Positions 1-55,732 of a DNA stretch of 55,732 nt are shown here, in pieces. The notes below the pieces were generated by a model. The model had not been told where the DNA came from, made no database searches, and was given only the letters and a program-made list of their open reading frames with translations. Origin of the DNA: a virus (lineage: Duplodnaviria; Heunggongvirae; Uroviricota; Caudoviricetes); the IMG/VR virus record IMGVR_UViG_2563366819_000003, positions 1 to 55,732 of that record. One strand, given 5' to 3'. How positions within the stretch are numbered: the first letter of the stretch is position 1; each line of letters starts with the position of its first letter. Made by a program: the position numbers and the translations under genes.

Positions 1-1164
1 TTACGCCTTCTTTATATCCTCCATAATTCCAGAGTGGGACATATTTGGGACATTATCACCAAAAATGTCGTCTATTTTCCTCGCATGCTCTGTCAAATGA
101 TTAGGCGCAAGGTGAGCATACCTACGAACCATTTCTATGGACTCCCATCCGCCCATTTCCTGAAGCACTGATAATGGGACGCCTGACTGAATCAGCCAGC
201 TTGCCCAGGTGTGTCTGAGGTCATGGAAACGGAAATCTTCAATTCCTGCACGACGACAAGCTGATAGCCATGATGTCTTGCTGTCGATGCGCATCTTCCT
301 GACCGCAGGCGTTGATGTTCCATCTGCTCGCTTAGCCGCCTTGGTATGTACAAACACCCATTTGTGATGCTTGCCTATTTGATCACGCAACACTTTACAG
401 GCGGTATCGTTCAGCGCCACACCAATGGCGCGGTTTGATTTGCTCTCTTCTGGATTCACCCAGGCAACTCGTCGCTGCATGTCGATTTGTTGCCATTCCA
501 GATTTATGATGTTCGACTTTCTCAGACCAGTTGCCAGCGCAAACTTGACGACAGATTTCAGTGGTTCGGGGCACTCATCAATAAGGCGTTTTGCTTCCTC
601 CTTTTCCAGCCATCTGACTCGCTTGTTTCTGACCGCTGGTATCTTGATGACAGGCGCTTTTTCCAGCCACTTCCAGTCGCGTTCTGCAGCACGGAGAATG
701 GCCTTTATCATGGCAAGATGCTTTGCCTTTGTCTGAGTTGATACTGGCTTTGGTTCATAAACAGGCGGTTCTTTACCTTTCCTGATGGCGGCCTGAACTT
801 TCTGTTTCCATATTTCTTTCGTCTTTCTGTTATGCATTCTGCTTACAGCAGAGTAAATCTTTGCCTCCGAGATATCTTTAAGCCTTATACCCTCAAAATG
901 TTCAAGCCAGAACTCAATCCGGCTTTTATCTGAATCGAGAGATTTTTTATCAGCTTTTTCCTCAAGCCATCTTAGGCAGGCCTCTTCAAAAGTGACATCA
1001 GGTAAATCCCCTAGCTTTTCTACTCGCCAGAGTTCTGCTTTTCGCTTGTCGTGCAACTCCTGAGCTTGCCGCTTGTCCTTTGTGCCAAGAGATTCCTTAA
1101 TTCGTTTCCCGCCCGGGAGCGAATACGAGGCATACCATATTTCATTTCTGCGGAAGAGTGACAT
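1..1164 (-). CDS. int: Phage integrase, tyrosine recombinase (lambdoid, DLP12/phage-21-like)
   Basis: 387-aa ORF with C-terminal tyrosine-recombinase motifs ([25 protein letters not shown]); first gene of the prophage, followed by xis-like gene and exo/bet/gam. Stop codon at window position 1-3. Confidence 0.93.
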
Positions 1165-1391
1165 TTTCTTTCCTCTGTTATGCCATCACCCGCGCTCACC
1201 TGGACAGTATGCAGCGGAGACTGAAGCGCCGCAATGCAGGCTTGCCGTGTTGTGAGGTAAGGAGATTTTGGCTTGGTTGGATCTTTACGTGTTGCCTGTA
1301 GGCGGCCTGTTCGTATCCAGTTGGTGGCGGTTGGTCTGGATATCTTAAGAAACTGACAGGCCTCATCGAGTGTGAGGCTGTATGATTCCAT
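1020..1391 (-). CDS. Excisionase-like HTH protein (start chosen at MESYSL; overlaps int 5' end)
   Basis: HTH segment [26 protein letters not shown] typical of Xis/AlpA-type DNA-binding proteins; immediately upstream of int on same strand. Start and true length uncertain. Confidence 0.55.
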
Positions 1392-1641
1392 GGTTACCTC
1401 TGCTTTTTGAACGCATGTCACGTAACTTCTTAATGTGTTCTGCCGTTTCGATCTCTTCTGCTATCCGATCTGCATCAGCTTTATTCACAGGTTCAAAGTC
1501 ATGATTAAAGCGGAACATGCTGGCGATACATGTTCTGCCTTTTCGGATGTAGTGAACTTTGTTGTGGGTAGAACGCAGGATTTTGCAGGGAGTGCCGTGG
1601 TGGTCGACGTACCAGGTGTTAGGAAAAATGATTCTGAACAT
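1363..1641 (-). CDS. Hypothetical small phage protein
   Basis: 92-aa ORF co-oriented with int/xis; no recognisable motif. Confidence 0.35.
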   Translation of the reverse strand: MFRIIFPNTWYVDHHGTPCKILRSTHNKVHYIRKGRTCIASMFRFNHDFEPVNKADADRIAEEIETAEHIKKLRDMRSKSRGNHGIIQPHTR

Positions 1642-1688
1642 TTTTACACCTCAGTTGGACGATGTTGAAATTTGCTGCTTTGAGGCCA

Positions 1689-1907
1689 TCACAGTCCCCA
1701 TTGTTTGTTCTTAAGTTCGATCTCCTCCTGGCAACTAGCACAAGTCCGACAACCCTGAACAGCCAGGCGTCTTCGCTCATCTATCGGATCGCCACACTCA
1801 CAACAATGAGTTGCGGATACAGTCTGGTAGTTCAGACGACGCATTTTTATTGCTGTATTGCGCTGTAATTCTTCGATTTCTGATGCTGAATCAATGATGT
1901 CTGCCAT
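1689..1907 (-). CDS. DksA/TraR-family C4 zinc-finger protein (lambda Orf73-like)
   Basis: 72 aa with CxxC...CxxC pattern (CCECGDPIDERRR...CRTCASC) as in TraR/DksA zinc fingers. Confidence 0.7.
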   Translation of the reverse strand: MADIIDSASEIEELQRNTAIKMRRLNYQTVSATHCCECGDPIDERRRLAVQGCRTCASCQEEIELKNKQWGL

Positions 1908-2060
1908 CTTTCATTAATCCCTGAATTGTTGGTTAATACGCTTGAGGATGAATGCGAACAATAAAAAAGGAGCCTGTAGCTCCCTGATGATTTTGCTTTT
2001 CATGTTCACCGTTCCTTAAAGACGCCGTACAGCATGCTGATATGAGACAATGTTGATTCA

Positions 2061-3125
2061 TTAAGTTGTTTCCAGACTTCCTTTGGTAAAAGCTTGTATC
2101 AGTCTGTTTGCTGCTGCTTTCTGCGCTGCCACATTGGCAATAACAGATAGTTTTTCCTGGCTGGCTTTCGTGCAGATCCCCGCCCAGTTATCCATCAGAA
2201 AAAAATCCTCTCTTTCTGCAGAGCTGGTAGTTGCACATAGTTTTTCGATCATAGAAGTTATTTCTGCGATGGAATGATTAACCATCATCTGTTGAACCGC
2301 AAAACCGAAAGCGTTAATCATTACTCCATGGAACTGAATATAATCGCGCTTGTACGTAGCGTGGTGTACACCATGTCGAATTGAGTCAATCTGAGTTAGT
2401 GTAATCCATGCCTCCCAGACAGATTCTATATATCCCATTTCAAGTTGTTGATTGCCGTTCCTAGCGAACTTTGACGTTGCATCAGTGAGTGCCTTGAAAC
2501 TCACCCACATATTACTTTTTAATGGCACTACGTTGTGTTCAAAATCGGTTATATCGGCAAATACAGTATGTTGGGTCAGGAAGGATATCATTCCCTGAGC
2601 AATATCATCCCGGCCGTTATACGCCATATTGATGGTCGCTGATGGCTTAGAAACGTTGTTATTTATGTCCGAAAAGAACTGCTGCCGGGTTTTTAGCGGC
2701 AGATTCATTGTAAGCATCATGGGAACCATGAGCGTTGATGGGGAACTTCGGCAAAATATCTCAATGCCAGCTGCACGATGTTGACCATCAAAAAGTTTTA
2801 TTTCGGCGTCGAGGGGAATTCTGGCTATACCAACATTTGTGTTGCCAAACGGTACAAATTCTATATTCGAATCACAGTTACCTACGAGAGGGGGAATGAT
2901 AAAAGGCTCATTTCTTGAGTCTGCGTTAGTGAGATAATTTAAAAATTTTCGTACTCGATTTGGATTAATTTCTCGCTGAGAGCGTTCCAGTGTATGGCCG
3001 TAATTATCTGAAGCGAGGAAACGAGCCAGCGATCTTCCTGGTATGGTAAGGAAGAGTGTAACAGTACCACCCTGTACACCTTGCGATGCCGGAAATTCGA
3101 ATGAATGATTACCAACCTGACTCAT
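2061..3125 (-). CDS. DGQHR-domain protein (DndB-like, ParB-like nuclease fold)
   Basis: 354-aa ORF containing the literal motif DGQHR (KLFDGQHRAAGIE) characteristic of the DndB/DGQHR family; sits in the non-essential region between xis and exo. Confidence 0.7.
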   Translation of the reverse strand: MSQVGNHSFEFPASQGVQGGTVTLFLTIPGRSLARFLASDNYGHTLERSQREINPNRVRKFLNYLTNADSRNEPFIIPPLVGNCDSNIEFVPFGNTNVGIARIPLDAEIKLFDGQHRAAGIEIFCRSSPSTLMVPMMLTMNLPLKTRQQFFSDINNNVSKPSATINMAYNGRDDIAQGMISFLTQHTVFADITDFEHNVVPLKSNMWVSFKALTDATSKFARNGNQQLEMGYIESVWEAWITLTQIDSIRHGVHHATYKRDYIQFHGVMINAFGFAVQQMMVNHSIAEITSMIEKLCATTSSAEREDFFLMDNWAGICTKASQEKLSVIANVAAQKAAANRLIQAFTKGSLETT

Positions 3126-3276
3126 ATATCCTCCTGTTTATTATTTATCTTCTCAGCCAGCCGCTGTGCTTTCAGTGGATTTCTGATAACAGAAAGGCCG
3201 GGAAATACCCAGCCTCGCTTTGTAATTGAGTAGACGAAAGTGATCGCGCCTACCCGGATATTATCGTGAGGATGCG

Positions 3277-3957
3277 TCATCGCCATTGCTCCCCAAATAC
3301 AAAACCAATTTCAGCCAGTGCCTCGTCCATTTTTTCGATGAACTCCGGCACCATCTCGTCAAAACTCGCTATGTACTTTTCATCCCGCTCAACCACGACA
3401 TAATGCAGGCCTTCACGCTTCATACGCGGGTCATAGTTGGCAAAGTACCAGGCATCTTTTCGCGTCACCCACATGCTGTACTGCACCTGGGCCATGTAAG
3501 CCGACTTTATGGCCTCGAAACCACCGAGCCGGAACTTCATGAAATCCCGGGAGGTAAACGGGCATTTCAGCTCAAGGCCATTGCCGTCACTGCATAAACC
3601 ATCGGGAGAGCAGGCGGTGCGCATACTTTCGTCGCGATAGATGATCGGGGATTCAATAACATTTACGCCGGAAGTGAACTCAAACAGGGTTCTGGCGTCG
3701 TTCTCGTACTGTTTTCCCCAGGCCAGCGCTTTAGCGTTAACTTCCGGAGCCACACCGGTGCAAACCTCAGCCAGCAGGGTGTGGAAGTAGGACATTTTCA
3801 TGTCAGGCCACTTCTTTCCTGATCGGGGCTTTGCTATCACGTTGTGAACTTCTGAAGCGGTGATGACGCCGAGCCGTAATTTGTGCCATGCATCATCCCC
3901 CTGTTCGACAGCTCTCACGTCGATCCCGGTACGCTGCAGGATAATGTACGGTGTCAT
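3277..3957 (-). CDS. exo: Lambda exonuclease (Red-alpha)
   Basis: 226 aa, near-identical over full length to lambda Exo as recalled ([39 protein letters not shown]...GFVFGEQWR). Confidence 0.96.
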
Positions 3958-4739
3958 GCTGCCACCTTCTGCTCAGTGGCTTTCTGTTTCAGGAATCCAA
4001 GAGCTTTCACTGCTTCGGCCTGTGTCAGTTCTGACGATGCGCGAATGTCGCGGCGAAATATCTGGGAACAGAGCGGCAATAAGTCGTCATCCCATGTTTT
4101 ATCCAGGGCAATCAGCAGAGTGTTAATCTCCTGCATGGTTTCATCGTTAACCGGAGTGATGTCGCGTTCCGGCTGACGTTCTGCAGTGTATGCGGTATTT
4201 TCGACAATGCGCTCGGCTTCATCCTTGTCATAGATACCAGCAAATCCGAAGGCGAGACGGGCACACTGAATCATGGCTTTATGCCGTAACATCCGTTTGG
4301 GATGCGACTGCCACGGCCCCGTGATTTCTCTGCCTTCGCGGGTTTTGAATGGTTCGCGGCGGCATTCATCCATCCACTCGGTAACGCAGATCGGATGATT
4401 GCGGTCTTTGCGGTAAATCCGGCATGTGCAGGATTCGTTGTCCTGTTCAAAGTCCATGCCGTCAAACTGCTGGTTTTCGTTGATGATGCGGGACCAGCCA
4501 TCAACGCCCACCACCGGAACGATGCCGTTCTGCTTATCGGGGAAGGCGTAAATTTCTTTCGTCCACGGATTAAGGCCGTATTGGTTGGCGACGATCAGCA
4601 ATGCGATGAACTGCGCATCGCTGGCATCGCCTTTAAATGCTGTCTGGCGAAGAGTGGTGATCAGTTCCTGTGGGTCGACAGAATCCATGCCGACACGTTC
4701 AGCCAGCTTCCCAGCCAGCGTTGCGAGTGCTGTACTCAT
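3954..4739 (-). CDS. bet: Recombination protein Bet (Red-beta)
   Basis: 261 aa, matches lambda Bet ([59 protein letters not shown]...). Confidence 0.96.
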
Positions 4740-4744
4740 CCGTT

Positions 4745-5041
4745 TTATACCTCTGAATCAATATCAACCTGGTGGTGAGCAATGGTTTCAACCATGTACC
4801 GGATGTGTTCTGCCATGCGCTCCTGAAACTCAACATCGTCATCAAACGCACGGGTAATGGCTTTTTTGCTGGCCCCGTGGCGTTGCAAATGATCGATGCA
4901 TAGCGATTCAAACAGGTGCTGGGGCAGGCCTTTTTCCATGTCGTCTGCAAGTTCTGCCTCTTTCTCTTCACGGGCGATCTGCTGGTAGTGACGCGCCCAG
5001 CTCTGAGCCTCAAGACGATCCTGAATGTAATAAGCGTTCAT
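4745..5041 (-). CDS. gam: Gam (RecBCD inhibitor), short GamS-length form
   Basis: 98 aa, matches lambda GamS ([21 protein letters not shown]...[10 protein letters not shown]). Confidence 0.93.
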
Positions 5042-5170
5042 GGATAAACTCCTGAAATTTTGATGTGCGGATCCAGACAGTGCGTTAACTGCATAGTTGT
5101 TTGAATGAACTCGCTTGATTAATCAAAATGTTGGATCACACTATGTCTTGCTCAAAATCTGATAAATAAG

Positions 5171-5485
5171 GTGTCTAGAATGCTGATTGATAAGTTAAAG
5201 TCTTCTCCGATGTACCCAACCGCAGAAATGGGTAAGCAGTCGAAAAAGAATCATTGGTATGTAAGGGAAAAGGGGAGTGATCAACCGCAAGACCAGACCT
5301 GGAGAGCTTGGTGGGAATCTCGCTCGCTTGGCAAAGGCCATATCAATTGGAGATCTACATGCGTAGCAGAAAATGTACTCGATCCATTCAATCCGCCATC
5401 TCGGTTTGAGGTTGATTTCAAAGCCCCTGATGGGAGTATCTACAACCTTGAATTTGCTTTGGCTCCACACGGCCCAAACAAGTGA
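5171..5485 (+). CDS. Hypothetical protein (possible moron, opposite orientation to early left operon)
   Basis: 104-aa ORF on plus strand between gam and the immunity region; no recognisable motif. Confidence 0.35.
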   Translation: MSRMLIDKLKSSPMYPTAEMGKQSKKNHWYVREKGSDQPQDQTWRAWWESRSLGKGHINWRSTCVAENVLDPFNPPSRFEVDFKAPDGSIYNLEFALAPHGPNK

Positions 5486-5489
5486 GTAG

Positions 5490-5780
5490 TTAGTGGCTCA
5501 GACCACCGCCAGTACCATTCAGGTAAACCTCCACGAGCAAATCTTTTGTGTACGTTCGTTCGATGCCGCGATGCAAGTAAAGCCGACCGCGCAAATTAGC
5601 TGATGCCGTCCAGGTACCATCTTTGTGTTTAACCAGCATACCTGGCCGGACGGCACCGCGATTAACGGTCTGAGTTCCGTAATGTTGATGAACCATAAAA
5701 ACTCCTGCCCGTAAGCTGGGCTGCTGAACATATAGAGACTTCTGCGCGTATTCAGGCGGTGGATGGCCGCCGGTTGTCAT
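5490..5780 (-). CDS. Hypothetical protein (first ORF downstream of presumed pL)
   Basis: 96-aa ORF, convergent with 5171..5485; occupies the position where an N-like gene would be expected but lacks an Arg-rich N-terminus. Confidence 0.35.
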   Translation of the reverse strand: MTTGGHPPPEYAQKSLYVQQPSLRAGVFMVHQHYGTQTVNRGAVRPGMLVKHKDGTWTASANLRGRLYLHRGIERTYTKDLLVEVYLNGTGGGLSH

Positions 5781-6291
5781 AACTAAGCCGCCTCGTTGAA
5801 GCGACTAAGGTATGAAATGTTGAGTTAATTTCAGCTGGTCACACCGACGTTCACGCGTCCGTTTCACCCCTCGCACTCCCCGAAGCCTGCTGAAATTCAA
5901 ACTGCGGATCTAAGCGGTCATCGCAACGGTGAATCAGGTAGTTGCCGTATCGTTGTGTTGTTGCGATGAACTTATTTAAAACTATAGTTGTTTTATCGTC
6001 AACAACAAAAGTTGTTTTATTGGTTGTTTTAGATATAACTGGTTGTATTTAGGATGGATTTATTTTGTGACTTGAATCGCATAGCGATAACTGAAGCGAG
6101 GTTATGGTGGTTTTTTTAACGGTGTGTGTGATGAGGGGAGGGCAAAAGAAAACCCGGCACGGTGACCGGGATTCTTACGCCGTTAGGTAAAGATATTATT
6201 GCGGTGGCTTAATATTACTACCTAGAGCAAAGATAGGAATTAGTTCTTTACTGAATGAGCACAATGCCCAGTTGATAATTTTTAATTGGTA

Positions 6292-6981
6292 CTACCCATG
6301 CTTCCTATATGTCTGCGGCATGCTCCCAATAACCTTACCGAAGATGAACACCCGGTTCATCTCGTCTTTCTCGATCGGGTCCCACGGTGAGTAGCTTTTG
6401 TTATCAGAGATGACCAGCAGCTTATCCTTCATCATTTGCAGGCGCTTTACATGGGCTGTGTCGTCGTACAGAAACGCATAGATACCATCACCGTCGAAAG
6501 ATTTAACTGTGATATCAACGAACAGCAGATCACCTGGTTCGATCGTTCCTGACATGCTGTCACCACGCACGTTAATGATGCGGATATTTTCCGCCTTCCT
6601 ACCATCGAACATGTGACGAGCATCGTCAAACGAGTACTCAACCGAGCGTAGAACTTCTACAAACTCACGGTTGATGACTCCCGGCCCAGCACTGACTTCT
6701 ATATCAAGAACGTCAATCTTGAAGTATTTGGAATGGCTGACAGTTGATTGTATTGGTTGCACTGTACTGTCTGACATATTTCCAACGCCAGAAGATAACC
6801 ATTCTGCGCGCACACCCAAAGCGTTCGCGATCTCCACGATTTTAGTTGTTTGATTAGCTTTCCCTGTTTCGATTTTCTGAATAGCAGCCTGGCTAACCCC
6901 GACCAAATCCCCAAGCGCCTTTTGTGTAAGGCCTCGCGCTAATCTGGCTTCTTTAAGTCTTTCTGAGAGTGTTGTTTTCAT
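6292..6981 (-). CDS. cI: CI-like prophage repressor (HTH_XRE + LexA-like S24 peptidase domain)
   Basis: N-terminal HTH (LSERLKEARLARGLTQKALGDLVGVSQAAIQKIETGK) and C-terminal S24 signature (VRGDSMSGTIEPGDLLFVD ... KRL); divergent from cro-like gene. Start chosen at MKTTL. Confidence 0.85.
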   Translation of the reverse strand: MKTTLSERLKEARLARGLTQKALGDLVGVSQAAIQKIETGKANQTTKIVEIANALGVRAEWLSSGVGNMSDSTVQPIQSTVSHSKYFKIDVLDIEVSAGPGVINREFVEVLRSVEYSFDDARHMFDGRKAENIRIINVRGDSMSGTIEPGDLLFVDITVKSFDGDGIYAFLYDDTAHVKRLQMMKDKLLVISDNKSYSPWDPIEKDEMNRVFIFGKVIGSMPQTYRKHG

Positions 6982-7085
6982 AGTCCAAATGTACAACCAA
7001 GGTTTTATTCCATCAAACGAAAATGGTTGTTGACTAAAAACAACCATAGTTTTAATCTTGATTCAAATTAACCACGGAGGTTGTT
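6982..7085. promoter_or_regulatory. Divergent pRM/pR-type promoter-operator region between repressor and cro-like gene
   Basis: 104-bp intergenic region containing inverted repeats ATGGTTGTT ... AACAACCAT; position between divergently transcribed repressor and cro. Confidence 0.5.
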
Positions 7086-7316
7086 ATGAACCCAGCTATC
7101 AAAACAGCGATCAGTATCGTTGGTTCACAAAAGAAACTGGGCGCTGCTTGCAAAGTTTCACAGCAGGCCGTCTATAAGTGGCTTCACAACAAAGCAAAGG
7201 TATCCCCTGAACATGTCGGCAGCATTGTTACGGCTACTGGTGGAGTAGTGAAGGCATACCAGATTCGCCCGGATCTTCCGAAGTTGTTTCCACACACCGA
7301 AAAGAACGCAGCTTAA
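7086..7316 (+). CDS. Cro-like HTH repressor (YdaS family)
   Basis: 76 aa, HTH (KKLGAACKVSQQAVYKWL), first gene rightward of repressor. Confidence 0.75.
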   Translation: MNPAIKTAISIVGSQKKLGAACKVSQQAVYKWLHNKAKVSPEHVGSIVTATGGVVKAYQIRPDLPKLFPHTEKNAA

Positions 7317-7385
7317 ATTTCCATTTCACGCTCTTTAACAATAAGCAATCAACTTAACAGTCAATTCAAACTAAAGGAGTCAATT

Positions 7386-7925
7386 ATGCAACCACTTACA
7401 TACCAACAGACTAGCGGATTTAGCCCGACTGCGGTGATAAATCGTTCTCAAACAAAACAGGTGCCAGGCCACGAAAAAATCCGTGATGCCGTCCGCGCCT
7501 GGTCGGCTGTAGATAATCAGGATGTCGTTGCCACACTCATTGTGAATGAGTATCGGGAGCAGGGCGGCGGCACCATCGATTTCCCTGATGATGTCAGCCG
7601 TGCACGCCAGAAGCTGTTCCGCTTCCTCGATAACAAATTCGATTCTGAAAAATACCGAAATAACGTGCGTGAACTGACCCCGGCAATTCTGGCGGTACTA
7701 CCGCTGGAATATCGCGGTTACCTGGTTGAGCAGGATAGCTTCATGGCTAGGTTGGCTGAAATGGAAAAGGAACTCAGTGAGGCAAAACAGGCTGTCATTC
7801 TCAACGCACCACGCCACCAGAAACTGAAGGAAATTAGTGAAGGTATTGTGTCGATGTTTCGTGTGGACCCAGATCTGGCTGGTCCATTGATGGCGATGGT
7901 TACTACCATGCTGGGGGCGATATGA
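7386..7925 (+). CDS. YdaT-like / CII-position regulatory protein
   Basis: 179 aa; segment EYREQGGG...LTPAILAVLPLEYR resembles Rac YdaT (EEYLRQGGG...LIPAILAILPRELR) as recalled; located between cro and O. Confidence 0.55.
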   Translation: MQPLTYQQTSGFSPTAVINRSQTKQVPGHEKIRDAVRAWSAVDNQDVVATLIVNEYREQGGGTIDFPDDVSRARQKLFRFLDNKFDSEKYRNNVRELTPAILAVLPLEYRGYLVEQDSFMARLAEMEKELSEAKQAVILNAPRHQKLKEISEGIVSMFRVDPDLAGPLMAMVTTMLGAI

Positions 7926-8011
7926 CAGGTTCAGAAATGGCGAAAGCCGGTCTGCTGGAACAGAACCGACTTTCAGGTGCAAATCGTAACACACTCATTG
8001 CGGGAGGAATT

Positions 8012-8941
8012 ATGGCAAACACTGCTGAGATATTCAATTTTCCAGTGCCGGATGCGGCACAAAAGGAGCCGCGCGTGGCAGATCTCGATGATGGTTATAC
8101 GCGCATTGCAAATGAGTTGCTGGAAGCTGTGATGCTGGCCGGATTAACACAGCACCAGCTTCTGGTCTTTCTGGCTGTCATGCGCAAAACATATGGCTTT
8201 AATAAAAAACTGGATTGGGTTAGCAACGAGCAACTTTCCGAATTAACCGGGATATTGCCGCACAAGTGTTCTGCTGCAAAAAGTGTTCTGGTAAAGCGTG
8301 GGATTTTTATTCAGAGCGGGCGGAATACCGGCATTAATAATGTGGTCAGTGAATGGTCAACATTACCCGAATCAGGTAAGAAAAATAAAGTTTACCTGAA
8401 AGAGGTAAATTTACCTGAATCAGGTAAAAAAAGTTTACCCAAATCAGGTAAAGGCGTTTACCCGAATCAGGTAAACACAAAAGACAAACTAACAAAAGAC
8501 AATATAAAACCTTTTTCGTCCGAGAATTCTGGCGAATCCTCTGACCAACCAGAAAACGATCTTCCTGTGGTGAAACCGGATGCTGCAATTCAGAGCGGCA
8601 GCAAGTGGGGGACAGCAGAAGACCTGACCGCCGCAGAGTGGATGTTTGACATGGTGAAGACCATCGCGCCATCAGCCAGAAAACCGAATTTTGCAGGGTG
8701 GGCTAACGATATCCGCCTGATGCGTGAACGTGACGGACGTAACCACCGCGACATGTGCGTGCTGTTCCGCTGGGCATGCCAGGACAACTTCTGGTCCGGT
8801 AACGTGCTAAGTCCGGCCAAACTCCGCGACAAGTGGACCCAGCTCGAAATCAACCGAAACAAGCAACAGGCTGGCGTGACAGCCGGCAAACCAAAACTCG
8901 ACCTGACGAACACTGACTGGATTTACGGGGTGGAGCTATGA
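8012..8941 (+). CDS. O: Replication initiation protein O
   Basis: N-terminal domain similar to lambda O (VADLDDGYTRIANELLEA...RKTYGFNK); ori iterons embedded in coding sequence; RBS GGGAGG before ATG at 8012. Confidence 0.9.
   Translation: MANTAEIFNFPVPDAAQKEPRVADLDDGYTRIANELLEAVMLAGLTQHQLLVFLAVMRKTYGFNKKLDWVSNEQLSELTGILPHKCSAAKSVLVKRGIFIQSGRNTGINNVVSEWSTLPESGKKNKVYLKEVNLPESGKKSLPKSGKGVYPNQVNTKDKLTKDNIKPFSSENSGESSDQPENDLPVVKPDAAIQSGSKWGTAEDLTAAEWMFDMVKTIAPSARKPNFAGWANDIRLMRERDGRNHRDMCVLFRWACQDNFWSGNVLSPAKLRDKWTQLEINRNKQQAGVTAGKPKLDLTNTDWIYGVEL
8363..8476. repeat. Lambda-type origin iterons (5 copies of about 18 bp, each an inverted repeat TTTACC..GGTAAA) inside O
   Basis: Repeats ttacccgaatcaggtaa / tttacctgaaagaggtaaa / ttacctgaatcaggtaaa / tttacccaaatcaggtaaa / tttacccgaatcaggtaaa followed by an A-rich tract. 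Confidence 0.75.
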
Positions 8942-9639
8942 AAAACATCGCCGCACAGATGGTTAACTTTGACTGTGAGCAGATGCGCCGGATCGCCAAC
9001 AACATGCCGGAACAGTACGACGAAAAGCCACAGGTACAGCAGGTAGCGCAGATCATCAACGGTGTGTTCAGCCAGTTACTGGCAACTTTCCCGGCAAGCC
9101 TGGCTAACCGTGACCAGAATGAACTGAACGAAATCCGCCGCCAGTGGGTTCTGGCTTTCCGGGAAAACGGGATCACCACAATGGAACAGGTTAACGCTGG
9201 AATGCGCGTAGCCCGTCGGCAGAATCGACCATTCCTGCCATCACCCGGGCAGTTTGTCGCCTGGTGCCGGGAAGAAGCATCTGTTAACGCCGGGCTGCCA
9301 AACGTCAGCGAGCTGGTTGATATGGTTTACGAGTATTGCCGGAAGCGTGGCCTGTATCCGGATGCAGAGTCTTATCCGTGGAAATCGAACGCGCATTACT
9401 GGTTGGTTACCAACTTGTACCAGAACATGCGGGCCAATGCGCTGACTGACGCGGAATTACGGCGCAAGGCTGCCGATGAACTGACCTGTATGACAGCGCG
9501 AATTAACCGTGGTGAGACGATACCTGAACCAGTAAAACAACTTCCTGTTATGGGCGGTAGACCTCTAAATCGTGCACAGGCTCTGGCGAAGATCGCAGAA
9601 ATTAAAGCTAAGTTTGGACTGAAAGGATCGATGAAATAG
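8938..9639 (+). CDS. P: Replication protein P (DnaB helicase loader)
   Basis: 233 aa, near-identical to lambda P as recalled (MKNIAAQMVNFD.EQMRRIANNMPEQYDEKPQVQQ...). Confidence 0.95.
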   Translation: MKNIAAQMVNFDCEQMRRIANNMPEQYDEKPQVQQVAQIINGVFSQLLATFPASLANRDQNELNEIRRQWVLAFRENGITTMEQVNAGMRVARRQNRPFLPSPGQFVAWCREEASVNAGLPNVSELVDMVYEYCRKRGLYPDAESYPWKSNAHYWLVTNLYQNMRANALTDAELRRKAADELTCMTARINRGETIPEPVKQLPVMGGRPLNRAQALAKIAEIKAKFGLKGSMK

Positions 9640-9878
9640 AGCTAAAATATTAGCTTTAAAATAAAGTATATCTAGCGAATATAATCCAGGACTGGTTGTA
9701 ATGCCCGCAATAATTGATTGCGTGAGTAATAAAATTTTTCTTCCATTGTAATCATTTAACCATAAAGTTTATGTGGATATTTTATTTGTGTGTTGATTTT
9801 TTTGTAACGTTCTGTATATTTCGCACCTCTTGTCATACCAGTTATTTTTTTCATTATATTCATAACGTTGATTGAACT

Positions 9879-12800
9879 ATGACCACTGTGAATAAAAAGT
9901 TAAAAAAAACTGCATCTGGCGCGATTACATGGTCAGTAATTGTTACCCAGATATTATCTCCAGTTTCTCTTTCTTTGATTCCGGCAAACAGTTTTGCATC
10001 GTCTGATAATAAAGATGTTACGCAAATTTATGCTAGCGATGAGCGTGCAAATAAAGTGGCCTCATTTGCAGTAAGTGCAGGTCAGAGTCTGGCGAATAAT
10101 AATGCAAGTAGTTTTGCTGTAAATACTTTATCAACTCAGGCGACAAAAGAGGTCGTCGATTGGTTGCAACAATATGGCAATGCGCGCATCAAGCTTAATG
10201 TCGATGATTCTTTTTCCTTGAAGGATTCATCATTCGACTTTTTATATCCATGGCTGGATACTCAGGATTATGTGCTATTCAGTCAAACATCACTACATCG
10301 TACTGATGACCGTAATCAGACCAATATTGGTTTGGGGATTCGTCATTTCACTCCTGATAATGCAATGTTGGGTGCGAATGTTTTCTACGATTATGATTTA
10401 AGTCGCAGCCACTCTCGCGCAGGTTTTGGGGTTGAGTACTGGAGAGATTATTTCAGGCTTGGTGTAAATACCTATTTTGGTTTATCTGACTGGAAGGACA
10501 GTCGGGATATTGATGATTATCTGGAAAGACCCGCAAATGGCTGGGATTTTTCTGCTGAAGGATGGCTACCTGCTTATCCGCAATTAGGGGCATCTATTCA
10601 GTTTGAAAAATATTATGGTAAAAATGTCGGATTATTTGGAAGCGATAATCTGCAGGAAAACCCTTACGCAGTTACTGGGGGAATTTCTTATACACCAGTT
10701 CCTCTGATTAAGTTTTCTGCACAGCATAAGCAAGGACAGAGCAACGTTCACGATACAACCTTTGGTGTTGAGTTTAATTACCGCCCAGGCGTTTCCCTTG
10801 CTGAACAGCTTAGCAGTGACAATGTTGCAGTTATGCGAGAAGTCCAGAACCGGCGTTATGATTTTGTTGAACGAAATAACAACATTGTTCTGGAGTACAA
10901 GAAGAAGCATGCACTGAAAATCAGCTTACCAGAGTCTGTTCAGGGGGATGGCGAATCAATCATCCCTGTAACACTGACAATCAACAATGCCAGTGGTGGT
11001 ATCAAGTCTGTACAGTGGAATGATAGTGTATTCACTGCGGCTGGCGGTAAGATCAGTGGAAATGGCACATCATGGCAGGTCACTTTACCGGCTTATAAAA
11101 GCGAAGGTGTAAATTCGTGGAATGTTGGAGCCACGGTCCAGGATAATAGAGGCAACGTTTCCAACTATGCGGTGATGAATATTAGCGTTATTAATAGTGG
11201 TGTCTCGACAGCGGATTCTTCTTTTATGTTGGATGGAGATTCATCTCCGACGATCTCTGCTGATGGTCAATCCACTCATCCAATAGTATTAAGCCTGAAA
11301 GACAGTAACGGTAAGGCATTAACCGGACTGGCTGATGACATTGAAATGTCAGTGGAATTTACTGCGGATAGCAATAGTGCTCGACAGCGTGAAACGGTAA
11401 CTGCCCCGTCATTAGGCGCGGTAGAGGAAATCTCTGCTGGTGTATATCGCTCTGTTCTGACTGCTGGTTCGCAGGCTGGCACAGTACGTGTAACAGCAAA
11501 AGTTCAGGGAAAAACCTTTACTTTGAATATTAAGCAGGCAGCCGTTATTGATAGTGATGTCTCGACAGCGGATTCTTCTTTTACGTTGGATGGTGATTCG
11601 TCTCCGACGATCTCTGCTGATGGTCAATCCACTCATCCAATAGTATTAAGCCTGAAAGACAGTAACGGTAAGGCATTAACCGGACTGGCTGATGACATTG
11701 AAATGTCAGTGGAATTTACTGCGGATAGCAATAGTGCTCGACAGCGTGAAACGGTAACTGCCCCGTCATTAGGCGCGGTAGAGGAAATCTCTGCTGGTGT
11801 ATATCGCTCTGTTCTGACTGCTGGTTCGCAGGCTGGTACGGTACGTGTAACTGCAAAAGTAATGGATAAAACATTTACTCTCAGTATTAAGCAAACAGCA
11901 GCAACAGAACCTGATTCTGAGGTCAGTGCTGTTTTAACCGCTGCACCAGCAGAACAGGTAGTTGGTTACAATATCAATCTACAACTGGCAGTGAAGGATT
12001 CACAAGGAAATGCAATCACTGGTGATAACACTCTGAGCTTTTATGCTCTTAACCAGGCAGAAGGAGTCGAGTTTGGGGCTGTAACGGAAAAAGACGGTGT
12101 CTATAGCGCGACAGTAACTTCAAAACGAGCTGGTAAGATTCGGATCGGTGTTAAATCGGGTAGTCACAATTTCTCAGGTATTGAGAAAGAAATCTCCTTT
12201 ATTGAAGATCGAACACAGTTCGCATTCTCTCGTATTGAAGCCAGTAAAAATAATGCATTGGCTGACGGCAAACAACAGAATACGGTGACTGTAAGCCTTG
12301 CAGATCGTTTCGGCAATGTTGTGCCCGGTTATGCTGTTACGCTGTCCTTACCTGCGGGGGTAACTCAAGTTGGTGGTGAACATGCTGTGTCAACTGACGA
12401 AAACGGTAATGCTGTTTTTGCGTTAATAAGCTCCACTCCGGGTTCTTACGTGATTAAAGCTCATGCTGGTTCTCAGATGTCTACTGAGTTAACAGTAACC
12501 TTTGCATCAAATATGATCGGAGCTTCACTGTCACTGACGCCTGGAAACAGTAGCTTAATTTCCAATATTCCTGCTAATGGTAAGGATGCTGCGGTATTGA
12601 ATGTGCAACTGACAAATACGAATGCGTCGGTCAATGGACAGAAGATTCAGCTCATCACCTCATCTGAAGGATTGTCTGTACCGACAAATATCGTGACTGA
12701 TTCAACAGGGCATGTTTCCGTACCACTTACAACGGTGAGAGCTGGTGAGTATACGGTGGCTGCACGAGTGACTGACGGTTCCCATAGTGTGGAGTCTGGC

Positions 12801-13787
12801 AGCGTTAAGTTAACTTTTGTACCAGATGCTGCTTCCGCAGAACTTACTATGAGTACATCAAAACAGCAGATTGTGGCCGATGGTAGTGAAAGTGCAACAG
12901 TGGACATTCAGTTGGTTGATGCCAATAACAATGCGTTTACAGGCGATGTGGATTTAACGGTTACACCATCGACGGGAGCATCATTGACCAGTAGTAAACT
13001 GCAGTTGGATGCTCATGGACAGGCAACAACGCAGTTCACAGCATCGAAATCAGGCCAGTACACAATTCAGGCTGAGTATGTTCTAGATGGGAAACGTATA
13101 ACCGCAAGCAAAAATATTGATGCCGTGACGGATGTGAAGGAGGCTGTGTTGGAGATCACATCATCTGCATCTTCGGCTGTAGTGAGCGATACCAACAATC
13201 TGATATTTACGTTACTGTTGAAAAGTACGTCAGGCGAAGTATTAAGTGGTCGAGTATTGAATATCAAGGCATCTGGGCCGTCCAAATATGGTGCGTTGGT
13301 GGTTGATAAAACCACTGTAACGACTGATGAGTATGGTCTGGCTACGGTAAGCGTACATGGTCGAACGGCTGGTTCGTATAAATTAACGGCGACCTTAGAT
13401 GAACTTGGCAGTGATGTTAGTGAGGTGAAGTCATTCTCTCTGTATGCTGATGAGGCAAATGGAGTATTGACACTGCATAAAGATGGAGGCTATGACACAG
13501 ATGATGGTACTCCAGTGGGGGTTTATGCCCGATTTGTTGACCATTTCGGCAATCCGTTATCTGGTACGGTTGAGTTTTCTGCTGGTAGTGAAGATAGTCC
13601 AAACTCTCAACGGGTTAAAATGGAGCCTGCTACAGTAACGTTACACTGGACAGGTAATGCAGCCTCGGAGTTCAGCACCTATGAAAGCGGTTATCACTGG
13701 ATTAAGGCCAAAATAACGAACAGCAAAAATACATATGAGAAAACAATAAGGACTTATGTTGTAAAGCTCCCTGAAAAGGATAGTTAA
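9879..13787 (+). CDS. Intimin/invasin-family inverse autotransporter adhesin with multiple Big (bacterial Ig-like) domains
   Basis: 1302 aa; N-terminal signal-like segment, beta-barrel region typical of inverse autotransporters (WLQQYGNARIKLNVDD...), then repeated Ig-like modules including a tandem 119-aa duplication; AT-rich upstream region and terminator downstream. Confidence 0.8.
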   Translation: MTTVNKKLKKTASGAITWSVIVTQILSPVSLSLIPANSFASSDNKDVTQIYASDERANKVASFAVSAGQSLANNNASSFAVNTLSTQATKEVVDWLQQYGNARIKLNVDDSFSLKDSSFDFLYPWLDTQDYVLFSQTSLHRTDDRNQTNIGLGIRHFTPDNAMLGANVFYDYDLSRSHSRAGFGVEYWRDYFRLGVNTYFGLSDWKDSRDIDDYLERPANGWDFSAEGWLPAYPQLGASIQFEKYYGKNVGLFGSDNLQENPYAVTGGISYTPVPLIKFSAQHKQGQSNVHDTTFGVEFNYRPGVSLAEQLSSDNVAVMREVQNRRYDFVERNNNIVLEYKKKHALKISLPESVQGDGESIIPVTLTINNASGGIKSVQWNDSVFTAAGGKISGNGTSWQVTLPAYKSEGVNSWNVGATVQDNRGNVSNYAVMNISVINSGVSTADSSFMLDGDSSPTISADGQSTHPIVLSLKDSNGKALTGLADDIEMSVEFTADSNSARQRETVTAPSLGAVEEISAGVYRSVLTAGSQAGTVRVTAKVQGKTFTLNIKQAAVIDSDVSTADSSFTLDGDSSPTISADGQSTHPIVLSLKDSNGKALTGLADDIEMSVEFTADSNSARQRETVTAPSLGAVEEISAGVYRSVLTAGSQAGTVRVTAKVMDKTFTLSIKQTAATEPDSEVSAVLTAAPAEQVVGYNINLQLAVKDSQGNAITGDNTLSFYALNQAEGVEFGAVTEKDGVYSATVTSKRAGKIRIGVKSGSHNFSGIEKEISFIEDRTQFAFSRIEASKNNALADGKQQNTVTVSLADRFGNVVPGYAVTLSLPAGVTQVGGEHAVSTDENGNAVFALISSTPGSYVIKAHAGSQMSTELTVTFASNMIGASLSLTPGNSSLISNIPANGKDAAVLNVQLTNTNASVNGQKIQLITSSEGLSVPTNIVTDSTGHVSVPLTTVRAGEYTVAARVTDGSHSVESGSVKLTFVPDAASAELTMSTSKQQIVADGSESATVDIQLVDANNNAFTGDVDLTVTPSTGASLTSSKLQLDAHGQATTQFTASKSGQYTIQAEYVLDGKRITASKNIDAVTDVKEAVLEITSSASSAVVSDTNNLIFTLLLKSTSGEVLSGRVLNIKASGPSKYGALVVDKTTVTTDEYGLATVSVHGRTAGSYKLTATLDELGSDVSEVKSFSLYADEANGVLTLHKDGGYDTDDGTPVGVYARFVDHFGNPLSGTVEFSAGSEDSPNSQRVKMEPATVTLHWTGNAASEFSTYESGYHWIKAKITNSKNTYEKTIRTYVVKLPEKDS
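11197..11910 (+). repeat. Near-perfect tandem duplication (2 x about 357 bp) encoding a duplicated Ig-like domain within the adhesin gene
   Basis: Sequence from about 11201 (tgtctcgacagcggattcttctttt...) recurs at about 11558 almost identically; encoded peptide VSTADSSF.LDGDSSPTISADGQSTHPIVLSLKDSNGKALTGLADDIEMS... is repeated. Confidence 0.85.
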
Positions 13788-13799
13788 CAAAACAGAATA

Positions 13800-13825
13800 G
13801 GGAGGGCTAAGCCCTCCCACTTTTT
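13800..13825 (+). terminator. Rho-independent terminator after adhesin gene
   Basis: Hairpin gggagggctaagccctccc followed by acttttt. Confidence 0.55.
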
Positions 13826-14085
13826 AATTGAGACGGACTGTTTCTTAAATTCACTTACGTTAGATATGAACTGATTATTTTTTATAACAATAAAAGACTT
13901 TTGATTTTTGAATATCAGTAAGTAATAATGATTTACGTCGACAGACTGAACATCTGTTGGTGACTTCTGCGCTAAACGGGGACGTTTATGCGCACATACA
14001 ATCTAAACTCTCTTCTCTCTTCACAGATGCAGAAATGCACCTGCGATTCTTTGCATCCAACGTTTGACCTCTGCGGAGGTGAAGC

Positions 14086-14541
14086 GTGAACCTCCCACAA
14101 GATGGCATCAAATTACATCGCGGTAACTTCACCGCTATCGGTCGGCAGATCCAGCCTTATCTGGAGGACGGCAAATGCTTTCGCATGGTGCTTAAACCGT
14201 GGCGCGAGAGACGCAGTCTTTCCCAGAATGCACTCAGCCACATGTGGTACAGCGAAATCAGTGAATACCTCATCAGCAGGGGTAAAACGTTCGCCACTCC
14301 AGCTTGGGTAAAAGATGCTCTCAAACACACATATCTCGGTTATGAAACCAAAGACCTGGTTGATGTCGTAACCGGTGATATCACCACTATCCAGTCGTTA
14401 CGCCATACCTCCGACCTTGATACCGGAGAGATGTATGTCTTCCTGTGTAAGGTTGAAGCCTGGGCGATGAATATTGGCTGCCACCTGACTATTCCGCAGA
14501 GCTGCGAGTTCCAGCTGCTGCGTGATAAGCAGGAGGCGTAA
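14086..14541 (+). CDS. ninB: NinB-family recombination protein (YbcN-like)
   Basis: 151 aa, conserved RSLSQN motif of NinB family; first gene of the nin region. Confidence 0.8.
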
Positions 14542-14711
14542 TGGCTACACCGCTTATTCGTGTCATGAACGGACACATCTACAAAGTACCAAATCGTCGT
14601 AAGCGTAGGCCTGAGCTGAAACCATCCGAAATACCAACACTGCTCGGATATACCGCCAGCCTGGTTGATAAAAAATGGTTGCGACTGGCAGCAAGGAGGA
14701 ATCATGGCTGA
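14541..14711 (+). CDS. ninE: NinE-like small protein (56 aa; below ORF-track cutoff)
   Basis: ATG at 14541 overlapping ninB stop; translation [56 protein letters not shown] read directly from sequence. Confidence 0.6.
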   Translation: MATPLIRVMNGHIYKVPNRRKRRPELKPSEIPTLLGYTASLVDKKWLRLAARRNHG

Positions 14712-14994
14712 TTTGAGAAAAGCAGCGCGTGGTCGGGAATGCCAGGTAAGAATCCCTGGCGTATGTAATGGCAATCCTGAAACGTCTGTACTGGCACATA
14801 TCCGGCTGGCTGGATTGTGCGGTACCGGTATCAAACCGCCAGACCTGATTGCCACCATTGCATGTTCTGCCTGTCACGACGAGATCGACCGTCGCACGCA
14901 TTTTGTTGACGCTGGATATGCAAAAGAATGCGCGCTGGAAGGTATGGCGAGAACGCAGGTTATCTGGCTGAAAGAGGGGGTAATTAAGGCGTGA
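14704..14994 (+). CDS. ybcO: YbcO-like DUF1364 protein (Cys-rich, putative nuclease)
   Basis: 96 aa from [23 protein letters not shown]...; nin-region position between ninE and rusA. Confidence 0.75.
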
Positions 14995-15353
14995 ATACCT
15001 ACAATATCACATTACCCTGGCCGCCGAGCAATAATCGCTATTACCGCCATAATCGCGGGCGCACGCACATCAGCGCAGAGGGGCAGGCATACCGCGAAAA
15101 CGTCGCCCGAATCATTAAAAACGCAATGCTGGATATCGGCCTGGCTATGCCTGTGAAAATCCGCATTGAGTGTCACATGCCGGATCGCCGTCGCCGTGAC
15201 CTGGATAATCTACAAAAGGCCGCTTTTGACGCACTCACCAAAGCAGGTTTCTGGTTGGATGATGCTCAGGTCGTTGATTACCGCGTTGTGAAGATGCCGG
15301 TTGTCAAAGGTGGAAAGCTGGAACTGACCATCACTGAACAGGGAGATGAATGA
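14991..15353 (+). CDS. rusA: Holliday-junction resolvase RusA
   Basis: 120 aa, RusA family ([18 protein letters not shown]...DRRRRDLDN). Confidence 0.9.
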
Positions 15354-15490
15354 TGTTTGAGTTTTATATGGCAGAACTTCTTCGCCACCGCTGGATGCGC
15401 CTGCGCTTATATCGTTTCCCCAGTTCTGTTTTGACCGATTACCGAATACTGAGGAATTACGCCAAAACCCTGACAGGAGCAGGAGTATGA
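15350..15490 (+). CDS. ylcG: YlcG-like small protein (46 aa)
   Basis: ATG overlapping rusA stop; translation [46 protein letters not shown]. Confidence 0.5.
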
Positions 15491-15575
15491 AGTCAGAGAT
15501 AACAATCAACTAATACTGTTTTGTTGATTTTTGCTTGTAATTGGCGTTCTGGTCTGATTTTTGTGGAGTAAGTTG

Positions 15576-15959
15576 ATGCGTGATATTCAGATGGTTCTTG
15601 AGCGTTGGGGAGCGTGGGCGGCTAATAATCATGAAGATGTGACCTGGTCGTCCATTGCCGCCGGTTTTAAGGGATTAATTCCTTCAAAAGTAAAATCTCG
15701 CCCGCAATGTTGTGACGATGACGCGATGATCATTTGCGGGTGCATGGCCCGTCTGAAAAAGAACAACAGCGATTTGCACGATTTATTAGTAGATTATTAT
15801 GTAGTCGGTATGACATTCATGTCACTGGCAGGTAAGCATTGCTGCTCTGATGGTTATATCGGGAAAAGGTTACAGAAGGCTGAGGGCATAATTGAAGGGA
15901 TGTTAATGGCATTAGATATCCGGTTAGAGATGGATATCGTTGTTAATAACTCTAATTAA
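15576..15959 (+). CDS. quuD: Late-gene antiterminator Q (phage 82/21-type, QuuD-like)
   Basis: 127 aa from [21 protein letters not shown]...; Cys-rich zinc-binding segment; located upstream of lysis genes. Confidence 0.8.
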
Positions 15960-16100
15960 TATGCCAATTGTTTACTAAAAATTATTAAAAATGGGGCGTT
16001 GAGACGCCCCCAAAAATAAAGGGTAATATATAACAGAAGGTTTATATAGTTAGAAGCAAGGTTGTGCTCCTAAAGGAAGTGGCTTGAGGGAGCCACTTAT

Positions 16101-16137
16101 ATGTTGGGGAGGCAAAGCCTCCCGCAACATATCTTTT
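16101..16137. terminator. Palindromic terminator-like hairpin between Q and nmpC (convergent genes)
   Basis: atgttggggaggcaaagcctcccgcaacat palindrome followed by ctttttc; a second hairpin ggggcgttgagacgcccc lies at 15993..16010. Confidence 0.4.
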
Positions 16138-16148
16138 TCGTAATCAGA

Positions 16149-17231
16149 TTAGAACTGATACACCAGACCTACAGCGACGATGTCGTCGGTATCAATACCA
16201 GCTGTTTTGGTAAACTTACTATCGTCAATTAAGTTGATTTTGTAATCAACAAAAGTGGACATGTTTTTATTAAAGTAGTAAGTAGCACCGACATCGACAT
16301 ACTTGACTAAGTCTCGGTCACCATGAACACCAAGGTCTTTACCTTTTGACTGAAGGTAAGCAACAGATGGTCGCAGACCGAAGTCAAACTGATATTGTGC
16401 TACTGCTTCAAAGTTTTGTGCTTTGTTTGCAATATGGTTATTACCAAAAACGGTCATATTCTGAGTTTCAGAATATGTGGTAGCCAGATAGATATTGTTC
16501 GCATCATATTTCAGGCCTGCAGCCCATACTTCCGCATTTTTGCCGGAGGCATTGAATTTGCTCTTACCATAGGCGACCTGACCGTCAGTGCGATCTGATT
16601 TAGCATAGGTTGCACCCACGCCGAATCCTTCATACTCATAAGTAGTGGAGAAACCGAAACCATCACCATTGGCTTCAGTTACGTCAGTGCGGTCATTTTT
16701 ACCCTGATACTGAGCAGCAAAGTTCAGGCCATCGACCAGACCAAAGAAGTCGTTGTTACGATAGGTTGCAACACCAGTGGTGCGACCAGTCATGAACACA
16801 TCTGTTTGGGTCCAGGTATCGCCACCGAATTCTGGCAGAACGTCAGTCCACGCACCGATGTCGTATGCTACACCGTAGTTACGGCCGTAATCGATTGAGC
16901 CGTAGTCACCGAATTTCAGGCCTGCAAATGCAAGACGGGTTTTGTCTTTGGAGGAACCTTGAGATTCAGCGCGGTTGCCTTTGAATTCATATTCCCACTG
17001 ACCGAAACCAGTCAGTTGATCGTTGATTTGGGTTTCACCTTTGAAGCCAAGACGGGCATAAGTAGTATCACCATCATCTGCATCGTTAGAGGAAAAGTAG
17101 TGCTTGGCATTAACTTTCCCGTACAGATCCAGCTTGTTACTGTCTTTATTATAAATTTCAGCTGCCTGAGCAGACATCGCCATCAGTACTGATGCAGCTA
17201 CAGCAGAAATTGCCACTGTTAATTTTTTCAT
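16149..17231 (-). CDS. nmpC: Outer-membrane general porin (OmpC/OmpF/NmpC family), intact
   Basis: 360 aa, signal peptide [23 protein letters not shown], porin beta-barrel hallmarks and C-terminal ...VGLVYQF; on strand opposite to flanking phage genes, with AT-rich upstream region. Confidence 0.9.
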
Positions 17232-17819
17232 CGTGAGCCCTTTTTTTTGAACTATTATTAAAAAATGATGTCACTGCGCGATAAATATTCATCTAATCAA
17301 TGTGATTATTTCAAGATGTAAGTTTTAGTTTCTCATTTAATTTGTGAAGTAGATCTCTATTTTTATCTGAACTTTTTCTATCGAAACCTATTTATGGCTC
17401 TTATTTGAACAAAAATAAACCTATTAGCTAATTTATATTAATGGCTGTTATTTATGGGGATTCTATAATTCGGTGGTTTAATTTAAATCAACTAAAAATA
17501 ACGCCGGAAATTATTTATTGGTTATTTGTTGAGGTTTTCTTATATATTTGTGGTGGTGTTTTGAACACTCGGTAGCATTCTCATAAATATCATTCAGTGG
17601 TTTACGTACGTAAAAAATTGGTTATGCTGTTAAGAGTGGTTACTTCGTCACACAGCTTAAACCCGCCGTCGAGCTGGTTTTTCCATTTTTTGAGTCTCGA
17701 TATTAGCTGATAACTCAATACCTGAGTTATTCACTGACTCCGAGTCTGTTACGTTTCTGCTTTTTTGCGATACGTTGTATTCCCTCAATTTACACCCGCT
17801 TTGTCTGCGAGGTGGGGTT

Positions 17820-18035
17820 ATGAAATCCATGGATAAGTTAACAACGGGTGTCGCCTATGGCACCTCAGCAGGTAGTGCCGGTTACTGGTTTTTACAGCTG
17901 CTCGATAAAGTCACGCCCTCACAGTGGGCAGCAATAGGTGTGCTGGGTAGCTTGGTATTTGGCCTGCTGACGTACCTGACAAACCTTTATTTCAAGATTA
18001 AAGAAGATAAGCGCAAGGCTGCGAGAGGTGAATAA
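17820..18035 (+). CDS. essD: Class II holin / pinholin (phage 21 S21-like)
   Basis: 71 aa from [26 protein letters not shown]..., two TM segments, dual-start motif M-K-S-M; similar to S21 as recalled. Confidence 0.85.
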
Positions 18036-18532
18036 TGCCTCCATCATTACGAAAAGCCGTTGCTGCTGCTATTGGTGGCGGAGCAATTGCTATAGCATCA
18101 GTGTTAATCACTGGTCCAGGTGGTAACGATGGTCTGGAGGGTGTCAGCTACATACCATACAAAGATATTGTTGGTGTATGGACTGTATGTCACGGGCATA
18201 CAGGAAAAGACATCATGCTCGGTAAAACGTATACCAAAGCAGAATGCAAAGCACTCTTGAATAAAGACCTTGCCACTGTCGCCAGACAAATTAACCCGTA
18301 CATCAAAGTCGATATACCGGAAACAACGCGCGGCGCTCTTTACTCATTCGTTTACAACGTGGGTGCTGGCAATTTCAGAACATCGACGCTTCTTCGCAAA
18401 ATAAACCAGGGCGATATCAAAGGCGCATGTGATCAGCTACGTCGCTGGACATATGCTGGCGGTAAGCAATGGAAAGGTCTCATGACTCGTCGTGAGATTG
18501 AGCGTGAAATCTGTTTGTGGGGTCAGCAATGA
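18035..18532 (+). CDS. rrrD: SAR endolysin (lysozyme with N-terminal signal-arrest-release domain)
   Basis: 165 aa; N-terminal hydrophobic Gly/Ala-rich SAR segment ([20 protein letters not shown]) and lysozyme-family body. Confidence 0.88.
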
Positions 18533-18990
18533 ACAGAGTAACCGCGATTATCTCCGCTCTGGTTATCTGCATCATCGTCTGCCTGTCATGGGCTGTTAAT
18601 CATTACCGTGATAACGCCATTACCTACAAAGCCCAGCGCGACAAAAATGCCAGAGAACTGAAGCTGGCGAACGCGGCAATTACTGACATGCAGATGCGTC
18701 AGCGTGATGTTGCTGCGCTCGATGCAAAATACACGAAGGAGTTAGCTGATGCGAAAGCTGAAAATGATGCTCTGCGTGATGATGTTGCCGCTGGTCGTCG
18801 TCGGTTGCACATCAAAGCAGTCTGTCAGTCAGTGCGTGAAGCCACCACCGCCTCCGGCGTGGATAATGCAGCCTCCCCCCGACTGGCAGACACCGCTGAA
18901 CGGGATTATTTCACCCTCAGAGAGAGGCTGATCACGATGCAAAAACAACTGGAAGGAACCCAGAAGTATATTAATGAGCAGTGCAGATAG
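18529..18990 (+). CDS. rzpD: Spanin inner-membrane subunit Rz
   Basis: 153 aa from [17 protein letters not shown]..., N-terminal TM then coiled coil; contains embedded Rz1 ORF. Confidence 0.85.
18749..18931 (+). CDS. rzoD: Spanin outer-membrane lipoprotein subunit Rz1 (embedded in Rz, +1 frame)
   Basis: 60 aa, lipobox LVVVGC, Pro-rich (PPPPPAW...PPPDW). Confidence 0.8.
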
Positions 18991-19021
18991 AGCTGCCCAT
19001 ATCGATGGGCAACTCATGCAA

Positions 19022-19315
19022 TTATTGTGAGCAATAGACACGCGCTTCCAGCGGAGTATAAATGCCTAAAGTAATAAAACCGAGCAATCCATTTACGAAT
19101 GTTTGCTGGGTTTCTGTTTTAACAACATTTTCTGCGCCGCCACAAATTTTGGCTGCATCAACAGTTTTCTCCTGTCCAATTCCCGAAACGAAGAAATGAT
19201 GGGTGATGGTTTCCTTTGGTGTTACTGCTGTCGGTTTGTTTCCAACAGTAAACGTCTGTTGAGCACATCCTGTAATAAGCATTGCCAGAGCGGCAGAAAA
19301 CAACATTTTTTTCAT
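19022..19315 (-). CDS. bor: Bor-family outer-membrane lipoprotein (serum-resistance moron)
   Basis: 97 aa from MKKMLFSAALAMLITGCAQQ... (lipobox ITGC); opposite strand to lysis genes. Confidence 0.85.
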   Translation of the reverse strand: MKKMLFSAALAMLITGCAQQTFTVGNKPTAVTPKETITHHFFVSGIGQEKTVDAAKICGGAENVVKTETQQTFVNGLLGFITLGIYTPLEARVYCSQ

Positions 19316-19677
19316 CTTATTATCCTGCATTGTTAAAAACGGCAGAATCCTATGTGACAACAATTAAACGATAGTTAAATGGATTGATGAAAATTAAAAC
19401 TATATAGGTGTACGCTCAGACTATTGGAGGAAGTTGGGGACACTCAGAATCCTGTGGAATGAAATAAATCGGTCTATCCGTCTATTACCCTTTTAGCTGC
19501 GCTGTATCGTCGCCGTATTCCCGCATTAACCATGACCGTAGCCCGACGGGGAATTCCTTCTGCGTGAGTGTGCGGGAATAATCAAAAACGATGCACACCG
19601 GGTTTTACTGTGCTGACAGACGCAGGGTTACCCTCATAGTCGCTTTTCCGGTGCGATGGTGGAAGAAACCGGGATGT

Positions 19678-19872
19678 TTATTCATCATCACTTTGGATTG
19701 ATGTATATGCTCTCTTTTCTGACGTTAGTCTCCGACGGCAGGCTTCAATGACCCAGGCTGAGAAATTCCCAGACCCTTTTTGCTCAAGAGCGATGTTAAT
19801 TTGTTCAATCATTTGGTTAGGAAAGCGGATGTTGCGGGTTGTTGTTCTGCGGGTTCTGTTCTTAGTTGACAT
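19678..19872 (-). CDS. Small DUF3950-like protein (YlcI-like)
   Basis: 64 aa, basic N-terminus; immediately upstream of cos/nu1 on opposite strand. Confidence 0.45.
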   Translation of the reverse strand: MSTKNRTRRTTTRNIRFPNQMIEQINIALEQKGSGNFSAWVIEACRRRLTSEKRAYTSIQSDDE

Positions 19873-20039
19873 GAGGTTGCCCCGTATTCAGTGTTGCTGA
19901 TTTGTATTGTCTGAAGTTGTTTTTACGTTAAGTTGATGCAGATCAATTAATACGATACCTGCGTCATAATTGATTATTTGACGTGGTTTGATGGCGTAGA
20001 TGCACGTTGTGATATGTAGATGATAATTATTATCATTTT

Positions 20040-20260
20040 TCGGGTCCTTTCCGGCGATCCGACAGGTTACGGGGCGGCGACCTCGCGGGTTTTCGCTATT
20101 TATGAAAATTTTCCGGTTTAAGGCGTTTCCGTTCTTCTTCGTCGTAACTTAATGTTTTTATTTAAAATACCCCCTGAAAAGAAAGGAAACGACAGGTGCT
20201 GAAAACGAACTTTTGGGCCTTTGTCGTTTCCTTTCTCTGTTTTTGGCCGTGGAATGAACA
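20040..20260 (+). other. cos: Helper-phage cos site (cosQ-cosN-cosB); cosN 12-nt cohesive end gggcggcgacct at 20072..20083
   Basis: Sequence cgggtcctttccggcgatccgacaggttacg|gggcggcgacct|cgcgggttttcgctatttatgaaaattttccgg matches lambda cos as recalled; directly upstream of nu1. Confidence 0.88.
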
Positions 20261-20780
20261 ATGGAAGTCAACAAAAAGCAGCTGGCTGACATTTTCGGTG
20301 CGAGTATCCGTACCATTCAGAACTGGCAGGAACAGGGAATGCCCGTTCTGCGAGGCGGTGGCAAGGGTAATGAGGTGCTTTATGACTCTGCCGCCGTTAT
20401 AAAATGGTATGCCGAAAGGGATGCTGAAATTGAGAACGAAAAGCTGCGCCGGGAGGTTGAAGAACTGCGGCAGTCCAGCGAGGCAGATCTCCAGCCAGGG
20501 ACTATTGAGTACGAACGCCATCGACTTACGCGTGCGCAGGCCGACGCACAGGAACTGAAGAATGCCAGAGACTCCGCTGAAGTGGTGGAAACCACATTCT
20601 GTACTTTCGTGTTGTCGCGGATCGCAGGTGAAATTGCCAGTATTCTCGACGGGATCCCCCTGTCGGTGCAGCGGCGTTTTCCGGAACTGGAAAACCGACA
20701 TGTTGATTTCCTGAAACGGGATATCATCAAAGCCATGAACAAAGCAGCCGCGCTGGATGAACTGATACCGGGGTTGCTGA

Positions 20781-20806
<26 letters not shown>
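20261..20806 (+). CDS. nu1: Terminase small subunit Nu1
   Basis: 181 aa, near-identical to lambda Nu1 (MEVNKKQLADIFGASIRTIQNWQEQGMPVLRGGGKGNEV...). Confidence 0.95.
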
Positions 20807-23787
<2,981 letters not shown>

Positions 23788-23864
23788 AACCCTTGCTGCG
23801 TCTGGAATGTCGTTTTCCATGCTTTTGATGACCGTTCATCACCCTTCCAGTTTTTCGCGGTTTT

Positions 23865-23917
23865 GTGTATTGCAATGTGTATTGCAAATTGGCGATCGGG
23901 ATGGGTGTGTATTGCAA
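23865..23917. repeat. Three direct copies of GTGTATTGCAA upstream of satellite integrase (candidate arm-type integrase/regulator binding sites)
   Basis: gtgtattgcaa at about 23865, 23877 and 23907; related copies gtgtattgca / gtgtattgc at 34530..34551 near the other end of the element. Confidence 0.5.
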
Positions 23918-23935
23918 ATCTCTTGAGGGCTTTTA

Positions 23936-25177
23936 ATGGCTATTGAAAACAAACTCAGTGACAAACTGTTAAAGAGTCTTGTCGGAAAACGGCAGGACAA
24001 ACAAAAAACAATAGCGGATGGGCGCGGGTTGTCTGTGCGTGTAAGCATGGTTGGGGGGATCAGCTTTGTTTTTTACTATCGTCTTGGTGGCAGGGAATCC
24101 CCTCCGGTATGGCTTACACTTGGTCGCTATCCTGACATGTCTCTTGCAACGGCCAGGCGCATGCGTGATCAGTGCCGTGAATGGCTGGCTGAAAATCTGG
24201 ACCCCCGCAGGCAAATAAAACTTGCTGCCGAAAAAACTATGCAACCAGTGACCGTAAGGGATGCGCTGTTTTACTGGTACGACAATCACGCCACAACAGC
24301 CAGAAAAGAGCATGAATATTTAATAAAACGATTTGAAAAGCATATCTTCCCCTATATCGGTGATATGGCTATAGAACAGTGCAAATTACACACATGGCTT
24401 ACCGTCTTTGACAGGATCAAAAAAAATGCGCCTGTTATGTCTGGTGCAATTTTTCTTGATATCAAACAGGCGTTGCGTTTTTGTCGCGTCAGGCAATACA
24501 TCGCGTGCGATCCCTTTGGAGATATTAACGTAAGTTATGTCGGGCGCTCATCCGGTATAAGGGATCGCGTTCTTAATATCAATGAAACCGCTGATGTATG
24601 GTCTTATGCTTACGGTAATAATTTGCTAACTCTGTCATCAATATATAACCGAAGAATAATGGTTATCTGCCTGGTGTTTGGTTGCCGACAGCAGGAGGCG
24701 AGGCTATCCACCTGGGACGAATGGGATTTAAAAAACTGGGTATGGACAGTCCCAAAAGAGCACAGCAAAAACAAGGAGGCTATAGTAAGGCCTGTTCCTG
24801 ACGGAATAAAACAATGGATCGTTAATCTTTACGCAGAAACAAAAAATCGCGGTTATGTTGTCGGTTGTGCTTTGCAAAGGGCGACAATAACAGGGGCTGC
24901 AAACAGAATATGCAGGCGTCTTGGTCATGATACTAATGGCTTGTGGTGCATACATGATTTCAGGCGCACATTTTCCACTACGCTTAATGATATGGGGGCG
25001 GATCCTTATATTGTTGAACTTCTTTTAGGTCATAAAGTGAAAGGGGTTGCTGGTGTTTACAATAAAAGCAGGCATATAAAGAAAAAACTTGAGGTGCTTA
25101 ATATGTGGGTTAATTACCTTAATACGATAGCAGGATTTAACAACAACGTTATCGAGCTTAATAAAGAGGTGGTGTGA
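23936..25177 (+). CDS. int: Tyrosine integrase, P4-type
   Basis: 413 aa; C-terminal catalytic region (HDFRRTFSTTLNDMG...LLGHKVKGVAGVYNKS); at one end of the inserted element adjacent to the repeat. Confidence 0.9.
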   Translation: MAIENKLSDKLLKSLVGKRQDKQKTIADGRGLSVRVSMVGGISFVFYYRLGGRESPPVWLTLGRYPDMSLATARRMRDQCREWLAENLDPRRQIKLAAEKTMQPVTVRDALFYWYDNHATTARKEHEYLIKRFEKHIFPYIGDMAIEQCKLHTWLTVFDRIKKNAPVMSGAIFLDIKQALRFCRVRQYIACDPFGDINVSYVGRSSGIRDRVLNINETADVWSYAYGNNLLTLSSIYNRRIMVICLVFGCRQQEARLSTWDEWDLKNWVWTVPKEHSKNKEAIVRPVPDGIKQWIVNLYAETKNRGYVVGCALQRATITGAANRICRRLGHDTNGLWCIHDFRRTFSTTLNDMGADPYIVELLLGHKVKGVAGVYNKSRHIKKKLEVLNMWVNYLNTIAGFNNNVIELNKEVV

Positions 25178-25178
25178 T

Positions 25179-25436
25179 ATGGCAATTTATTCTCTTGTTG
25201 ATGAAAACGATTTGCGCACAATGAAGGACATTGATCGGTTCATTCGTGAAAAAGAGTGCATAGCACTTACCACGCTGGCAAACTCAACACGCTGGAAAAT
25301 GGAGCTAGCAGGTAAATTCCCGCGACGTATCAAGATCGGTGAACGTGCTGCAGGGTATCGACTTTCAGAGGTTCAGGCATGGATCCGTGGTGAGTGGCAT
25401 CCTGGATGGAAACCTGGAAAAACAAAACAGCAATAA
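25179..25436 (+). CDS. alpA: AlpA-family HTH regulator / excisionase-like protein
   Basis: 85 aa; AlpA-like segment LTTLANSTRWKMELAGKFPRRIKIGERAAGYRLSEVQAWI; directly downstream of the integrase. Confidence 0.8.
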   Translation: MAIYSLVDENDLRTMKDIDRFIREKECIALTTLANSTRWKMELAGKFPRRIKIGERAAGYRLSEVQAWIRGEWHPGWKPGKTKQQ

Positions 25437-25492
25437 CCAGTAAATAATGCCCCTCATCACGAGGGGTTTTTTGTCTATAAGGTAAAAACGCG

Positions 25493-26071
25493 ATGAATAA
25501 AAATATTGCCGTGACGGGCAAGGGGTACGCTCGTCCAGTGAAAAAATTCTGCGATATTCGTGATCTCGTCGTTCTGCGCTTTGATAGTGTGAACGTTCGT
25601 GTGGTGTATCTGAACGGCGATCCGTGGTTTGTTGCAAAAGATGTTTGTGCTGCGCTGGAACTAACCAATTCGCGTACGGCGTTGCAGATGCTTGATGATG
25701 ATGAAAAGGGAGTAAATTTAACTTACACCCCAGGAGGAAATCAGAATATGAGAATTATCTCTGAGTCAGGTTTCTACAAACTAATAGCCCGCAGCCGCAA
25801 AGCAACGACGCCTGGCACATTTGCTCATCGTTTCAGTAACTGGGTATTCAGAAATGTGATACCAGGTATCAGAAAAACGGGGACTTATGGTATCCCGTGG
25901 GGTGCATTACAGGATTTTTCCCGCCGTAAAGAGCAATATCAAATAAGTGCCAGCGAGAAGGGGAGGGAGCTACAGGCATGTAAGCGCAAAAAGCGTGAGC
26001 TGGAGGAAGAAGAAAAAACGCTGATACGTGAATATCAGCCTGAGTTTTACTTTGGTAACCGCATTCAGTGA
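25493..26071 (+). CDS. Bro-N domain protein (antirepressor-like)
   Basis: 192 aa; Bro-N-like core (VRVVYLNGDPWFVAKDVCAALEL...ISESGFYKLIARSRK...FSNWVFRNVIPGIRKTGTY). Confidence 0.65.
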   Translation: MNKNIAVTGKGYARPVKKFCDIRDLVVLRFDSVNVRVVYLNGDPWFVAKDVCAALELTNSRTALQMLDDDEKGVNLTYTPGGNQNMRIISESGFYKLIARSRKATTPGTFAHRFSNWVFRNVIPGIRKTGTYGIPWGALQDFSRRKEQYQISASEKGRELQACKRKKRELEEEEKTLIREYQPEFYFGNRIQ

Positions 26072-26404
26072 CAAAACAAAGGCGACCGCAAAAGGGTCGC
26101 CAGTGGGAACAAGGGAAAACAAAAGCATCACCAACAATGCCACATTTGCGGCTGGTGGGCAATGTGATCAGTCAGATTTGGTTCGTTCCAAGGTTTGCAA
26201 CGAGAGCTTTTTCCTGTGCTCTTTAAGGAATTTCTCAAGAGCAAACGAACAAGGTGCGAATCTTTCTGATTCATGTTCATGCGCTATATTTTTGCGTCGT
26301 CTCTTACGAGTTGGTGATGGTGTTTTGGTTGATTCTGTGTCGCTCATGGTGCTGTCCTGTAAAGCAATGCGCCTGCGTTCCTCAAACTATGGCGCTGATA
26401 TTGG

Positions 26405-26710
26405 CTATTCATGCTCTTTGACCTTGCGTCGCTGGAGTTCTTCACGCGCGACGGTGACGAGTTGCCCGATCTCCTCGGCTGCTTTGATGCCGATTTGTTC
26501 GACCTTAGCCAGGGCATCCAGTGACGACACAAGGGGATTTTCTCCGCTGCCTTCTGCTTGGCGGCGGGCTATTTCTCCGCGCATGGCGGTTACGATAAAT
26601 CCGGCATTGCTTTCACCGTCCAGCTTAACGGATTCCATCCCTTGCATAACATCTAGTGGGACTCTGACAGTTGTCAGTTGTGATTTTGCGTTTTTGTTAG
26701 CCGTTGCCAT
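26405..26710 (-). CDS. Hypothetical protein, divergently transcribed from the satellite replication operon (candidate regulator)
   Basis: 101-aa ORF on minus strand facing a promoter-operator-like region; no clear HTH recognised. Confidence 0.4.
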   Translation of the reverse strand: MATANKNAKSQLTTVRVPLDVMQGMESVKLDGESNAGFIVTAMRGEIARRQAEGSGENPLVSSLDALAKVEQIGIKAAEEIGQLVTVAREELQRRKVKEHE

Positions 26711-26770
26711 TTCTGAAACTCCTAATCATCGGTGTGTTTCAGTATACACAAAAAAAGAAATACAAAAAGC

Positions 26771-26809
26771 CTTGACGTGTGTTTCATGCGCTCATAACAT
26801 GAAACACAC
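26771..26809. promoter_or_regulatory. Promoter/operator candidate: TTGACG -35-like hexamer followed by a 12-bp perfect inverted repeat
   Basis: cttgacg tgtgtttcatg cgctcataa catgaaacacac; inverted repeat 26777..26788 / 26798..26809, between divergent genes. Confidence 0.4.
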
Positions 26810-26900
26810 CGAAAGGATTGTTGAAATACAAAGAGCAACGCCCCGCAGTGCTGGGAACACATACGGGGCGTCTAACCAACAACGTAAACTAGGAGCCGTT

Positions 26901-27098
26901 ATGGTTGCTGTAAATCATATACCACACCTTGTACACACACAAACGGCCTTTGTGTGGCGTTTTCTGGCACTGAGTGCCGGAGAATCTCAAATCATCCACG
27001 TAACCGCCTGGACGGAACGCGAAGCGCGTAGCCGTTGCCCGTCCGGTTGTGTTGCTGTATTCGCTGCAAAAATCCGCCAGGGAGTGAGTCATGCTTAA
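26901..27098 (+). CDS. Hypothetical small protein (65 aa), first gene of rightward satellite operon
   Basis: ATG at 26901 preceded by RBS AGGAG (26891..26895); lies at 3' end of a longer, compositionally odd ORF in the track. Confidence 0.35.
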   Translation: MVAVNHIPHLVHTQTAFVWRFLALSAGESQIIHVTAWTEREARSRCPSGCVAVFAAKIRQGVSHA

Positions 27099-27276
27099 AA
27101 CCTTCCGTGTATTTGCCCGAGCTGTTAACCCAATAGGCCACACAATTGGTATCGCTCAGAATGTGAAGGCTGTTAATGTTCAGACGGCTATTGCTGCGGT
27201 GAGAAGCGAATCATCAGAATATGGCTTATCACAAGTCATTATTTCAGCAGTGTATGAATTAAAAGAGGTGCATTAA
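27091..27276 (+). CDS. Hypothetical small protein
   Basis: 61-aa ORF with RBS GGAG upstream, overlapping neighbours by a few nt (translationally coupled operon). Confidence 0.35.
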   Translation: MLKTFRVFARAVNPIGHTIGIAQNVKAVNVQTAIAAVRSESSEYGLSQVIISAVYELKEVH

Positions 27277-27467
27277 TGCAGGAAATTACATTACACGAAG
27301 CCGCTGAACGTGCGCACCAGACAGAAATTATTTGCCGCCTTCTTGAGGTATACCCGAACAAAATTACAGATGCTGATATATCCGCACTGGCGAGCCTACT
27401 GGCGCGTCTTTCGGGAAGTGTCGCTAGTTTTTTGATTGAGGAAGAAAGTAAGCTGGTGGAGGATTAA
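27276..27467 (+). CDS. Hypothetical small protein
   Basis: 63-aa ORF in tightly packed operon. Confidence 0.35.
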   Translation: MQEITLHEAAERAHQTEIICRLLEVYPNKITDADISALASLLARLSGSVASFLIEEESKLVED

Positions 27468-27689
27468 ATGAATACAGAACGGGAAGTCTTTTTTAAATTG
27501 TTAGCATGTGCAGAAAGTTCATTAACTTTAAATAATTCAGCAAAAGCAATATTAAATATGTGGCTTGATTGCATAAATGACAATGAAGATGCAAATATTG
27601 CTTATGGTCTGTTGTCACTTATTGATGAATCAGCAGAAAAACTCAATGACGCAATAAATAGTGCCCTGCTATCAAATAAGTCGAGTTAA
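27468..27689 (+). CDS. Hypothetical small protein
   Basis: 73-aa ORF in tightly packed operon. Confidence 0.35.
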   Translation: MNTEREVFFKLLACAESSLTLNNSAKAILNMWLDCINDNEDANIAYGLLSLIDESAEKLNDAINSALLSNKSS

Positions 27690-27706
27690 GTCGAGGAATA
27701 AATAAT

Positions 27707-28006
27707 ATGGAAATGAAAAATTCTGGCTTTATTGCCAGCGGCCCAGCTCGACCTGAATTTATGAACGGCGATATTTACCGCGATAAATACGGCGGCACGG
27801 TAACGATTAAAGGCGTGGCAGAACGGCGCATCACTTACCGCCGTGAGGGGTATAGCTATGACTGCGTGATGCCTGTTTATCAGTTCCGGCGTGATTTTTC
27901 CCTGGTATATGCCGCACCCCGCAGTAAGCCCATCAGCAGGGAAAAAGCGTGGGGAAATATCCAGAAAATGAAAACCATGATTAACGGATTCAGAGGTAAA
28001 AAATGA
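27707..28006 (+). CDS. Hypothetical protein
   Basis: 99-aa ORF, stop overlaps primase start (ATGA). Confidence 0.4.
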   Translation: MEMKNSGFIASGPARPEFMNGDIYRDKYGGTVTIKGVAERRITYRREGYSYDCVMPVYQFRRDFSLVYAAPRSKPISREKAWGNIQKMKTMINGFRGKK

Positions 28007-29757
28007 AACTGGCACCGAACGTAAAACAGCAGTCACGCGGCATAAAACACAAAGGAACAGAAGTCATTATTTTTGCGGGTAGTGATGCCTGGGCACACGC
28101 GAAACAATGGCAGGAACATGATGCGCGTATGGCCGGAGATAATGAGCCTCCTGTGTGGCTTGGGGAGCAGCAGCTATCCGAACTGGATAATCTGCAAATT
28201 GTGCCGGAAGGCCGAAAATCAGCACGCATATACAGGGCCGGATATCTTGCGCCTGTAATGATAAAGGCGATTGGTCAGAAGCTGGCGGCAGCAGGCGTAC
28301 AGGATGCAAATTTTTATCCTGAGGGTATGCACGGCCAGGAGGTGCAGAACTGGCGCGAATATCTGGCCCGTGAACGCCAGAATCTTTCTGATGGTCTGGT
28401 CATTGAGCTTCCGGTAAAGCAAAAGGCGCAACTTTCGCAGATGGCGGACAGTGAGCGCGCGCAGTTGCTTGCCGATCGCTTTGATGGCGTTTGCGTACAT
28501 CCTGAAAGTGAAATCGTTCACGTATGGCGCGGCGGGGTATGGTGTCCGGTCAGCACAATGGAACTTAGCCGCGAAATGGTGGCGATCTATTCAGAGCACA
28601 GGGCCACTTTCAGCAAGCGCGTAATCAATAACGCCGTGGAAGCGTTAAAAGTTATTGCCGAACCAATGGGCGAGCCGTCTGGCGATTTGCTGCCGTTCGC
28701 CAATGGTGCGCTTGACCTGAAAACGGGGGAATTTTCCCCGCACACGCCGGAGAACTGGATCACCACGCACAACGGCATTGAGTACACGCCACCAGCACCA
28801 GGGGAGAACATCCGCGATAACGCGCCAAACTTTCATAAATGGCTTGAGCACGCAGCCGGAAAAGACCCGCGCAAGATGATGCGTATATGTGCCGCGCTGT
28901 ACATGATTATGGCGAACCGGTACGACTGGCAGATGTTTATTGAGGCCACCGGAGATGGCGGGAGCGGTAAAAGTACATTCACACACATAGCCAGCCTTCT
29001 GGCAGGGAAACAGAACACGGTAAGCGCTGAAATGACATCGCTTGATGATGCTGGTGGACGTGCGCAGGTTGTCGGGAGTCGTCTTATCGTCCTGGCTGAC
29101 CAGCCGAAATATACAGGCGAAGGAACGGGCATCAAGAAAATCACAGGCGGCGACCCCGTGGAAATTAACCCGAAATATGAAAAGCGTTTCACGGCGGTAA
29201 TCAGGGCGGTGGTGCTGGCGACCAACAACAACCCGATGATATTCACCGAACGGGCCGGAGGTGTGGCACGTCGTCGCGTGATTTTCCGTTTCGACAATAT
29301 CGTCAGTGAGGCCGAAAAAGACAGGGAGCTACCGGAAAAGATTGCGGCTGAAATCCCCGTTATTATCCGCCGATTGCTGGCGAACTTTACCGACCCTGAG
29401 AAGGCACGGGCTTTACTACTGGAACAGCGTGACGGTGATGAAGCACTGGCAATAAAGCAACAGACGGATCCGGTTATTGAGTTTTGCCAGTTCCTGAATT
29501 TTCTGGAGGAAGCGCGCGGCCTGATGATGGGTGGCGGTGGTGATTCAGTGAAGTACACGACCAGGAACAGCCTTTACCGCGTCTATCTGGCGTTTATGGC
29601 ATACGCGGGCAGGAGCAAACCGCTAAACGTGGCTGAGTTCAGCAAGGCCATGAAGCCAGCGGCGAAAGTTTACGGGCATGAATATATTACGCGAAAAGTT
29701 AAGGGAGTAACGCAGACCAACGCAATTACAACAGACGATTGCGACGCGTTTTTATAA
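28003..29757 (+). CDS. Primase-helicase (P4 alpha-like; primase domain plus P-loop NTPase)
   Basis: 584 aa; Walker A GDGGSGKST; overall architecture of phage/plasmid primase P4-family proteins; followed by iteron-like repeats. Confidence 0.85.
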   Translation: MKLAPNVKQQSRGIKHKGTEVIIFAGSDAWAHAKQWQEHDARMAGDNEPPVWLGEQQLSELDNLQIVPEGRKSARIYRAGYLAPVMIKAIGQKLAAAGVQDANFYPEGMHGQEVQNWREYLARERQNLSDGLVIELPVKQKAQLSQMADSERAQLLADRFDGVCVHPESEIVHVWRGGVWCPVSTMELSREMVAIYSEHRATFSKRVINNAVEALKVIAEPMGEPSGDLLPFANGALDLKTGEFSPHTPENWITTHNGIEYTPPAPGENIRDNAPNFHKWLEHAAGKDPRKMMRICAALYMIMANRYDWQMFIEATGDGGSGKSTFTHIASLLAGKQNTVSAEMTSLDDAGGRAQVVGSRLIVLADQPKYTGEGTGIKKITGGDPVEINPKYEKRFTAVIRAVVLATNNNPMIFTERAGGVARRRVIFRFDNIVSEAEKDRELPEKIAAEIPVIIRRLLANFTDPEKARALLLEQRDGDEALAIKQQTDPVIEFCQFLNFLEEARGLMMGGGGDSVKYTTRNSLYRVYLAFMAYAGRSKPLNVAEFSKAMKPAAKVYGHEYITRKVKGVTQTNAITTDDCDAFL

Positions 29758-29759
29758 TT

Positions 29760-30010
29760 TTTTGTAAAAGCCATCTACCCCATCTACCTGAACAAAATAA
29801 ACGCATATTATTCAACATGATAAGTGGGTATAGGGCTAGGTAGAAGGCTAATAAAAGCTCTCTACCTCTTCTACCTGATTTTATCAGTTTCAGGTAGCAG
29901 GGTAGACGGCAGGTAGAGGAGTCAAAAAGCTATCTACCCGCTGAAAGCCGCGCCATTACTGACATGATGAGCATTCGGGTAGATGGGTAGAGGGGGGGAG
30001 GCACAACTAA
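29760..30010. repeat. Iteron-like repeats (GGTAGA / TCTACC family) downstream of primase: candidate satellite replication origin
   Basis: Multiple direct and inverted copies: catctaccccatctacctg, ctaggtagaaggc, ctctacctcttctacctg, caggtagcagggtagacggcaggtagagga, gctatctacccgc, gggtagatgggtagag. Confidence 0.5.
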
Positions 30011-30103
30011 AAACTTTTTAAACGAGGGGGGTGAAAATAAATGCGCATACATAAAAATCACTTAACAAACATGCCAGCCGAAGACATGAATCAGGGGTGA
30101 CAA

Positions 30104-30355
30104 ATGACCAAAATTCGCAGAGACAGAACACAGGCAAAATATAAAGCGTTAGACATGACAGAGCTTTCCTTAAAGGTGGCAATCAAAGCGATAGACCACC
30201 ACACACGGGCAGGATACGCGAAGGAACATCCCGATCTGATAAGCGCATTCATGACCACAGCAGCGGCAAACTTTGCCACGCTGACAGAACGGGAGATTGC
30301 CGAAGCGGAACAGGTGACAACCATCAATGTTAAAACCGGAGAGCAGACAGCATGA
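30104..30355 (+). CDS. Hypothetical protein
   Basis: 83-aa ORF upstream of and overlapping the SSB gene start. Confidence 0.35.
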   Translation: MTKIRRDRTQAKYKALDMTELSLKVAIKAIDHHTRAGYAKEHPDLISAFMTTAAANFATLTEREIAEAEQVTTINVKTGEQTA

Positions 30356-30774
30356 CAGCACAGATAGCGGCTTACGGGCGGCTGGTGGCTGACCCGCAGT
30401 TAAAGACCACCAGCAAAGGGACACAAATGGCGATGGCGAGTATGGCGGTTCCCCTGCCGTGCAGCCAGGCAGATGACGGAACGGCGACGATGTGGTTATC
30501 CGTCCTGGCGTTTGGCAGACAGGCCGACGCACTGGCAAAACACCACAAAGGCGAACTGGTGAGCGTGGCGGGTAACATGCAGGTAAGCCAGTGGACAGGC
30601 CAGAACGGCGAAACGCGGCGGGGCTGGCAGGTTATCGCAGACAGCGTAATCAGTGCGCGAACGGCGCGACCGGGCGGCAAAAAAGGCCAGCAGGGGCAGG
30701 CCACTGACGCACTGAACAGGGCAAAACAACAGTCGGGGAATGATGATCCGTACGGCGATAATATACCGTTTTAA
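30352..30774 (+). CDS. ssb: Single-stranded DNA-binding protein (SSB-like)
   Basis: 140 aa; OB-fold-like body, Gly/Gln-rich linker and acidic C-terminal tip ...NDDPYGDNIPF resembling the SSB DDDIPF tail. Confidence 0.7.
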   Translation: MTAQIAAYGRLVADPQLKTTSKGTQMAMASMAVPLPCSQADDGTATMWLSVLAFGRQADALAKHHKGELVSVAGNMQVSQWTGQNGETRRGWQVIADSVISARTARPGGKKGQQGQATDALNRAKQQSGNDDPYGDNIPF

Positions 30775-30985
30775 ATTCTGCAAACAAAAAGATGCCGGAA
30801 AAAAATATATTTTCCGGCATGCTACATAAATCCCGACCAAAGGAAGTAAATACATTAACACGAATTATCAGCACTGAAGTTGTTACGGCATATTTTATAC
30901 AACATTGCACTTGGTTGCATGTATTCGCATAGCAGACATCGGTAATAGAATATATTCACAATTATTTGTAATGAATGTAAAGAGG

Positions 30986-32032
30986 ATGAGTATGGTTGAT
31001 TTATATTCGCCTACACAGCTTGTGCAGGTGGCTAATGCTGAAGATGTGCAAAAAAAATTAAATGCGTTGTTTACCAGTTTGTTTTTCACTCGCTCGGTAA
31101 TGTTTGAATCGAGAGACATTATTCTTGATACGATCGACGATCCAAATATCCCGATCGCGGCGTTTTGCTCTCCTATGGTGGGCAGTAAAGTTTCACGAGA
31201 TGAGGGATACGAATCAAAAACAATTCGTCCAGGTTATATGAAGCCGAAAAGCAGCATTGATCCAAATAAGTTAGCTGTGCGCCCTGCTGGTGTGTCACCT
31301 GAGCAATACAATGCTTTTGGGGCGCGTAATATTAAAGTTAAACAGGCGATTGTAAATCAGGCTAAAGCTATTCGTGCACGTATTGAATGGCTTGCTGTTC
31401 AGGCAATCACAACGGGGAAAAATATCATTGAGGGCGATGGTATTGAACGTTATGAGCTGGACTGGAATATAAAACCACAAAATATCATCACTCAGTCTGG
31501 CGGTACTGAGTGGTCAGGTAAGGATAAAGAAACTTTTGATCCAAATGATGATATTGAGAGCTACGCAGAATTTAGTGAGGGCGTCACTAATATCATCATT
31601 ATGGGTGGTAATGTATGGAAGAAATACCGTTCATTCAGAGCGATAAAAGAGGCTTTGGATACCCGTCGTGGTTCTAATTCCGAACTGGAAACGGCCCTTA
31701 AAGACCTTGGTGATTCGGTGAGTTTTAAAGGGTATATGGGCGATGTTGCGATTGTTGTTTACAGCGGGCGTTATACCGACGAGGACGGAACAGAAAAACA
31801 TTTCCTTGATCCTGATTTGATGGTGCTTGGCAATACGGCTCTTCAGGGGATTGTCGCCTATGGCGGTATTCAGGATCCGGAGCTAATCCGAATGGGGCTG
31901 ACTAAAGCCGAACTTGCACCGAAAAACTATATTGTGCCTGGTGATCCGGCTATTGAATATGTGCAGACACATTCAGCACCACAGCCAATACCGGCCCGCA
32001 TCAATCGTTTTGTTACCGTTCGCATTGGCTAA
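30986..32032 (+). CDS. Major capsid protein, divergent homologue of lambda E
   Basis: Starts MSMVDLY (lambda E MSMYTTA); shares blocks ITQSGGTEWS, DTRRGSNSELETA.KDLG, GDVAIVVYSG with the helper E at 37102..38127 (roughly half identical by eye). Start could also be 30992. Confidence 0.85.
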   Translation: MSMVDLYSPTQLVQVANAEDVQKKLNALFTSLFFTRSVMFESRDIILDTIDDPNIPIAAFCSPMVGSKVSRDEGYESKTIRPGYMKPKSSIDPNKLAVRPAGVSPEQYNAFGARNIKVKQAIVNQAKAIRARIEWLAVQAITTGKNIIEGDGIERYELDWNIKPQNIITQSGGTEWSGKDKETFDPNDDIESYAEFSEGVTNIIIMGGNVWKKYRSFRAIKEALDTRRGSNSELETALKDLGDSVSFKGYMGDVAIVVYSGRYTDEDGTEKHFLDPDLMVLGNTALQGIVAYGGIQDPELIRMGLTKAELAPKNYIVPGDPAIEYVQTHSAPQPIPARINRFVTVRIG

Positions 32033-32041
32033 GGGGGAGCA

Positions 32042-32383
32042 ATGGCTACTCATTACACTGAACTCATGGCTGGCACTGAAGCACTGGTGACTACGCTGGG
32101 GATATTTTCAGCTAATAAAGGGGTAATTCCTGCATTTACGCCACTGATGCAGGAAGATGCAACAGGTGCACTGGTGATATGGGATGGTTCGAGCGTAGGT
32201 AAAGCGGTTTATGTTTCCGCTGTACAAATCGACACAGCGAAAAAAACACAGGCACAGGTTTATAAGACAGGTGTTTTAAATGTTGATGCTCTGAACTGGC
32301 CTGAGTCTGTAAAAGAACTGTCGGCAAAGGTTGCCGCGTTTGTTGGCTCAGGTATTTCTGTTCAGCCGCTGGCTCGTGTGTAA
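32042..32383 (+). CDS. Head decoration protein, lambda D-like
   Basis: 113 aa, directly downstream of the E-like gene (same order as D-E reversed in lambda); similar size and pattern to gpD (FTPLM..., ...AV...GTAISV-like C-terminus). Confidence 0.65.
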   Translation: MATHYTELMAGTEALVTTLGIFSANKGVIPAFTPLMQEDATGALVIWDGSSVGKAVYVSAVQIDTAKKTQAQVYKTGVLNVDALNWPESVKELSAKVAAFVGSGISVQPLARV

Positions 32384-32394
32384 AGGGGGATACA

Positions 32395-32778
32395 ATGCAG
32401 AATCATTACAATGACCTTAAGCCAATTGCCGAAATGATGTATCCGGATCCAGCAGTAGAGGAATTAAAGGCTATTGCTGACAAAATGCGTTTAAGTGAAC
32501 GCCTTGTTGATATGAATCAGGTGATGGAACTTACTACCCTTAGCCGTCGCACATTGCTAAACCTTGAGGCTCGCGGAGAGTTCCCCGAACGCGTACAGGT
32601 TACGGAAGGGCGTAAGGCCTGGTATTTAAGTGAAGTGATCGACTGGATAAACAATATTCCTCGATCTTCTGAATATTGCCGCGTACCTGTCCCAAAAAAG
32701 CCAGATGCGGCGCTATGCCTCAAGATTGAGCGTGTACGTCGCAATGCACGGGATGGTCGCTATAAGTTGATTGGTTGA
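32395..32778 (+). CDS. AlpA-like HTH protein (second copy in element)
   Basis: 127 aa; segment LTTLSRRTLLNLEARGEFPERVQVTEGRKAWYLSEVIDWI has the AlpA-family pattern. Confidence 0.55.
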   Translation: MQNHYNDLKPIAEMMYPDPAVEELKAIADKMRLSERLVDMNQVMELTTLSRRTLLNLEARGEFPERVQVTEGRKAWYLSEVIDWINNIPRSSEYCRVPVPKKPDAALCLKIERVRRNARDGRYKLIG

Positions 32779-32799
32779 TGAAATTAGGGCCTGTTCTGG

Positions 32800-32875
32800 C
32801 TGGCGGGTCCTTTCCGGCGATCCGGTAGGCTACGGGGCGGCGACCTCGCGGGTTTTCGCTATTTATGAGCCTTTT
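32800..32875 (+). other. cos: Satellite cos site: cosQ/cosN identical to helper (cosN gggcggcgacct at 32835..32846), downstream cosB-side sequence divergent
   Basis: gggtcctttccggcgatccggtaggctacggggcggcgacctcgcgggttttcgctatttatga matches helper 20042..20106 except for a short patch; sequence after atttatga differs completely from helper. Confidence 0.85.
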
Positions 32876-32994
32876 TCGGGTGCTGGTGGTGGTTTTGTTG
32901 TTCGCTCTATCTCTATGAATAAAAAGGAAAAGATAAAGCCAATACACCAACCTGAAACATTACTTAAGTGGGGATATTGATGAAATCGCACCTG

Positions 32995-33522
32995 ATGAAC
33001 AAAAAAAACATGGCGCAAAGCTGCCGTGTAAGTGCGACAGCGTTCGACAAGTGGGGAGTGACTCCCGTTGAACGTAAAGGCCGCGAGGCGTTTTATGATG
33101 TTGCCAGCGTAATAGACAATCGGGTTAGCAATGCAATTAACCAGATTACAGACGACAAAGGCGAGATTGATGATGATGAACTCCTACGAGTCAGGATCAG
33201 ATTGCTGACAGCACAGGCAGAGGCGCAGGAGCTTAAAAACGAGCGCGAACGCGGCGACGTTATTGATACAGCGTTTTGTATATACGTGCTTTCAAAATTG
33301 GCGAGTCAGATTTCTTCAATCATGGACAGCCTGCCGCTTGCCATGACAAGGAAGTTTCCCGACATGAAGCCGTCTATGCTGGATGGACTGAAAAAAGAAG
33401 TTATCAGAGCCTGTAACGCATGCGCAAAACTTGACGAAAACATACCGCTGATGCTGTCCGATTATCTGATGGAAACTGCCGGAAACGTACCGGATAAGTT
33501 GCAGCCGAATAAAGATAAGTAA
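32995..33522 (+). CDS. Terminase small subunit, Nu1-like with divergent N-terminal DNA-binding domain
   Basis: C-terminal two-thirds resembles Nu1 (ELKNERERGDVIDTAFCIYVLSKLASQISSIMDSLPLAMTRKFP... vs helper ELKNARDSAEVVETTFCTFVLSRIAGEIASILDGIPLSVQRRFP...); N-terminal about 50 aa differ. Start chosen at MNKKNMAQ. Confidence 0.8.
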   Translation: MNKKNMAQSCRVSATAFDKWGVTPVERKGREAFYDVASVIDNRVSNAINQITDDKGEIDDDELLRVRIRLLTAQAEAQELKNERERGDVIDTAFCIYVLSKLASQISSIMDSLPLAMTRKFPDMKPSMLDGLKKEVIRACNACAKLDENIPLMLSDYLMETAGNVPDKLQPNKDK

Positions 33523-33533
33523 CGTAGTACGCT

Positions 33534-33815
33534 ATGACTGAATCCGAAATACTGCGATTAATCCGCCGTGCTTGTGGAATCAGCAAGCAGCATGACGAAC
33601 AGGCCACGCAGCCGGACAGCGTGACCGCAGATAATTATGTGCGTGTAGTGGCTGAGGTGATGCGCCGTGACGGTATTGAGCTTAACGGCGTGGATATGCG
33701 CAACATACGAACAAGAGTCCTTGAGTTGCTGGCATATCGTCGCCGTTCTCAACAACGGAGGGAGAGCGCGAAAAATACTTACCAGTGGAAGAAGCCGGAA
33801 CGATTGCGGCGGTAA
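33534..33815 (+). CDS. Hypothetical basic protein
   Basis: 93-aa ORF immediately after TerS; Arg-rich C-terminus. Confidence 0.35.
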   Translation: MTESEILRLIRRACGISKQHDEQATQPDSVTADNYVRVVAEVMRRDGIELNGVDMRNIRTRVLELLAYRRRSQQRRESAKNTYQWKKPERLRR

Positions 33816-33824
33816 CTTGCTGAT

Positions 33825-34222
33825 ATTCCCGATAACGCAAAATTGCGCTGGCTGACTTGTTGCATTGCAAAAAGTTAAGCAGGAAGGCACGGCCTGTAAG
33901 ATGGGATGCAGTAAGTAGTTCAAGGCTACCTTGTGCTGGCACGCACAGTTAAGCCGTCGGTGCTGGATATCCCCCACTGGGGGAAAAGCTGGCTACATCC
34001 CTCACATCTGAGGACTGATAACGCGACATTGCGCTGGCTGGCAAAGTGCAAAATTGCACGATGGCCTAACCCATTGATTATTTCGAAAACCTGCAATGCA
34101 GGAAATCGGGGAAGTAAGCCTAAGCTATTGATTGTTTCGAAAACCCCCATTGGGGGATGTCGGGAAAGTAAGACTAACCCATTGATTCTTCCACAATCCT
34201 CAATTTGAGGAGGCCGGAACGT
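33825..34222. repeat. Array of short hairpin-forming palindromes with differing stems in an ORF-poor region
   Basis: cgcaaaattgcg (about 33834), cccccactggggg (33971..33983), cctcacatctgagg (34009..34022), gtgcaaaattgcac (about 34055), cctgcaatgcagg (34100..34112), cccccattggggg (34154..34166), cctcaatttgagg (34207..34219); three share a flanking motif attgatt..ttcgaaaac. Confidence 0.45.
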
Positions 34223-34630
34223 CTACATAGCTGCATCGCCGTAATGATGATTCAGCCCACCAGCCAAATCAGCACAGCAACGACAGAATAGCCCGACACA
34301 GAAAAACCACGAATATGGGGTTTTTGTTATGACATGGTCATGATGACCACTCATACAAAACAGGTAAAGCCCACCAGCCTGATTAAAGGTTAACCGGAAA
34401 AAAGCCAGGTATCCAATCTCGATATGGGGATCCCTATATCGACATTAACGCTCACTAAAACTGTGCATATATGCATAGAAAAAGCATCCACCAGCTTTAT
34501 GACGGATGCCGCTCATCTTATAAATAATCGTGTATTGCAGTGTGTATTGCGACTCCTTTAAACGATAGGTCTGAGCATTCGTAATGTACTGTTTTTAAAT
34601 TTTATTTTTTCCTGTCTTTTCATAAAGGCG

Positions 34631-35404
34631 ATGTATGCCGCCACCATTGAGAGTGAGCTGGATACGCAGTCAGCGATGGATTTTATTCTGGGCGCGAACA
34701 GTCAGGAGCAGCGGGAAAGGCTGACCGGCTGGATTGGTGAAATTGCCGCGTATTACGCCGCAGCGCCGGTCCGGCTGGGAGGCGCAAAAGTACCGCACCT
34801 GATGCCGGGTGACTCACTGAACCTGCAGACGGCTCAGGATACGGATAACGGCTACTCCGTGTTTGAGCAGTCACTGCTGCGGTATATCGCTGCCGGGCTG
34901 GGTGTCTCGTATGAGCAGCTTTCCCGGAATTACGCCCAGATGAGCTACTCCACGGCACGGGCCAGTGCGAACGAGTCGTGGGCGTACTTTATGGGGCGGC
35001 GAAAATTCGTCGCATCCCGTCAGGCGAGCCAGATGTTTCTGTGCTGGCTGGAAGAGGCCATCGTTCGCCGCGTGGTGACGTTACCTTCAAAAGCGCGCTT
35101 CAGTTTTCAGGAAGCCCGCAGTGCCTGGGGGAACTGCGACTGGATAGGCTCCGGTCGTATGGCCATCGATGGTCTGAAAGAAGTTCAGGAAGCGGTGATG
35201 CTGATAGAAGCCGGACTGAGTACCTACGAGAAAGAGTGCGCAAAACGCGGTGACGACTATCAGGAAATTTTTGCCCAGCAGGTCCGTGAAACGATGGAGC
35301 GCCGCGCGGCTGGTCTTAAACCGCCCGCCTGGGCGGCTGCGGCATTTGAATCCGGGCTGCGACAATCAACAGAGGAGGAGAAGAGTGACAGCAGAGCTGC
35401 GTAA
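34631..35404 (+). pseudogene. B: Portal protein B, C-terminal fragment (257 aa), in frame with N-terminal fragment if the insert is removed
   Basis: MYAATIESELDTQSAMDFILGANSQEQ... continues lambda B exactly where the 22906..23735 fragment stops. Confidence 0.9.
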
Positions 35405-36704
35405 TCTCCCGCATATTGCCAGTATGGCCTTTAATGAGCCGCTGATGCTTGAACCCGCCTATGCGCGGGTTTTCTTTTGTGCGCTTGCAGGCCAGCTTGG
35501 GATCAGCCGCCTGACGGATGCGGTGTCCGGCGACAGCCTGACTGCCCAGGAGGCACTCGCGACGCTGGCATTATCCGGTGATGATGACGGACCACGACAG
35601 GCCCGCAGTTATCAGGTCATGAACGGCATCGCCGTGCTGCCGGTGTCCGGCACGCTGGTCAGCCGGACGCGGGCGCTGCAGCCGTACTCGGGGATGACCG
35701 GTTACAACGGCATTATCGCCCGTCTGCAACAGGCTGCCAGCGATCCGATGGTGGACGGCATTCTGCTCGATATGGACACGCCCGGCGGGATGGTGGCGGG
35801 GGCATTTGACTGCGCTGACATCATCGCCCGTGTGCGTGACATAAAACCGGTATGGGCGCTTGCCAACGACATGAACTGCAGTGCAGGTCAGTTGCTTGCC
35901 AGTGCCGCCTCCCGGCGTCTGGTCACGCAGACCGCTCGGACAGGCTCCATCGGCGTCATGATGGCTCACAGTAATTACGGTGCTGCGCTGGAGAAACAGG
36001 GCGTGGAAATCACGCTGATTTACAGCGGCAGCCATAAGGTGGATGGCAACCCCTACAGCCATCTTCCGGATGACGTCCGGGAGACACTGCAGTCCCGGAT
36101 GGATGCAACCCGCCGGATGTTTGCGCAGAAGGTGTCGGCATATACCGGCCTGTCCGTGCAGGCTGTGCTGGATACCGAGGCTGCAGTGTACAGCGGTCAG
36201 GAGGCCATTGATGCCGGACTGGCTGATGAACTTGTCAACAGCACCGATGCGATCACCGTTATGCGTGAGGCACTGGATGCACGTAAATCCCGTCTCTCAG
36301 GAGGGCGAATGACCAAAGAGACTCAATCAACAACTGTTTCAGCCACTGCTTTGCAGGCTGACGTTACTGACGTGGTGTCAGCGACAGAGGGCGAGAACGC
36401 CAGCGCGGCGCAGCCGGACGTGAACGCACAGATCACCGCAGCGGTTGCGGCAGAAAACAGCCGCATTATGGGGATCCTCAATTGTGAGGAGGCTCACGGA
36501 CGCGAAGAACAGGCCCGCGTGCTGGCAGAAACCCCCGGTATGACCGTGGAAACGGCCCGCCGCATTCTGGCCGCAGCACCACAGAGTGCACAGGCGCGCA
36601 GTGACACTGCGCTGGATCGTCTGATGCAGGGGGCACCGACACCGCTGGCGGCAGGTAACCCGGCATCTGATGCCGTTAACGATTTGCTGAACACACCAGT
36701 GTAA
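35385..36704 (+). CDS. C: Capsid assembly protease/scaffold C (Nu3 scaffold encoded in-frame in 3' portion)
   Basis: Matches lambda C from (M/V)TAELRNLPHIASMAFNEPLML...; start is GTG at 35385 overlapping B end. Confidence 0.88.
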   Translation: MTAELRNLPHIASMAFNEPLMLEPAYARVFFCALAGQLGISRLTDAVSGDSLTAQEALATLALSGDDDGPRQARSYQVMNGIAVLPVSGTLVSRTRALQPYSGMTGYNGIIARLQQAASDPMVDGILLDMDTPGGMVAGAFDCADIIARVRDIKPVWALANDMNCSAGQLLASAASRRLVTQTARTGSIGVMMAHSNYGAALEKQGVEITLIYSGSHKVDGNPYSHLPDDVRETLQSRMDATRRMFAQKVSAYTGLSVQAVLDTEAAVYSGQEAIDAGLADELVNSTDAITVMREALDARKSRLSGGRMTKETQSTTVSATALQADVTDVVSATEGENASAAQPDVNAQITAAVAAENSRIMGILNCEEAHGREEQARVLAETPGMTVETARRILAAAPQSAQARSDTALDRLMQGAPTPLAAGNPASDAVNDLLNTPV

Positions 36705-36713
36705 GGGATGTTT

Positions 36714-37046
36714 ATGACGAGCAAAGAAACCTTTACCCATTACCAGCCGCTGGGCAACAGTGACCCGGCTCATACCGCAACCGCGCCAGGCGGATTGAGT
36801 GCGAAAGCGCCTGCAATGACCCCGCTGATGCTGGACACCTCCACCCGTAAGCTGGTTGCGTGGGATGGCACCACCGACGGTGCTGCTGTCGGCATTCTTG
36901 CTGTTGCTGCTGACCAGACCAGCACCACGCTGACGTTCTACAAGTCCGGCACGTTCCGTTATGAGGATGTGCTCTGGCCGGAGGCTGCCAGCGACGAGAC
37001 GAAAAAACGGACCGCGTTTGCCGGAACGGCAATCAGCATCGTTTAA
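36714..37046 (+). CDS. D: Head decoration protein D
   Basis: 110 aa, [42 protein letters not shown]... as lambda D. Confidence 0.95.
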
Positions 37047-37101
37047 CCTTACCCTTCATCACTAAAGGCCGCCTGTGCGGCTTTTTTTACGGGATTTTTT
37101 T

Positions 37102-38127
37102 ATGTCGATGTACACAACCGCCCAGCTGCTGGCGGCAAATGAGCAGAAATTTAAGTTTGATCCGCTGTTTCTGCGTCTCTTTTTCCGTGAGAGCTATCCC
37201 TTCACCACGGAGAAAGTCTATCTCTCACAAATTCCGGGGCTGGTAAACATGGCGCTGTACGTTTCGCCGATTGTTTCCGGTGAGGTTATCCGCTCCCGTG
37301 GCGGCTCCACCTCTGAATTTACGCCGGGATATGTCAAGCCGAAGCATGAGGTGAATCCGCAGATGACCCTGCGTCGCCTGCCGGATGAAGATCCGCAGAA
37401 TCTGGCGGACCCGGCTTACCGCCGCCGTCGCATCATTATGCAGAACATGCGTGACGAAGAGCTGGCCATTGCCCAGGTCGAAGAGATGCAGGCAGTTTCT
37501 GCCGTGCTTAAGGGCAAATACACCATGACCGGTGAAGCCTTCGATCCGGTTGAGGTGGATATGGGCCGCAGTGAGGCGAATAACATCACGCAGTCCGGCG
37601 GCACGGAGTGGAGCAAGCGTGACAAGTCCACGTATGACCCGACCGACGATATCGAAGCCTACGCGCTGAACGCCAGCGGAGTGGTGAATATCATCGTGTT
37701 TGATCCGAAAGGCTGGGCGCTGTTCCGTTCCTTCAAAGCCGTCAGGGAGAAGCTGGATACTCGTCGCGGCTCTCATTCCGAGCTGGAGACAGCGGTGAAA
37801 GACCTGGGCAAAGCGGTGTCCTACAAGGGGATGTATGGCGATGTGGCCATCGTCGTGTATTCCGGACAGTACGTGGAAAACGGCGTCAAAAAGAACTTCC
37901 TGCCGGACAACACGATGGTGCTGGGGAACACTCAGGCACGCGGTCTGCGCACCTATGGCTGCATTCAGGATGCGGACGCACAGCGCGAAGGCATTAACTC
38001 CTCTGCCCGTTACCCGAAAAACTGGGTGACCACCGGCGATCCGGCGCGTGAGTTCACCATGATTCAGTCAGCACCGCTGATGCTGCTGGCTGACCCTGAT
38101 GAGTTCGTGTCCGTACAACTGGCGTAA
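37102..38127 (+). CDS. E: Major capsid protein E
   Basis: 341 aa from MSMYTTAQLLAANEQKFKFDPLFLRLFFRESYPF..., as lambda E. Confidence 0.96.
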   Translation: MSMYTTAQLLAANEQKFKFDPLFLRLFFRESYPFTTEKVYLSQIPGLVNMALYVSPIVSGEVIRSRGGSTSEFTPGYVKPKHEVNPQMTLRRLPDEDPQNLADPAYRRRRIIMQNMRDEELAIAQVEEMQAVSAVLKGKYTMTGEAFDPVEVDMGRSEANNITQSGGTEWSKRDKSTYDPTDDIEAYALNASGVVNIIVFDPKGWALFRSFKAVREKLDTRRGSHSELETAVKDLGKAVSYKGMYGDVAIVVYSGQYVENGVKKNFLPDNTMVLGNTQARGLRTYGCIQDADAQREGINSSARYPKNWVTTGDPAREFTMIQSAPLMLLADPDEFVSVQLA

Positions 38128-38168
38128 TCGTGGCCCTTCGGGGCCATTTTCTCTCTGTGGAGGAGTCC

Positions 38169-38564
38169 ATGACGAAAGATGAACTGATTGTCCGTCTCCG
38201 GTCGCTGGGTGAGCAACTGAACCGTGATGTCAGCCTGACGGGGACGAAAGAAGAACTGGCGCTCCGTGTGGCAGAGCTGGAAGAGGAGCTTGATGACACG
38301 GATGACGCTGCCGGTCAGGATACCCCTCTCAGACCGGAAAATGCGCTGACCGGACATGAAAATGAGGTGGTATCAGAGCAGCCGGATACCATGATTGATA
38401 CGGCTGCTCTGGTCACGGTCGTGGCACTGGTGACGCTGCATACTGATGCACTTCACGCCACGCGGGATGAACCTGTGGCATTTGTGCTGCCGGGAACGGC
38501 GTTTCGTGTCTCTGTCGGTGTGGCAGCCGAAATGACAGAACGTGGCCTGGCCAGAATGCAATAA
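38169..38564 (+). CDS. FI: DNA-packaging protein FI
   Basis: MTKDELIVRLRSLGEQLNRDVSLTGTKEELALRVAELEEEL... as lambda FI. Confidence 0.9.
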   Translation: MTKDELIVRLRSLGEQLNRDVSLTGTKEELALRVAELEEELDDTDDAAGQDTPLRPENALTGHENEVVSEQPDTMIDTAALVTVVALVTLHTDALHATRDEPVAFVLPGTAFRVSVGVAAEMTERGLARMQ

Positions 38565-38575
38565 CGGGAGGCGCT

Positions 38576-38929
38576 GTGGCTGATTTCGATAACCTGTTCG
38601 ATGCTGCCATTGCCCGCGCCGATGAAACGATACGCGGGTACATGGGAACGTCAGCCACCATGACATCCGGTGAGCAGTCCGGCGCTGTGATACGTGGTGT
38701 TTTTGATGACCCTGAAAATATCAGCTATGCCGGACAGGGCGTACGCGTTGAAGGCTCCAGCCCGTCCCTGTTTGTCCGGACTGATGATGTGCGGCAACTG
38801 CGGCGTGGAGACACGCTGACCATCGGTGAGGAAAACTTCTGGATAGATCGTGTTTCGCCGGATGATGGCGGAAGCTGTCATCTCTGGCTTGGGCGGGGCG
38901 TACCGCCTGCCGTTAACCGTCGCCGCTGA
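38576..38929 (+). CDS. FII: Head completion protein FII
   Basis: 117 aa, MADFDNLFDAAIARADETIRGYMGTSATMTSGEQ... as lambda FII. Confidence 0.9.
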   Translation: MADFDNLFDAAIARADETIRGYMGTSATMTSGEQSGAVIRGVFDDPENISYAGQGVRVEGSSPSLFVRTDDVRQLRRGDTLTIGEENFWIDRVSPDDGGSCHLWLGRGVPPAVNRRR

Positions 38930-38940
38930 AAGGGGGATGT

Positions 38941-39519
38941 ATGGCCATAAAAGGTCTTGAGCAGGCCGTTGAAAACCTCAGCCGTATCAGCAAAACGGCG
39001 GTGCCTGGTGCCGCCGCAATGGCCATTAACCGCGTTGCTTCATCCGCGATATCGCAGTCGGCGTCACAGGTTGCCCGTGAGACAAAGGTACGCCGGAAAC
39101 TGGTAAAGGAAAGGGCCAGGCTGAAAAGGGCCACGGTTAAAAATCCGCAGGCCAGAATCAGGGTTAACCGGGGGGATTTGCCCGTAATCAGGCTGGGTAA
39201 TGCGCGGGTTGTCCTGTCCCGACGCAGGCGTCGTAAAAAGGGGCAGCGTTCATCCCTGAAAGGTGGCGGCAGCGTGCTTGTGGTGGGAAACCGTCGTATT
39301 CCCGGCGCGTTTATTCAGCAACTGAAAAATGGCCGGTGGCATGTTATGCAGCGTGTGGCCGGGAAAAACCGTTACCCCATTGATGTGGTGAAAATCCCGA
39401 TGGCGGTGCCACTGACCACGGCGTTTAAACAGAATATTGAACGGATACGGCGTGAGCGTCTTCCGAAAGAGCTGGGCTATGCGCTGCAGCATCAACTGAG
39501 GATGGTAATAAAGCGATGA
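38941..39519 (+). CDS. Z: Tail completion protein Z
   Basis: 192 aa, lambda Z-like. Confidence 0.9.
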   Translation: MAIKGLEQAVENLSRISKTAVPGAAAMAINRVASSAISQSASQVARETKVRRKLVKERARLKRATVKNPQARIRVNRGDLPVIRLGNARVVLSRRRRRKKGQRSSLKGGGSVLVVGNRRIPGAFIQQLKNGRWHVMQRVAGKNRYPIDVVKIPMAVPLTTAFKQNIERIRRERLPKELGYALQHQLRMVIKR

Positions 39520-39911
39520 AACATACTGAACTCCGTGCAGCCGTACTGGATGCACTGGAGAAGCATGACACCGGGGCGACGTTTTTTGATGGTCGCCCCG
39601 CTGTTTTTGATGAGGCGGATTTTCCGGCAGTTGCCGTTTATCTCACCGGCGCTGAATACACGGGCGAAGAGCTGGACAGCGATACCTGGCAGGCGGAGCT
39701 GCATATCGAAGTTTTCCTGCCTGCTCAGGTGCCGGATTCAGAGCTGGATGCGTGGATGGAGTCCCGGATTTATCCGGTGATGAGCGATATCCCGGCACTG
39801 TCAGATTTGATCACCAGTATGGTGGCCAGTGGCTATGACTACCGGCGCGACGATGATGCGGGCCTGTGGAGTTCAGCCGATCTGACGTATGTCATTACCT
39901 ATGAAATGTGA
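39516..39911 (+). CDS. U: Tail terminator protein U
   Basis: 131 aa, lambda U-like. Confidence 0.9.
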
Positions 39912-39918
39912 GGACGCT

Positions 39919-40659
39919 ATGCCTGTACCAAATCCAACAATGCCGGTGAAAGGTGCCGGGACCACACTGTGGGTTTATAAGGGGAACGGTGACCCTTATG
40001 CGAACCCGCTTTCAGACGTTGACTGGTCGCGTCTGGCAAAAGTTAAAGACCTGACGCCCGGCGAACTGACCGCTGAGTCCTATGACGACAGCTATCTCGA
40101 TGATGAAGATGCAGACTGGACTGCGACCGGGCAGGGGCAGAAATCAGCCGGAGATACCAGCTTCACGCTGGCGTGGATGCCCGGAGAGCAGGGGCAGCAG
40201 GCGCTGCTGGCGTGGTTTAATGAAGGTGATACCCGTGCCTATAAAATCCGCTTCCCGAACGGCACGGTCGATGTGTTCCGTGGCTGGGTCAGCAGTATCG
40301 GTAAGGCGGTGACGGCGAAGGAAGTGATCACCCGCACGGTGAAGGTCACCAATGTGGGACGCCCGTCGATGGCAGAAGATCGCAGCACAGTAACAGCGGC
40401 AACCGGCATGACGGTAACACCAGCCAGTGCTTCCGTAGTGAAAGGGCAGAGCACCACGCTGACCGTGGCATTCCAGCCGGAAGGCGTAACCGACAAGAGC
40501 TTCCGTGCGGTGTCTGCGGATAAAACAAAAGCCACCGTGTCGGTCAGTGGTATGACCATCACCGTGAACGGCGTTGCTGCAGGTAAGGTCAACATTCCGG
40601 TGGTATCCGGTAATGGTGAGTTTGCTGCGGTTGCAGAAATCACCGTCACCGCCAGTTAA
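39919..40659 (+). CDS. V: Major tail protein V
   Basis: 246 aa from [22 protein letters not shown]..., C-terminal Ig-like domain; as lambda V. Confidence 0.9.
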
Positions 40660-40674
40660 TCCGGAGAGTCAGCG

Positions 40675-41097
40675 ATGTTCCTGAAAACCGAATCATTTGA
40701 ACATAACGGTGTGACCGTCACGCTTTCTGAACTGTCAGCCCTGCAGCGTATTGAGCATCTCGCCCTGATGAAACGACAGGCAGAACAGGCGGAGTCAGAC
40801 AGCAACCGGAAGTTTACTGTGGAAGACGCCATCAGAACCGGCGCTTTTGTGGTGGCGATGTCCCTGTGGCATAACCATCCGCAGAAGACAAAGCTGCCTT
40901 CCATGAATGAAGCCGTTAAACAGATTGAGCAGGAAGTGCTTACCACCTGGCCCACGGAGGCAATTTCTCATGCTGAAAACGTGGTGTACCGGCTGTCCGG
41001 TATGTATGAGTTTGTGGTGAATGATGCTCCTGAACAGGCAGATGACGCCGGGCCTGCAGAGCCTGTTTCTGCGGGAAAGTGTTCGACGGTGAGCTGA
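40675..41097 (+). CDS. G: Tail assembly chaperone G
   Basis: 140 aa, lambda G-like; slippery site GGGAAAG at 41073..41079 near 3' end. Confidence 0.9.
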   Translation: MFLKTESFEHNGVTVTLSELSALQRIEHLALMKRQAEQAESDSNRKFTVEDAIRTGAFVVAMSLWHNHPQKTKLPSMNEAVKQIEQEVLTTWPTEAISHAENVVYRLSGMYEFVVNDAPEQADDAGPAEPVSAGKCSTVS

Positions 41098-41513
41098 GTT
41101 TTGCCCTGAAACTGGCGCGCGAGATGGGGCGACCCGACTGGCGTGCCATGCTTGCCGGGATGTCATCCACGGAGTATGCCGACTGGCACCGCTTTTACAG
41201 TACCCATTATTTTCATGATGTTCTGCTGGATATGCACTTTTCCGGGCTGACGTACACCGTGCTCAGCCTGTTTTTCAGCGATCCGGATATGCATCCGCTG
41301 GATTTCAGTCTGCTGAACCGGCGCGAGGCTGACGAAGAGCCTGAAGATGATGTGCTGATGCAGAAAGCGGCAGGGCTTGCCGGAGGTGTCCGCTTTGGCC
41401 CGGACGGGAATGAAGTTATCCCTACTTCCCCGGATGTGGCGGACATGACGGAGGATGACGTAATGCTGATGACAGTATCAGAAGGGATCGCAGGAGGAGT
41501 CCGGTATGGCTGA
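41079..41513 (+). CDS. T: T portion of the G-T programmed -1 frameshift product
   Basis: ORF in -1 frame relative to G beginning at the slippery heptamer GGGAAAG (41073..41079); lambda T-like sequence. Confidence 0.8.
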   Translation: MFDGELSFALKLAREMGRPDWRAMLAGMSSTEYADWHRFYSTHYFHDVLLDMHFSGLTYTVLSLFFSDPDMHPLDFSLLNRREADEEPEDDVLMQKAAGLAGGVRFGPDGNEVIPTSPDVADMTEDDVMLMTVSEGIAGGVRYG

Positions 41514-44067
41514 ACAGGTAGGCGATCTGGTCGTTGATTTGAGTCTGGATGCGGCCAGATTTGACGAGCAGATGGCCAGAGTCAGGCGTCATTTTTCCGG
41601 TACGGAAAGTGATGCGAAAAAAACAGCGGCAGTCGTTGAACAGTCGCTGAGCCGACAGGCGCTGGCTGCACAGAAAGCGGGGATTTCCGTCGGGCAGTAT
41701 AAAGCTGCCATGCGTATGCTGCCTGCGCAGTTCACTGACGTGGCCACGCAGCTTGCAGGCGGGCAAAGTCCGTGGCTGATCCTGCTGCAACAGGGTGGTC
41801 AGGTGAAGGACTCCTTCGGCGGGATGATCCCCATGTTCAGGGGGCTTGCCGGTGCGCTCACCCTGCCGATGGTCGGGGCCACCTCGCTGGCGGTGGCGAC
41901 CGGTGCGCTGGCGTATGCCTGGTATCAGGGCAACTCAACCCTGTCCGATTTCAACAAAACGCTGGTCCTTTCCGGCAATCAGTCGGGGCTGACGGCAGAT
42001 CGCATGCTGGTCCTGTCCAGAGCCGGGCAGGCGGCAGGGCTGACGTTTGACCAGACCAGCGAGTCACTCAGCGCACTGGTTAAGGCGGGGGTAAGCGGTG
42101 AGGCTCAGATTGCGTCCATCAGCCAGAGTGTGGCGCGTTTCTCCTCTGCATCCGGCGTGGAGGTGGACAAGGTCGCTGAAGCCTTCGGGAAGCTGACCAC
42201 AGACCCGACGTCGGGGCTGACGGCGATGGCACGCCAGTTCCATAACGTGACGGCGGAGCAGATTGCGTATGTTGCTCAGTTGCAGCGTTCCGGCGATGAA
42301 GCCGGGGCATTGCAGGCGGCGAACGAGGCCGCAACGAAAGGGTTTGATGACCAGACCCGCCGCCTGAAAGAGAACATGGGCACGCTGGAGACCTGGGCAG
42401 ACAGGACTGCGCGGGCCTTCAAATCCATGTGGGATGCGGTGCTGGATATTGGTCGTCCTGATACCGCGCAGGAGATGCTGATTAAGGCAGAGGCTGCGTT
42501 TAAGAAAGCAGACGACATCTGGAATCTGCGCAAGGATGATTATTTTGTTAACGATGAAGCGCGGGCGCGTTACTGGGATGATCGTGAAAAGGCCCGTCTT
42601 GCGCTTGAAGCCGCCCGAAAGAAGGCTGAGCAGCAGACTCAACAGGACAAAAATGCGCAGCAGCAGAGCGATACCGAAGCGTCACGGCTGAAATATACCG
42701 AAGAGGCGCAGAAGGCTTACAAACGGCTGCAGACGCCGCTGGAGAAATATACCGCCCGTCAGGAAGAACTGAACAAGGCACTGAAAGACGGGAAAATCCT
42801 GCAGGCAGATTACAACACGCTGATGGCGGCGGCGAAAAAGGATTATGAAGCGACGCTGAAAAAGCCGAAACAGTCCGGCGTGAAGGTGTCTGTGGGCGAT
42901 CGTCAGGAAGACAGTGCTCATGCTGCTCTGCTGACGCTTCAGGCAGAACTCCGGACGCTGGAGAAGCATGCCGGAGCAAATGAGAAAATCAGCCAGCAGC
43001 GCCGGGATTTGTGGAAGGCAGAAAGTCAGTTCGCGGTACTGGAGGAGGCGGCACAACGTCGCCAGCTGTCCGCACAGGAGAAATCCCTGCTGGCGCATAA
43101 AGATGAGACGCTGGAGTACAAACGCCAGCTGGCTGCACTTGGCGACAAGGTTACGTATCAGGAGCGCCTGAACGCGCTGGCGCAGCAGGCGGATAAATTC
43201 GCACAGCAGCAACGGGCAAAACGGGCCGCCATTGATGCGAAAAGCCGGGGGCTGACTGACCGGCAGGCAGAACGGGAAGCCACGGAACAGCGCCTGAAGG
43301 AACAGTATGGCGATAATCCGCTGGCGCTGAATAACGTCATGTCAGAGCAGAAAAAGACCTGGGCGGCTGAAGACCAGCTTCGCGGGAGCTGGATGGCAGG
43401 CCTGAAGTCCGGCTGGAGTGAGTGGGAAGAGAGCGCCACGGACAGTATGTCGCAGGTAAAAAGTGCAGCCACGCAGACCTTTGATGGTATTGCACAGAAT
43501 ATGGCAGCGATGCTGACCGGCAGTGAGCAGAACTGGCGCAGCTTCACCCGTTCCGTGCTGTCCATGATGACAGAAATTCTGCTTAAGCAGGCAATGGTGG
43601 GGATTGTCGGGAGTATCGGCAGCGCCATTGGCGGGGCTGTTGGTGGCGGCGCATCCGCGTCAGGCGGTACAGCCATTCAGGCCGCTGCGGCGAAATTCCA
43701 TTTTGCAACCGGAGGATTCACAGGAACCGGCGGCAAATATGAGCCAGCGGGGATTGTTCACCGTGGTGAATTTGTCTTCACGAAGGAGGCAACCAGCCGG
43801 ATTGGCGTGGGGAATCTCTACCGGCTGATGCGCGGCTATGCCACCGGTGGTTATGTCGGTACACCGGGCAGTCTGGCTGACAGCCGGTCGCAGGCGTCCG
43901 GGACGTTTGAGCAGAATAACCATGTGGTGATTAACAACGACGGCACGAACGGGCAGATAGGTCCGGCTGCTCTGAAGGCGGTGTATGACATGGCCCGCAA
44001 GGGTGCCCGTGATGAAATTCAGACACAGATGCGTGATGGTGGCCTGTTCTCCGGAGGTGGACGATGA
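41506..44067 (+). CDS. H: Tail tape-measure protein H
   Basis: 853 aa, same length and sequence pattern as lambda H. Confidence 0.95.
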   Translation: MAEQVGDLVVDLSLDAARFDEQMARVRRHFSGTESDAKKTAAVVEQSLSRQALAAQKAGISVGQYKAAMRMLPAQFTDVATQLAGGQSPWLILLQQGGQVKDSFGGMIPMFRGLAGALTLPMVGATSLAVATGALAYAWYQGNSTLSDFNKTLVLSGNQSGLTADRMLVLSRAGQAAGLTFDQTSESLSALVKAGVSGEAQIASISQSVARFSSASGVEVDKVAEAFGKLTTDPTSGLTAMARQFHNVTAEQIAYVAQLQRSGDEAGALQAANEAATKGFDDQTRRLKENMGTLETWADRTARAFKSMWDAVLDIGRPDTAQEMLIKAEAAFKKADDIWNLRKDDYFVNDEARARYWDDREKARLALEAARKKAEQQTQQDKNAQQQSDTEASRLKYTEEAQKAYKRLQTPLEKYTARQEELNKALKDGKILQADYNTLMAAAKKDYEATLKKPKQSGVKVSVGDRQEDSAHAALLTLQAELRTLEKHAGANEKISQQRRDLWKAESQFAVLEEAAQRRQLSAQEKSLLAHKDETLEYKRQLAALGDKVTYQERLNALAQQADKFAQQQRAKRAAIDAKSRGLTDRQAEREATEQRLKEQYGDNPLALNNVMSEQKKTWAAEDQLRGSWMAGLKSGWSEWEESATDSMSQVKSAATQTFDGIAQNMAAMLTGSEQNWRSFTRSVLSMMTEILLKQAMVGIVGSIGSAIGGAVGGGASASGGTAIQAAAAKFHFATGGFTGTGGKYEPAGIVHRGEFVFTKEATSRIGVGNLYRLMRGYATGGYVGTPGSLADSRSQASGTFEQNNHVVINNDGTNGQIGPAALKAVYDMARKGARDEIQTQMRDGGLFSGGGR

Positions 44068-44393
44068 AGACCTTCCGCTGGAAAGTGAAACCCGGTATGG
44101 ATGTGACATCGGCTCCTTCCGTCAGGGAGGTGCGCTTTGGTGATGGCTATTCCCAGCGTGCGCCTGCCGGGCTGAACGCTGACCTGAAAACGTACAGCGT
44201 GACGCTGTCTGTCTCCCGTGAGGAGGCCACGGCGCTGGAGTCGTTTCTGGCTGAGCACGGGGGCTGGAAGGCCTTTCTGTGGACGCCGCCTTATGGTTAC
44301 AGGCAGATAAAGGTGACCTGCGCAAAATGGTCGTCGCGGGTCAGTATGCTGCGTGTTGAGTTCAGCGCAGAGTTTGAACAGGTGGTGAACTGA
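44064..44393 (+). CDS. M: Tail tip protein M
   Basis: 109 aa, lambda M-like. Confidence 0.9.
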   Translation: MKTFRWKVKPGMDVTSAPSVREVRFGDGYSQRAPAGLNADLKTYSVTLSVSREEATALESFLAEHGGWKAFLWTPPYGYRQIKVTCAKWSSRVSMLRVEFSAEFEQVVN

Positions 44394-45091
44394 TGCAGGA
44401 TATCCGGCAGGAAACACTGAATGAATGCACCCGTGCGGAGCAGTCGGCCAGCGTGGTGCTCTGGGAAATCGACCTGACAGAGGTCGGTGGAGAACGTTAT
44501 TTTTTCTGTAATGAGCTGAACGAAAAAGGTGAGCCGGTCACCTGGCAGGGGCGACAGTATCAGCCGTATCCCATTCAGGGGAGTGGTTTTGAACTGAATG
44601 GCAAAGGCACCAGTACGCGCCCCACGCTGACGGTTTCTAACCTGTACGGTATGGTCACCGGGATGGCGGAAGATCTGCAGAGTCTGGTCGGCGGAACGGT
44701 GGTCCGGCGTAAGGTTTACGCCCGTTTTCTGGATGCGGTGAACTTCGTTAACGGAAACAGTGACGCCGATCCGGAGCAGGAGGTGATCAGCCGCTGGCGC
44801 ATCGAGCAGTGCAGCGAACTGAGCGCGGTGAGTGCCTCCTTTGTACTGTCCACGCCGACGGAAACAGATGGCGCTGTTTTTCCGGGACGTATCATGCTGG
44901 CCAACACCTGCACCTGGACCTATCGCGGCGATGAGTGCGGTTATCACGGTCCGGCGGTCGCGGATGAATATGACCAGACAACGTCCGATATCACGAAGGA
45001 TAAATGCAGCAAATGCCTGAGTGGCTGTAAGTTTCGCAATAACGTCGGCAACTTTGGCGGCTTCCTTTCCATTAACAAACTTTCGCAGTAA
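44393..45091 (+). CDS. L: Tail tip protein L
   Basis: 232 aa, lambda L-like with Cys cluster near C-terminus. Confidence 0.9.
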   Translation: MQDIRQETLNECTRAEQSASVVLWEIDLTEVGGERYFFCNELNEKGEPVTWQGRQYQPYPIQGSGFELNGKGTSTRPTLTVSNLYGMVTGMAEDLQSLVGGTVVRRKVYARFLDAVNFVNGNSDADPEQEVISRWRIEQCSELSAVSASFVLSTPTETDGAVFPGRIMLANTCTWTYRGDECGYHGPAVADEYDQTTSDITKDKCSKCLSGCKFRNNVGNFGGFLSINKLSQ

Positions 45092-45096
45092 ATCCC

Positions 45097-45840
45097 ATGA
45101 CACAGACAGAATCAGCGATTCTGGCGCACGCCCGGCGATGTGCGCCAGCGGAGTCGTGCGGCTTCGTGGTAAGCACGCCGGAGGGGGAAAGATATTTCCC
45201 CTGCGTGAATATCTCCGGTGAGCCGGAGGCGTATTTCCGGATGTCGCCGGAGGACTGGCTGCAGGCAGAAATGCAGGGTGAGATTGTGGCGCTGGTCCAC
45301 AGCCACCCCGGTGGTCTGCCCTGGCTGAGTGAGACTGACCGGCGGCTGCAGGTGCAGAGTGATTTGCCGTGGTGGCTGGTCTGCCGGGGGGCGATTCATA
45401 AGTTCCGCTGTGTGCCGCATCTCACCGGACGGCGCTTTGAGCACGGGGTGACGGACTGTTACACGCTGTTCCGGGATGCTTATCATCTGGCGGGGATTGA
45501 GATGCCGGATTTTCATCGCGAGGATGACTGGTGGCGTCACGGTCAGAATCTCTATCTGGATAATCTGGAGGCCACAGGGCTGTATCAGGTGCCGTTGTCA
45601 TCAGCACAACCGGGCGATGTGCTGCTGTGCTGTTTTGGTTCATCGGTGCCGAATCATGCCGCCATTTACTGTGGTGATGGCGAGCTGCTGCACCATATTC
45701 CTGAACAACTGAGCAAACGAGAGAGGTATACCGACAAATGGCAGCGACGCACACACTCCCTCTGGCGTCACCGGGCATGGCGCGCATCTGCCTTTACGGG
45801 GATTTGCAACGATTTGGCCGCCGCATCGACCTTCGTGTGA
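45097..45840 (+). CDS. K: Tail tip assembly protein K (JAMM/MPN + NlpC/P60-like)
   Basis: Contains HSHP JAMM motif and Cys/His NlpC-like residues; lambda K-like. Exact start uncertain. Confidence 0.82.
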   Translation: MTQTESAILAHARRCAPAESCGFVVSTPEGERYFPCVNISGEPEAYFRMSPEDWLQAEMQGEIVALVHSHPGGLPWLSETDRRLQVQSDLPWWLVCRGAIHKFRCVPHLTGRRFEHGVTDCYTLFRDAYHLAGIEMPDFHREDDWWRHGQNLYLDNLEATGLYQVPLSSAQPGDVLLCCFGSSVPNHAAIYCGDGELLHHIPEQLSKRERYTDKWQRRTHSLWRHRAWRASAFTGICNDLAAASTFV

Positions 45841-46409
45841 AAACGGGGGCTGAAGCCATCCGCGCACTGGCCACACAGCTCCCGGCGTTTCGTCAGAAAC
45901 TGAGCGACGGCTGGTATCAGGTACGGATTGCCGGGCGGGACGTCAGCACGTCCGGGTTAACGGCGCAGTTACATGAGACTCTGCCTGATGGCGCTGTGAT
46001 TCATATTGTTCCCAGAGTCGCCGGGGCCAAGTCAGGTGGCGTATTCCAGATTGTCCTGGGAGCAGCCGCCATTGCCGGATCATTCTTTACTGCCGGAGCC
46101 ACCCTTGCAGCATGGGGGGCAGCCATTGGGGCCGGTGGTATGACCGGCATCCTGTTTTCTCTCGGTGCCAGTATGGTGCTCGGTGGTGTGGCGCAGATGC
46201 TGGCACCGAAAGCCAGAACTCCCCGTACACAGACAACGGATAACGGCAAACAGAACACCTATTTCTCCTCACTGGATAACATGGTTGCCCAGGGCAATGT
46301 TCTGCCTGTTCTGTACGGTGAAATGCGCGTGGGGTCACGCGTGGTTTCTCAGGAGATCAGCACGGCAGACGAAGGGGATGGTGGTCAGGTTGTGGTGATT
46401 GGTCGCTGA
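45738..46409 (+). CDS. I: Tail tip assembly protein I
   Basis: 223 aa, lambda I-like; overlaps 3' end of K in another frame. Confidence 0.88.
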   Translation: MAATHTLPLASPGMARICLYGDLQRFGRRIDLRVKTGAEAIRALATQLPAFRQKLSDGWYQVRIAGRDVSTSGLTAQLHETLPDGAVIHIVPRVAGAKSGGVFQIVLGAAAIAGSFFTAGATLAAWGAAIGAGGMTGILFSLGASMVLGGVAQMLAPKARTPRTQTTDNGKQNTYFSSLDNMVAQGNVLPVLYGEMRVGSRVVSQEISTADEGDGGQVVVIGR

Positions 46410-46469
46410 TGCAAAATGTTTTATGTGAAACCGCCTGCGGGCGGTTTTGTCGTTTATGGAGCGTGAGGA

Positions 46470-49400
46470 ATGGGTAAAGGCAGCAGTAAGGGGCATACCC
46501 CGCGCGAAGCGAAGGACAACCTGAAGTCCACGCAGCTGCTGAGTGTGATCGATGCCATCAGCGAAGGGCCGGTTGAAGGTCCGGTGGACGGATTAAAAAG
46601 CGTGCTGCTGAACAGTACGCCGGTGCTGGACAGTGAGGGGAATACCAATATCTCCGGCGTCACGGTGGTGTTCCGGACCGGTGAGCAGGAGCAGTCACCG
46701 CCGGAGGGATTTGAATCCTCCGGCTCCGAGACGGTGCTGGGTACGGAAGTGAAATATGACACGCCGATCACCCGGACCATCACGTCGACAAACATCGACC
46801 GTCTGCGCTTTACCTTCGGTGTACAGGCACTGGTGGAAACCACCTCAAAGGGGGACCGGAATCCGTCGGAAGTCCGCCTGCTGGTTCAGATACAGCGTAA
46901 TGGTGGCTGGGTGACGGAAAAAGACATCACCATTAAGGGCAAAACCACCTCGCAGTATCTGGCCTCGGTGGTGGTGGATAACCTGCCGCCGCGCCCGTTC
47001 AATATCCGGATGCGCAGGATGACGCCGGACAGCACCACAGACCAGCTGCAGAACAAAACGCTCTGGTCGTCATACACCGAAATCATCGATGTGAAACAGT
47101 GCTACCCGAACACGGCACTGGTCGGCGTACAGGTGGATTCGGAGCAGTTCGGCAGCCAGCAGGTGAGCCGTAATTATCATCTGCGCGGGCGTATTCTGCA
47201 GGTGCCGTCGAACTATAACCCGCAGACTCGGCAATACAGCGGTATCTGGGACGGAACGTTTAAGCCAGCATACAGCAATAACATGGCCTGGTGTCTGTGG
47301 GATATGCTGACCCATCCACGCTACGGCATGGGGAAACGTCTTGGTGCGGCGGATGTGGACAAATGGGCGCTGTATGTCATCGGCCAGTACTGCGACCAGT
47401 CAGTGCCGGACGGCTTTGGCGGCACGGAGCCGCGCATCACCTGTAATGCGTACCTGACCACACAGCGCAAGGCGTGGGATGTGCTCAGTGATTTCTGCTC
47501 GGCGATGCGCTGTATGCCGGTATGGAACGGGCAGACGCTGACGTTCGTGCAGGACCGACCGTCGGATAAGGTGTGGACCTATAACCGCAGTAATGTGGTG
47601 ATGCCGGATGATGGCGCGCCGTTCCGCTACAGCTTCAGCGCCCTGAAGGACCGCCATAATGCCGTTGAGGTGAACTGGATTGACCCGGACAACGGCTGGG
47701 AGACGGCGACAGAGCTTGTTGAAGATACGCAGGCCATTGCCCGTTACGGTCGTAATGTCACGAAGATGGATGCCTTTGGCTGTACCAGCCGGGGGCAGGC
47801 ACACCGCGCCGGGCTGTGGCTGATTAAAACGGAACTGCTGGAGACGCAGACCGTGGATTTCAGCGTGGGTGCTGAAGGGCTTCGCCATGTACCGGGCGAT
47901 GTCATTGAAATCTGCGATGATGACTATGTCGGTATCAGCACCGGTGGTCGCGTGCTGGCGGTGAACAGCCAGACCCGGACGCTGACGCTCGACCGTGAAA
48001 TCACGCTGCCATCCTCCGGTACCACGCTGATAAGCCTGGTTGACGGAAGTGGCAATCCGGTCAGCGTGGAGGTTCAGTCCGTCACCGACGGCGTGAAGGT
48101 AAAAGTGAGCCGTGTTCCTGACGGTGTTGCTGAATACAGCGTGTGGGGGCTGAAGCTGCCGACGCTGCGCCAGCGCCTGTTCCGCTGCGTGAGTATCCGT
48201 GAGAACGATGACGGTACGTATGCCATCACCGCCGTGCAGCATGTGCCGGAAAAAGAGGCCATCGTGGATAACGGGGCGCACTTTGACGGCGAACAGAGTG
48301 GCACGGTGAACGGTGTCACGCCGCCAGCGGTGCAGCACCTGACCGCAGAAGTCACTGCAGACAGCGGGGAATATCAGGTGCTGGCGCGCTGGGACACACC
48401 GAAGGTGGTGAAGGGCGTGAGCTTCCTGCTCCGTCTGACCGTAACAGCGGACGACGGCAGTGAGCGGCTGGTCAGCACGGCCCGGACGACGGAAACCACA
48501 TACCGCTTCACGCAACTGGCGCTGGGGAACTACAGGCTGACAGTCCGGGCAGTAAATGCGTGGGGGCAGCAGGGCGATCCGGCGTCGGTATCGTTCCGGA
48601 TTGCCGCACCGGCAGCGCCGTCGCGGATTGAGCTGACGCCGGGCTATTTTCAGATAACCGCCACGCCGCATCTTGCCGTTTATGATCCGACGGTACAGTT
48701 TGAGTTCTGGTTCTCGGAAAAGCGGATTGCGGATATCAGGCAGGTTGAAACCACAGCCCGCTATCTTGGCACGGCGCTGTACTGGATAGCTGCCAGTATC
48801 AATATCAAACCGGGCCATGATTATTACTTTTATATCCGCAGTGTGAATACTGTTGGCAAATCGGCATTCGTGGAGGCTATCGGTCGGGCGAGCGATGATG
48901 CGGAAGGTTACCTGGATTTTTTCAAAGGAGAGATAGGGAAAACACATCTGGCTCAGGAGCTGTGGACGCAGATTGATAACGGTCAGCTTGCGCCTGACCT
49001 GGCTGAAATCAGGACGTCCATTACGGATGTCAGCAATGAAATCACGCAGACTGTCAATAAGAAACTGGAAGACCAGAGTGCGGCAATCCAGCAGATACAG
49101 AAGGTTCAGGTTGATACAAATAATAACCTGAACAGCATGTGGGCTGTGAAGCTGCAGCAGATGCAGGACGGACGCCTTTATATCGCGGGTATTGGTGCCG
49201 GTATTGAGAACACCCCTGACGGCATGCAGAGTCAGGTGCTGCTGGCGGCGGACAGGATTGCGATGGTTAATCCTGCGAATGGCAACACAAAGCCGATGTT
49301 TGTTGGTCAGGGCGATCAGATATTCATGAACGAAGTGTTCCTGAAATATCTGACGGCTCCCACCATTACCAGCGGCGGTAATCCTCCGGCATTTTCCCTG

Positions 49401-49949
49401 ACACCGGACGGGCGGCTGACGGCGAAAAATGCCGATATCAGCGGTAACGTGAATGCGAACTCCGGGACGCTCAACAACGTCACGATTAACGAGAACTGCC
49501 GGGTTCTGGGAAAACTGTCCGCGAACCAGATTGAAGGCGATCTCGTTAAAACAGTGGGCAAAGCTTTCCCCCGGGACTCCCGTGCACCGGAGCGGTGGCC
49601 ATCAGGAACCATTACCGTCAGGGTTTATGACGATCAGCCGTTTGACCGGCAAATTGTTATCCCGGCGGTGGCATTCAGTGGCGCTAAACATGAGCAAGAT
49701 CATACTGATATCTACTCCTCATGCCGTCTGATAGTACGAAAAAACGGTGCTGAAATTTATAACCGAACGGCTCTGGATAATACGCTGATATATACGGGTG
49801 TTATTGATATGCCTGCAGGCAGTGGTGTCATGACACTGGAATTTTCTGTATCGGCATGGCTGGTAAATGGCTGGTATCCCACAGCAAGTATCAGCGATTT
49901 GCTGGTTGTGGTGATGAAGAAAGCCACCGCAGGCATCAGTATCAGCTGA
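46470..49949 (+). CDS. J: Tail tip / central fibre protein J with divergent C-terminal receptor-binding region
   Basis: N-terminal about 800 aa closely resemble lambda J; the last about 300 aa differ from the lambda LamB-binding domain as recalled; 1159 aa. Confidence 0.9.
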
Positions 49950-49968
49950 ATTTTATAACCCCAATACG

Positions 49969-49992
49969 GGCGTCAGAAATGACGCCTTTTTT
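49969..49992 (+). terminator. Rho-independent terminator after J
   Basis: Hairpin ggcgtcagaaatgacgcc followed by tttttt. Confidence 0.6.
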
Positions 49993-50016
49993 ATTGCAGA
50001 AAAGCGAGAGGTAATT

Positions 50017-50616
50017 ATGCGTAAATTATGTGCTGTTATTCTGTCCGCAGTAGTCTGGCTGGTTGCCGCTGGTACGCCAGCGAGCGCAGCAGAGCATCAG
50101 TCCACACTAAGCGCCGGGTATCTTCAGACCCATACTGATATGCCAGGCAGTGATGACCTGAAGGGCATTAACGTGAAATACCGTTATGAATTTACGGACA
50201 CGCTGGGGCTGGTGACGTCATTCAGTTATGCCAATGCCAAAGATGAGCAAAAAACGCATTACAGCGATACCCGCTGGCATGAAGATTCAGTGCGTAACCG
50301 CTGGTTCAGCATGATGGCGGGGCCGTCTGTACGCGTGAATGAATGGTTCAGTGCTTATGCGATGACGGGTGTGGCTTACAGCCGTGTTTCGACGTTCTCC
50401 GGGGATTATCTCCGCGTAACTGACAGCAAGGGGAAAACGCACGATGTGCTGACCGGAAGTGATGGCGGTCGCCACAGCAACACGTCTCTGGCGTGGGGGG
50501 CTGGCGTGCAGTTTAACCCGACCGAATCCGTGGCCATTGACCTTGCTTATGAAGGTTCCGGCAGTGGCGACTGGCGCACTGACGGTTTCATCGTGGGTGT
50601 CGGTTATAAATTCTGA
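50017..50616 (+). CDS. lom: Lom/Ail-family outer-membrane beta-barrel protein
   Basis: 199 aa, signal peptide, C-terminus ...AYEGSGSGDWRTDGFIVGVGYKF identical to lambda Lom C-terminus as recalled. Confidence 0.88.
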   Translation: MRKLCAVILSAVVWLVAAGTPASAAEHQSTLSAGYLQTHTDMPGSDDLKGINVKYRYEFTDTLGLVTSFSYANAKDEQKTHYSDTRWHEDSVRNRWFSMMAGPSVRVNEWFSAYAMTGVAYSRVSTFSGDYLRVTDSKGKTHDVLTGSDGGRHSNTSLAWGAGVQFNPTESVAIDLAYEGSGSGDWRTDGFIVGVGYKF

Positions 50617-50642
50617 TTAGCCAGGTAACACAGTGTTATGAC

Positions 50643-50669
50643 AGCCCGTCGGTTCAGGCGGGCTTTTTT
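50643..50669 (+). terminator. Rho-independent terminator after lom
   Basis: Hairpin agcccgtcggttcaggcgggct followed by tttttt. Confidence 0.6.
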
Positions 50670-50674
50670 GTGGA

Positions 50675-53038
50675 GTGGATATGGCAGCAGTAAAAATCTC
50701 AGGTGTGCTGAAAGATGGTGCGGGAAAACCAATACAGAACTGCACTATTCAACTGAAGGCAAAGCGTAACAGCACCACGGTACTGGTGAACACGGTGGCC
50801 TCTGAAAATCCGGATGAAGCCGGGCGTTACAGCATGGATGTTGAGTATGGCCAGTACAGCGTCACCCTGCTGGTTGAAGGTTTTCCGCCTTCACATGCCG
50901 GAACCATTACCGTCTATGAAGGTTCCAGACCAGGTACGCTGAATGATTTTCTCGGTGCCATGACGGAAGATGATGTCATGCCGGAGGCATTGCGTCGTTT
51001 TGAGGCAATGGTGGAAGAAGCGGCACGCAACGCCGAAGCCGCCTCTCAGAGCGCAGCGGTGGCAAAGAAATCCGAAACTGCAGCGGCATCATCGAAGAAC
51101 GCGGCGAAAACCTCAGAAACGAATGCAGCTAACAGCGCACAGGCGGCAGCGACCTCACAGACTGCATCGGCAAACTCCGCGACAGCAGCCAAAAAATCAG
51201 AAACCAACGCGAAAAACAGCGAGACAGCCGCAAAGACGAGCGAAACCAACGCAAAGTCCAGCCAGACGGCAGCGAAAACCAGCGAAACGAATGCCAAAGC
51301 CAGTGAAACTGCGGCGAAAAACAGCCAGGCTGCAGCAGCTGAAAGCGAGAGCGCGGCGGCCGGTTCTGCGACTTCAGCAGCCGGATCAGCAACTGCTGCG
51401 GCTAACAGTCAGAAAGCAGCGAAGACGAGTGAAACTAACGCAAAGTCCAGCCAGACGGCAGCGAAGACCAGCGAAACGAATGCCAAAGCCAGCGAAACTG
51501 CAGCGAAAAGCAGTCAGGATGCAGCAGCCGAAAGCGAGAGTGCTGCAGCTGGTTCTGCAACAGCGGCAGCTAATAGCCAAAAAGCTGCAAAAGCCAGTGA
51601 AACTAACGCAAAGACGAGTGAAACAAAAGCAGCAGCTAGCGAGACAGAAGCAACGTCAGCCGCAACAAGAGCAGAGAATGCAGCCCGGATTGCAGAAGAT
51701 GCCGCTGATCCTGCTTCTGTCCCTCCGCTTCCTGATATCTGGCTACCCTTGAATGATTCTCTGGAAGCGATAACAGGGTATGCCCCGGGCTATAAAACAA
51801 TAACCATCGGCAGTGATGAAATAACAATGCCTGTTAATGGCATATGCCAATTTAGCCGGGCTTCATCTGCAACGTATATTGATAAGTCCGGGCATATTAC
51901 CGTGGCAGGGAATAACGTTCCTCGTTTTGAAAAATATGGTTTTCTGATAGAGAATCAGCGAACAAACATGTTCGTAAATAGTTTTAATCCTGATGCCTGG
52001 AATAAAAGCGGTGGTATATCTGTAACATCATCAACAGATGAATTTGAGTTTAAATATGGACGTTTCACAGTAGGAAGCGACATAGCAGGAACGACAACAG
52101 GGAGAAATATATGCACAGTTGCTGGTAATAAAGGCATAGATGTGACTGGCGATGATCAGTACAGTAAAGGTCCGTATGTTACCGCGTCGTTCAGGGTAAG
52201 AAGTGATCTCAATGTTCGCGCACGTATCCGTTTTGAACGGTATAACTCGGAAGGATACACTTTCCTTTGTGACGCCTATTTGTCATTACAGACCCATGAA
52301 CTACAAATTACGGGTGGTAATGCCCAGCTATTAACAGCAAACTTTGAAATCGATCCAGGTAGTGGATGGATATATTTTCAGGCAACCCTGAAATGTCTGC
52401 CAGAATGGGGAATGGTTGGTACGCAGTTGCAAATTGCAGCCGACAGAGCTGTGGGGTCTTTTGCAACAGGTGACTGGATAGAAGTAACCACCCCGCAATT
52501 TGAGTATGGTGCTTGTGCAACATCCTTTATCATAACGACAACAGAGCCAGCTACTCGTGCATCAGATTTATGTAAATTTCCGCTGATGAAAAATATGTAT
52601 ACCATGCCTTTTACGTTCATGGTGGAAGTCCATAAAAACTGGTTTATTTCTCATAATGCTGCACCGCGTGTCATTGATTCAGAAAATCACCAGTCCGGGG
52701 GCCCATTTATTATGGGGTTTGGTTCTTCTGGAACTATTAGTCAGGACGGTTATTCGTATTGCGATATAGGCGGGGCTAACCGACGTGTATATGAGTCATG
52801 CGGAGTAAGAGATCTCGTTATGGGATTCAGGGTTAAGGCTGACGGCATGACATGCTCATTTGCAAATAAGCATATAAGCACAGAAACAAAAACAGTATGG
52901 AAATATATTCGTGAAGCTGCCGTGATTCGTATCGGGGGGCAAACGACGACAGGATTACGACACCTTAATGGTCATATAAAAAACCTCCGTTTCTGGAACA
53001 GAGCATTGTCAGATACGCAGCTTAAGGAATACGTATAA
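50675..53038 (+). CDS. stf: Side tail fibre protein: lambda Stf-like N-terminus, Ala/Ser/Thr-rich repetitive shaft, lectin-like (LamG/ConA-like) C-terminus
   Basis: N-terminus MAAVKISGVLKDGAGKP.QNCTIQLKA.RNSTTV as lambda Stf; internal repeats of ETNAK.S.TAAKTSE units; C-terminal motif NLRFWNRALSDTQLKEY resembles the (I/V)R(I/F)(Y/W)NRALS signature of LamG-like domains. Confidence 0.8.
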   Translation: MDMAAVKISGVLKDGAGKPIQNCTIQLKAKRNSTTVLVNTVASENPDEAGRYSMDVEYGQYSVTLLVEGFPPSHAGTITVYEGSRPGTLNDFLGAMTEDDVMPEALRRFEAMVEEAARNAEAASQSAAVAKKSETAAASSKNAAKTSETNAANSAQAAATSQTASANSATAAKKSETNAKNSETAAKTSETNAKSSQTAAKTSETNAKASETAAKNSQAAAAESESAAAGSATSAAGSATAAANSQKAAKTSETNAKSSQTAAKTSETNAKASETAAKSSQDAAAESESAAAGSATAAANSQKAAKASETNAKTSETKAAASETEATSAATRAENAARIAEDAADPASVPPLPDIWLPLNDSLEAITGYAPGYKTITIGSDEITMPVNGICQFSRASSATYIDKSGHITVAGNNVPRFEKYGFLIENQRTNMFVNSFNPDAWNKSGGISVTSSTDEFEFKYGRFTVGSDIAGTTTGRNICTVAGNKGIDVTGDDQYSKGPYVTASFRVRSDLNVRARIRFERYNSEGYTFLCDAYLSLQTHELQITGGNAQLLTANFEIDPGSGWIYFQATLKCLPEWGMVGTQLQIAADRAVGSFATGDWIEVTTPQFEYGACATSFIITTTEPATRASDLCKFPLMKNMYTMPFTFMVEVHKNWFISHNAAPRVIDSENHQSGGPFIMGFGSSGTISQDGYSYCDIGGANRRVYESCGVRDLVMGFRVKADGMTCSFANKHISTETKTVWKYIREAAVIRIGGQTTTGLRHLNGHIKNLRFWNRALSDTQLKEYV
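51226..51550 (+). repeat. Tandem coding repeats within stf shaft region
   Basis: Block gcaaagtccagccagacggcagcgaa(a/g)accagcgaaacgaatgccaaagccag(t/c)gaaactgc(g/a)gcgaaaa recurs about 180 bp later. Confidence 0.7.
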
Positions 53039-53307
53039 TGCGGGATATAACATTACGATTCGATAACAGAGAACAGTTTAACGCAATTGTATATGACAGT
53101 GGCCTGTTCAGTCTTGAAGAAGAAAATGGGGTTCTTGTTGATGTTATTGGCTGCATTATCGATTACGAGGAGCCAGAAAACGAAAGATGTACAGGCATTG
53201 ATCGCGGTGGTTTTTTCGTAAACATGAGGATTGTTGATGGCAGTAAAAACATATCTTCTTTAATGCCTTTCATTACGACAGATCAGCATGTAAGGACATG
53301 GGCTTAA
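53038..53307 (+). CDS. Hypothetical protein downstream of stf
   Basis: 89-aa ORF with start overlapping stf stop; no recognisable motif. Confidence 0.35.
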   Translation: MRDITLRFDNREQFNAIVYDSGLFSLEEENGVLVDVIGCIIDYEEPENERCTGIDRGGFFVNMRIVDGSKNISSLMPFITTDQHVRTWA

Positions 53308-53319
53308 TGGAGTAAGACA

Positions 53320-54003
53320 ATGGTTACAAAAACAGTAATTCCGGGAGACATCACCACGCTAAAGGGAGATATTTCCTCAATTAACGGAAAAGTATCAACG
53401 CTTCAGACTGAGATGACCAGTGCAAAGCAGGATATCAGCTCCAGATACACAAAAACTGAAGTTGATAATAAGCTGAAAAACAAACTGGAAGTGAATGCTC
53501 TCGAAAGCGGTAATTATGGTGGAGATTTTTACCCGCTGACTGGCCGCGAAGCGTTTTATTTATGGGGGTTGGGCACGACTACTGCGGCGGCAAACCTTTA
53601 TCTTAATCCTGACCCTGCAATTTCGTCTGTACTGCGGTCAACATCGTCTATCCGCTATAAACATTCAGTAGAGACGATAGATTCAGAGCACGCCGATGTC
53701 ATTTTCAGGATGCGCCCTGTGTGGTACAGGTCGCAATGCGAAAATGACAGGCGTGACTGGGGGTTCTACGGATTGATTGCCGAGGAAGTAGGAGAAATTG
53801 CCCCTCAGTTTGTACACTGGCGACCAGCTAACGAAGATGATGCTCCTGAAGCTATTTCCAGCAATGGCCTTGTTGCCGAAGGTGTAATGTACGAACGTCT
53901 GGTTGTTCCACTGATTCACCATATCCAGAAGCTGACAGAAAGAGTTGATGAACTTGAGTCAGAATTAAAGTTGTTATTAACTTCCCGAAGCGATATCGGA
54001 TAA
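53320..54003 (+). CDS. Short fibre-like protein with C-terminal intramolecular-chaperone (peptidase S74-like) domain
   Basis: 227 aa; N-terminal coiled-coil-like segment, then block SSIRYKHS...RMRPVWYR...WGFYGLIAEEVGEIAPQFV...LVVPLIHHIQKLTERVDELESEL resembling S74 autoproteolytic chaperone domains of tail fibres. Confidence 0.5.
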   Translation: MVTKTVIPGDITTLKGDISSINGKVSTLQTEMTSAKQDISSRYTKTEVDNKLKNKLEVNALESGNYGGDFYPLTGREAFYLWGLGTTTAAANLYLNPDPAISSVLRSTSSIRYKHSVETIDSEHADVIFRMRPVWYRSQCENDRRDWGFYGLIAEEVGEIAPQFVHWRPANEDDAPEAISSNGLVAEGVMYERLVVPLIHHIQKLTERVDELESELKLLLTSRSDIG

Positions 54004-54013
54004 AGGAGGAATA

Positions 54014-54307
54014 ATGGATATAACACCTTTCCTTCATGCACTTTGTGCTGTGGCTGCGCAGGTACTGGTTGGTCTTTTTACCGGAAACTGGGCTTACGGG
54101 GCGATAGCCGGTTGTACGTTCTTCATTGCGCGTGAACACACCCAGGCAGAATATCGCTGGATCGAAATGTTCGGGCATGGCAAGCGAATGAATATGCCGT
54201 GGTGGGGCGGTTTTGATCCGCGCGCGTGGGATGTGGCAAGCCTGATGGATTTTGCTGTGCCGGTGGTGGCGTGTCTGCTGGTCTGGCTGTTGGTTAATCG
54301 TGGGTGA
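54014..54307 (+). CDS. Hypothetical small membrane protein
   Basis: 97 aa with two hydrophobic segments (ALCAVAAQVLVGLF and FAVPVVACLLVWLLV). Confidence 0.4.
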   Translation: MDITPFLHALCAVAAQVLVGLFTGNWAYGAIAGCTFFIAREHTQAEYRWIEMFGHGKRMNMPWWGGFDPRAWDVASLMDFAVPVVACLLVWLLVNRG

Positions 54308-54982
54308 AAAAAGGTGAGCTGTATATGCAACGGAGGAAGAAAACTCGTTGCTGGAAGCCTGGAAAAAGTATCGGGTGCTGCTAAACCGTGTGGACACTTC
54401 CGTAGCACCAGATATCGAGTGGCTTATTCAACCATAATAAACAGTATGTATATCATAGGTTATTAATTGTGAGTTTTTTCGGTGTGTTATTTGTTTGTTT
54501 GATGTTATGCTTTTGCGCCCCAAAAGGTTGTTTAGATGTATTTTATCAATTGATTTTCAATGTCGTTTAATAAAGAAAAATTAAGCAAGCTGGATGTTGG
54601 TTTTTTGTTAATTGAATGGTTCTAATAATGTTTTTTTACTGTTGTTGAATGTGACTTGATAAGAAATGCAAGTAAAAATGATACTCTTTTTATTTTAAAT
54701 TCAAACGGTTGACATATATATAGCAAGAGGTTTCAGGTGCGTTGTAGTGAGTTTATGTTAATAAAAAGTATAGTAAGCGTTGAAAAATGTAACTTTGAAA
54801 TACGTTAGAATAAAAAACAATATACATATAATAATTTAATCTTAAATGAAATTTATTAAAATTTGCAAACTATAATTTTGTGTATAAAAATATAAATGCA
54901 CATCATCCTGATTATGATTGTGTATTTAATTGGTTGTTATTTGACTGCTATCAACTTGTTTTAATTTTATGATAGGTGCAAG

Positions 54983-55732
54983 ATGGATTATGTTTGCTCC
55001 GTAGTTTTCATCTGTCAATCATTTGATTTAATTATAAACAGGAGAGTTATCTCGTTCAAAAAAAATTCATTGTTTATTGTAAGCGACAAAATTAGAAGGG
55101 AGTTACCAGTATGCCCCTCTAAACTAAGAATTGTTGATATAGATAAGAAAACATGTTTATCCTTTTTTATCGACGTGAATAATGAGCTGCCTGGCAAATT
55201 TACTCTTGATAAGAATGGCTATATTGCTGAAGAGGAACCTCCATTATCGCTTGTTTTTTCTCTGTTTGAAGGGATTAAAATAGCAGACTCACACTCCCTT
55301 TGGTTAAAAGAAAGACTATGTATATCCTTACTTGCCATGTTCAAAAAACGCGAAAGTGTAAATTCATTTATACTAACAAATATAAATACATTTACCTGTA
55401 AAATTACTGGAATAATCAGTTTTAATATTGAGCGGCAATGGCATTTAAAAGATATTGCGGAATTGATTTATACGAGTGAAAGTTTAATAAAAAAAAGATT
55501 AAGGGATGAAGGAACGTCATTTACTGAAATATTGAGAGATACTAGGATGAGGTATGCAAAAAAACTCATAACTTCAAACTCTTATTCTATCAATGTCGTA
55601 GCCCAGAAATGTGGCTATAACAGTACTTCATATTTCATATGTGCATTTAAAGATTATTATGGTGTCACGCCATCTCATTATTTTGAGAAAATAATCGGCG
55701 TCACAGATGGAATAAACAAAACAATTGACTGA
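54983..55732 (+). CDS. appY: AraC-family transcriptional activator AppY
   Basis: 249 aa, AT-rich gene with C-terminal AraC-type HTH ([33 protein letters not shown]); matches AppY as recalled; stop at window end. Confidence 0.85.

Follow-up and report, generated by a model that had tools for sequence, protein, structure and literature searches.

A satellite-lineage small terminase and a private cosB in a PICI embedded in a lambda-like prophage

A satellite within the portal gene of its helper

The window, that is, the whole stretch of 55,732 nucleotides analysed here, is a lambda-like prophage harbouring a satellite of about 10.9 kb (23736..34624, plus strand) inside its portal gene B. ORF calls place the helper integrase on the minus strand at 1-1164, and the lysis genes lie at about 17.8-19.0 kb. 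The plus strand then carries the small terminase Nu1 (20261..20806), with a full-length Pfam Phage_Nu1 match, and the large terminase gpA (20781..22706), an ORF with no counterpart in the satellite. The head and tail genes of the helper extend to the end of the window. Portal gene B is split by the satellite between positions 237 and 238 of Pfam Phage_portal_2: its 5' part (22906..23735, plus strand) covers positions 2-237 and its 3' part (34631..35404, plus strand) positions 238-354. Both satellite junctions contain an 8-bp identity block, AAGGCGAT, at 23728-23735 and 34625-34632.

The genes of the satellite are all found on the plus strand, in the order int, alpA, Bro-N, DUF4222, primase, SSB, gpE-like capsid, gpD-like decoration, second AlpA-like gene, cos, TerS and a 93-aa ORF, with Pfam matches to Phage_integrase, Phage_AlpA, D5_N/DUF5906, SSB, Bro-N, Phage_cap_E and HDPD. 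This is the gene set of a phage-inducible chromosomal island (PICI), with int, alpA and primase present and lysis and tail genes absent, and the element is a helper-embedded PICI (HE-PICI) in portal gene B. Its integrase is a tyrosine integrase, of which a 70%-identical relative is found downstream of the terminase genes in an Erwinia prophage (L013). The second AlpA-family protein (127 aa; 32395..32778, plus strand) is encoded directly upstream of cos, and its association with the TerS module is conserved across several lineages of satellites, while the 93-aa ORF (33534..33815, plus strand) is conserved after the cassette in both TerS-type and Rpp-type PICIs. Rfam searches at gathering thresholds gave no match in the window.

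The satellite cos site and small terminase

The helper cos occupies 20042..20237 on the plus strand, with lambda-type R sites, positioned after PMC9026076, at 20121-20136 (R3), 20179-20194 (R2, inverted) and 20222-20237 (R1). In an ungapped comparison in the cosN register, satellite 32804-32868 and helper 20041-20105 agree at 62 of the 65 positions between bp -31 and +34, numbered from the first base of the cohesive end. This shared block (32804..32868, plus strand) comprises cosQ, a spacer, cosN and a GCTATTTATGA box. The GGGTCCT heptamer at 32805..32811 (bp -30 to -24), which we take to be cosQ by analogy with lambda, has its helper copy at 20042-20048, and the 12-nt cohesive end of cosN, GGGCGGCGACCT, has the same letters at 32835..32846 on the plus strand of the satellite and at 20072-20083 in the helper. 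All three mismatches fall in the spacer between cosQ and cosN. The match, which a sequence-only reading of the locus had placed correctly to within 1-2 bases, is real, and chance is excluded. Outside the block, identity is 6/27 over the 27 nt upstream and 40/100 over the 100 nt past bp +34. The earlier description of complete divergence at this point was slightly overstated: MAFFT still aligned an A-rich satellite stretch to the helper R2, and the satellite cosB is homologous to a different class of lambda-like cosB. No third cosN-like site (at most one mismatch, either strand) was found in the window beyond those of satellite and helper. The satellite cos is a helper-type cosQ and cosN joined to a cosB foreign to the helper, and a private cosB, as proposed earlier, is borne out by both the cos alignment and the relatives.

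The satellite R3 (32885..32902, plus strand) consists of (GGT)3 at 32885-32893 (bp 51-59) followed by TTTGTTGTT. It stands in register with R3 of phage N15, (GTT)3 at bp 51-59, from which it differs at bp 52, 55 and 58; by mutagenesis, the N15 R3 was mapped to bp 48-59, with bp 54-59 the most critical (PMC4669245). Both GGTGGTGGT and GGGTCC are invariant in 35 distinct satellite cos sequences, in which the spacer between cosQ and cosN, and also cosN, are found as several mosaic variants. In 65 of 67 loci the last base of the GGT run is bp 59, irrespective of run length; in satellite loci L005 and L084 the run is out of register. We infer that ACACCAACC on the minus strand (32944..32952, bp 110-118; reverse complement GGTTGGTGT) is an inverted R2-like element of the satellite cosB, N15-class phages with a three-part cosB having ACAACAACC at this position. 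The strict IHF consensus WATCAANNNNTTR has no match in the satellite cosB. R-site-like repeats did not emerge from a generic search of 32780-33560, which found no R-like family. The satellite R3 and R2 elements were recognised only by comparison with relatives.

The cos site is directly followed by the gene for the satellite small terminase, TerS (32980..33522, plus strand), a protein of 180 aa composed of an N15-class winged-helix domain, a helical linker, an assembly region and a C-terminal region with a 13-aa tail past the end of Nu1. Pfam PF07471 (Phage_Nu1) matches residues 66-148 (model 80-162) with 85.8 bits against a cutoff of 30, which confirms the earlier assignment as a small terminase with a Nu1-like part. 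That assignment also made the protein chimeric, with an unrelated N-terminal DNA-binding region, an appearance arising because the Pfam match covers residues 66-148 only. Both parts of this description are contradicted, as BLASTP aligns the whole length of TerS with helper Nu1 (35% identity, E 2e-35), and over the DNA-binding domain identity is 60% with N15 gp1 and 40% with helper Nu1. The nearest phage protein is N15 gp1, with 47.6% identity over 91% of the length. Identity to N15 gp1 and helper Nu1, respectively, amounts to 54% and 46% for the assembly region, against 38% and 39% for the last 41 residues; the C half of N15 gp1 itself is lambda-like, its last 41 residues being 80% identical to helper Nu1. 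On these comparisons TerS is a full-length lambda-family small terminase with a DNA-binding domain of the N15 gp1 class and no fusion to a foreign domain. The winged-helix fold is backed only loosely by the predicted structure. An AlphaFold2 model from a 9-sequence alignment (mean pLDDT 63.6, N-terminal blocks 68-81) has the N-terminal order strand-helix-helix-strand-strand-helix, which is that of a winged helix-turn-helix, and Foldseek against the PDB returned weak MerR-like matches alone (RacA, GlnR and CbpM, E > 0.1) and recovered neither 1j9i nor 6hn7.

Among E. coli copies, dN/dS of TerS is 0.12-0.21, with dN lowest in the DNA-binding domain; the C-terminal region is likewise under purifying selection (dN < dS), and the residues kept without exception in phages and satellites include K138, A144, P156 and Y162. 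From one satellite lineage to another the C-terminal region changes rapidly, with 34-54% identity between lineages, and a search with residues 95-180 alone returned satellite proteins and no close phage relative. The DNA-binding half and the C-terminal half are shuffled as modules in the TerS family, as in satellite L012, where a lambda-like C half is joined to a satellite-type domain. This exchange of halves suggests that the C-terminal region matters for fitting helpers.

Distribution of the cassette and its relation to Rpp

One genome per species together with IMG/VR was scanned, which gave 114 further loci. About 55 are of phage type, from hosts in the Enterobacterales, Pseudomonas, Aeromonas, Halomonas and others, and have a gpA homologue directly downstream in every case. 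Their recognition helix reads SL.IS[VTP]QAF[DE]KW and their R3, GGTTGTTGTT, lies at bp 50-59, at a fixed distance from the GCTATTTATGA box. About 65 loci are of satellite type, from Escherichia, Citrobacter, Enterobacter, Kosakonia and Superficieibacter; capsid and decoration genes lie upstream, the TerS ORF is intact and, as in the window satellite, there is no gpA homologue downstream. Here the recognition helix is SC[RK]V[SG][AV]TAFDKW and (GGT)3-5 followed by [T/G]TTGTT stands at the place of the phage R3. No phage among the roughly 55 loci had the satellite signature or a (GGT)3 R3, and the DNA of cosB plus the DNA-binding domain had no match in 50,697 phage records. Judged by this distribution, the pair of cosB and DNA-binding domain is specific to satellites. 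The pairing of domain and R3 divides two clades and may have arisen once in evolution, without repeated co-variation. A Q-to-T substitution in the recognition helix is ruled out as the sole determinant of R3, as phages L108 and L109 combine VTAFDKW with (GTT)3.

The module of cosB and TerS is found in 761 of 5426 complete E. coli genomes. E. coli EC28 carries a 1.5-kb stretch around the satellite cos and TerS at 100% identity, and numerous further chromosomes of this species carry it at 99.9%. The relatives H87, H77 and H73, all from E. coli, are chromosomal PICIs at roxA/phoQ and cspD/clpS, and they yielded no further helper-satellite pair.

A private cosB in E. coli PICIs was published earlier for EcCICFT073 and its Rpp protein (PMC6739421, PMC9026076). 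This island was located in CFT073, where the 144-aa gene after cos is RppA, matching RppC (6hlk) at 5e-31. Satellite TerS gives no BLASTP alignment with RppA, and PDB sequence searches detected no Rpp similarity for satellite TerS, for the AlpA-like protein or for the 137-aa L005 protein. The TerS gene nevertheless shares with rpp genes their location, immediately after a PICI cos that has its own private cosB. A PICI of O157:H7 shares its chromosomal site with EcCICFT073 and is 95.5% identical to it from the capsid gene to about bp +42 of cos; past this point the O157:H7 PICI carries cosB and TerS, EcCICFT073 cosB and rppA, and homology resumes with a second cos copy, in inverted orientation, and with the 93-aa ORF. 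With such flanks around a swapped cassette, the sequences identify the two cassettes as alleles of one slot. At the megablast level in complete E. coli genomes, cosB with TerS (761) is about eight times commoner than the rppA cassette (95).

In cos1 of EcCICFT073, ACCACCACC at bp 55-63, a segment proposed as R3-PICI by Murialdo and Feiss (PMC9026076), equals the satellite (GGT)3 in reverse complement. Speculatively, and with rather low probability, (GGT)3 could be a satellite-only packaging address in enterobacterial PICIs that is read by two unrelated adaptors, TerS reading GGTGGTGGT at bp 51-59 and Rpp the inverted 9-mer at bp 55-63, with the cassettes swapped between islands by recombination at the flanking cos copies. 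If so, evolution would have given satellites a packaging code orthogonal to every lambda-like phage, and the TerS version would free them from the helper's own small terminase.

Proposed redirection of helper packaging

We propose that the satellite carries a packaging-specificity cassette consisting of its cos site and the directly following small terminase of satellite lineage. For cutting and termination the site has the cosQ and cosN (bp -31 to +34) of its lambda-like helper. For anchoring it has a cosB made of a satellite-only derivative of the N15-type R3, with (GGT)3 for (GTT)3, and an inverted R2-like element, and the N15-class winged-helix domain of TerS bears a satellite-only recognition signature. 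Upon helper induction the satellite would excise, restoring the portal gene; TerS would then bind the satellite R3 and set helper gpA on the shared cosN, and satellite concatemers would be cut and packaged into helper-built capsids. Helper Nu1 would be unable to use the satellite cosB because the site is without lambda R sites. We assign this direct version, in which TerS binds its own cosB and positions helper gpA on the shared cosN, a probability of roughly 0.58. Redirection of packaging as a whole, whether direct or indirect, is considered quite likely.

Precedent comes from phage terminases. The lambda- and 21-specific enzymes package cosB-N15 chromosomes at ~1e-4, whereas an enzyme that combines lambda TerL with a TerS of N15 specificity is efficient on N15 chromosomes (PMC4669245). 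An N15-type domain fused to a lambda C-terminus works with lambda TerL. Since lambda terminase fails on an N15-type cosB and an N15-type domain can work with lambda TerL, redirected packaging is plausible. The specificity may be one-way rather than exclusive, because the N15-specific terminase packages lambda chromosomes too (PMC4669245). Recruitment of the large terminase is another matter, as TerS binds TerL via its C-terminal part (PMC6739421, PMC9026076). Across 45 phage pairs, identity of the last 41 TerS residues to helper Nu1 tracks identity of gpA residues 1-48 to helper gpA (Spearman 0.74), and certain phages combine an overall gpA identity to the helper of 79-87% with a TerS C-terminus only 25-40% identical. 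These figures show the TerS C-terminus and the gpA N-terminus to be a co-varying specificity pair in phages, and satellite TerS may not fit the gpA of the helper. With 39% identity to helper Nu1 over the C-terminal 41 residues of satellite TerS, the presumed TerL-binding region (PMC9026076, PMC6739421), direct recruitment of TerL is therefore uncertain.

This uncertainty leaves room for an indirect route resembling that of Rpp, in which satellite TerS reads the satellite R3 and, instead of binding gpA itself, co-assembles with helper Nu1, through the central assembly region or the dimer interface of the DNA-binding domains, while the Nu1 C-termini bring gpA; the mixed complexes would lose affinity for the helper cosB and helper packaging would be inhibited. 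Rpp acts in this manner and requires the helper TerS (PMC6739421, PMC6092414), and the cassette is allelic with cosB and rppA between the 95.5%-identical flanks. The assembly region of satellite TerS is also more similar to that of the helper (46%) than are the last 41 residues (39%), and the C-terminal region is quick to evolve among satellites (34-54% between lineages). Satellite TerS, unlike Rpp, retains the whole C-terminal half, however, with K138, A144, P156 and Y162 invariant and dN below dS; the swap to a lambda-like C half in L012 makes most sense if this region contacts the helper machinery directly, and TerS and Rpp have no sequence similarity. We regard the indirect route, the chief competitor of the direct version, as possible but doubtful.

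A present role for the cassette could also be denied altogether, the TerS gene and cosB being a late-gene fragment of a former N15-class helper and the helper terminase alone packaging the satellite via the shared cosQ and cosN. Capture of late genes from helpers is known for both HE-PICIs and PICIs (PMC10111431), and lambda still transfers, at reduced frequency, plasmids with EcCICFT073 cos sites without a phage cosB (PMC6092414, PMC6739421). A relic of this kind is very improbable given that the satellite signature and the (GGT)3 R3 are absent from about 55 phage loci and 50,697 records, that the ORF is intact in about 65 satellites of several genera with dN/dS of 0.12-0.21, that R3 is invariant while neighbouring parts of cos are mosaic, and that lambda terminase packages an N15-type cosB at ~1e-4 (PMC4669245). 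Slightly less probable still is that TerS is chiefly an anti-helper decoy titrating gpA or Nu1, with the cosB variant irrelevant to satellite packaging. That satellites commonly block helper packaging, for example by Ppi or Rpp (PMC6739421), and that the terminase-interaction regions are retained in satellite TerS are consistent with such a decoy, which would leave unexplained why (GGT)3 beside the gene is strictly conserved in a fixed register and why dN in the DNA-binding domain is very low. The preferred reading is that satellite TerS brings helper gpA to satellite DNA, with DNA binding at (GGT)3, productive contact with gpA and an effect on helper packaging as its predicted steps.

The concept of a private cosB, the encoding of a TerS by pac-type SaPIs and the arrangement of HE-PICIs are already published, and a terS homologue in some Gram-negative PICIs was recorded in a 2018 survey (PMC6092414). 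A literature search of incomplete coverage found no description of an N15-class TerS lineage confined to enterobacterial satellites, of its (GGT)3 R3 or of the allelism of the TerS cassette with the Rpp cassette. Packaging specificity settles which DNA exits the lysing cell, and Rpp is the only worked-out mechanism for cos-type islands of E. coli. The TerS cassette, present in O157:H7, would represent a second solution that is nearer to that of the SaPIs, namely an entire small terminase whose DNA-binding domain has been re-tuned. The occurrence of (GTT)3 and (GGT)3 in one register is a natural experiment on how R3 is read by lambda-like TerS domains, and bears on how recognition of the N15 type works with one R site. 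Provided that the specificity is truly orthogonal, TerS and cosB together would be a ready part for PICI-based delivery vehicles without co-packaging of helper DNA.

Compared with N15 gp1 and cosB-N15, the satellite has a DNA-binding domain of the same class (60% identical, with the AFDKW recognition helix), an R3 of the same position and triplet periodicity (bp 51-59) and a cosB of the kind unusable by lambda terminase (PMC4669245). It differs in that N15 combines (GTT)3 with the helix SLGISVQ and the satellite (GGT)3 with SC[RK]V[SG][AV]T, and in that the C-terminal 41 residues of N15 gp1 are 80% identical to lambda-type Nu1, whereas those of the satellite are 38% identical to N15's. Furthermore, satellite TerS is without an adjoining large terminase gene, and N15 has a remote rR2 inside gene 1 whereas the R2-like inverted element of the satellite lies upstream of the TerS gene.

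Cos1 and RppA of EcCICFT073 likewise belong to an E. coli PICI of lambda-like helpers, with a helper-like cosQ and cosN, a helper-unlike cosB, a specificity element at the R3 position and a winged-helix protein gene directly after cos, and the synteny of capsid, decoration, small ORF, cos, specificity gene and 93-aa ORF is the same. In contrast, RppA has 144 aa and the satellite protein is a 180-aa full-length TerS homologue with assembly and C-terminal regions; the R3 of EcCICFT073 is ACCACCACC at bp 55-63 and that of the window satellite GGTGGTGGT at bp 51-59; and EcCICFT073 has two cos sites, the window element one.

To our knowledge, the cos-type SaPIs (SaPIbov5) and P4 leave the helper terminase specificity unchanged and have no satellite TerS and no altered cosB. 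They resemble the present satellite in carrying the cos site of the helper, and SaPIbov5 encodes a capsid-protein homologue (PMC6092414). As summarised in PMC6739421 from Ubeda et al. 2007, the TerS of pac-type SaPIs is a satellite-encoded homologue of the helper TerS by which the satellite genome is recognised, with the large terminase supplied by the helper, a role that is predicted for the satellite here. According to the same summary, those islands differ in headful (pac) rather than cos packaging, in an unrelated TerS family and in their need for a separate inhibitor, Ppi, no counterpart of which was identified in the window satellite.

The configuration of the element is that of the HE-PICIs of Tommasini, Mageeney and Williams 2023 (PMC10111431; bioRxiv 10.1101/2022.07.18.500453), which use a tyrosine integrase directed at one of the late genes of a lambdoid prophage, are co-oriented with it and have the same order of zones. 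Their published portal site, B:Phage_portal_2:241, is at or beside the insertion at about 237/238 in the window. PMC10111431 contains no analysis of TerS or cosB, and on terS the HE-PICI papers state merely its absence from 11capE and EcCICFT073. The model HE-PICI 11capE has no terS and shares 258 bp of cos with its helper at 90% identity (PMC10111431), whereas the window satellite shares 65 bp with its helper and then continues into a private cosB and its own TerS.

Insertion of the satellite in the helper portal gene

The helper portal gene B (22906-23735 and 34631-35404) is split by the satellite at Pfam Phage_portal_2 position 237/238, with an 8-bp identity block, AAGGCGAT, present at both junctions (23728-23735 and 34625-34632). 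Excision of the satellite is needed before the helper can make its portal. The decamer TGTGTATTGC was found in three copies directly before the satellite integrase gene (23864, 23876 and 23906) and once more close to the right end of the satellite (34541). The decamers probably serve as arm-type integrase sites, and they may correspond to the 'doubled motif' described in the attP regions of helper-embedded PICIs (HE-PICIs).

A TerS-gpA pair of the N15 class was found in Erwinia endophytica (L013:4001-8489), followed by an integrase about 1.2 kb past gpA. This integrase is 70% identical to that of the window satellite, and the contig stops short of any satellite cos. The arrangement suggests a similar embedded satellite, residing in a helper whose own TerS belongs to the N15 class.

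Further genes of satellite and helper

The satellite has capsid genes of its own (30905-32383). The major capsid protein resembles lambda gpE (Pfam Phage_cap_E, 4e-41), and the decoration protein resembles gpD (HDPD, 5e-15). Portal, protease and large terminase are all absent from the satellite gene content. The equivalent capsid and decoration genes of EcCICFT073 are dispensable (PMC6092414). Directly upstream of cos lies a second AlpA-family gene (32395-32778), the 127-aa product of which matches PDB 8c3t (8e-11) and is kept at 70-75% in the TerS-type satellites of other genera. The corresponding slot in the relative L005, the O157:H7 PICI (L125) and CFT073 is filled by an unrelated 137-aa ORF.

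The early region of the helper (9879-13787) harbours a gene for a 1302-aa inverse autotransporter, intimin/invasin-like and with IAT_beta, Big_1 and Invasin_D3 domains, which is likely a virulence or adhesion moron. An Rfam search of the whole window (1-55732) returned 0 families at gathering score, and C4/isrK immunity RNAs, which have been reported from some PICI Bro zones, were accordingly among those that gave no hit at that score.

Mosaicism of the satellite cos and TerS

The length of the GGT run in the private cosB varies from 3 to 5 units across the satellite loci. In 65 of 67 loci the run extends toward cosN from a 3' end that is fixed at bp 59, counted from the first base of the cosN cohesive end. 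The exceptions are L005 (7906-7923) and L084, in which GGT units have been lost and the downstream TTTGTTGTT is displaced by 6 or 3 bp. Among satellites that share one and the same private cosB (L049, L051 and others), the cohesive ends differ, for example with GGGCGGCAGACG in place of GGGCGGCGACCT, and so do the cosQ-cosN spacers. Judged from these sequences, the left part of the satellite cos appears to have been replaced through recombination, presumably with helper cos sites.

The small terminase of a Superficieibacter satellite (L012:4001-4504) has a lambda-like C-terminal half joined to a DNA-binding domain of the satellite type. Its assembly region is 80% identical to that of the window helper Nu1 and its last 41 residues are 63% identical, a composition that is evidence for exchange of the two TerS halves.

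Inverted cos copies and alternative cassettes in chromosomal relatives

In chromosomal relatives, including the O157:H7 PICI and EcCICFT073, the TerS or rppA gene is followed by an inverted second copy of cos (L125:16801-16875; L005 at about 8729, minus strand; L009:18263-18339). The cosB side of this copy looks helper-like, with CCGATCTTCTTC compared to CCGTTCTTCTTC in lambda. A second cos of this kind is missing from the window satellite, since only 11 nt separate the TerS stop from the next ORF. EcCICFT073 (L009:15612-18666) and the O157:H7 PICI (L125:14021-17203) both occupy the roxA/phoQ site. They share 95.5% identity as far as cos, where it ends near bp +42, and the match resumes past the inverted cos. 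The sole difference between them in the compared stretch is the intervening cassette, which consists of cosB and rppA in EcCICFT073 and of cosB and TerS in the O157:H7 PICI.

Follow-up and report, generated by a model that had tools for sequence, protein, structure and literature searches.

Roi proteins join a Rha-type DNA-binding domain to a KilAC/ANT domain and have been described as inhibitors of lytic growth. As far as we know, lambdoid and Stx phages very often encode Roi/Rha-KilAC proteins, the function of which is almost unknown. Clerget and Boccard reportedly found in 1996 that Roi and IHF bind together inside the roi gene of phage HK022. In phages the module occurs once, lies within the very gene that encodes its regulator, and is presumably autoregulatory. 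The satellite P4 carries sites for the P2 protein Ogr at its Psid and PLL promoters and P2 Cox boxes at PLL, an arrangement that serves transactivation. The E. coli locus datA, which binds DnaA and has an IHF site, and the incA iterons of plasmid P1, which bind RepA, are titration loci that act by sequestering or modifying a DNA-binding protein. In E. coli, the RIP/BIME-1 elements, found in chromosomal intergenic DNA, are repetitive palindromic elements that bind IHF. All the cross-talk between PICI satellites and their helpers that is known to us runs through proteins, by derepression, by redirection of capsids and packaging, or by carried defence genes.

The locus described here lies in a 55.7-kb stretch of DNA (the window, analysed as a whole), in which a lambdoid portal gene is split at ∼23.8 and ∼34.6 kb by a satellite. 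The satellite is a helper-embedded PICI (HE-PICI), a published type defined by a tyrosine integrase element that lies within, and is co-oriented with, a prophage late gene, by Integration/Bro/Replication/Late gene zones, and by a doubled TGTATTGC motif ∼81 bp before and ∼132 bp after the attP centre (Tommasini, Mageeney and Williams 2023, PMC10111431). The element shows the late-gene insertion, the gene zones and the doubled motif, the latter at 34531/34543 with a partner in attL at 23866/23878. Its genes, as assigned by Pfam, encode an integrase, AlpA, Bro-N, a D5-type primase-helicase (D5_N), capsid E, decoration protein D (HDPD), an AlpA-like HTH protein and a Nu1-like TerS. While the whole element belongs to the published type, the palindromes, IHF sites and roi-derived units described below are not mentioned in that paper, the text of which contains neither ‘hairpin’ nor ‘palindrom’ and names IHF once, in an unrelated connection (PMC10111431). 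A literature search likewise found no arrays of this kind for PICIs.

Near its right end the satellite carries the three tandem units put forward in the original prediction, each 54 bp long and each pairing an IHF consensus with a palindrome of 13-15 bp. With moderate confidence, we favour the view that this array is a set of orphan Roi/IHF operators, a putative docking or decoy platform for helper Roi. Like the HK022 roi site, each unit places a dyad-symmetric site ∼10 nt from a WATCAANNNNTTR IHF consensus. Unlike the phage module, the array comprises three tandem copies of differing specificity in non-coding DNA, outside any roi coding sequence, in an element without a Roi gene. The likeness to P4 is that of a satellite carrying DNA sites for helper-made DNA-binding proteins, with which it would read or exploit the state of the helper. 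However, the P4 sites stand in defined promoters with a demonstrated activating role, whereas the array has no evident promoter, copies an internal operator of the helper, and stacks several classes. With datA and incA the array shares clustered operator-like sites without an adjacent regulated gene, but those loci bind one protein of their own replicon, while the array would bind proteins of foreign phages and of several classes. RIP/BIME-1 elements also consist of short extragenic palindromes flanking an IHF site; their REP palindromes are longer, different in sequence and unrelated to roi, and no similarity to the array is seen.

The array is embedded in a 0.8-kb stretch (Table 1) that had been described as ORF-poor and as situated between the last satellite ORF (33534-33815) and attR (∼34620-34630). 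Both descriptions hold, and a RefSeq locus that is 99.9% identical has no CDS from the last satellite gene to the portal fragment. Two ORFs in the stretch, of 91 aa on the plus strand and 74 aa on the minus strand, lack support as genes. A cos site was rejected as an identity: the satellite cosN lies at 32835-32846, upstream of TerS and outside the stretch. All seven of the short palindromes listed in the original prediction are present, and its claim that the hairpin series is not random is borne out by a count of hairpins with stems of at least 5 and loops of 2-4: the stretch contains 12, compared with 2.3 ± 1.5 (maximum 8) in 500 mononucleotide shuffles, the highest count among all 809-bp windows of the 55.7 kb. 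The additional 15-bp palindrome tggtcatgatgacca is present and perfect, but lies 2 bp to the right of where it had been placed, at 34335-34349. A promoter scan of both strands called no promoter in the stretch except one directed out of attR, and no promoter-like site that the array could obviously control. On balance, the stretch is probably a patchwork of DNA sites, a non-coding, cis-acting right end of the satellite, and not a gene or a dedicated RNA.

Table 1. Coordinates of palindromes, tandem units and other sites at the right end of the satellite (positions in the window)
Feature	Position	Strand	Details
Palindrome cgcaaaattgcg	33836-33847		
Palindrome cccccactggggg	33971-33983		
Palindrome cctcacatctgagg	34000-34013		
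Palindrome gtgcaaaattgcac	34046-34059		
Palindrome cctgcaatgcagg	34090-34102		
Palindrome cccccattggggg	34144-34156		
Palindrome cctcaatttgagg	34198-34210		
Leader-like copy A	33831-33870		Palindrome CGCAAAATTGCG 33836-33847, CTGGCTG, palindrome TTGCATTGCAA 33860-33870
Degenerate leader-like copy B	33918-33950		Palindromes CAAGGCTACCTTG and TGTGCTGGCACGCACA; 75% to 34020-34047
Palindrome TCCCCCACTGGGGGA	33970-33984		Unit-2-class half-sites; inverted repeat with unit 2; no adjacent IHF consensus
Palindrome CCCTCACATCTGAGG	33999-34013		Unit-3-class half-sites, 4-nt centre; no IHF consensus
Leader copy C	34017-34063		CGCGACATTGCG 34022-34033 (imperfect), CTGGCTG, GTGCAAAATTGCAC 34046-34059; abuts the array
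Unit 1	34064-34117	-	IHF consensus AATCAATGGGTTA 34067-34079, 10-bp gap, palindrome CCTGCAATGCAGG 34090-34102; putative operator class HK022
Unit 2	34118-34171	-	IHF consensus AATCAATAGCTTA 34121-34133, 10-bp gap, palindrome CCCCCATTGGGGG 34144-34156; putative operator class VT2-Sakai/HK629
Unit 3	34172-34225	-	IHF consensus AATCAATGGGTTA 34175-34187, 9-bp gap, palindrome TCCTCAATTTGAGGA 34197-34211; putative operator class phi330
Chi site GCTGGTGG	34257-34264	-	Within repeat AGCCCACCAGCC
Chi site	34371-34378	-	Exact GCTGGTGG
Chi site	34488-34495	-	Exact GCTGGTGG
Terminator-like hairpin	34298-34327	+	AAAAACC..GGGGTTTTT then GTT; -8.6 kcal/mol
Perfect 15-bp palindrome TGGTCATGATGACCA	34335-34349		Variant TGGTCATAATGACCA in L136 and L199
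32-bp near-palindrome AATCTCGATATGGGGA/TCCCTATATCGACATT	34415-34446		
Palindrome TGCATATATGCA	34464-34475		
Doubled integrase-arm-type motif cgTGTATTGCagtgTGTATTGCg	34529-34553	+	Matches the published HE-PICI attP motif
attR crossover (approximate)	34620-34630		Placed from the arm motif at 34529-34553 and the 81-bp rule; the interrupted portal gene resumes, ORF 34631-35404

The three units (34064-34225) are related but distinct, with units 2 and 3 being 80% and 61% identical to unit 1. The WATCAANNNNTTR consensus has six matches on the two strands of the 55.7 kb, half of them in the units, where the cores are perfect and share strand (minus) and phase. Read on the consensus strand, the core is preceded by TTTTCGAAA(T/C) in units 1 and 2 and by TTGTGGAAG in unit 3, so that each unit has, at the sequence level, the core plus 5' A/T-rich tract of an IHF site. 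Between IHF core and palindrome, the E. coli satellite units whose palindrome is perfect keep 9-10 bp; in most Xenorhabdus units the spacing is 10-11 bp. Across satellite units, per-column conservation peaks at TAA....TTGAT, the IHF core, and at the palindrome's outer CC/GG. Across the dyad, 94.9% of cells are complementary (32-52% in slid controls), compensatory changes at half-site positions 3-5 occur in 34 cells, and the dyad-symmetry and compensation values were matched by none of 500 shuffles. Covariance, proposed as a check on the hairpins, is seen in the stems; such covariation is equally expected of any family of dyad-symmetric operators.

The origin of the units is indicated by their similarity to roi. 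BLAST matches units 2 and 3, in antisense orientation, to roi/antirepressor genes at 90.6% and 96% identity (60 phage records), and the homologous stretch corresponds to codons ∼43-60 of lambdoid roi (Rha-KilAC) genes. By hand count on the alignments, the core of all three units is ∼89-97% identical to the cognate roi allele; over the aligned 50 nt, a unit is 78-86% identical to its cognate allele and 60-78% identical to its sibling units. Within the HK022 roi gene and 200 bp on either side there is a single IHF consensus; it lies downstream of the unit-1 palindrome, CCTGCATTGCAG, by ∼10 nt. From this correspondence we infer that the palindrome is the Roi site. The segment represented in the array is the most allele-specific part of roi, the downstream part of the gene being nearly invariant, and the use of such a segment would fit class-specific operators. 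On the minus strand a frame remains open for ∼100 codons across the units and encodes Roi-like 18-mers. A minus-strand protein was nevertheless rejected as an identity, since the frame lacks a start codon before unit 2, the minus-strand translation of the stretch has no Pfam match, and the frame is not conserved, being broken in the relatives L006 and L107 by unit spacings of 44 and 55 bp. Apart from the array itself, the 55.7-kb window contains no roi/Rha homologue. Because they are non-coding, their frame is not conserved and the window has no roi/Rha gene, the units represent orphan copies and not the phage site itself; with the host prophage lacking roi in the window, the ligand would presumably come from another phage.

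In the phage genes themselves, palindrome and predicted helix vary together. The IHF consensus is retained in all 28 distinct roi alleles that have the IN.LG motif, and palindrome class corresponds one-to-one with the predicted Roi recognition helix across differing flanking backgrounds: helix RHDNVKRTIETL pairs with palindrome CCTCAAATTGAGG, NVK[VI]SI[DE]RL with CCTGCATTGCAGG, RHDKVKQSIERL with CCCCCAATGG[GT]GG, NVKRAIERL with CCTCCAATGGAGG, and QH[KS]DVKRSIERL with [GC]CGCCAATGGC. In some divergent roi alleles, either the palindrome or the IHF consensus is missing. As helix and palindrome lie ∼40 nt apart in roi, the association could be partly linkage by descent. A PDB sequence search with the Roi N-terminus returned no informative structure, so the ‘recognition helix’ is assigned solely from the Rha-family HTH pattern. 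By these sequence criteria, the three units of the window match three Roi classes. The phage data further suggest a recognition code in which half-site positions 3-5 would be dictated by the helix residues that follow ‘VK’.

Among the options that the original prediction had offered for the hairpins, binding or decoy sites are thus the one favoured for the tandem units, on the strength of the roi-module homology, the perfect IHF consensus at a fixed gap, and the tracking of palindrome by predicted helix. In the proposed mechanism, when a Roi-making phage is active in the cell, each unit would be bent by IHF and bound by the Roi dimers whose class it matches, making the satellite a docking platform of multiple specificity, the capacity of which would rise after satellite replication. 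The consequence that we prefer would be titration of Roi, although a role in sensing or switching is roughly as likely. Since Roi reportedly inhibits lytic growth, a decoy sink would promote the lytic development that the satellite relies on. We extend this scheme to enterobacterial satellites more tentatively, as a possibility that we hold to be real but doubtful: these would carry a modular, expandable decoy array, each module being the self-operator plus IHF site of one Roi class, and soaking up the Roi of any active lambdoid phage would lift or re-time the lytic brake, more so after satellite replication. If the scheme is correct, stacked orphan operators would let a satellite read or blunt its helper at the level of DNA, and satellite-helper interference would proceed by operator mimicry, with neither protein nor RNA as the agent. 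The scheme would also provide a handle on Roi/Rha-KilAC proteins, giving Roi a function and Rha-type domains a recognition code.

The main competing explanation is an RNA, which the original prediction had also offered. In this reading the array would form the 3' tail of a late-operon transcript, and RNA complementary to roi codons ∼43-60 of three allele classes would silence or process roi mRNA, or the array would give rise to some other regulatory RNA. An antisense role is possible because the units are antisense to roi, with a core complementary to the roi sense strands (∼90-97%), and, in the E. coli satellites where this can be read, are co-oriented with the upstream plus-strand genes of the late operon. 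A terminator-like hairpin ∼75 bp downstream of the array points the same way; it was not called by a consensus terminator scan. The stems covary, and the plus strand folds better than shuffles (z = -4.6), but the minus strand folds equally well (z = -4.1), and Rfam 15, searched over 23000-35500 on both strands, gave no covariance-model match at E ≤ 1. Where copies in relatives are imperfect, the mismatches are A-G and C-T with a single G-T, and so show no G-U bias. The homology to roi ends at the palindrome-to-IHF core, and a perfect IHF consensus, a feature of DNA, stands at a fixed gap in all three units. An antisense RNA directed at the nearly invariant part of roi would cover more helpers than stacked allele-specific segments, and the stretch has no promoter-like site on either strand save the one leaving attR. 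Specific support for the RNA option is thus missing, and we regard it as unlikely. Related identities were rejected: the units are only 61-80% alike and are followed by no toxin-size ORF, which disqualifies type III toxin-antitoxin (ToxI-like) repeats, and a CRISPR-like array would require less dissimilar repeats and partner genes.

It is quite unlikely, in our view, that the units are non-functional debris, that is, decaying roi fragments left by satellite-phage recombination with no selected role. Their source is indeed coding sequence, the window retains an open minus-strand frame through them, satellites are known to capture phage DNA, and the last unit of L202 and L203 carries ∼22 nt more roi homology. 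However, the same ∼40-nt core is always the part kept, its conservation peaking at the IHF core and the outer CC/GG, and the window's copies have perfect palindromes and a perfect IHF consensus. In symmetry, the palindrome of unit 2 (CCCCC/GGGGG) even exceeds its closest phage match (CCACC/GGGGG). Units of separate allele classes follow one another in phase, joined by a satellite-specific linker, and the module turns up again in satellites whose integrases differ and in a second genus. Accessory sites for recombination, with IHF sites and palindromes serving the attP/attR intasome or excisionase (AlpA) sites controlling excision, seem very improbable as an account of the array. The array does occupy the non-coding arm next to attR, intasomes commonly use IHF as a cofactor, and excision timing is central to HE-PICI biology (PMC10111431). 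Nevertheless, the array is 400-560 bp from the crossover, whereas the published arm motif, of different sequence, is 81 bp from the attP centre (PMC10111431); the same array occurs in satellites with other att sites and arm repeats (the clpS PICI L005) and in a dinD-adjacent island, and three palindrome classes are hard to square with a single excisionase. The earlier suggestion of integrase accessory sites therefore survives for the last ∼100 bp, which hold the doubled TGTATTGC motif, and not for the remainder. The least probable reading, to which we give very little credence, is a replication origin or cis region in which the palindromes would be iterons for the satellite primase-helicase or a helper initiator. 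The stretch is rich in repeats and has IHF sites, a large ORF of an unrelated viral contig holds four tandem, iteron-like copies of the leader 19-mer, and the palindromes bear what we take to be a superficial resemblance to lambda O-binding iterons. Yet iterons for one initiator should be alike, while these stems differ by class, and PICI origins are reported to adjoin primase/SSB genes. The O gene region of the resident prophage has no similar palindromes, on which ground mimicry of a helper ori was also rejected.

The search for the region in other copies of the element, proposed with the original prediction, found leader and array at other integration sites too. Both lie near the right end of satellites inserted in a prophage capsid gene and at clpS, and also in an island adjoining dinD. 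The 19-mer AGTGCAAAWTTGCACKATG of leader copy C stands just ahead of the array in ∼20 distinct satellite versions, and the arrays of relatives contain one to three units of varying class. ORF-poor stretches of Xenorhabdus genomes harbour analogous units, and the ORFs flanking these have no Pfam matches. A pattern scan of genome contigs returned mostly chance matches and was informative only for Xenorhabdus and Serratia.

Unannotated PICI right ends thus appear dense in cis-acting sites (Chi, operators, arm sites), a density that matters for the annotation and engineering of satellites. The three Chi sites would attenuate RecBCD that enters from the nearby cos end. The unit-3-class palindrome CCCTCACATCTGAGG ahead of the array is kept in L004, L208 and L215, and the module with the 32-bp near-palindrome also adjoins the array in L005, L136 and L199.

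The gene-free right end of the satellite (33816-34624, 809 bp) carries, as the original prediction had it, three palindromes in tandem units; these units measure 54 bp each and start at 34064, 34118 and 34172. On the minus strand, each unit has a palindrome followed, after a spacer of 9-10 nt that is A/T-rich in units 1 and 2, by AATCAAnnnnTTA, a perfect match to the IHF consensus WATCAANNNNTTR. This consensus occurs six times on the two strands of the whole window, and three of the six belong to the units, sharing a strand and following one another at 54-bp intervals. BLAST against phage genomes finds units 2 and 3, in antisense, in 60 lambdoid and Stx phages, within roi/antirepressor genes (90.6% and 96% identity). 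The products of these genes combine a Rha-type HTH domain at the N-terminus with a C-terminal KilAC/ANT domain. The matched segment, codons ~43-60, lies directly past the HTH, and homology is limited to the palindrome-to-IHF core, where identity with the cognate allele is about 89-97%; a satellite-specific linker makes up the other ~14 nt per unit. Judged by this homology, each unit belongs with the Roi/IHF module found in roi genes. Unlike that module, which lies inside its own regulator gene, the units lie outside any such gene and are therefore orphan derivatives.

Analysis of roi alleles, gathered from IMG/VR with a DNA pattern and a protein profile, reveals that every one of the 28 distinct alleles that have the IN.LG motif keeps both the IHF consensus and a palindrome in the same place; one or both are missing from a few divergent alleles. 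The inner three positions of the palindrome co-vary with the predicted recognition helix, a pairing that persists over differing flanking backgrounds: RHDNVKRTIETL with CCTCAAATTGAGG, NVK[VI]SI[DE]RL with CCTGCATTGCAGG, RHDKVKQSIERL with CCCCCAATGG[GT]GG, NVKRAIERL with CCTCCAATGGAGG, and QH[KS]DVKRSIERL with [GC]CGCCAATGGC. In a dyad-symmetry alignment of 36 distinct phage and satellite units, 94.9% of cells are complementary (32-52% in slid controls) and compensatory changes affect 34 cells, at half-site positions 3-5, values reached by none of 500 shuffles. In phage HK022, Roi reportedly binds within its own gene beside an IHF site, in a complex stabilised by IHF. The HK022 roi gene with 200 bp on either side contains exactly one IHF consensus; the unit-1 palindrome, CCTGCATTGCAG, stands about 10 nt upstream of it. 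Read most simply, these sequences make the palindrome the Roi operator, and the three satellite units would then be operators of three Roi classes. They would be orphans, since the window contains no roi or Rha homologue besides the array itself. One roi allele in IMG/VR (L342) has a perfect 25-bp palindrome with 12-bp arms, CAACTTCCACCAATGGTGGAAGTTG, at the operator position within the coding sequence (codons ~43-52).

The satellite is a ~10.7-kb insert splitting the portal gene of the lambdoid prophage that constitutes the window. Besides the genes tabulated, it encodes AlpA, a Bro-N protein, a D5-type primase-helicase, a lambda-E-type capsid protein, a D-type decoration protein and an AlpA-like HTH protein. 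It is of the 'helper-embedded PICI' (HE-PICI) type, for which the doubled motif tgTGTATTGCantgTGTATTGCa is diagnostic (Tommasini, Mageeney and Williams, PMC10111431). From the positions of this motif and the published description, the attR crossover is placed near 34620-34630, so that the region is exactly the satellite's non-coding right arm. Its authors make no mention of palindromes or IHF sites in the right arm, and the arm motifs they describe are the doubled ones only; at attL, a third arm-type copy, TGTATTGC, lies at 23908, 30 bp past the doubled motif. The prophage nin region, directly after O and P, holds a 1302-aa inverse-autotransporter/invasin-like ORF (9879-13787; Pfam IAT_beta, Big_1, Invasin_D3), probably a cargo ('moron') adhesin.

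Features of the prophage, the satellite and its right end
Feature	Position	Remark
Prophage O and P replication genes	7922-9639	
Prophage cosN	20072-20083	
Prophage terminase	20261-22706	
Satellite tyrosine integrase	23936-25177	
Satellite cosN GGGCGGCGACCT	32835-32846	identical to prophage cosN
Satellite Nu1-like TerS	32968-33522	satellite cosN just upstream
Last satellite ORF (93 aa)	ends 33815	
Leader-like module copies	33831-33870, about 33918-33950, 34017-34063	palindrome-CTGGCTG-palindrome, stems differ
Palindromes with half-sites of operator classes 2 and 3	33970, 33999	without IHF site
Repeats AGCCCACCAGCC	34254, 34368, 34485	contain Chi on minus strand
Chi GCTGGTGG, plus strand	26151, 27452, 29050, 30381, 32882	
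Chi GCTGGTGG, minus strand	28789, 30407, 34257, 34371, 34488	
Palindrome TGGTCATGATGACCA and 32-bp near-palindrome at 34415		both recur in other satellites
Doubled arm motif	34529-34553	second occurrence 23866/23878
Published integrase arm	last ~100 bp of region	

Each unit would be bound by IHF together with Roi of the matching class, and the satellite would thereby dock Roi from lambdoid phages active in the same cell. A titration (decoy) role is favoured, because Roi, a DNA-binding protein, has been described as inhibiting lytic growth and because induction is followed by replication of the satellite. The near alternative is a role in sensing or as a switch. Functionally, the array may be closest to the helper-protein sites of satellite P4 (Ogr and Cox sites) and also most like titration loci such as datA. 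No report of arrays like this in PICIs came up in a literature search, and the experimental path for testing this one is clear.

The earlier proposal of protein-binding or decoy sites is preferred to its companion, structured RNA. The region is indeed rich in hairpins: every palindrome listed was found, the 15-bp one at 34335-34349, 2 bp further right than reported, and the 12 short hairpins (2.3 ± 1.5 in shuffles) are the maximum among all 809-bp windows in the 55.7 kb. An antisense or structured RNA appears unlikely, although the array may be transcribed as a late-operon tail. The region matches no Rfam family, and both strands fold below shuffles alike (z = -4.6 plus, -4.1 minus), as any palindromic DNA would. 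Single hairpins are weak (-1 to -10 kcal/mol), the mismatches found in relatives' imperfect copies are of A-G and C-T type besides one G-T, and the conserved features, an IHF site and a fixed gap, are properties of duplex DNA. Furthermore, the array draws on the most allele-specific part of roi, and an antisense element would profit more from the invariant part. Taken together, these observations favour DNA sites.

Recombination debris would share the homology to roi, and is improbable; the array recurs in several satellites as a module in which 1-3 units follow a conserved ~60-bp leader containing two GCAAAWTTGC palindromes, as the suggested search of other element copies brought out. It is found in a further HE-PICI, which interrupts a prophage capsid gene, in a PICI adjoining clpS with different arm repeats, in an island adjoining dinD, and in about 20 distinct versions in IMG/VR. 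The number and class of units differ among satellites, and one further class matches a QHSD-type roi allele. Integrase accessory sites, also proposed originally, hold for the last ~100 bp only; for the array, a role as excision accessory sites is decidedly doubtful, and a replication origin most improbable. Spacing is mostly 54 bp (about five helical turns), and the 44 and 55 bp also seen rule out a conserved reading frame across units. The region was correctly described as ORF-poor, a RefSeq locus with 99.9% identity having no annotated gene across it. Of 5426 complete E. coli genomes, 1201 contain some part of the 809 bp, and 48 contain most of it.

The window's ten Chi sites all fall within the satellite, one of them 36 bp from its cosN, and the ~45 kb of lambdoid prophage has none. 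This pattern suggests that the satellite depends on Chi against RecBCD. Lambda, by contrast, is not known to carry Chi sites and inhibits RecBCD through Gam. The three right-end sites lie 1.4-1.65 kb from the cosB end, and their orientation would suit recognition by RecBCD arriving from there.

Analogous units occur in Xenorhabdus genomes within ORF-poor, palindrome-rich stretches, with motifs such as CTAACCCATTGATT followed by GGTCAnTTTGACC, and related cores followed by CCTCACTTTGAGG. In L080 (Xenorhabdus anantnagensis, about 2930-3700), and also in L010, L041 and L078, an ORF-poor stretch resembling the E. coli satellite end has four IHF-plus-palindrome units, three CCTCTTAAAGAGG-type and two GTCAGCCAGACTGAC palindromes, and its neighbouring ORFs have no Pfam match. 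In E. coli CFSAN064035 (L001 18037-19017), a near-identical genome, IS621 (IS110-family) also interrupts the major capsid gene of the helper prophage, and this composite prophage is probably defective. Within the leader, GTGCAAAWTTGCAC is treated as a putative protein-binding site. The leader 19-mer AGTGCAAAATTGCACGATG forms four tandem iteron-like copies in an unrelated IMG/VR contig (L212, about 9990-10080), inside a 405-aa ORF without Pfam match, and occurs twice in another viral contig group (L210, L214, L216 and L217).

Follow-up and report, generated by a model that had tools for sequence, protein, structure and literature searches.

The window analysed here, a stretch of viral DNA of 55,732 nucleotides, carries on its plus strand an uninterrupted open reading frame at positions 50675 to 53038, which encodes 787 aa when begun at the GTG at 50675. 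The start is probably the ATG at 50681 (785 aa), since a GGAG sequence lies 6 nt upstream, the annotation of PhiR55_1 starts there, and the alignment with lambda Stf begins there; residues of Stf are numbered from GTG 50675. With gpJ at 46470–49949, Ail/Lom at 50017–50616 and stf from 50681, the gene occupies the lambdoid late-operon position after J and lom, and the PHROG 1419 profile ('tail protein') spans the product end to end (residues 4–787 to profile positions 1–793 of 793). The gene is the side tail fibre gene (stf) of an apparently complete E. coli lambda-like prophage, located at the appY/ompT end of the DLP12 locus. The features of the region are:

50643–50664, plus strand: terminator-like hairpin and T-run, after lom and directly 5′ of stf (8-bp stem with 6 GC pairs, then TTTTTTG)
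50681–53038, plus strand: stf coding sequence from the probable ATG, 785 aa
50687–50965, plus strand: N-terminal collar (virion attachment) domain, residues 5–97, from the match to PDB 9e7m_Ta and PF08400
50978–51709, plus strand: heptad-repeat shaft rich in Ala, Ser, Thr, Lys and Glu, residues ~102–345, from composition and register modulo 7
51181–51631, plus strand: tandem DNA repeats within the shaft (Tandem Repeats Finder, 42-bp and 189-bp periods)
51710–51850, plus strand: proline-rich neck or conserved junction (PLPDxWxPxNDSL), residues 346–392, conserved in 50 homologues
51851–52561, plus strand: predicted jelly-roll domain 1, residues ~393–629, first and last strands conserved, body (446–605) hypervariable
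52562–53035, plus strand: predicted jelly-roll domain 2, LamG/Laminin_G_3-like, residues 630–787, ending in a short helix (780–786)
52982–53011, plus strand: NLRFWNRALS motif, residues 770–779, final β-strand of domain 2, with the turn leading to the C-terminal helix
53038–53307, plus strand: 89-aa acidic partner gene, its ATG overlapping the stf stop codon (TAATG); PHROG 1361, function unknown
53320–54003, plus strand: 227-aa second fibre protein with N-terminal peptide MVTKTVIPGDITTLK, short coiled coil, small tip and C-terminal S74 intramolecular chaperone
54014–54307, plus strand: 97-aa hydrophobic ORF, PHROG 1443, 92–100% conserved in related loci; membership of the fibre unit uncertain

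The N-terminus of Stf is of the lambda type, as the first-pass annotation had proposed. Residues 5–134 matched the Pfam family PF08400 (phage_tail_N) with an E-value of 3.1e-66 (221.9 bits against a cut-off of 26.6), and in a PDB sequence search residues 5–97 aligned with the 94-residue tail fiber chain 9e7m_Ta (E = 7e-49), which is the collar domain of Ur-lambda gpStfN (PMC12617516). In Ur-lambda, the collar on the tail tip consists of twelve copies of gpStfN residues 1–91 (PMC12617516). By close homology to this solved structure, residues 1 to ~97 of the present Stf likewise form a collar domain that anchors the fibre to the tail tip.

The shaft that follows is composed of 36% Ala, 17% Ser, 13% Thr, 10% Lys and 9% Glu. 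From residue 143 to 304 it contains 14 copies of the motif AA[KA].S[EQ], all at position 3 modulo 7, and the register is unbroken. In the DNA, Tandem Repeats Finder detected repeats within 51181–51631 whose units measure 42 bp (14 aa) and 189 bp (63 aa); they score as high as 562 at 88% matches, far above chance. The low-complexity tandem-repeat shaft expected from first inspection was thus recovered, more exactly as a heptad-periodic one, together with the long spurious ORFs that the repeats were said to create in other frames, namely a plus-strand ORF of 260 aa (50970–51752) and three minus-strand ORFs of 64–87 aa. One ~56-aa repeat block is missing from the IdasGreatGrand homologue, and the length of Stf in related loci ranges from 786 to 802 aa; through unequal recombination between the tandem DNA repeats, the length of the shaft may shift. 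In a PDB sequence search the shaft resembled the helical bundle of DT57C LtfA (8hqz_d; PMC10713586), and its counterpart in Ur-lambda Stf is the proximal trimeric coiled coil of residues 102–393 (PMC12617516). From the constant heptad register, the Ala-rich composition and the likeness to the LtfA bundle and the lambda coiled coil, we infer that the shaft is a trimeric coiled coil.

At the C-terminus, a jelly-roll domain of the LamG/ConA type had been proposed. Structure prediction indeed returned this fold: the AlphaFold model of residues 346–787, a monomer, had a pLDDT of 90.9 (72–88 across the neck) and contained two β-domains with a two-sheet jelly-roll fold, in agreement with the Laminin_G_3 and NF048003 profiles. 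While the fold was correctly anticipated, its description as a single domain was not, since two domains lie in tandem and the upstream one belongs to the NF048003 family. NCBIfam NF048003 (phage/GTA head spike fibre domain) matched residues 424–629 over profile positions 1–181 of 182 with 47.9 bits against a curated cut-off of 36, and PGAP applies its product name to the identical gene. The head-spike role is not matched by Stf, whose N-terminus is a lambda tail collar and whose gene is in tail fibre position; as read from its domains, Stf has the GTA spike-fibre domain but not the capsid-vertex attachment role. In domain 2, the strand at model residues 142–150 (Stf 766–774) overlaps the start of NLRFWNRALS, around which the consensus of the homologue family reads GHIRNxRIWxxALTDxQ. 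Pfam Laminin_G_3 (PF13385) aligned residues 735–783 with profile positions 103–150 of 151 at E = 2.9e-4 and 21.5 bits, below the gathering threshold of 27.6, and was matched by 39 of the 50 aligned homologues (best E = 1.9e-11). The NLRFWNRALS stretch aligns with the last third of this profile and shows the highest conservation within the last domain across the 50 homologues. In these, both jelly rolls combine a conserved frame, which together with the neck comprises residues 351–361, 393–431, 606–631 and 765–782, with hypervariable bodies, and many database proteins have in common only the neck and the first strands of domain 1. A PDB sequence search with the whole of Stf gave no match for residues 350–787, for which matches were obtained only by fold comparison and with the family profile. 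The profile matched pentraxin-like and BoNT Hcn chains, and the best fold-comparison matches were ligand-binding modules, with enzymes ranking well below non-catalytic binding modules. We discounted a Pfam Beta_helix match in the tip (E = 0.03), since the confident model contains no β-helix. According to this prediction, the coiled coil would end at the neck, beyond which each chain would continue as two ConA-like jelly rolls in tandem.

A Pfam search of Stf found neither Phage_fiber_2 nor a gp37-like domain, and none of the next three genes 3′ of stf was identified as Caudo_TAP in Pfam, PHROG and NCBIfam searches; in the RefSeq annotation, tfa is represented by no more than a 111-bp remnant farther along (~54327–54437). 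With no tfa gene other than this remnant 3′ of stf, the tip is other than the usual Tfa-dependent one, as suspected beforehand. It is not, however, free of partners, as stf is translationally coupled to a conserved gene of ~90 aa, after which comes a second small fibre gene. The 89-aa protein had no match in Pfam or NCBIfam, and its PDB matches were at chance level only (E about 1). A gene of ~90 aa lies directly 3′ of the tip module in lambda-like, T5-like, P2-like, Dhillonvirus, Warwickvirus, Nonagvirus and rV5-like phages. In a mirror-tree style comparison of pairwise identities, for which the sample of loci, like that behind the third-gene counts below, consisted mostly of E. coli lambdoid prophages, the tip correlated with the small ORF at r = 0.85 and with the body of the third gene at r = 0.18. 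This comparison indicates joint inheritance of the tip and the small ORF, whose co-variation could reflect mere physical adjacency rather than functional co-evolution. Given the translational coupling and the co-variation, the 89-aa protein may be the cognate partner of the tip, acting as a chaperone or tip subunit in place of Tfa.

The 227-aa protein matched PF13884 (Peptidase_S74) over residues 109–165 with 26.8 bits against a cut-off of 22, and it matched the C-terminal residues 952–1068 of DT57C LtfA (8hqz_d; E = 1.6e-5), which we take to be the chaperone end of LtfA. Its SSIRYK aligns with SDSRLK of IrisVonRoten bas32_0024 as a predicted S-x-x-R-x-K cleavage motif, and cleavage would leave a product of ~109 residues. 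A match to the last ~240 positions of the 1385-aa PHROG 3299 raised the reading of this ORF as the leftover 3′ end of a longer stf. We rejected it, since full-length homologues of similar size are maintained in IdasGreatGrand (234 aa, 91% identical) and in the Drexlerviridae phage MartyMcPhage (Warwickvirus; 224 aa, 55% identical), and since the N-terminal peptide is common to much larger third-gene proteins. The third ORF begins with M[VA]T.T.IP.DI..LK in 71 of 74 loci, so that this peptide is constant while the body is interchangeable, being a chaperone-bearing stub of 224–234 aa, the 574-aa T-shaped receptor-binding protein of IrisVonRoten, or a gp34/gp37-like fibre with its own Tfa. Among the loci there are natural pairs in which the tip is identical and the third gene differs. 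The 97-aa ORF comes after the third gene in most lambdoid loci, regardless of which third gene is present. What follows stf is accordingly a second fibre gene whose product has the conserved N-terminal peptide, no known anchor domain and, as judged from the genes, a putative attachment. The gene neighbourhood suggests a two-part or branched fibre, in which the 227-aa protein would be a second, interchangeable mini-fibre whose constant N-terminal peptide docks onto the conserved frame of the tip, the 89-aa protein, or both.

Phage records with the tip module number 218 and represent at least seven lineages, and more than 1,800 cluster representatives also contain the module. It has been shuffled among the fibres of lambda-like, T5-like, P2-like, rV5-like, Dhillonvirus, Drexlerviridae and Queuovirinae phages, and it is widespread yet experimentally unstudied and without a solved structure. 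The Stf of Ur-lambda shares with the present one the position after J and lom, the near-identical collar sequence (residues 5–97) and an Ala-rich proximal coiled coil. In lambda, however, the fibre goes on through a hinge to a gp37-like distal domain and a tip that depends on Tfa and reportedly binds OmpC, whereas the present coiled coil ends in two ConA-like jelly rolls, with no tfa and three different small genes next. The same three-gene unit is present in the lateral fibre locus of the T5-like phage IrisVonRoten (Bas32; bas32_0022, 0023 and 0024). Its 796-aa fibre has a SETNAK-type shaft and is 45% identical to the present Stf over a 743-residue alignment of shaft and tip (about 50% for the tip alone), the next ORF (92 aa) is 33% identical to the 89-aa protein, and the third protein starts with MVTKTVIPTDITKLK and, like the 227-aa protein, ends in an S74 chaperone. 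IrisVonRoten differs in that the N-terminus of the fibre attaches to a T5-type LtfC collar rather than a lambda collar, and in that its third protein is not a 227-aa stub but a 574-aa T-shaped dual receptor-binding protein linked to the O16 antigen. According to the BASEL authors, this T-shaped protein connects to the long proximal fibre (PMC11990801).

Three further systems are related in part. The DT57C and DT571/2 branched fibres (LtfA and LtfB) are alike in concept, as a tail-anchored proximal fibre with its own receptor-binding region holds a second fibre by its N-terminus, the present locus being known from its genes. Both systems have S74 intramolecular chaperones, and sequence similarity to LtfA is limited to the coiled coil of Stf and the C-terminal chaperone-domain region of the 227-aa protein. 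In DT57C, the two proteins join in the middle of the fibre, at a region related to phiEco32 gp14/gp15, and not at a C-terminal jelly-roll pair, and the parts of the DT57C source available to us mention no ~90-aa partner gene. The non-catalytic ConA-like modules (AbnA domain 4, BoNT/TeNT Hcn, CBM40, pentraxins, LamG/LNS) are just 6–17% identical in sequence to the tip and do not share its context of a trimeric phage fibre; the likeness is one of fold. The head spike fibre of RcGTA (Rcc01080) belongs to NF048003, whose curated cut-off is exceeded by jelly-roll domain 1 of the present Stf, and is described as a two-domain, β-rich, lectin-like protein with an extended N-terminal anchor. It sits on the capsid vertex by ten N-terminal residues, without collar or coiled coil, in an alphaproteobacterial gene transfer agent. 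As the closest tested relative, this two-domain β-protein has capsule-enhanced cell binding (PMC10218006).

A conserved frame with hypervariable bodies and the shuffling of the module among phages form the pattern that would be expected of a receptor-binding domain, and from the fold and its homology the tip may bind glycans. The hypervariable jelly-roll bodies would then contact a surface polysaccharide, be it O-antigen, LPS core or capsule, and with three heads per fibre this initial contact would be multivalent and reversible, preceding the engagement of the receptor by gpJ. We lean towards this overall proposal, of a collar–shaft–jelly-roll fibre with a glycan-binding tip and partner genes, with some confidence. 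In the literature, we found no binding experiment for any member of this tip family, and nothing specific on PhiR phages, on LamG/ConA domains in lambdoid Stf, or on the receptor for this type of tip. ConA-like folds are also known to bind proteins, which counts against a glycan. So does the reported use of OmpC by lambda Stf (PMC12617516).

Alternatively, the jelly rolls could be mainly a structural hub or hinge that forms, with the ~90-aa protein, a socket for the N-terminal peptide of the distal fibre, leaving host recognition to the distal protein. That peptide is kept across phages with otherwise unrelated tails (lambda-like, T5-like, P2-like, Dhillonvirus, Drexlerviridae and Queuovirinae), which have in common only two possible partners for it, the tip module and the small protein, and the third-gene products are without any known virion-attachment domain. 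Moreover, recognition of O16 by IrisVonRoten is credited to the distal T-shaped protein (PMC11990801), and a BFVD search matched the tip weakly (rank 36, TMq 0.38) to a protein labelled 'hinge connector of long tail fiber'. Yet the jelly-roll bodies are hypervariable while the peptide to be held is nearly constant, which is the signature of a host-facing surface and not of a socket, and the tip and small ORF occur without the third gene in rV5-like FFH2 and several prophage loci. As the capsule-enhanced binding of the RcGTA fibre and the ligand-binding modules among the top structural matches also speak against it, we regard a mainly structural tip as unlikely.

We find it still harder to accept that the tip binds an outer-membrane protein instead of a glycan, like lambda Stf with OmpC. 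LamG and pentraxin-type jelly rolls often make protein–protein contacts, and rough laboratory strains are listed as hosts of phages with near-identical fibres; with both E. coli C and K-12 among these hosts, binding of O-antigen would be unnecessary on either. The tip, however, has no similarity to the gp37-like tip of lambda, the homologous GTA fibre has the capsule-enhanced binding described above, and the lateral fibres bearing the module in T5-like phages and small siphoviruses are generally regarded as targeting O-antigen. Even Ur-lambda Stf appears also to use unmodified O16 antigen. An enzymatic role of the ConA-like domains, as a glycanase or lyase of the GH16, PL7 or PL20 type that degrades surface polysaccharide, is very improbable in view of the structural ranking, the position of the invariant residues in terminal framework strands rather than on a cleft-like variable face, and the absence of glycoside hydrolase or lyase family matches in Pfam, NCBIfam and PDB sequence searches. 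That stf is a decaying prophage relic, as implied by the RefSeq annotation of an identical copy (an N-terminal pseudogene plus a 660-aa ORF; in NZ_CP145099, PGAP calls a 'missing C-terminus' pseudogene and then a separate CDS) and as the many partial database entries might suggest, is hardly credible: the NZ_CP145099 DNA is identical to the window across the whole gene and its frame is open throughout, for which reason the PGAP pseudogene reading was rejected, 97–98% identical alleles are annotated as a single gene in deposited phage genome records, and the partial entries, all labelled 'partial', were presumably cut at contig ends.

These alleles, 97–98% identical in DNA, stand in records that list laboratory hosts (PhiR55_1, PhiR47_1 and PhiR11_1), and for this reason the fibre with the putative glycan-binding tip is probably functional. 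The present allele and its three downstream genes are found in 43 of 5,426 complete E. coli genomes. Since near-identical alleles are already deposited and the tip module is so common in phage records, the stf gene itself is not novel; the new point is its neighbourhood, in which the tip is always accompanied by a small partner gene and usually by an exchangeable third gene. More speculatively, the jelly-roll pair and the ~90-aa protein might form a universal, cross-family socket for any distal receptor-binding protein that starts with M[VA]T.T.IP.DI..LK, to which the variable jelly-roll faces would add a second specificity, a possibility that we put forward only tentatively.

The RefSeq split of an intact stf is hereby corrected, and the product name 'head spike fiber' misleads on location. 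Side or lateral fibres set which strains a phage or a phage-derived delivery particle reaches. As the tip appears to be a tandem lectin-fold head inherited together with its own ~90-aa partner, the unit to be transplanted in engineering would comprise the tip and the small gene, with the PLPDxW neck as the joint. Should the third gene product plug into this head by its constant peptide, their junction would already provide a place at which receptor-binding proteins could be exchanged across unrelated phages, and if the socket is truly universal, one plug-and-play host-range junction would be common to lambda-like, T5-like, P2-like, Dhillonvirus, Drexlerviridae and Queuovirinae phages.

The window is an E. 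coli lambdoid prophage in which the side tail fibre gene stf follows gpJ and lom and is succeeded by three small same-strand ORFs. Its relevant features are:

9879-13787 (+): inverse autotransporter, 1302 aa, an intimin/invasin-type adhesin with IAT_beta and Big_1 / Invasin_D3 repeats
16149-17231 (-): general porin (Porin_1, E 1.9e-151)
46470-49949: gpJ
49968-49987: terminator-like hairpin flanking lom
50017-50616: Ail/Lom protein
50643-50664: second terminator-like hairpin flanking lom, between lom and stf
50675-53038 (+): stf ORF
53038-53307: 89-aa acidic ORF
53320-54003: 227-aa ORF, the third gene
54014-54307: 97-aa ORF with hydrophobic stretches (PHROG 1443)
54327-54437: tfa fragment, 111 bp (RefSeq annotation)
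54983-55732: appY

From gpJ through past the fibre genes, the window is identical to E. coli PS_131_S11 (NZ_CP145099). Since appY, ompT and envY follow the fibre region there, the prophage is placed at the right end of the DLP12 locus. The tfa fragment was probably left behind by an earlier Tfa-type fibre end at the same locus. The 97-aa ORF, 92-100% conserved behind the fibre genes in most related lambdoid loci regardless of their third gene, may encode a membrane protein or a moron. The inverse autotransporter gene directly follows the replication genes O and P, an unusual place for cargo, and the porin is comparable to nmpC of DLP12.

The stf ORF begins directly after the hairpin at 50643-50664. 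It proved to be a real gene with an unbroken reading frame, as the first-pass annotation had proposed, except that its start is probably the ATG at 50681, six bases past the GTG chosen there and used here for residue numbering. This ATG was preferred because it has a GGAG at the right spacing and because the homologue in phage PhiR55_1 is annotated from the same codon. RefSeq/PGAP has cut the intact gene on NZ_CP145099.1 into two entries: an N-terminal 'pseudogene, missing C-terminus' (4982-5348; window 50681-51047) and a 660-aa 'phage head spike fiber domain-containing protein' (5360-7339; window 51059-53038), the latter name recurring in 13 of the 15 best-matching genomes. The implied pseudogene was rejected, as that genome and the window have the same DNA over the gene, with no break in the reading frame. 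By sequence, Stf is a member of an existing family, with an end-to-end match to PHROG 1419 and existing NCBI names.

The predicted Stf-like N-terminus was borne out by PF08400 over residues 5-134 (E 3.1e-66). Moreover, the collar domain of Ur-lambda Stf, solved as chain 9e7m_Ta (PMC12617516), aligns with residues 5-97 almost position by position (E 7e-49). In Ur-lambda, the tail tip is ringed by 12 copies of gpStfN residues 1-91, joined by short linkers in threes to give four trimeric fibres (PMC12617516). Homology to this solved structure shows that the collar domain attaches the fibre to the tail. A tandem-repeat shaft was likewise recovered by Tandem Repeats Finder, with 42-bp and 189-bp periods over 51181-51631 (best score 562, 88% identity). 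The off-frame ORFs of 260, 87, 83 and 64 aa, rightly called spurious, exist because of these repeats. Residues 136-345 consist of 36% Ala, 17% Ser, 13% Thr, 10% Lys and 9% Glu, and the motif AA[KA].S[EQ] holds a single register modulo 7 from residue 143 to 304, which gives the shaft the appearance of a continuous coiled coil. This coiled coil would be trimeric; its counterpart in lambda Stf is the proximal coiled coil (lambda residues 102-393), and it resembles the solved three-helix bundle of LtfA from the T5-like phage DT57C. Shaft length differs among relatives through gain or loss of repeat blocks: a block of ~56 aa is absent from phage IdasGreatGrand, and Stf measures 786-802 aa among related loci.

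In the tip (residues 346-787), no above-threshold Pfam family and no PDB sequence match covers residues 350-787. The predicted structure of the tip was confident (pLDDT 90.9, pTM 0.88) and all-beta, with a proline-rich neck, a large domain (~393-611) and a smaller domain (~626-774) followed by a short helix; residues 625-787, modelled separately to check the proposed lectin-like C-terminus, gave a pLDDT of 80.9. Confident prediction and independent sequence profiles thus show both domains as predicted ConA-like jelly rolls, one more than had been proposed. The LamG-type motif NLRFWNRALS is present at residues 770-779 within a Laminin_G_3 match to exactly residues 735-783, but the score of Stf itself (E 2.9e-4) falls under the gathering score; 39 of the 50 aligned homologues match this family (best E 1.9e-11). 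Against the PDB, a last-domain profile gave matches at E 4e-5 to 4e-3, namely to a pentraxin-like domain, an S-layer protein, BoNT/D Hcn and C-reactive protein. In a viral structure library, the two-domain arrangement recurred in many uncultured-phage proteins (TM about 0.6-0.7) labelled 'Concanavalin A-like lectin/glucanases superfamily'. A weak match at BFVD rank 36 (TMq 0.38, E 2e-8) was an Acinetobacter phage 'hinge connector of long tail fiber proximal connector', a T4 gp35-type name. ConA-like or LamG domains are well known in phage adhesins.

Tip homologues numbered 1,397 at 90% clustering and 1,846 representatives at 50% clustering, 37 of the latter with E below 1e-30. Four segments were conserved in the alignment of 50 homologues:

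351-361: PLPDxWxPxNDSL
393-431: ...ATYxxKxG...EPRFE..GLLIEGQRTN
606-631: TPQxExG..ASSFI...TRAsD
765-782: GHIRNxRIWxxALTDxQ

They correspond to the neck and, in each jelly roll, to the opening and closing strands, and the jelly-roll bodies (446-605 and 666-745) are highly variable. A fixed frame with diversifying surfaces is the usual picture in receptor-binding domains, and the conservation of the tip fits it. In a search of 1.8 billion proteins, many matches (35-50% identity) share only the neck and first domain-1 strands (residues 350-445, ~51722-52009) and then diverge, so that this junction seems to serve other distal domains too.

The gene is present almost unchanged in sequenced phages: alleles 97-98% identical in DNA occur in four deposited records (PhiR55_1, PhiR47_1, PhiR11_1 and PhiR11_1_star), and PhiR records with near-identical stf list the laboratory hosts E. 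coli C, ECOR13 and K-12 MG1655. The tip allele with its three downstream genes was found in 43 of 5,426 complete E. coli genomes. At 33-55% identity, the tip ends fibres of other lambda-like, T5-like, Dhillonvirus, Drexlerviridae and Queuovirinae phages, rV5-like myoviruses and P2-like prophages, with 218 phage records in all. The module clearly moves between fibres whose N-terminal anchors are unrelated.

The start of the 89-aa ORF overlaps the stf stop codon (TAATG), and its homologue (PHROG 1361) lies directly behind the tip in every lineage examined, including IdasGreatGrand, the T5-like IrisVonRoten, a P2-like prophage, KarlBarth, FFH2, VSe12, MartyMcPhage and ESCO3, as well as essentially all 80 IMG/VR loci with enough downstream DNA. 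Across 71 distinct gene combinations, tip identity correlated with that of the small ORF at r 0.85 and with that of the third-gene body at r 0.18. The former indicates that tip and small ORF are inherited as one unit, the usual situation for a receptor-binding tip and its chaperone. The third gene opens with M[VA]T.T.IP.DI..LK in 71 of 74 loci having an ORF directly behind the small ORF, and its body takes several forms:

224-234 aa with an S74 intramolecular chaperone, the form in the window
346 aa with an S74 domain
a 574-aa T-shaped dual receptor-binding protein (IrisVonRoten)
a gp34/gp37-like fibre with its own Tfa behind (P2-like locus)

Among loci whose tips are identical, third genes are unrelated or missing, and the rV5-like FFH2 has fibre and small ORF only. 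As far as these comparisons indicate, the third gene forms a cassette of its own, whose N-terminal peptide stays constant. Because its products have no recognisable tail anchor and the peptide is conserved among phages whose tails otherwise share nothing, the most parsimonious interpretation has the peptide docking on the conserved jelly-roll frame, the small protein, or both. The IrisVonRoten protein connects to the long proximal fibre according to the BASEL authors (PMC11990801), and for DT57C a branched LtfA/LtfB arrangement, with a different junction, was established by genetics (PMC4728585). The idea that the 227-aa protein is a relic was rejected: its IdasGreatGrand counterpart shares 91% identity with it, a Drexlerviridae (Warwickvirus) phage encodes a 224-aa protein that is 55% identical to it from end to end, and the S-x-x-R-x-K cleavage motif of the 227-aa protein is intact. 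In Salmonella phage VSe12 (~6083-7032), the third fibre gene looks frameshifted, with the MVTKTVIPTDITKLK... N-terminus in one frame and an annotated 277-aa 'tail fiber protein' in another, reflecting either a pseudogene or a sequencing error.

We consider it fairly probable that these parts form one composite: a collar, a coiled coil, a jelly-roll pair whose ligand would be a glycan, an 89-aa partner that would act as cognate chaperone or tip subunit, and a 227-aa mini-fibre that would dock. The main rival keeps these parts but holds that the jelly rolls do not bind a receptor. This is rather unlikely, given their hypervariable bodies, the loci lacking a third gene, and the behaviour of a gene transfer agent (GTA) homologue. 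Stf residues 424-629 exceed the curated cut-off of NCBIfam NF048003 ('GTA_spike_fiber'), whose namesake is the two-domain, beta-rich, lectin-like head spike fibre of the Rhodobacter capsulatus GTA, a fluorescent fusion of which bound more strongly to capsule-making cells (PMC10218006). Binding of the tip to an outer-membrane protein is less supported and correspondingly more doubtful, and an enzymatic tip, also less supported, is highly improbable.

Only the cross-lineage unit, deduced from genome comparison, would be of specialist interest: a jelly-roll head, a ~90-aa partner whose ORF overlaps the fibre stop codon, and a constant-peptide third gene, conserved in at least six phage lineages (loci L003, L004, L009, L029, L049 and L085-L089) and apparently undescribed in the searchable literature.
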